Source: an uncultured virus (IMG/VR IMGVR_UViG_3300020219_000015)
Lineage: Duplodnaviria > Heunggongvirae > Uroviricota > Caudoviricetes
Strand: one strand, 5' to 3'
IMG/VR virus record: IMGVR_UViG_3300020219_000015
Length of the DNA: 20,000 nucleotides
The position numbers and the translations under genes are program-made. The notes under the pieces were generated by a model. The model was not told the origin of the DNA. It searched no databases and worked only from the letters and a program-made list of their open reading frames with translations. Shown piece after piece: positions 1-20,000 of the stretch. Position 1 is the first letter of the stretch, and the number at the start of each line of letters is the position of its first letter.

Positions 1-1885
1 GAGTTTTTAATGCTCCTAATCCTCCGTTATCAGATTGATCTTGTGGAGATAGAGTAGGATCTGGATTACTTACAGTTGCATTTATTGGATTATAAGGATA
101 ATTAGGATATAATCCTTGTTTTGTAGAAGGAGATAAAGAGTATGTTTTCATATTATTGATCATACCCTTTGCAATAATAGTCTTATTTCCCTCTCTGGAT
201 CCTCTTAATATTTCATAACCTACTATCCCGGGAATAAGATTTCCATGATTATCTCTAGGTGCTCTGATCTTATCAAACTGTACTCCTAGAACTCTAATCT
301 CAATATTACCAGTTGCATCTTTCTTAAAGTGTTCTGTTACATTAGGTACTGATAAATTATCAGGCATCTTGTGATGTCTAATAGGTTTACCACAAAGATT
401 TACCGGCATGTCTCCAGGAAGTAAACTCCATGATATTCCACTTGAATCAACATGGCTTGTATCTGGGCCTGCAGGAGGATTACTCTGATTCCAGATATCT
501 GGTTTATTATCCGGATATATTTCAGTTGACTCCCAATAACTCATAAGACCTTCTCCTATAATAACTCCTCCATCTGGTAGTATTATATTGGGGATTGTAT
601 TACCTGTTGCTGTATTATATATTTTCCATCTTACATCTTCATCAGGAAATAGTTTATCATTACCTGCAGTAGCTGGTAGTAAATCAGTAGCTGTAGCTTC
701 TCTACCAGGTATATGATAAGAAGAAGACTTGTCCCCTGTATTATACACCCATCTTATGAAGAACGGATATACTTCATCTCTTAAATAAGAAGTAACATTA
801 CCACCTTTTCTATAGTAGTCTGCAGGATATTTTACAGAAATCCATTTAGTTGTAATCCTATTGGCTAGTGGCTGATAGTTAAAATCAAACTTTGTGGTGG
901 GGGCTACCCTAAGCATATAAGTCCCTGTTTCAAATACTGCTTCTGATTTATCATAAACAGGAGATCTGAAAGGAATTAGTTCAATAGGAATGCTGGGAAG
1001 ACTTTTTGCTATCTGATCTAGAAATATCTGATTTGTTCTAGTAGAATATATTCCTATTCTTTTAGCTGATGTCTGTTGATTTATAGTTCTTACTACTACT
1101 AATTCAAACTCATCAAAATGTTCTGTATCAATTGAGTTAATAGTAATGTTAAGTGAACCTGATAAATTCTCATGTTCAAAAATAGATTGAATATTAGATG
1201 GAGTAGAATAGTCAGTTACTCTCTGATCATTGATAGTATATCCTATTACTACAAAGTAGGATCCATTAGGAAGATTTCCTCCATTATGTCCTCTTGTAAT
1301 ACTTATACAAGGATTCTTTACAAATCTTGCTAATCTTAATTCTTCACAATCTAGATCAGTAGTAGGAGTACAGGTAATGCAATTATTAATAGTATTACAA
1401 TTTTCAAGAAATGCCGGACTATTTATGTTAATAGTTCTTGTAGGAGCATTTCCATCATCCCAATAAGTCTGATAACTACAATCAAAGTTTTGTTTGGATA
1501 CTCCTTTAATAAGATATTTTCTATTGAATCCTAAACAGTTGGATGGATTCATTACTTGTCCAAGTGAGTTCTTAATAGGTGTATAACTACACTCACTATC
1601 ATCAAATATTCCTATCTCTGAGTTAGTATCATCAGTTAGATACACTGCCCAGACATCACCATATAGATGAATAGTTCCTATACAAGGATAAGGGAAAGTA
1701 ACACATAATAAATTAGAAGGTTCATTAGATCTGGTATTAAGATCTCCTGTAACTGTGTACTCAGTTGCATTCCTAGCTCTTGTGTATGCTCCCTCTGGAA
1801 TAGAGGACTCATTCACATCCATTATCAACCCTCTATTGAAAGATGCTCCTTTTTGACTACTTGTATTCTGAGGATCCTGAGCCAT
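1..1885 (-). CDS. Tail stabilisation / muzzle protein of crAss-like phages (P22 gp10-like); 3' end runs off the window
   Basis: Absent from the ORF track because it has no stop in the window. ATG at 1885-1883 lies 2 nt after the upstream TAA. Manual translation: MAQDPQNTSSQKGASFNRGLIMD...YTRARN...YWDDGNAPTRTINI...GGNLPNGSYFVVIGY...SYLRDEVYPFFIRWVYNTGDKSSSYHIPGR...CGKPIRHHKMPDN...GYEILRGSREGNKTIIAKG. I recognise these motifs from crAss-like Tstab/muzzle proteins, and the position after the tubular/ring gene fits. At least 628 codons. Confidence 0.85.
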   Translation of the reverse strand, partial: MAQDPQNTSSQKGASFNRGLIMDVNESSIPEGAYTRARNATEYTVTGDLNTRSNEPSNLLCVTFPYPCIGTIHLYGDVWAVYLTDDTNSEIGIFDDSECSYTPIKNSLGQVMNPSNCLGFNRKYLIKGVSKQNFDCSYQTYWDDGNAPTRTININSPAFLENCNTINNCITCTPTTDLDCEELRLARFVKNPCISITRGHNGGNLPNGSYFVVIGYTINDQRVTDYSTPSNIQSIFEHENLSGSLNITINSIDTEHFDEFELVVVRTINQQTSAKRIGIYSTRTNQIFLDQIAKSLPSIPIELIPFRSPVYDKSEAVFETGTYMLRVAPTTKFDFNYQPLANRITTKWISVKYPADYYRKGGNVTSYLRDEVYPFFIRWVYNTGDKSSSYHIPGREATATDLLPATAGNDKLFPDEDVRWKIYNTATGNTIPNIILPDGGVIIGEGLMSYWESTEIYPDNKPDIWNQSNPPAGPDTSHVDSSGISWSLLPGDMPVNLCGKPIRHHKMPDNLSVPNVTEHFKKDATGNIEIRVLGVQFDKIRAPRDNHGNLIPGIVGYEILRGSREGNKTIIAKGMINNMKTYSLSPSTKQGLYPNYPYNPINATVSNPDPTLSPQDQSDNGGLGALKT

Positions 1886-1887
1886 AC

Positions 1888-2913
1888 TTATACTGCATTA
1901 TTATGTAAAAATCTTGGACTTGAACCTGGTGAATAACTAGAAAACATATCATAGTATTTAGAGTACATAGCTTTTCTATTGGTTTCCCACATCTTAGCCA
2001 TTTCAGAGAAGTTAGGAGTATTGACAACTGTGAGAGCATTATTTCTTGCTCCTCTAAGTTTTTGTTGAACTAGTCCTAATGCCTTTTCTACAGACTCATC
2101 TTCCATTAATAGATTTTCTAGTATCCTTTCTTTCAGAGCATATTCATAATATTCATTCATATATGGATGATCCGGAACTAATATATTACCTGATTCATCT
2201 TCTAGTGCTCCTTCATAGTTGATATATACTTTTCCACACATCTCATTTCTAGTAGAGTGACTATTAGAATGATTTAGATTATGATTTAGGCCATCATTAA
2301 ACCATATGAATCCATTTTTTATAAATGCTTCATCTCTACACATCCAGTTAAGATTAGGACACTCACAATTTATATCATGTGAATTCTTAAATCTTATTGG
2401 ATACATCATATTATAGCTCCTTGAAATAGTATTTATTACTTGAACTAATTGAAAGCCGGTAGTATTTTTACCACAGCTATCTGTACATCTTGTAAGACAA
2501 ATAGGAATGGTGGTATTAGGAGTTAATGTTGGTGTACATGCATCAATAACTACATCAGTACATGGATTAGGTTCTATTGGATCTTGGTAAGTGGGAATAA
2601 TATTTTTAATAGGAACTTCTTGTATGTTAGTTCCCTGGCCTGGTATAAAAGTCTCTGTAAAACTACCACATAATAGAGCAAAGTTCATGACCCTGAAATC
2701 CTCTGGAAGTCTTGCTTTTCCATTTACTATATCAAGAACTGTGTTCTTAACCATGTTAATCCTAAGACCAAGATCATAGTTACATCTAAGAGCAACTTTA
2801 ATCAACTGCTGAGGTTCTATTTTTCCTTCTAGAGAATATGTTTTCATATCAACTCTAACACTCTCAAAGAGAGAATCAAATGTCTGATACTTTAATGTGT
2901 AGTTGAAGTTCAT
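1888..2913 (-). CDS. Tail tubular / ring protein (crAss-like Ttub), 341 aa, with a Cys-rich central insertion
   Basis: ORF track. N-terminal helical part and C-terminal 'KVYINYEGALEDESGNILVPD...EYYEYALKERILE' resemble crAss-like tubular/ring proteins; lies directly upstream of the muzzle gene. Confidence 0.7.
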   Translation of the reverse strand: MNFNYTLKYQTFDSLFESVRVDMKTYSLEGKIEPQQLIKVALRCNYDLGLRINMVKNTVLDIVNGKARLPEDFRVMNFALLCGSFTETFIPGQGTNIQEVPIKNIIPTYQDPIEPNPCTDVVIDACTPTLTPNTTIPICLTRCTDSCGKNTTGFQLVQVINTISRSYNMMYPIRFKNSHDINCECPNLNWMCRDEAFIKNGFIWFNDGLNHNLNHSNSHSTRNEMCGKVYINYEGALEDESGNILVPDHPYMNEYYEYALKERILENLLMEDESVEKALGLVQQKLRGARNNALTVVNTPNFSEMAKMWETNRKAMYSKYYDMFSSYSPGSSPRFLHNNAV

Positions 2914-2917
2914 AGTC

Positions 2918-3607
2918 TTATGTTCTTATAGTACCTTGTTTATCATCTGTATTAGGTTCAGAAGGTATTTGCATTACTCCAAATAGATCTTTTATTACAG
3001 CCTGCTCTATTTCTGCAAAGAGGAAATCCGGAATTGGAGTGACCTGATCTTGTCTTTGAGTACATGCTGAATCTCCTGATCCATCAGCACATGTGAAAGT
3101 TACTAGATCATTTTCAAATATACCATCTACCATTACCGACTCCCAGTCTAAATTTGGAAAATATAAATACTCATTTATATACCAATAGTATTGTCTCTTG
3201 TTATACTTAAAGGTCGATGTCTTAGTCATTGAAGTATAAGTAGAAGGAGCTGTAGGAAATACTTCTTCCGATCCATCTATAGAACTGATTGTTCTAAATA
3301 GTGGCCCAAATCTAGCTTCCATTATTCCTGGAACTTTCTCTTTACTTCTCTTAAATAAACAATCAGATGTCACTCCTCCACAACAAGCTTCTATTCTATC
3401 TATTTCTATTAATTCCATACATGGAATAGTCCTGAATAGAGTACTGAATTTTATGAGTTGGTTCCTGCCTTCTTCTCTTTTAATATATAATTTAGCCCAT
3501 TTAATTATAAGACTATATATAAATCTATCTGTAAGAAAGGAATCTTCTTTTACAGCCTTAACTGAGTTTCTTACCCGGGATGTAGTAGCTCCTATTGTTG
3601 TTGCCAT
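2918..3607 (-). CDS. Probable tail ring / neck structural protein, 229 aa
   Basis: ORF track. Abuts the upstream gene (TAAATG). The 'YYWYINEYLYFPN...DGIFEN...PIPDFLFAEIEQAVIKDL' pattern and synteny match crAss-like ring proteins. Confidence 0.6.
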   Translation of the reverse strand: MATTIGATTSRVRNSVKAVKEDSFLTDRFIYSLIIKWAKLYIKREEGRNQLIKFSTLFRTIPCMELIEIDRIEACCGGVTSDCLFKRSKEKVPGIMEARFGPLFRTISSIDGSEEVFPTAPSTYTSMTKTSTFKYNKRQYYWYINEYLYFPNLDWESVMVDGIFENDLVTFTCADGSGDSACTQRQDQVTPIPDFLFAEIEQAVIKDLFGVMQIPSEPNTDDKQGTIRT

Positions 3608-4198
3608 TTAATCAAAATTAAATTCATCATAATTAGTAAGATCAATTTCCTTAACTGGAATTACAAAATCTATATAAGGCTTGTTAGAAAAAAGTCTGGA
3701 TGCTTTAACTCCACTTGCAAGATGAACAAATTTCTTGTAGTCTTTTCTAAACTCTTTTGAGCCTGCTCTCTTGAACTGTCTTACTGCAAAGAAGGACCAG
3801 AGTTCTCTATTTCTAAATTTGTATTTGGTTCCATAATTAGTATATATAATTTTTGCTAAATGATTATCACACTCCCAGTTCTTATGAAGAACTTTATGGC
3901 CGGCTTCTTCTGATCTTTTATAATCAATAACTTCTCTCTTGCTTGGATTACATCCTACTATAATAATATTTCCTAATCCTTCTCTTAATTTTACTCCATC
4001 TCTTAGTTCAACTATACTTTTCCAAATATTTTCATTATCCTTTTTTATAACTTTATTAAATATTTTATAATCTACATCTATATACTGAGGATACTTTTCA
4101 GTAAATTGTTTAAATAACTCTTTAGATAATGAGTAGATATGTTTGTCTCTGAATCTGGGACCTTTAATATTTGGTTTTTTAACTACTGTAGAAGTCAT
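3608..4198 (-). CDS. Basic IHF/HU-like DNA-binding protein (crAss-like IHF subunit homologue), 196 aa
   Basis: Lys/Arg-rich; 'IVELRDGVKLREGLGNIIIVG' resembles the HU/IHF beta-arm entry (V.L.GLG.F). crAss-like phages carry an IHF-like gene before Ttub/Tstab. Confidence 0.55.
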   Translation of the reverse strand: MTSTVVKKPNIKGPRFRDKHIYSLSKELFKQFTEKYPQYIDVDYKIFNKVIKKDNENIWKSIVELRDGVKLREGLGNIIIVGCNPSKREVIDYKRSEEAGHKVLHKNWECDNHLAKIIYTNYGTKYKFRNRELWSFFAVRQFKRAGSKEFRKDYKKFVHLASGVKASRLFSNKPYIDFVIPVKEIDLTNYDEFNFD

Positions 4199-4261
4199 GG
4201 ATAGTTATAATTTACGAAAATTATCTGATATTAAAAAGTTTTACTAAGTTAATAAATAATA

Positions 4262-4300
4262 TGAAAGAGAAAACCCCGATTTTCACCGGGGTCTCTCTTT
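4262..4300 (-). terminator. Intrinsic terminator (possibly bidirectional) after the 174-aa gene
   Basis: Minus-strand RNA AAAGAGAGACCCCGGU-GAAA-AUCGGGGUUUUCUCUUU: GC-rich stem (CCCCG/CGGGG), GNRA tetraloop, U-rich tail. Confidence 0.8.
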
Positions 4301-4301
4301 G

Positions 4302-4337
4302 AAAAAGCTACTGACTAAACCAACAAGTAGCAACTTT
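4302..4337 (-). other. Second stem-loop between the stop codon and the terminator; loop UGUUGGUUUAGUC
   Basis: GCTACT (4307-4312) and AGTAGC (4326-4331) are exact reverse complements around a 13-nt loop; followed by U5 on the minus strand. Confidence 0.55.
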
Positions 4338-4862
4338 TTAAGCCAATGTCTCAACTAATAATGTCACTGAATAACAATTACCTACAGTACATGTAGCATT
4401 AACTCTTATATGATATTCTTCATTTGGTATAAGTCCGGTAATAGTATCTGTGGTAGCTGTTGGACCAAGTAAAGGTCTTAATATCCATACACCACTAGAT
4501 GCTAGTTTGTACTCAACTTGATAGGTTAATACATCTGTTACTAAAGCCCACCCTGGAGTAATGCTAGTATTTGTGATAGATATAATAGAAAGGGTATTCA
4601 CAGAAGCACATGTTCCACCTGTAACACATCCCGGGTTAGTAGCCAATAGTATAAGTTTTTGAATAATAGAATTGAGTCTGTCTCCGGTATTAATAGGAAC
4701 ATCTACAATACTAGGGCCTGAGTATATGACACAATTAGCATCAAAGAATTCAGAACAAGGTTCAGGATTAGGACAGCTTGCATCTCCTGGACAAGGAAAT
4801 GTAGGAACTGTAGTAAAAGCCTGATCTTTACAGCCACATGGGGCTTTATGTCCACAATTCAT
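4338..4862 (-). CDS. Cys-rich structural protein with C-terminal fibronectin type III domain, 174 aa
   Basis: 11 Cys. FN3 hallmarks: 'ITNTSITPGW...YQVEYKL...W...TITGLIPNEEYHIRVNATC'. Confidence 0.75.
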   Translation of the reverse strand: MNCGHKAPCGCKDQAFTTVPTFPCPGDASCPNPEPCSEFFDANCVIYSGPSIVDVPINTGDRLNSIIQKLILLATNPGCVTGGTCASVNTLSIISITNTSITPGWALVTDVLTYQVEYKLASSGVWILRPLLGPTATTDTITGLIPNEEYHIRVNATCTVGNCYSVTLLVETLA

Positions 4863-4889
4863 AGTTATATATTTTAATATTAATTTTTA

Positions 4890-5303
4890 TTATATAGATA
4901 TGTCTTTTGTATACAAAGTTTCTATATCTACATTGACAATTATTCCATTTAATACATCTAATAAAGCTAATTCATTTTCTACTCTCTCAATTGATGTTGC
5001 AAAATATGGAGTATCATAGTCTACTAATTCCTCGTTTTGTTTCTTCCATATTTTATCAAGAATATCCTGATTTTGTTTAGTATAAGTCATTACTCCTTTA
5101 TCTGTTAATTTATAAGATTTGTCATCATTTAGTAATGCTAATTCATGTTGTTTATCAGAGAACGTATCTGTATATTCTTTTAATGCTTTCTCAAGTAAAA
5201 CTTCTCCTTTTAAACAAGCATATCCAAAAGGAGATTTGTGATTTTTCCAAATTTGAGCATTAGCTTTTACTATTCTTAATTTTTCTACTGTAAATTGTGC
5301 CAT
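4890..5303 (-). CDS. Hypothetical helical protein, possible fibre-assembly chaperone, 137 aa
   Basis: ORF track; charged and helical; good leader; downstream of a fibre gene. Function inferred from position only. Confidence 0.6.
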   Translation of the reverse strand: MAQFTVEKLRIVKANAQIWKNHKSPFGYACLKGEVLLEKALKEYTDTFSDKQHELALLNDDKSYKLTDKGVMTYTKQNQDILDKIWKKQNEELVDYDTPYFATSIERVENELALLDVLNGIIVNVDIETLYTKDISI

Positions 5304-5341
5304 ATTAGTTTGATTTGTTGGTTTAAATTATACTTAATTAT

Positions 5342-5680
5342 TTAGATCTCAACTATTACATTTGTGCCTGGATTCTCTAATTTAAGTTTATCTGCTACTT
5401 TAAGATATATAGTATAAGGTAACCCTGCTGCTGCAGCTTCTTCTTGGGTTATGTCAACTGTTATACTTGCTAACTTTTCATTAATATTATTTATTGGCCA
5501 TACTTGATCTTTATTAGATTCACAAGCAATAACATTGAGCCACCATTTTAAATCACAAGGAACAGTAAGTCCTCCTGTTTCAATATTATCATAAGCATGT
5601 TGAACAAGTGTACCATAGAGATTTGATACATTGGATCCTCCTATGGAAAGAGACATTTCTGATGTAATTTTTAAGTTCAT
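5342..5680 (-). CDS. Hypothetical protein, possible fibre tip or assembly factor, 112 aa
   Basis: ORF track; immediately downstream of the 847-aa fibre. Function inferred from position only. Confidence 0.6.
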   Translation of the reverse strand: MNLKITSEMSLSIGGSNVSNLYGTLVQHAYDNIETGGLTVPCDLKWWLNVIACESNKDQVWPINNINEKLASITVDITQEEAAAAGLPYTIYLKVADKLKLENPGTNVIVEI

Positions 5681-5714
5681 TTTTATATTTTAAGTTAGAC
5701 TTCTATATTCAAAA

Positions 5715-8258
5715 TTAAGCTTTCATACCTACTACATAATCTGCATTTGTAAGAATATTAGCAGCAGTATCTTTATATAATTCACCTGCAGAACGTCCTG
5801 CATTTCCTACTTGAAGTACTGGTGCTATTGCTCCATTACCTTTTATTTCAATCCTAGTTATTAAAGCATTTGCTGTTGAACCTGCTCCTCCTGCACTAGA
5901 AGTTTGAAGAAGTATACTTCCACTTGCAACGTTTCCTGTAGATTGTCCAGATGCTATAATAAAATTAGTTGTAGTGTGATTTGATGCTGGAGTTAATCCT
6001 ATCGTATTGGTTGATGGTATAGCAGATGTACCTTGTAGTTTTGTATCAAACATATCTGTATTTCCAGCCCATCTTCCTGTTCCAAAATAAAAGTTCTTTA
6101 GAATATATCCACTTGCTCCAATAATAGCTTCATAATCTTCAGAGTTTTGTGCATTTGTTCCATATCCTATACAAAGGATTTCACGTAATGATAATACTGG
6201 TGAAGGAGATGTATTTCCACCTAAGCTTATACTTTTAGATGGATTATCCAAACTTTGTCCAGCAGCAAAACCAATTGCTATGTTACTTGAGCCAGTTGAA
6301 ACTGTCGGCAATACATAATCTCCAATACCAATATTATTAGTACCTGTTGACAATGTAAAAAGAACCCTTGTTCCAAAAGCAGCATTTTGACTACCTTCTG
6401 TTATAGCAGATAGTGTTCCTTTACCAAATGCACTATTATTTGTTCCTGATGTTATATTTGTATTTCCAGATAAATAACCACAAAAAAGATTACTTGTCGT
6501 AGTTAATCCATTAGACCATAATACTCTATTATCTGCAATCCAATAACCTAATCTTGAATTTACTGCTCCATCATCTCTTACATAGAAATTGATATTATTA
6601 GAAGCATCTAATATTTTTAGTCCATAAGTAGTTAATGTAGAACCAAGACCTTTTACTCCAAACATTGCATCTATATCTGTACTACTACTAACTCCTATAA
6701 GGAGTCCTGTACCATTATTGATAAGACTTCTTGCACCATTAGCCTGAAAAGCATGGGTAATAGTTCCACCATTTGATCCATACATAAACATGAATGCATC
6801 ATTTGATCCATTGGCTTGTAATTTAAATAAATCAAATCCACCTTGAGTTATACTAACAGCAGAATTACCTGTTGCACCTATATAAAGAGGAAATCCACCA
6901 AGTGTATTAACATCAAATCCAATACCAACAGATCCATATGTATTTGCTGTTAATGGACCAAAGAAAGAACCTTCAACTTTAAGTATATTATCACCTACTG
7001 TTACTCCTGAATAACCAACATTCAATTTTGCAGAAGCTAAAGTAGCACCTTTACCAATAGATAGCCCAGATGTGCTTAAATTCATCCATGCTGTTCCTGT
7101 ACCTGCATCACCAGTATTTGTATATCCCCAAGCAAAACTTCTTGCTGAATTTTGATCTACATAATTATCAAATGAGTTGGCAGCAAAAATATCTAAACCA
7201 GTTCCCCACCAAACTCCTCCAGCATTATATGAAAAGATGCTGCCAGTTAGTGAACCTCTTAATATATTTCTATCAATATAAATAGCTGCATTATTGGCAG
7301 TATTCCTTACTCCTATGTTTGCTCCAAAATTAACCTCAAAATCTCCAGAAGAATTCTTTCCCACCATAAATATACCTTGACCAGATCCTCCTGCAATATT
7401 GGTTACTCTTAAAGAAGCTGTATTATCAATATTATTTAATATATCAAATTGAGCTAGTGGATTAGTTATATTTATTCCTGTATATCCGGAACCTAATATA
7501 TTTACTCTAGCTGTATTATTAGTTAATATAGAAAGATTAAAGTTATCTGTAAGTCCTAGTGTAGCATTACCTCCAAAAGCATTACCCCCATTTATATATC
7601 CAGTTGTTGGAGTAATATAAGTAGGAGTAAAATATTCTAAAGCAGTAGCTCCTGCATTTACTCTTAGTAAATCATTTGCTAATCCTAAAGTACTTAATCC
7701 TGTTCCTCCGTTAGCAAATGGAAGAATTCCTGATACATGGGTTGTTAATCCTATTTTTCCCCATAAAGGCAATGTACCTACTCCTCCTGATATTAGGGCA
7801 TTACCTATAGCTATATCAGGTATTTTACTAAGAGTAGTAGTTGTATCAGCTGCTAGTATATCTCCTATAGCATATATAGTCTGACCAGTTCCTCCAAAGG
7901 TGGCTCCTATAGGAATCCCTTGCCATGTACCAGTAGTTATTGTACCCAATGTAGTAATACTAGTACTGCCTATAACTGCTGTAATAAAAGTCCAATTTCC
8001 AGCTAATACTCCGTTTGCTCTATATATAGCATCCGTATCTAACTGAATTCCTATCTGACCTATAAAATCTGGAATAGAAGAAACTCTTGCTACTGCATCA
8101 GTAAAAACTTTATTACCTGGAGTTGATACAAAATTTGCTATATCCTGTAAAGTAGATCGTTTGGCTGTAGTTGTCCCAAAAGGGACTATAGGAAAAATAT
8201 CTCCTCCTGAAAGAGGAGGAGCTGGATCAAATTGGTCTACTCTTTTATTTATTGCCAT
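5715..8258 (-). CDS. Long Gly/Thr/Asn-rich trimeric fibre / adhesin, 847 aa, with N-terminal KRVDQF module
   Basis: Shaft-like 'GATFGGTG' and 'LPFANGGTG' motifs; 'G[IL]G' beta-repeats; four 14-aa YadA-head-like repeats (NSAFG/NAAFG/NIGIG/NIAIG); only 2 Cys. Confidence 0.75.
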   Translation of the reverse strand: MAINKRVDQFDPAPPLSGGDIFPIVPFGTTTAKRSTLQDIANFVSTPGNKVFTDAVARVSSIPDFIGQIGIQLDTDAIYRANGVLAGNWTFITAVIGSTSITTLGTITTGTWQGIPIGATFGGTGQTIYAIGDILAADTTTTLSKIPDIAIGNALISGGVGTLPLWGKIGLTTHVSGILPFANGGTGLSTLGLANDLLRVNAGATALEYFTPTYITPTTGYINGGNAFGGNATLGLTDNFNLSILTNNTARVNILGSGYTGINITNPLAQFDILNNIDNTASLRVTNIAGGSGQGIFMVGKNSSGDFEVNFGANIGVRNTANNAAIYIDRNILRGSLTGSIFSYNAGGVWWGTGLDIFAANSFDNYVDQNSARSFAWGYTNTGDAGTGTAWMNLSTSGLSIGKGATLASAKLNVGYSGVTVGDNILKVEGSFFGPLTANTYGSVGIGFDVNTLGGFPLYIGATGNSAVSITQGGFDLFKLQANGSNDAFMFMYGSNGGTITHAFQANGARSLINNGTGLLIGVSSSTDIDAMFGVKGLGSTLTTYGLKILDASNNINFYVRDDGAVNSRLGYWIADNRVLWSNGLTTTSNLFCGYLSGNTNITSGTNNSAFGKGTLSAITEGSQNAAFGTRVLFTLSTGTNNIGIGDYVLPTVSTGSSNIAIGFAAGQSLDNPSKSISLGGNTSPSPVLSLREILCIGYGTNAQNSEDYEAIIGASGYILKNFYFGTGRWAGNTDMFDTKLQGTSAIPSTNTIGLTPASNHTTTNFIIASGQSTGNVASGSILLQTSSAGGAGSTANALITRIEIKGNGAIAPVLQVGNAGRSAGELYKDTAANILTNADYVVGMKA

Positions 8259-8260
8259 GA

Positions 8261-8803
8261 TTATACAGGAATTATTTTATATTTTAAATAAATTAATATA
8301 TCACTATTTCCTGCTGTAGGATTTCCAGTAAAGACATATGCTTGAACTTTTTTATTTTCTTCAAGCTGTGTTGCATTAGAATGAGCTGCAGCCATACTAA
8401 CACCAATAGATGGTATCCAGATACAAGTTCCTGCATTTGCTAATCTCCCAGTAAATCCATTTATTACAGTTAAACTAGTATCATATACTAATCCTAAAGT
8501 TGTATTTGTTGCGTATGGAGTTCCTCCATAAGTTCTTATCTTAAAGATAGCTACTGTAACTAAATTAGCAAAACCAATTCCAGGACTTGGAATTAAGTCT
8601 ATAGGAGTTGAATTTAAAGTAAGAACATCTGCAGAAAGGATAGTAGTCTCTACTGTAAACTCATCATTTACTGCATCTTTGATGTCTTGTAAAGTAGTTT
8701 GTAAAGCAGCAGTTCCAGCTCCTTGAACTATAGGAAGAATATCTGTTAGAGCAAGTGGTGTGGTTGCTAATCCAAATTGGTCTACTCTTTTGTCTACTGC
8801 CAT
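8261..8803 (-). CDS. Short appendage / decoration protein, 180 aa: KRVDQF module plus a ~130-aa beta domain
   Basis: ORF track; first 43 aa are 34/43 identical to the 454-aa protein; the rest is beta-strand-like. Confidence 0.7.
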   Translation of the reverse strand: MAVDKRVDQFGLATTPLALTDILPIVQGAGTAALQTTLQDIKDAVNDEFTVETTILSADVLTLNSTPIDLIPSPGIGFANLVTVAIFKIRTYGGTPYATNTTLGLVYDTSLTVINGFTGRLANAGTCIWIPSIGVSMAAAHSNATQLEENKKVQAYVFTGNPTAGNSDILIYLKYKIIPV

Positions 8804-8822
8804 GATTGATTTAGTTTTATAA

Positions 8823-10187
8823 TTATACTACTGCTGCATCTACTACAAGAGTTCCTACTAATATAGTAGTATTTCCATTGATAGCCAAGTTAGCTACAGA
8901 TGTTCCATATACATGGACATTTTCAGCTGTAACACTATTTATAGAATTAGCTCCTGCTCCTGCAATAAGAGTGGTAGAGTTTAATATTAAAGTTGAAGCA
9001 AAATCTTTTCTAATTGCTTCTGTTGCTGCAGCTGGTGTTATAACTCTACAAGAGTTTAGTATTAGTACTCCACTACCAAAATTAATAACTGGTACAAATA
9101 GTGTACTTGTTATAGTTCCTCCATTGACAATTATTTGTCCTCCTACAGCTGCTCCACTATTATTTACAGCAACTGCTCCTGCAGCACTACTACTTATATC
9201 TCCATTAAATACACATCTTCCTGTAGATCCTAATTGATAACCATGTGCTGAAGCATTTGATCCTGATGTAGTATTTCCATTAACTGTAAGATTTCCGGAA
9301 CCTGCTGTAGTACCACATATACCAAGTGTATTTGTACTATTTCCATTAAGAATGGTTGATCCTGCAGAGATCACTATATTGGCAGCATTACTAGATGCAT
9401 TGATATTACCATTCATAGTTATAGTTCCTCCGGTATTGGTAATTGCTTGACCTGCTGAATTTGTGATATTTCCATTTAAAGTAGCAGTTCCTGCAGATAT
9501 TAAAATACCTCCACTAGTACTAACTATATTTCCATTGGAAACTAGTATACCTGCTTGTACTTGTATAGGTGTTCCATTAGTAGTATTTACAGTACCGTAA
9601 GTTGTTAGTGTACCGTTAGTAAGAAGAATAGTATTAAGAAGGTTGGAATTAAAATTATTAGCATATACTGTAACTACACTTCCTGCATTCTGAAGTCTAA
9701 TAGCATGGCCATTTGTTCCTGCTGTAGTTCTTTGTATAGTGTGGGCATTATATATAACACTATTACAAGCTATATTATTATCATCAATAGCAGCTAGTGC
9801 TCCTGCTGCCAGATCTATAGATCCTCCATTGAGGTCCCAATCAATAAAATTACCTAGAACTATGCCTTCTGCAGAATTAAAGTTTTTTACACTAATACTT
9901 ATCCTTTTGGTAGCACTAGGAGTTAATGCTGCTGCTGCAATTGAAGCTGCTGCTTTGGTTAAAAAAGGCAAATCTGCCCTTTCAGCCAGACCAGTACTAT
10001 CTGATCCAAAACTTTCATCTACAAATACAGTATTTGAAACAGGTAATTGTAATGCTCCATCTCTTATATCTGCAAGAGTACATTGTAAAGCAGCAGTACC
10101 TGGTCCTTGAACTACAGGGAAAATATCTGTTAAAGCTAGTGGTACTACAGCTAAGTTAAATTGATCGACTCTTTTATCTACTGCCAT
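8823..10187 (-). CDS. Probable beta-helix (pectin-lyase-like fold) spike, 454 aa, with N-terminal KRVDQF module
   Basis: 'TVFVDESFGSDSTG...PFLT' matches the cap motif that typically precedes right-handed beta-helices; followed by ~21-aa G/N/I-rich rungs ending in '[LM]NGNI'. Confidence 0.7.
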   Translation of the reverse strand: MAVDKRVDQFNLAVVPLALTDIFPVVQGPGTAALQCTLADIRDGALQLPVSNTVFVDESFGSDSTGLAERADLPFLTKAAASIAAAALTPSATKRISISVKNFNSAEGIVLGNFIDWDLNGGSIDLAAGALAAIDDNNIACNSVIYNAHTIQRTTAGTNGHAIRLQNAGSVVTVYANNFNSNLLNTILLTNGTLTTYGTVNTTNGTPIQVQAGILVSNGNIVSTSGGILISAGTATLNGNITNSAGQAITNTGGTITMNGNINASSNAANIVISAGSTILNGNSTNTLGICGTTAGSGNLTVNGNTTSGSNASAHGYQLGSTGRCVFNGDISSSAAGAVAVNNSGAAVGGQIIVNGGTITSTLFVPVINFGSGVLILNSCRVITPAAATEAIRKDFASTLILNSTTLIAGAGANSINSVTAENVHVYGTSVANLAINGNTTILVGTLVVDAAVV

Positions 10188-10207
10188 TTTATTTAGTTTT
10201 TAAATTA

Positions 10208-11773
10208 TTATCCTAAAAGCCATTTTGATCCATCAAGTTGTAAGAAGTATCCTCTGGCCGGGTCTCCTGCTGTACCTGTCCATAACCAGAATGATCCCGG
10301 TAATGTAGATACTGTTCCAAAAGGACAGAAGATATCAACTCCATCTACAGTCACTACTGCTCTTATTTTATATGTAGTTCCTGAAGTCACACCTGCACCA
10401 CTAAATGTTCCACCTACTGGGCCTATTGCAGGATTAATGAAGTTCATAGAAGTTACCAAAGTAACTCCTGCTGCATCATACAACTGAATAGTATATGTTA
10501 TAGGTGTTCCTACTATATTATTAAATGTGAATGGAATGGTTGTCTCAGTAGGAGTAGTAGTTATAGTAGGACAAGCTGTAGTATTAACTATAGTATAATT
10601 AATCTCTCTCTCACAGGTTGTATTAGTTGAAGGATTAGTCCAGCATCCAAATAGCTCAAGATTGAAATTACAAGCAAGGCTTAAAGGTGTTGCAGAAATA
10701 TCTATTGAGTATCCTGGTATGTTATTAACATATGTTAATACCGGTATATTAGTAATTAACTGTGTTCCAAAACAATCTGTAATTATTAACTCATTTCCTG
10801 CAGAGAAGCAATCTATAAATCCTGCAGGTACTGAGCCGGTAAAGAATAGTGTAATTATTGTACCTGAGAAAGTAGCTGTCATATTAATTACTAAAGCCTC
10901 ACATCCTGTAGGACAACATGTTTCTTGAATATTTTTAACTGCAGCTCTTAAATCACATATAGTGATCCACATGTTATTGATTGAGTCTGCTAGATCATTA
11001 TAATTTACTTGAGTGATCCATCCTGAGAGACTACCCATATTTACTCCAGGAAGTCCTAGTGACTGCTCTAGATCTAGACCGGCACATTGTTTCTGTATAG
11101 ATAGAAATATATCATTAGGTGTTCCTGTTGCCGATCTGAGCTCACAGAACTGTTGTTCTAAAGCTGCAACTATTGTAGATATTGGTACTGGATCAGAAGG
11201 TGGTGGAGTGATTACACAAACCGGAAACATTGTTACTTCTGGTTGTGGAACATCACTGCAGCAGTTTAATTCGATATAAGTTAACCTTGCTTCATGATTA
11301 GCAAGAGTCTGTTGTATAGTAGTAATAGTCTGTAGTATAGTGCAGATCTTATTTCCAATTGCAGTAACATAGTCTGTTAACTGCATTGTAGTGATCTGGT
11401 CTCCTAATTGATTTATAAAATAGAAACAAGGAGCAATATTAACTACACAATCAGGACATCCTGTAGGTGTAGGAGGAGCTTCTCCATTACAGCACTGTTC
11501 TAGTGTACATATCTTATCTAGAACAAATTGTAAAAGATCATGAATATTTTCCGGGGTAGGACAAATTGGGTTAAAACAGGTAAGATCAAAAGTATTAATA
11601 TCTAATTGATCAACTAATGTACAGAGCTCCTGGGCTAACTTAGCTACTACATCACTTACAGAATCCCCTTTACATAGTGTTATACAAGGAATATCAGGTC
11701 CTTGCCAGATAACACAGTTAGAGGATATTGGATTACACCCCTCTTGATTTGTATTTGATTGTATTGGAAGCAT
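10208..11773 (-). CDS. Cys-rich scaffold / tail protein, ~521 aa (start revised from 11959 to 11773): coiled-coil segments, FN3/Ig-like C-terminal domains, C-terminal FLQxDGxxWLL tag
   Basis: The 11959 start overlaps the upstream gene by over 120 nt. MLPIQSNTNQEGC at 11773 follows a promoter-like motif. 30 Cys by manual count; heptad segment 'ILQTITTIQQTLANHEARLTYIE'; FN3-like 'GVTSGTTYKIRAVV'. Confidence 0.8.
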   Translation of the reverse strand: MLPIQSNTNQEGCNPISSNCVIWQGPDIPCITLCKGDSVSDVVAKLAQELCTLVDQLDINTFDLTCFNPICPTPENIHDLLQFVLDKICTLEQCCNGEAPPTPTGCPDCVVNIAPCFYFINQLGDQITTMQLTDYVTAIGNKICTILQTITTIQQTLANHEARLTYIELNCCSDVPQPEVTMFPVCVITPPPSDPVPISTIVAALEQQFCELRSATGTPNDIFLSIQKQCAGLDLEQSLGLPGVNMGSLSGWITQVNYNDLADSINNMWITICDLRAAVKNIQETCCPTGCEALVINMTATFSGTIITLFFTGSVPAGFIDCFSAGNELIITDCFGTQLITNIPVLTYVNNIPGYSIDISATPLSLACNFNLELFGCWTNPSTNTTCEREINYTIVNTTACPTITTTPTETTIPFTFNNIVGTPITYTIQLYDAAGVTLVTSMNFINPAIGPVGGTFSGAGVTSGTTYKIRAVVTVDGVDIFCPFGTVSTLPGSFWLWTGTAGDPARGYFLQLDGSKWLLG

Positions 11774-11790
11774 GTCTCTATGTGTGTTAA

Positions 11791-11823
11791 TATAATATAC
11801 AATTAATTTTTTTAATCTCCAAA
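11791..11823 (-). promoter_or_regulatory. Putative promoter TTTGGA-N18-TATATTATA, copy 1
   Basis: TCCAAA at 11818-11823 and TATAATATA at 11791-11799 (+ strand), intergenic; same boxes and spacing as 18008-18040. Confidence 0.6.
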
Positions 11824-11831
11824 ATAAATAT

Positions 11832-14372
11832 CTAAAGTAGCCAAAAAGTTCCATCATCTTGTAAAAAGAAAGCTTCAGTAGAAGTACCACCATCACCTTC
11901 ATATAACCATGCATCTGTAACAGCCGGGATTGGAGGTATTGGACAATCTGATAATTCACTACATATCATTGTACCACATAGGGTTTCTTCATTATAAATT
12001 AAACATCCCTCTATCTCTCCTTGAGCTGTAGTATTCACTCTCTGAAGTAATATACAAATACCTGTTTCATCAAAAGTGATTATCTCTAAATTAACTGAAG
12101 ATATAGATATAGATGCTGTAAGCAGTGCTTGTAGTTGATCTATAGTAGAAGTTGTAGATAATGTAACCGGAGTATTAATTGCTGCACCTCCTATTGTGAA
12201 TGCAAAAATACTTGAAATAGTATCTTCCGTATTAAACTCAGCAACACATAACTTAGTATAGCACATCTCTCCATTAAATACATGTGCAGGAGCTGGGCAT
12301 GGAAACATTGAATTACTTGCTGAACAAGTAGAACATGGATTACAAGTATTACACTTGTTTACTTGACAACATGTAGAAATAGTATTGCATGGATTAGGAA
12401 AACATGCATTGATTTGTTCAGGACAATAATTGGGATCTACTAGTTTACTTAAGTCAGATAATTGCTTTCTTAACCATAGTTGAGGTAAATGAATACCTTC
12501 ACAACAAGTACCTACTCCATATTTTAGCTTTTTAACAACCTTATAGAATCCTTCACCAAATCTCTTGTTATCATTAATATCACATTCTCTCTCATCTATC
12601 TTATAAAAGATCCTTACTGGATCAGGTATAACTTTAGCTGGAGGAGGAATAGGTATTATAACTTTTGGTATACAGCATTCACAATCTGCATAGATCCCGG
12701 GATTATATGAAGTAATAACTACTGCATCATCACATGTACCACTTATAGATACTAACCAACATAATATAGGATCTATCTCAGGTCCTCCTTCAATAACTAG
12801 CTCATTAACAATCTTACCTACTATTTCAGCCAGGTTTGATGTAGTTACAATAGGATCTTCTACACCAGTGCAATTGGTTAATAAATAACATATAGGGGGA
12901 TTACACTCTAAACAATCTGCAAAGACTGTAATTACAGGATCTACTATTACTCCAATAGTATTATCACAATTATTTGCTAATGATACAGTCCAACAGATAT
13001 CTCCAAATGATTCTATCTTAATAGTCTGCCCTAGATATATTTCAAAGTCATTAGATACTGTAATAGGTATATGAGAATCTGTATCAGAACAGTCTGTTAA
13101 TATATAACAAGTTGGATTACATGTATCACAATCTGAAAAACTAGTAATAGTATATCCTCCAGGAAGTCCTATAGATCCAACACATGATCCGGCCAATGTT
13201 ACTTGCCAACAAATATCCCCATATGAAGATACTTTAATTGTCTGACCTACATATGCACTTAGATCATTAGATATAACCTGAGTAGGCTCAACACTTTCAC
13301 AATCAGTTATCAAATAACATATTGGAGGTGCACATGTTTCACAACTAGTGAATGAAGTTATTACTGCTCCTGGTAATGGATTTGGACCTGGAAAATCTAC
13401 ATCATTACATGAAATCTGAGTTACTGTCCAGCATGTATCCGGATCTAAACTAGTTCCTGATACTTTAATTGCTCCTATTCCTATATAGGGTGCTACTACA
13501 TCATTATTTGTTATTACTATATTTTGAGGGTTAGCACAATCTATTAATTGATAACAACATACTATAGGTGCTGACTCTATTTTTACACACTGGTAGTCTT
13601 GACCAGGACATAATGATAGAATATATCCGGGGGCACACTGGTATCCTTGTATCTCAGCTAGTTCAAAATAACTGGATACTCTACTCATACTAGAATATAT
13701 AGTTACTGCAGCTAATTGAACTGGTGAAACATAAGATAATAATTGAGCTAATGTTGCATTATAGATCTCTGCTGCAAATCCTGCAGTAGCTCCTCCTCTA
13801 CTTAATCCTTCAAAAGAGAGGATATTGGTTCCGGCCTGAAGTGTAATTGGAAATACATGCCAATACTGATATGGAAATTGTGTAGAATAAGTTGTAGTTT
13901 GAACAAATACTTGACCATTTAACTTAATTCTAAATTCATTTTCTGCAGAAATACCTATATAGTAAGTGGTCTCTTGTAGTAATTCTAAACAGAATGTAAA
14001 TCCAATCCACTCATTTACATGTTGAACTGGATTTTGATCATCACAAATCCATACACCGGCATTATTTAATCTACCATTATTTACATTGCCATTGCCCCAT
14101 AATACTGTAGGACCACTAGAATTAGTTACAAGAAGTGTATTATTTATTCCATCTAGAAATCTATCTGGAGTTATAGCTGACGTTATGGGTAATGGTCTAC
14201 TATTAGTTGATTCATAAAATAGAGCTCCATTTAGGTTATACTTTGGTTGTCTAATTAAACTACATACCTGATTAATAGGATATCCTGAAAGATTTCCAAT
14301 AGTAATTTTCTGGCAGCCAGAACCATCTGGAGTAATCTGATAACCTGGAGGACAATTACATTCTAGAGCCAT
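11832..14372 (-). CDS. Large Cys-rich multidomain virion protein, 846 aa: EGF-like motif, PA14/jelly-roll-like domain, four 6-Cys repeats, C-terminal FLQxDGxxWLL tag
   Basis: About 55 Cys by manual count; 'CNCPPGYQITPDGSGC'; 'TTYYIGISAENEFRIKLNG...PITLQAGTNILSFEG'; internal repeats. Confidence 0.8.
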   Translation of the reverse strand: MALECNCPPGYQITPDGSGCQKITIGNLSGYPINQVCSLIRQPKYNLNGALFYESTNSRPLPITSAITPDRFLDGINNTLLVTNSSGPTVLWGNGNVNNGRLNNAGVWICDDQNPVQHVNEWIGFTFCLELLQETTYYIGISAENEFRIKLNGQVFVQTTTYSTQFPYQYWHVFPITLQAGTNILSFEGLSRGGATAGFAAEIYNATLAQLLSYVSPVQLAAVTIYSSMSRVSSYFELAEIQGYQCAPGYILSLCPGQDYQCVKIESAPIVCCYQLIDCANPQNIVITNNDVVAPYIGIGAIKVSGTSLDPDTCWTVTQISCNDVDFPGPNPLPGAVITSFTSCETCAPPICYLITDCESVEPTQVISNDLSAYVGQTIKVSSYGDICWQVTLAGSCVGSIGLPGGYTITSFSDCDTCNPTCYILTDCSDTDSHIPITVSNDFEIYLGQTIKIESFGDICWTVSLANNCDNTIGVIVDPVITVFADCLECNPPICYLLTNCTGVEDPIVTTSNLAEIVGKIVNELVIEGGPEIDPILCWLVSISGTCDDAVVITSYNPGIYADCECCIPKVIIPIPPPAKVIPDPVRIFYKIDERECDINDNKRFGEGFYKVVKKLKYGVGTCCEGIHLPQLWLRKQLSDLSKLVDPNYCPEQINACFPNPCNTISTCCQVNKCNTCNPCSTCSASNSMFPCPAPAHVFNGEMCYTKLCVAEFNTEDTISSIFAFTIGGAAINTPVTLSTTSTIDQLQALLTASISISSVNLEIITFDETGICILLQRVNTTAQGEIEGCLIYNEETLCGTMICSELSDCPIPPIPAVTDAWLYEGDGGTSTEAFFLQDDGTFWLL
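12672..13556 (-). repeat. Four tandem ~70-80-aa protein repeats: CYx[LI]x[DN]C...G...CWxV...C...[FY]xxCxxC
   Basis: Units begin CYQLIDC, CYLITDC, CYILTDC and CYLLTNC; each contains CWxV and ends in CxxC; six Cys are conserved per unit. Confidence 0.9.
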
Positions 14373-14387
14373 TACTATTTATACTAT

Positions 14388-14570
14388 TTACAATTGAGAT
14401 AGACTTTGATTATTTTTTGGTAATTGTACTGGTTTTGGTTGTACTTTAGGTTGTGTTAGTTTCTGGTTATATGCACTAACACAACTTGTACAACACTGTT
14501 GTTTATCTAAAGCTACTCTTACGTGGCAGCCACATGATAGTGACGTTCCACAATTATTACATTTTGCCAT
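14388..14570 (-). CDS. Small Cys-rich, putatively metal-binding protein, 60 aa
   Basis: CxxC-x5-CGC-x10-CCxxC (7 Cys); good leader sequence; fits the gap in the operon. Confidence 0.75.
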   Translation of the reverse strand: MAKCNNCGTSLSCGCHVRVALDKQQCCTSCVSAYNQKLTQPKVQPKPVQLPKNNQSLSQL

Positions 14571-14617
14571 ATTACTTGGTTTGTTGGTTTAATATTAGCA
14601 ACCACATTATAATTAAT

Positions 14618-15208
14618 CTATAAATTTCCAATACAGGCTCTGGATATATTTGATCTAGCTATTTTTAATGTATCTGCTGCTTCTTTTATACAATTCCATT
14701 CTTTTATTAATAGATTATCTTTTGTATATTGATAAATCTTTTTCATTTGTTTCTTCCCTGGATTGATATCTGATAACATTCTTTGTCTATTAGATTCATC
14801 TACTCCATTTAGTTTGTTTATATTAGCAACTCTTCTAGCTATAGAGGACTCTTTCATAGGATTTCTATCTGATTTCATCCTTTCTATAATTGCTTTATTA
14901 TTTTGTCTTCCTGTTCCTCCATCTCCACCAATAGTTCCGTTAGTTAATTTACAGAAACTTTTATAATGTTTTATTAATTCTATTTCACAAAAATTTAGAT
15001 TTGATTCAGAACCTGTATATAATATTTTAAAACTAGGTTTTATATTATTAATTTTCAATAATCTTATCCATTTCTGTTTATGAGTACCTAGATATTTTTC
15101 TGTTAAATGTTTACTTAATCTAGACTTAGGAAATAAAGTTTTTCCAATGTATCTAATTTGATCATTTCTAGGATCAACTAATGCATATATATGTCCTTGT
15201 CTTTCCAT
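14618..15208 (-). CDS. Free-standing GIY-YIG homing endonuclease with C-terminal NUMOD1-like domain (start revised to ATG 15208, ~196 aa)
   Basis: 'HIYALVDPRNDQIRYIGKT...RLSKH...E...LTNGTIGGDG' is a GIY-YIG domain; 'KIYQYTKDNLLIKEWNCIKEAA...NISRAC' is NUMOD1-like. The ATG is 1 nt after the upstream stop; the 15229 start is an overlapping GTG. Confidence 0.88.
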   Translation of the reverse strand: MERQGHIYALVDPRNDQIRYIGKTLFPKSRLSKHLTEKYLGTHKQKWIRLLKINNIKPSFKILYTGSESNLNFCEIELIKHYKSFCKLTNGTIGGDGGTGRQNNKAIIERMKSDRNPMKESSIARRVANINKLNGVDESNRQRMLSDINPGKKQMKKIYQYTKDNLLIKEWNCIKEAADTLKIARSNISRACIGNL

Positions 15209-15209
15209 A

Positions 15210-15767
15210 TTAACAATTTCCACACCCACATAAACAACTTAATTTATTTAGTCTCTTTAATGCATATAAATAAATATCCATTCCATGTTTTGGTGAATGA
15301 CAGTATTCTACTTTTGCTTTTGCTGCATCAAATAATGTTCTTATGAACTGAAGTTCTCTAATGAACTTATCTATCTCTGCAGTAGGATCACAACCTCTTA
15401 TATCAAGACAACATAATACATTACTGTATTTTTTTAGTGCTGATGTTATTCTTAAATGATTATATTCTACAAAGACTATATCATTGGGAGAAACACTATA
15501 TCTTGCAATATATACTCCATCTGGTAGGGTATTGAATGTAGTAGTGCAATTAGTTGTTTGAATACCTAAAGCACATGCTGTGATATTCTCTATAAATCCG
15601 GGTTCTATATCTGGTACTATAGAAGCTTCCCAAAATCCTGGACTTGTTATTTCTAACTTAGGACACTCAAGAGGAATAGTAGGATCATAAACTGAAGTAT
15701 CTATAACTCTTATAATGCAAGAGTTCAGTACATCAGGTATTTCTAGACTTAGGACATGTTTTGCCAT
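15210..15767 (-). CDS. Structural protein, probably tail-hub-like (crAss gene 73-like), 185 aa
   Basis: Ig-like N-terminal half ('LEITSPG...LPDGVYIARYSV') plus helical C-terminal half; follows the putative auxiliary capsid gene as in crAss-like synteny; 12 Cys, ends in SCLCGCGNC. Confidence 0.55.
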   Translation of the reverse strand: MAKHVLSLEIPDVLNSCIIRVIDTSVYDPTIPLECPKLEITSPGFWEASIVPDIEPGFIENITACALGIQTTNCTTTFNTLPDGVYIARYSVSPNDIVFVEYNHLRITSALKKYSNVLCCLDIRGCDPTAEIDKFIRELQFIRTLFDAAKAKVEYCHSPKHGMDIYLYALKRLNKLSCLCGCGNC

Positions 15768-15796
15768 AGGTTAAATGTATAAATAAAGTTAATTAA

Positions 15797-15837
15797 AAAT
15801 AAAAAAGGGAAGGAAGTTTTTGTCCTCCTTCCCTTTT
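15797..15837 (-). terminator. Intrinsic terminator after the 702-aa gene
   Basis: Minus-strand RNA GGGAAGGAGG-ACAAAAA-CUUCCUUCCC-UUUUUUAUUUU; perfect GGGAAGGA/TCCTTCCC stem (15807-15814 with 15826-15833). Confidence 0.85.
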
Positions 15838-15856
15838 CTTTACCAATTCATACAAT

Positions 15857-17965
15857 TTATCCTGCTTCTACTACAGTGATTGAGTAAACAACATTTGTCT
15901 GACATCCATTAGTATCAACTACTGATACTGTGAACTCATATGTTCCGGTAGTAGTTGGTGTTCCTGTGATATCACCTGTTGTAGCACCTAGTACTAAACC
16001 TGGAGGTAAAGCACCAGCTGTAACTTCAAAGCTATAAGGAGCTGTTCCACCTGATACTGCAATTGGAGTGAATACATATGGTGTACCTACTGTTCCACCT
16101 GATACTGCACCAGCTGTTGGTACAAAGGTAAGAATAGCACAAGCACCAGGACAAGCTGCCCCACATGCATATGTTTCAAGTGCTATTGAACAATTACAAG
16201 CTGTTAACCAGGTTGCCATTGTAGACTCAAATGTAGCACTAACTGCAGTAGTTATGATCTCTAATAGATATTGATCATTATCAAATACTCCAGTTGGGTT
16301 ATTAAACCTTGGAACACTATGTAAGATAAAGTATCTATAGTATTGAGCTGATCTAATAATTGCACTAGATATATCATATCCTTGAGTTACTTCTCTAATA
16401 CGAAGATCTTCTCCAGTATAGAAGTAATTCTGCATATAGCTTTCTGATAAGATCAAGTCTCTTAAAACTTGTTCACCAAAGCCCATACCTTGTCTTGGAG
16501 GACATTGCTCAACTATACAAAGACCAGTGAATGCACATACATCTCCTGTTTCATCTACTTCAGAAGGGAGGATTTTAACTGGTTCTTTCTCAAAATAATC
16601 AGTTGGATAGAAAGTACAATCTCCAAATTTAGTGTCAATAAAGGCACCCATAATTTTCATACCTGCACAAGCACCATCAATATGGCCTGGAGATACGTAA
16701 TTATCCCATGTTGGAGTCACTGTTGCAGTAACTGTAAGTACTAATCCTGTTCCTGGTGATAACAAAGGAGAAGTTAAAGTATCTCCTACTGCATAACTTA
16801 AACCTGGATTATTAAATACTACTGCAGTTACTACTCCACCGGCAACTGTTACTGTTGCTACAGCTCCAACACCTGAACCAGAACTTTGGAATGTTACATT
16901 AGTAAATGTACCATTGTTATATCCCGAACCAGCATTAGTGATAGTTGCTGCACCAACACCTGGACTTAAATCAAATCCACCAGTGTCACCAACTTTAATA
17001 TCTTGGCCTGGAGCATACCATCCAACACCATTTTCATCATAGATTACTATATTCAAGAATGGACCTACAATTCTATTTGCAAGAAGTTCATTAGCCCATC
17101 CAATAAATACTAAAGTAGAATCAACTGGTACCGGAGTTCCACAACCTGCAGGGCAACATCCAGTGTAAGATGCAGTAGTCCAGTATCCATTACGAGATAA
17201 GTATCTCAATTCTGGTGAACCTTTAACATCTACTCTTAAGAAGTATGTTTCATCACATAAAAACTCTTTGCAGCATGTAACATCAGTTACTGCTGTGATA
17301 GCTGCTACAGTTAGTACTGCTGCAGTACCAGGAGTAAAAGTAATACCAGTTACACCAAGTACATTACCTACATCATAGAAACTACCTGGAGCAGTAATAG
17401 CAACTGCAGTGATCGCACCACCAGCTACTGTTACTGTTGCAAGGGCACCGTTACCAACTGCACCAGTTAATACTATGTTAGTATAAGTACCATTAGTGTA
17501 TCCTGTTCCAGCACCAGTAATAGTTACTGAGGCTACTCCACCACCATTAGTATAAGGAGTATTACCTACATGCACCACATTTTGGTTAGGTGTACAAGGA
17601 TCTACTCTATAAAATCTGTTTACGTATTTAGGATTGATCATTTTAGATTTGGTTGATTCCTGGTATCCACCATGGAAAGGACCAATCTTGTCATGTTGAT
17701 ATAAAGCAGTACTTGCTAGAATCAACGGTGCTCCAGTTGTAATCTGGGCATCAGCAGCAACTACTGATAAATAAGTTTTTGGATCAAAGAGTCCAAATAC
17801 ACCTAATCCTAATTGGTAAGGTGATGCTCTATTGATTAATTGTACACTAGGTACTCCGGATGTTACCAAGAATCCTGTGGTTACTCCAGAGTGGGATCCA
17901 TCAGCTGCCTGAGTAGGATGTGTCCCAATAAAGAGTTTTGCAAATGCATGATTGAAATAAGCCAT
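15857..17965 (-). CDS. Abundant structural protein, probably auxiliary capsid protein (crAss gene 74-like), 702 aa, with two inserted beta domains and a C-terminal He_PIG-type Ig domain
   Basis: Synteny (after the ring gene, before the hub-like gene); own promoter-like motif and terminator; C-terminal 'GTVGTPY...SGGTAPYSF...GALPPGL.L...TG.ITGTPT..GTY.FTV.V.D' is a putative Ig domain. Confidence 0.6.
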   Translation of the reverse strand: MAYFNHAFAKLFIGTHPTQAADGSHSGVTTGFLVTSGVPSVQLINRASPYQLGLGVFGLFDPKTYLSVVAADAQITTGAPLILASTALYQHDKIGPFHGGYQESTKSKMINPKYVNRFYRVDPCTPNQNVVHVGNTPYTNGGGVASVTITGAGTGYTNGTYTNIVLTGAVGNGALATVTVAGGAITAVAITAPGSFYDVGNVLGVTGITFTPGTAAVLTVAAITAVTDVTCCKEFLCDETYFLRVDVKGSPELRYLSRNGYWTTASYTGCCPAGCGTPVPVDSTLVFIGWANELLANRIVGPFLNIVIYDENGVGWYAPGQDIKVGDTGGFDLSPGVGAATITNAGSGYNNGTFTNVTFQSSGSGVGAVATVTVAGGVVTAVVFNNPGLSYAVGDTLTSPLLSPGTGLVLTVTATVTPTWDNYVSPGHIDGACAGMKIMGAFIDTKFGDCTFYPTDYFEKEPVKILPSEVDETGDVCAFTGLCIVEQCPPRQGMGFGEQVLRDLILSESYMQNYFYTGEDLRIREVTQGYDISSAIIRSAQYYRYFILHSVPRFNNPTGVFDNDQYLLEIITTAVSATFESTMATWLTACNCSIALETYACGAACPGACAILTFVPTAGAVSGGTVGTPYVFTPIAVSGGTAPYSFEVTAGALPPGLVLGATTGDITGTPTTTGTYEFTVSVVDTNGCQTNVVYSITVVEAG
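16718..17539 (-). repeat. Two dispersed ~82-aa protein repeats (17294-17539 and 16718-16960)
   Basis: GVASVTITGAGTGYTNGTYTN...ATVTVAGGAITAV...PG..Y.VG versus GVGAATITNAGSGYNNGTFTN...ATVTVAGGVVTAV...PG..Y.VG. Confidence 0.9.
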
Positions 17966-18007
17966 TGTTTTTTAGTTTTTAGTTATACACAAAATTTATA
18001 CACATAT

Positions 18008-18040
18008 TATAATATAAAGATAATAAATTTAAAATCCAAA
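18008..18040 (-). promoter_or_regulatory. Putative promoter TTTGGA-N18-TATATTATA, copy 2
   Basis: TCCAAA at 18035-18040 and TATAATATA at 18008-18016 (+ strand), in the intergenic gap upstream of the 702-aa gene. Confidence 0.6.
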
Positions 18041-18056
18041 TAAAATATTAATTATT

Positions 18057-18485
18057 TTATTTAAGAAAAATTAATTTATATTTTGTTGAATTAAATTGGG
18101 TTTTTACATTATCAAGATCATTAATAATCTCACTATAAGGCATTTTAACTTGTAAAGCTGTTACCATTGCTATCATATCTCTAAGATACTTTACTCCATC
18201 ATCTACAGACTTCAATATTTTAGGTGATACTTCAGTATAAACTAGAAGTTTTTCACTAGCTCCTTGGTATCCTTCTGCTACATCATCAGCAAGTCCTGGT
18301 AATGCATCATAGATTTCATTAAGAGCTTTATGACCAGCATATGATCCGGTGCCAGTAATCTTAAGATGTAACTTATGAAAAGATACTGCAGCATTCATTA
18401 ATTCTGATACACAAGCAGCTGTTAAAGAATCTACTGATCCTGTTGTAGAGGACATACTTGCTAATTTTCTTGGTATCGTGTCCAT
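18057..18485 (-). CDS. Ferritin/Dps-like four-helix-bundle protein, 142 aa
   Basis: 'FHKLHLKITG.GSYAGHKALNEIYD...DDVAEGYQG' matches the Dps pattern H-W/L...H...D..AE; C-terminal 'YKLIFLK'. Confidence 0.8.
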   Translation of the reverse strand: MDTIPRKLASMSSTTGSVDSLTAACVSELMNAAVSFHKLHLKITGTGSYAGHKALNEIYDALPGLADDVAEGYQGASEKLLVYTEVSPKILKSVDDGVKYLRDMIAMVTALQVKMPYSEIINDLDNVKTQFNSTKYKLIFLK

Positions 18486-18494
18486 AAAATATAA

Positions 18495-19199
18495 TTAGTT
18501 ATTCTTTTCTGCTGCCTGACTTTCTCTTGAGTACTGATTCATAGCTTCTATATCACCTGCTAGTATTGCTACAGTGTCATCAATGATTACTTCAATGACA
18601 TCATCTTTTAATTCTGAAGTTACATTAACTGTAACTACCTGTTGTGTTTCAAGACTTACACAACCTATAATCTGTATATTCCGGGGTTTTGTATAGTACA
18701 CCATCTTTGTGGATGCTACTGTAAAATCTCCACCTGTATATACTCTGACTTTATTTCCTATTAAAGTAATAAAGGTTTCTCCCCAATCATAACTTGGTCT
18801 TTTGTTTTCATCTTTGAGATAGTTAACAGCATTGGCTTCTTCTCCAAGATAGACTGTCATCAGGCGGGGCTCTTTGCAACAGTCTTTAGTTGCAAATAGC
18901 TCCAACCTTTTAAACTCTAAAAAATCTGCAGGTAATACACTTGATTCACTGAAGAGAGGAGCATGTACAAGTTCCATAGAAACTGTAGTTAGAAGAGTCT
19001 CAAGATCTGAAACTCTTCTTTTAGATTGCTCATCTCCTTGTCTTAGGATATTAGAACCTACTAGTTGTCTTCTGCACCATTCAATTTGGGCCTTATTGAA
19101 AGCCTCAACAATTTGCCAGCATTCTATGTTATCATAGTCCTTGCTATCAAGCTTGTTGAGTCTTTCTTTAACCTTTATTTGAATAGCTGCATTATTCAT
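18495..19199 (-). CDS. Head-tail ring / adaptor protein (crAss gene 75-like), 234 aa
   Basis: 'LNKLDS..Y...I...FNKAQ...EQSKRRVSDLETL...LPADFL...YYTKPRNI...SEL...EVIID.TV' matches my recollection of crAss-like gene-75/ring proteins; synteny fits. Confidence 0.7.
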   Translation of the reverse strand: MNNAAIQIKVKERLNKLDSKDYDNIECWQIVEAFNKAQIEWCRRQLVGSNILRQGDEQSKRRVSDLETLLTTVSMELVHAPLFSESSVLPADFLEFKRLELFATKDCCKEPRLMTVYLGEEANAVNYLKDENKRPSYDWGETFITLIGNKVRVYTGGDFTVASTKMVYYTKPRNIQIIGCVSLETQQVVTVNVTSELKDDVIEVIIDDTVAILAGDIEAMNQYSRESQAAEKNN

Positions 19200-19202
19200 C
19201 TA

Positions 19203-19322
19203 CTACTTCTTTTTACCCATTTTTTTAACTGCTACACCTTTCTTTACAGAAGGGTTTACTTTTGCAGAAGAATTTGAATTTTTCATTCCTCCTGTTTTGT
19301 AAGCTGGTTTTTTAGTTGCCAT
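19203..19322 (-). CDS. Very basic 39-aa peptide MATKKPAYKTGGMKNSNSSAKVNPSVKKGVAVKKMGKKK
   Basis: Manual translation, below the ORF-track cutoff. Fills the gap exactly (2 nt after the upstream stop, 3 nt before the next ATG); A-rich leader. Confidence 0.75.
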   Translation of the reverse strand: MATKKPAYKTGGMKNSNSSAKVNPSVKKGVAVKKMGKKK

Positions 19323-19324
19323 TT

Positions 19325-19516
19325 TTATTTACGATTTGATTTATCAAATGTTACTTTACCTCCTGATTCATGGCAAAATGGATAGTGTCCAGCATTTGCC
19401 TCAAATACTGACATAGGATTAGGATTTTTAACTCCTCCTACACCTTGTCCAGTTTTACCATATGCAGCTAATTTAGCAGCACCAATAGCTGACTCTGTTT
19501 TGTTTGAATAATTCAT
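19325..19516 (-). CDS. Small hypothetical protein, 63 aa
   Basis: ORF track; AAAACTAAA leader motif; tight packing. Confidence 0.7.
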   Translation of the reverse strand: MNYSNKTESAIGAAKLAAYGKTGQGVGGVKNPNPMSVFEANAGHYPFCHESGGKVTFDKSNRK

Positions 19517-19538
19517 GATATTTTAGTTTTAGTTATTA

Positions 19539-19748
19539 TTAATTAGGAATTTTATTCTTATCCTGTGGAATTACTGTTTTGTACCTGGCATCCCTAGGAC
19601 TTACCCGGCCAAGCTCTTTTATCTGAGCTGCATATTTAGATTCAGCATATGCTTTAGGATCTGCATACATATCATTGTATGCATCTACTAATCCAGATAG
19701 ATACTCTTTGTTATCAAATTTCTGAATCTTAGGTTGTTTTATTGCCAT
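19539..19748 (-). CDS. Small basic hypothetical protein, 69 aa
   Basis: ORF track; AAAACTAAA leader motif; tight packing. Confidence 0.7.
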   Translation of the reverse strand: MAIKQPKIQKFDNKEYLSGLVDAYNDMYADPKAYAESKYAAQIKELGRVSPRDARYKTVIPQDKNKIPN

Positions 19749-19750
19749 GG

Positions 19751-20000
19751 TTATTTAGTTTTAATATTATTTATAGATAAATACTTTATTAAATTTAGTA
19801 AAATTGTAGTATCATCATTAACTAGTCCTAACATGATGTTACACTTACTACATAATAAGCCTCTAACTTCTCCAGTTTTATGATCATGATCTACTGCTAA
19901 TGCTTTACTTAATTCTGATTGATGTATTTTACATATTAAACACTGACCATATTGATTAATAAATAATTTATTATAATCATCTAAAGATATATTATATTTC
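19751..20000 (-). CDS. Endonuclease VII-family (His-Me finger) homing endonuclease, C-terminal part; start lies outside the window
   Basis: Manual translation: KYNISLDDYNKLFINQYGQCLICKIHQSELSKALAVDHDHKTGEVRGLLCSKCNIMLGLVNDDTTILLNLIKYL..., showing the CxxC...VDHDH...RGLLCxxCN signature. Confidence 0.9.
   Translation of the reverse strand, partial: KYNISLDDYNKLFINQYGQCLICKIHQSELSKALAVDHDHKTGEVRGLLCSKCNIMLGLVNDDTTILLNLIKYLSINNIKTK

Follow-up and report, generated by a model that had tools for sequence, protein, structure and literature searches.

A C-terminal tag and an N-terminal fibre module as a candidate docking system for add-on fibres in an environmental crAss-like phage

The window analysed here is the whole 20,000-nucleotide stretch of an uncultured virus (IMG/VR record IMGVR_UViG_3300020219_000015). 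It carries the following features.

2..4862, minus strand: conserved downstream context, comprising genes for a 174-aa Cys-rich/FN3 protein, a 196-aa protein, ring protein R2, ring protein R1 and muzzle, the last cut by the window end (Pfam and family HMMs)
4890..5680, minus strand: a pair of small genes, for proteins of 112 and 137 aa, at the end of the inserted cassette (homologues absent from 90 related loci)
5715..8258, minus strand: 847-aa add-on fibre, module at 8130-8258 (BLASTP)
8261..8803, minus strand: 180-aa add-on protein, module at 8675-8803 (BLASTP)
8823..10187, minus strand: 454-aa add-on fibre or spike with a Gly/Asn/Thr-rich repetitive body, module at 10059-10187 (BLASTP)
10208..11773, minus strand: 521-aa Cys-rich resident virion protein, carrier of tag 2 (ATG agreeing with homologue starts)
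10211..10297, minus strand: C-terminal tag 2, last 29 aa of the 521-aa protein, ...FWLWTGTAG...YFLQLDGSKWLLG (past homologue ends)
11832..14372, minus strand: 846-aa Cys-rich resident virion protein, carrier of tag 1 (ORF)
11835..11912, minus strand: C-terminal tag 1, last 26 aa of the 846-aa protein, ...WLYEGDGG...FFLQDDGTFWLL (BLASTP against tag 2)
15210..17965, minus strand: conserved upstream context, comprising genes for a 702-aa major capsid protein (MCP) and a 185-aa Cys-rich protein (Pfam/PHROG, synteny)

Judged by its genes for the ring proteins R1 and R2 and for the muzzle, the window belongs to an environmental crAss-like phage and is its block of virion genes. Among the window proteins, CrAss_Ring_2 (86.9 bits, E 1.9e-24) and crAss_MUZ (49.4 bits, 2.8e-13) exceeded the Pfam cut-off of 27, and CrAss_Ring_1 (23.2 bits, 5.2e-5) fell under it. 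Family HMMs from the window matched crAss001 gp40 (3.3e-11) and gp43 (1.5e-7) and, more weakly, gp42 (9e-4) and gp38 (0.011). R2, R1 and muzzle stand in series, the arrangement by which a Crassvirales-type virion module is recognised. No recognisable tail-fibre genes are present in this block of environmental crAss-like phages.

The gene order in relatives is MCP, the 185-aa protein, a variable Cys-rich protein, a protein of about 500 aa, a Cys/FN3 protein of about 180 aa, a protein of about 195 aa, R2, R1 and muzzle. Compared with 90 related loci, the window has in addition the genes for the 454-, 180-, 847-, 112- and 137-aa proteins, placed between the ~500-aa and the Cys/FN3 genes; by this comparison of gene orders, the five-gene cassette is clearly an insertion. 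Homologues of the 454-aa protein, and likewise of the 112-aa and 137-aa proteins, were absent from the 90 loci. As weak leads from an atlas, the 112-aa protein shows jelly-roll-like features, and the 137-aa protein relates to DUF1617-like viral clusters.

Immediately upstream of the cassette lie the two Cys-rich proteins. Their sole alignment is at the extreme C termini (12/25 residues identical, BLASTP E 4e-5; the runner-up segment had E 0.59), which bears out the preliminary description of a C-terminal peptide shared by otherwise unrelated proteins. For the 521-aa protein we used the ATG aligned with the homologue starts; the longest ORF, from a GTG, would encode 583 aa. This protein has 71 distinct full-length homologues in the 90 related loci. 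In an alignment of eight of these, six of the seven complete homologues stop within a residue of its residue 492, the exceptions being one homologue with a short unrelated tail and the eighth ORF, which is cut by a contig end. The window protein runs 29 aa past residue 492, and these 29 aa are tag 2. The 846-aa protein belongs to a family of variable length, its same-slot homologues in the ten loci L001-L010 spanning 257-1113 aa and aligning to it up to residue 650 at most. Because six of seven complete 521-aa homologues stop just ahead of the tag, the tags are, on these alignments, genuine C-terminal add-ons, and in comparison with the 90 related loci both resident proteins are extended only here. 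Both the insertion and the extension are seen against about 70 relatives.

An AF2 model of the 521-aa protein (pLDDT 82.5) has a helical N-terminal half and two FN3-like sandwiches at residues 290-495. Fold searches with it returned generic FN3 matches alone, all at these residues. In this monomer model tag 2 has a pLDDT below 50, which fits a peptide that folds on binding. Neither the 846-aa nor the 521-aa protein matched a Pfam or PHROG family at E up to 0.01. The DNA of the two tags differs at many positions while key residues are kept. Three loci (L058, L077 and L079) have in common a different C-terminal peptide and contain no module, which tells against the pairing.

The three genes that follow also proved, as described previously, to share an N-terminal module of about 43 residues. 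Between the 454-aa and 180-aa proteins, 34/43 N-terminal residues are shared (E 2e-20), and between the 454-aa and 847-aa proteins 27/57 (E 7e-9); 22 of 54 columns are invariant across the three N termini, and no other alignment among the three proteins was found at E < 0.3. The module DNA is likewise diverged among the genes. A six-frame motif scan of the window found exactly two tags and three modules. Between the end of tag 2 and the first of the module genes there are 20 nt; the gene with tag 1 is the next one upstream. The two tag carriers and three module genes are consecutive and co-oriented, all on the minus strand, as had been claimed; the interval originally assigned to them, 5715-11909, takes in no more of the 846-aa gene than its final ~25 codons, the gene extending as far as 14372. 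For the module proteins, the names beta-helix spike, small beta protein and adhesin fibre found no backing, since none of the three matched Pfam or PHROG and the sole model of the 180-aa protein reached a pLDDT of 32 (4-sequence alignment). A representative protein search returned P0009, P0010 and P0022 as relatives of the 454-aa protein; relatives of the 180-aa protein were P0003, P0031, P0037 and L062:225-815.

This last locus is the only one of the 90 with a module gene, and the ORF directly upstream of that gene ends in a Trp-rich tail with LLWTDGG. This weak case aside, tag and fibre cassette are both missing in the relatives. Apart from L062, the joint gain of tag and cassette in this phage family is in essence a single evolutionary event, a point against the pairing. 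Searches for further kin of the module and tag as they occur in the window came up empty in a phage GenBank set and in genome contigs, and neither the three-sequence window profile A1 nor P0022 had matches in IMG/VR. Profile A5 found one unrelated small contig (L093), which has a module without a tag. The Trp-type tag, searched as a DNA pattern, yielded six chance matches, all outside ORFs.

The claim that both motifs are common in environmental phages held up: each belongs to a wide family, neither of which is in Pfam. The tag resembles an uncurated C-terminal family of the form LLLEDG..LLQEDGxxILL. When the 1576 C termini encoded by ORFs of the window and the 90 related loci were scored with an ungapped PSSM of 32 non-window units, tag 2 ranked first (20.6 bits; next non-window C terminus, 4.0 bits). 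Tag 1 ranked third of 1576 with 3.2 bits only, a weak match, against the ungapped PSSM of non-window tags. An HMM from 17 non-window tags detected neither window tag, so that membership in the LLQEDG family rests on the ungapped PSSM and is weak for the 846-aa protein.

In 80 IMG/VR loci picked by the tag alone, the tag is C-terminal in 74 ORFs, and a module ORF lies within 300 nt downstream of 48 of these 74, against a baseline of 8.6% (70/818 ORFs), an adjacency far beyond chance. In an earlier count of 73 tag ORFs, 47 were adjacent to a module ORF and a further 20 had one elsewhere in the ~8-kb locus. In six of the tag-selected loci the motif is instead initial or internal in a mini-protein of 57-89 aa. 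Adjacency is present in 11 of 16 unrelated carrier families (clusters). Among the carriers are 44-aa mini-proteins, proteins of 906 and 1174 aa and a head-tail connector resembling lambda FII (Pfam Phage_attach, 1.9e-12), and the sole part conserved among unrelated carriers is the tag. There are also proteins of 44-62 aa that are little beyond the tag. In IMG/VR loci selected by the module, 14 of 15 ORFs with a terminal double LLxEDG tag are immediately upstream of a module ORF.

The reverse association is weak: a tag was present in 18/75 module loci, and none was found within about 8 kb in 57/75. Co-occurrence, proposed earlier as a check, thus holds in one direction, most tags having a module nearby and most modules standing without a tag. 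The module does not need the tag, which counts against an obligate pair. Fusions of tag and module, another suggested check, did not turn up, either in a search for longer homologues of a 166-aa tag carrier, which is weak evidence, or among 119 homologues of a module protein. A full-text search for published descriptions of the motif strings matched only unrelated words, a result that neither shows nor excludes prior description.

The module itself is part of a MADKKISQL...LPIVQGG N-terminal head found on many small fibre proteins, an uncurated family. A search of 1.84 billion proteins with the window module profile yielded 38 representatives, in nearly all of which the match starts at residues 1-5, and the tips behind the module in these representatives include H_lectin, Gly_rich_2 and Phage_tail_C. 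A joint module profile scored 75-84 bits on the three window proteins, and the module was N-terminal in 119/119 homologues and in 91/97 ORFs.

The module family has a single match among solved structures, the crAss001 tail fibre gp22, at residues 24-56 or 26-56 (E 1.5e-4 with profile A6, 0.026 with A4). The window-only profile A1 did not match gp22, and the link runs via the wider family. According to the part of PMC10172136 drawn on here, gp22 docks with residues 1-26 seated in the tail hub, and these residues are the modelled part. The stretch matched by the module falls outside them, and the window module is without the ~23 additional N-terminal residues by which gp22 docks on the hub. Because gp22 docks on the tail hub and not on a tag, this match, too, counts against an obligate pair. 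No tag was found on crAss001 virion proteins. The N terminus of the crAss001 head fibre gp21 (VWLYKGT...YFNNGEW) looked tag-like by eye and was set aside as a weak match (HMM E 0.02 among 27 proteins; equalled by 161/2000 and 83/2000 shuffles).

In many unrelated phages the genes with tag and module are direct neighbours, and for that reason the two pieces are probably a docking pair, that is, a candidate system for add-on (branched) fibres. Relative to its kin, the phage has acquired the five-gene cassette with its three extra fibre-type proteins, and together with it the two resident Cys-rich surface proteins have gained a C-terminal peptide of about 29 residues. In the mechanism that we propose, this peptide would consist of two short units, each a hydrophobic strand followed by a D/G turn, would be unstructured alone, and would present a tag for docking on proteins that are part of the virion already. 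Its partner would be the N-terminal module, of ~43 residues, on the add-on fibres, the two assembling end to end into a branched set of receptor-binding appendages. The tag-module contact, its stoichiometry, the virion site of the resident proteins and any mixing of fibres on the scaffolds, with the combinatorial virions that could follow, are what we infer from these arrangements, and the explanation in full has in our view about an even chance of being correct. More tentatively, and with some doubt on our side, the LLxEDG tag and the KISQL module may be a portable, self-sufficient peptide-to-peptide docking pair in many unrelated lineages (podo-, sipho- and crAss-like), hanging interchangeable fibres on any tagged virion protein. 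The free 44-62-aa tag-only proteins would then be loose adaptors, and in the window three appendages would compete for two kinds of tagged site.

It is also conceivable that the module itself holds the fibres on the virion, at a conserved site such as a tail hub, ring or capsid pocket, in the manner of gp22 and gp21, and that the tag binds there or aids assembly without touching the module. The adjacency of tag and module would in that case reflect a shared third partner. In keeping with direct anchoring, the module family matches gp22 beside its hub-docking residues 1-26, the tag is missing in most module loci (57/75), the 174-aa Cys/FN3 family has a weak match in gp38, a tail-hub protein (E 0.011), and crAss001 head fibres dock by short N-terminal segments in hexon pockets, as stated in the part of PMC10172136 drawn on here. 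We nevertheless consider direct anchoring unlikely: it leaves unexplained why the tag is the sole conserved part of 16 unrelated carrier families and why it is positioned directly before the module gene, and the window module lacks gp22's ~23 hub-docking residues.

Two further readings dispense with the fibres or with protein contact. The tag could be a self-association element, a small beta-hairpin cap for trimerisation or registry that is unrelated to the fibres. Its extreme C-terminal position, its strand-turn-strand pattern with a D-G turn followed by an aromatic residue, and its lack of structure in the monomer model are all compatible with such a cap, and it would work like the T4 fibritin foldon, likewise a short beta-hairpin with a D-G turn at the extreme C terminus of a fibrous virion protein. 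On comparison with the T4 record, however, the likeness to the fibritin C terminus was at chance level (BLASTP E 1.3 or none; 899/2000 and 406/2000 shuffles equal), and the foldon, unlike the tag, has no link to a downstream partner gene. Neither the single tags nor tag profiles retrieved anything relevant from PDB sequences, proteins of 44-62 aa that are nearly all tag are hard to explain as self-folding caps, and adjacency to the module is left unexplained; we regard self-association as improbable. Still more remote is a role of the gene-end/gene-start pair mainly as a recombination linker for swapping fibre cassettes between phages. Phages are well known for mosaic exchange at conserved boundaries, the cassette was clearly inserted, and both pieces lie exactly at gene boundaries; yet conservation is at the protein level while tag and module DNA have diverged, and mini-proteins made of the tag point to a role of the peptide itself.

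If tag and module bind, they form a very small natural docking pair of about 25 aa and about 43 aa, widespread in environmental phages, missing from Pfam and, as far as searched, without a printed description. Such a pair would explain how extra receptor-binding proteins are bolted onto unrelated virion parts and would aid the annotation of many mini-ORFs and small fibre genes now labelled hypothetical. It could also provide a compact handle for fibre swapping in laboratory phage-host systems, beside the Klebsiella branching-domain/peptide pair. For environmental crAss-like phages, it would be a first hint of how the host-recognition apparatus is extended.

End-to-end fibre joints and adaptors are known from the T4 long tail fibre (gp34-gp37), G7C gp66/gp63.1, CBA120 TSP1-4 and the SP6/K1-5 adaptor. 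In these, the C-terminal end of the proximal part holds the N-terminal end of the distal fibre, and a particle carries several receptor-binding proteins (RBPs). The joints are folded, system-specific domains, in contrast to the short peptide pair proposed here, and to our knowledge none is a portable peptide pair common to unrelated carriers. Within the same virus order, crAss001 gp22 (PDB 7qoj, 7qol, 8ckb) is a trimeric fibre in which docking falls to a short N-terminal segment, as proposed for the window fibres, and gp22 itself carries further fibres. Its socket, by the portion of PMC10172136 used for this comparison, is the THA2-THB hub, on which residues 1-26 dock, a segment that the window fibres lack.

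The closest parallel in principle comes from three podophages of Klebsiella, KP32, K11 and KP34, in which a branching domain of RBP1 receives a conserved docking peptide of RBP2 (PMC13352976, as far as drawn on here). In those systems RBP1 contains the socket in the form of a folded branching domain, whereas the putative socket here is a C-terminal peptide of about 25 aa on unrelated carriers, including 44-aa mini-proteins. No T4 gp10-like branching domain was recognised in the 846-aa or 521-aa protein by Pfam or PHROG at E up to 0.01, and the fold matches of the 521-aa protein were to FN3 only (290-495), its N-terminal half being barely tested. No sequence relation between the Klebsiella systems and the window was seen, the window proteins concerned having no Pfam or PHROG matches. 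The Klebsiella phages are T7-like and their binding was demonstrated by experiment, whereas the window virus is crAss-like and its pair is known here from sequence. In the Klebsiella systems, and in the window as proposed here, a secondary fibre is joined by a short conserved N-terminal peptide to a virion-anchored protein, and several appendages with unrelated bodies share a common peptide, widening the receptor repertoire. The general principle of a secondary fibre docked by a short conserved N-terminal peptide is thus already established in Klebsiella podophages, as the part of PMC13352976 used here describes.

The repeats reported in the preliminary description were confirmed, although its coordinates covered the 846-aa gene at the tag end only. 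The 846-aa and 521-aa Cys-rich proteins align over their last 25 residues only, with 12 identities (E 4e-5, against E 0.59 for the second-best segment), and this is their common C-terminal tag. The common N-terminal module is identical in 34 of 43 residues between the 454-aa and 180-aa fibre-type proteins (E 2e-20) and shares 27 of 57 between the 454-aa and 847-aa proteins (E 7e-9), and the bodies of all three beyond the module are unrelated. A six-frame motif scan of the window found two tags, three modules and no more. Tag copies and module copies have both diverged at the DNA level and thus are not fresh copies. By eye, a Cys-rich unit of ~70 aa (CY.LTDC...ICW.V...C) is also repeated in tandem about four times at residues ~350-560 of the 846-aa protein (11832-14372, minus strand).

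Every long ORF of the window lies on the minus strand, and based on Pfam and PHROGs the window is a crAss-like virion block.

Features of the virion block
2-1885, minus, muzzle protein (crAss_MUZ), cut by the window end (Pfam/PHROGs)
1888-2913, minus, CrAss_Ring_1 (Pfam, score under the cut-off)
2918-3607, minus, CrAss_Ring_2 (Pfam)
14618-15229, minus, GIY-YIG/NUMOD1 homing endonuclease, between the 185-aa and 60-aa genes and overlapping the end of the former
15857-17965, minus, 702-aa capsid protein with C-terminal He_PIG Ig-like domain (Pfam/PHROGs)
19751-19999, minus, endonuclease VII gene at the window edge (Pfam/PHROGs)
in the window, minus, DUF5856 protein (Pfam/PHROGs)
in the window, minus, homing-endonuclease genes, two in total (Pfam/PHROGs)

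When HMMs of this phage family were compared with crAss001 proteins, the ring protein R2 matched gp40 (3.3e-11), R1 matched gp43 (1.5e-7), the 196-aa protein matched the IHF-like gp42 (9e-4), the 234-aa protein matched rings R3/R4 (0.003), and the 174-aa Cys/FN3 protein weakly matched the tail-hub protein gp38 (0.011). The capsid protein, 702 aa versus 425-560 aa in relatives, contains two ~85-aa inserted segments that match tail-fibre and baseplate PHROGs; together with the Ig-like domain, these make a decorated capsid probable. The GIY-YIG/NUMOD1 gene has no counterpart in the related loci L001-L010. Upstream of the 846-aa gene, a 60-aa ORF (14388-14570, minus) is conserved in 29 related sequences, so it is probably a genuine small gene of the virion block.

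Relatives were collected with the 521-aa protein (10 IMG/VR loci) and with its family alignment (80 metagenome loci), and these 90 related loci gave 71 distinct full-length homologues. Their gene order is major capsid protein, 185-aa protein, variable Cys-rich protein (257-1113 aa), ~500-aa protein, ~180-aa Cys/FN3 protein, ~195-aa protein, R2, R1 and muzzle. The window has five extra genes (454, 180, 847, 112 and 137 aa) between the ~500-aa and Cys/FN3 genes, none with a homologue in the 90 related loci, and relative to these loci both resident Cys-rich proteins are extended at the C terminus. Among 8 aligned homologues of the 521-aa protein, 6 complete ones stop within one residue of window residue 492, past which the window protein runs for 29 residues; L001 has a short unrelated tail, and the L002 ORF is cut by the contig end. 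Modelled with AF2 from 64 sequences (pLDDT 82.5), the 521-aa protein is predicted to be helical in its N-terminal half and to form two FN3-like sandwiches, with the tag at pLDDT below 50. A module gene is present in one of the 90 loci, the 3.5-kb contig L062, where the homologue of the 521-aa protein lacks a tag and the ORF directly upstream of the module gene ends in a Trp-rich tail with LLWTDGG, a weak tag-like match. Loci L058, L077 and L079 have a different common C-terminal peptide, GGFxISLDGLxAFIx, and no module gene within them; the peptide is on two neighbouring virion proteins in L077 (1954-4946) and L079 (9992-12915) and on one in L058 (11736-13118). In L065 (9989-12997) the homologue is ~1000 aa long and is possibly fused to the downstream gene.

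In a MAFFT alignment the window tags align well, with the spacing of the tags in loci L094, L097 and L099, and an HMM of 17 non-window tags did not report them. An ungapped PSSM from 32 distinct non-window terminal 13-mers, scored on 1576 C-termini, ranked the 521-aa tag first (20.6 bits versus 4.0 for the next non-window sequence) and the 846-aa tag third, with only 3.2 bits. This mixed result supports membership of the 521-aa tag in a wide tag family, to which the 846-aa tag would belong mainly through its likeness to the 521-aa tag. Residues 18-34 of crAss001 gp21, in the capsid-binding N terminus of a trimeric head fibre (VWLYKGT..YFNNGEW), resemble the window tags, a statistically weak match.

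The module likewise is part of a wide family by sequence. A profile built from the window's three modules found 38 matches among 1.84 billion representatives, nearly all at residues 1-5 of small proteins with differing bodies; the commoner form reads MADKKISQLTAATTPLAGTEVLPIVQGG.T.K.T..DIA. At least 573 module-matching stretches are present in IMG/VR, no Pfam family covers the module, and the bodies behind it match fibre-tip families, among them H_lectin, Gly_rich_2 and Phage_tail_C. Some representative proteins (P0021, P0013, P0034) have three or four tandem copies of the module; in P0021 each copy follows a short VLVESG-like unit that by eye resembles one tag unit. In cultured Flavobacterium siphophages it sits behind an extra N-terminal domain, for example in a 504-aa 'minor tail protein' of phage snork6-1 (L260:3686-5200), where it spans residues ~105-140. 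Against all PDB sequences, the sole relevant match of the wider module-family profiles A4 and A6 was crAss001 tail fibre gp22, residues 24-56 (E 0.026 and 1.5e-4, respectively), and gp22 alone matched among 27 crAss001 virion-block proteins. PMC10172136 places gp22 residues 1-26 in a THA2-THB tail hub and describes additional fibres as carried by gp22. Unlike gp22, the window fibres begin directly with the module, without its ~23 leading residues.

The preliminary description had read tag and module as a plug-and-socket pair; any of three fibres would then hypothetically fit either scaffold, and virions would possibly be heterogeneous. By co-occurrence and adjacency, a tag predicts a module, but a module does not predict a tag. 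In 80 IMG/VR loci selected by module, the double unit xFLLLEDG..LLQEDGxxILL terminates 15 ORFs, 14 of which stop immediately before a module ORF; with mini-ORFs included, tags occur in 20 of the 80 loci and in 18 of the 75 with a called module ORF, versus 2 spurious matches in the 1.12 Mb of crAss-like loci. In 80 loci chosen reciprocally by tag similarity alone, a first count gave 73 C-terminal tag ORFs: 47 had a module ORF within 300 nt downstream, 20 had one at another place in the ~8-kb locus, 1 lay at a contig end, and 5 had none; in 2 of these 5 a module-like start is visible by eye, below the threshold used. With a slightly wider tag pattern, 48 of 74 tag ORFs have an ORF starting with the module no more than 300 nt downstream, versus a baseline of 70 module ORFs among 818 (8.6%). 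In six tag-selected loci the motif is at the start or middle of a 57-89-aa mini-protein. The carriers form 16 clusters, 11 of them adjacent to a module ORF, and have only the tag in common: they include proteins of 44-62 aa, others of 100-220 aa with no assigned family, a lambda FII-like head-tail connector, and proteins of 906 and 1174 aa. By the coordinates of the tag-selected loci, tag-gene stop and module-gene start often overlap by one base, as is typical of coupled translation. Near the portal gene of phage DSL-LC05 (L261:3018-6079), a compact cluster encodes proteins of 100 aa, 52 aa (a tag mini-protein), 170 aa and 205 aa (a module protein), followed in the list by a tailspike. Many IMG/VR loci likewise have the 100-aa and ~165-aa proteins.

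The best reading, to which we give about even chances, is that tag and module are a predicted docking pair giving branched fibres. The tag would be a docking peptide displayed by proteins already part of the virion, the module would anchor add-on fibres, and together they would yield a fibre apparatus with branches. This is best supported by conservation: neighbouring genes that are unrelated in all other parts share the tag and the module alone, their order is constant, and in all but six loci examined they sit at the free C- and N-terminal ends. Against a docking pair count the one-sided link (tags nearly always with modules, most modules without tags), the hub docking of gp22, the module's one structural relative, and the fusion check, which found no tag-module fusion among homologues. 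A link through a shared third partner, with no mutual contact, is a serious but rather unlikely alternative. We consider it improbable that the tag is a foldon-like self-association cap, its sequence likeness to foldon being not above chance, and most improbable of all that the pair is a recombination linker.

Other fibre systems, branched or serial, also use the docking principle proposed here. It is already established in Klebsiella podophages KP32, K11 and KP34, where the RBP1 branching domain and a conserved RBP2 docking peptide were demonstrated to interact (PMC13352976; see also PMC6872550). Unlike in these systems, the socket here would itself be a short peptide at a protein terminus that unrelated carriers could share, and the phage that encodes it is crAss-like.
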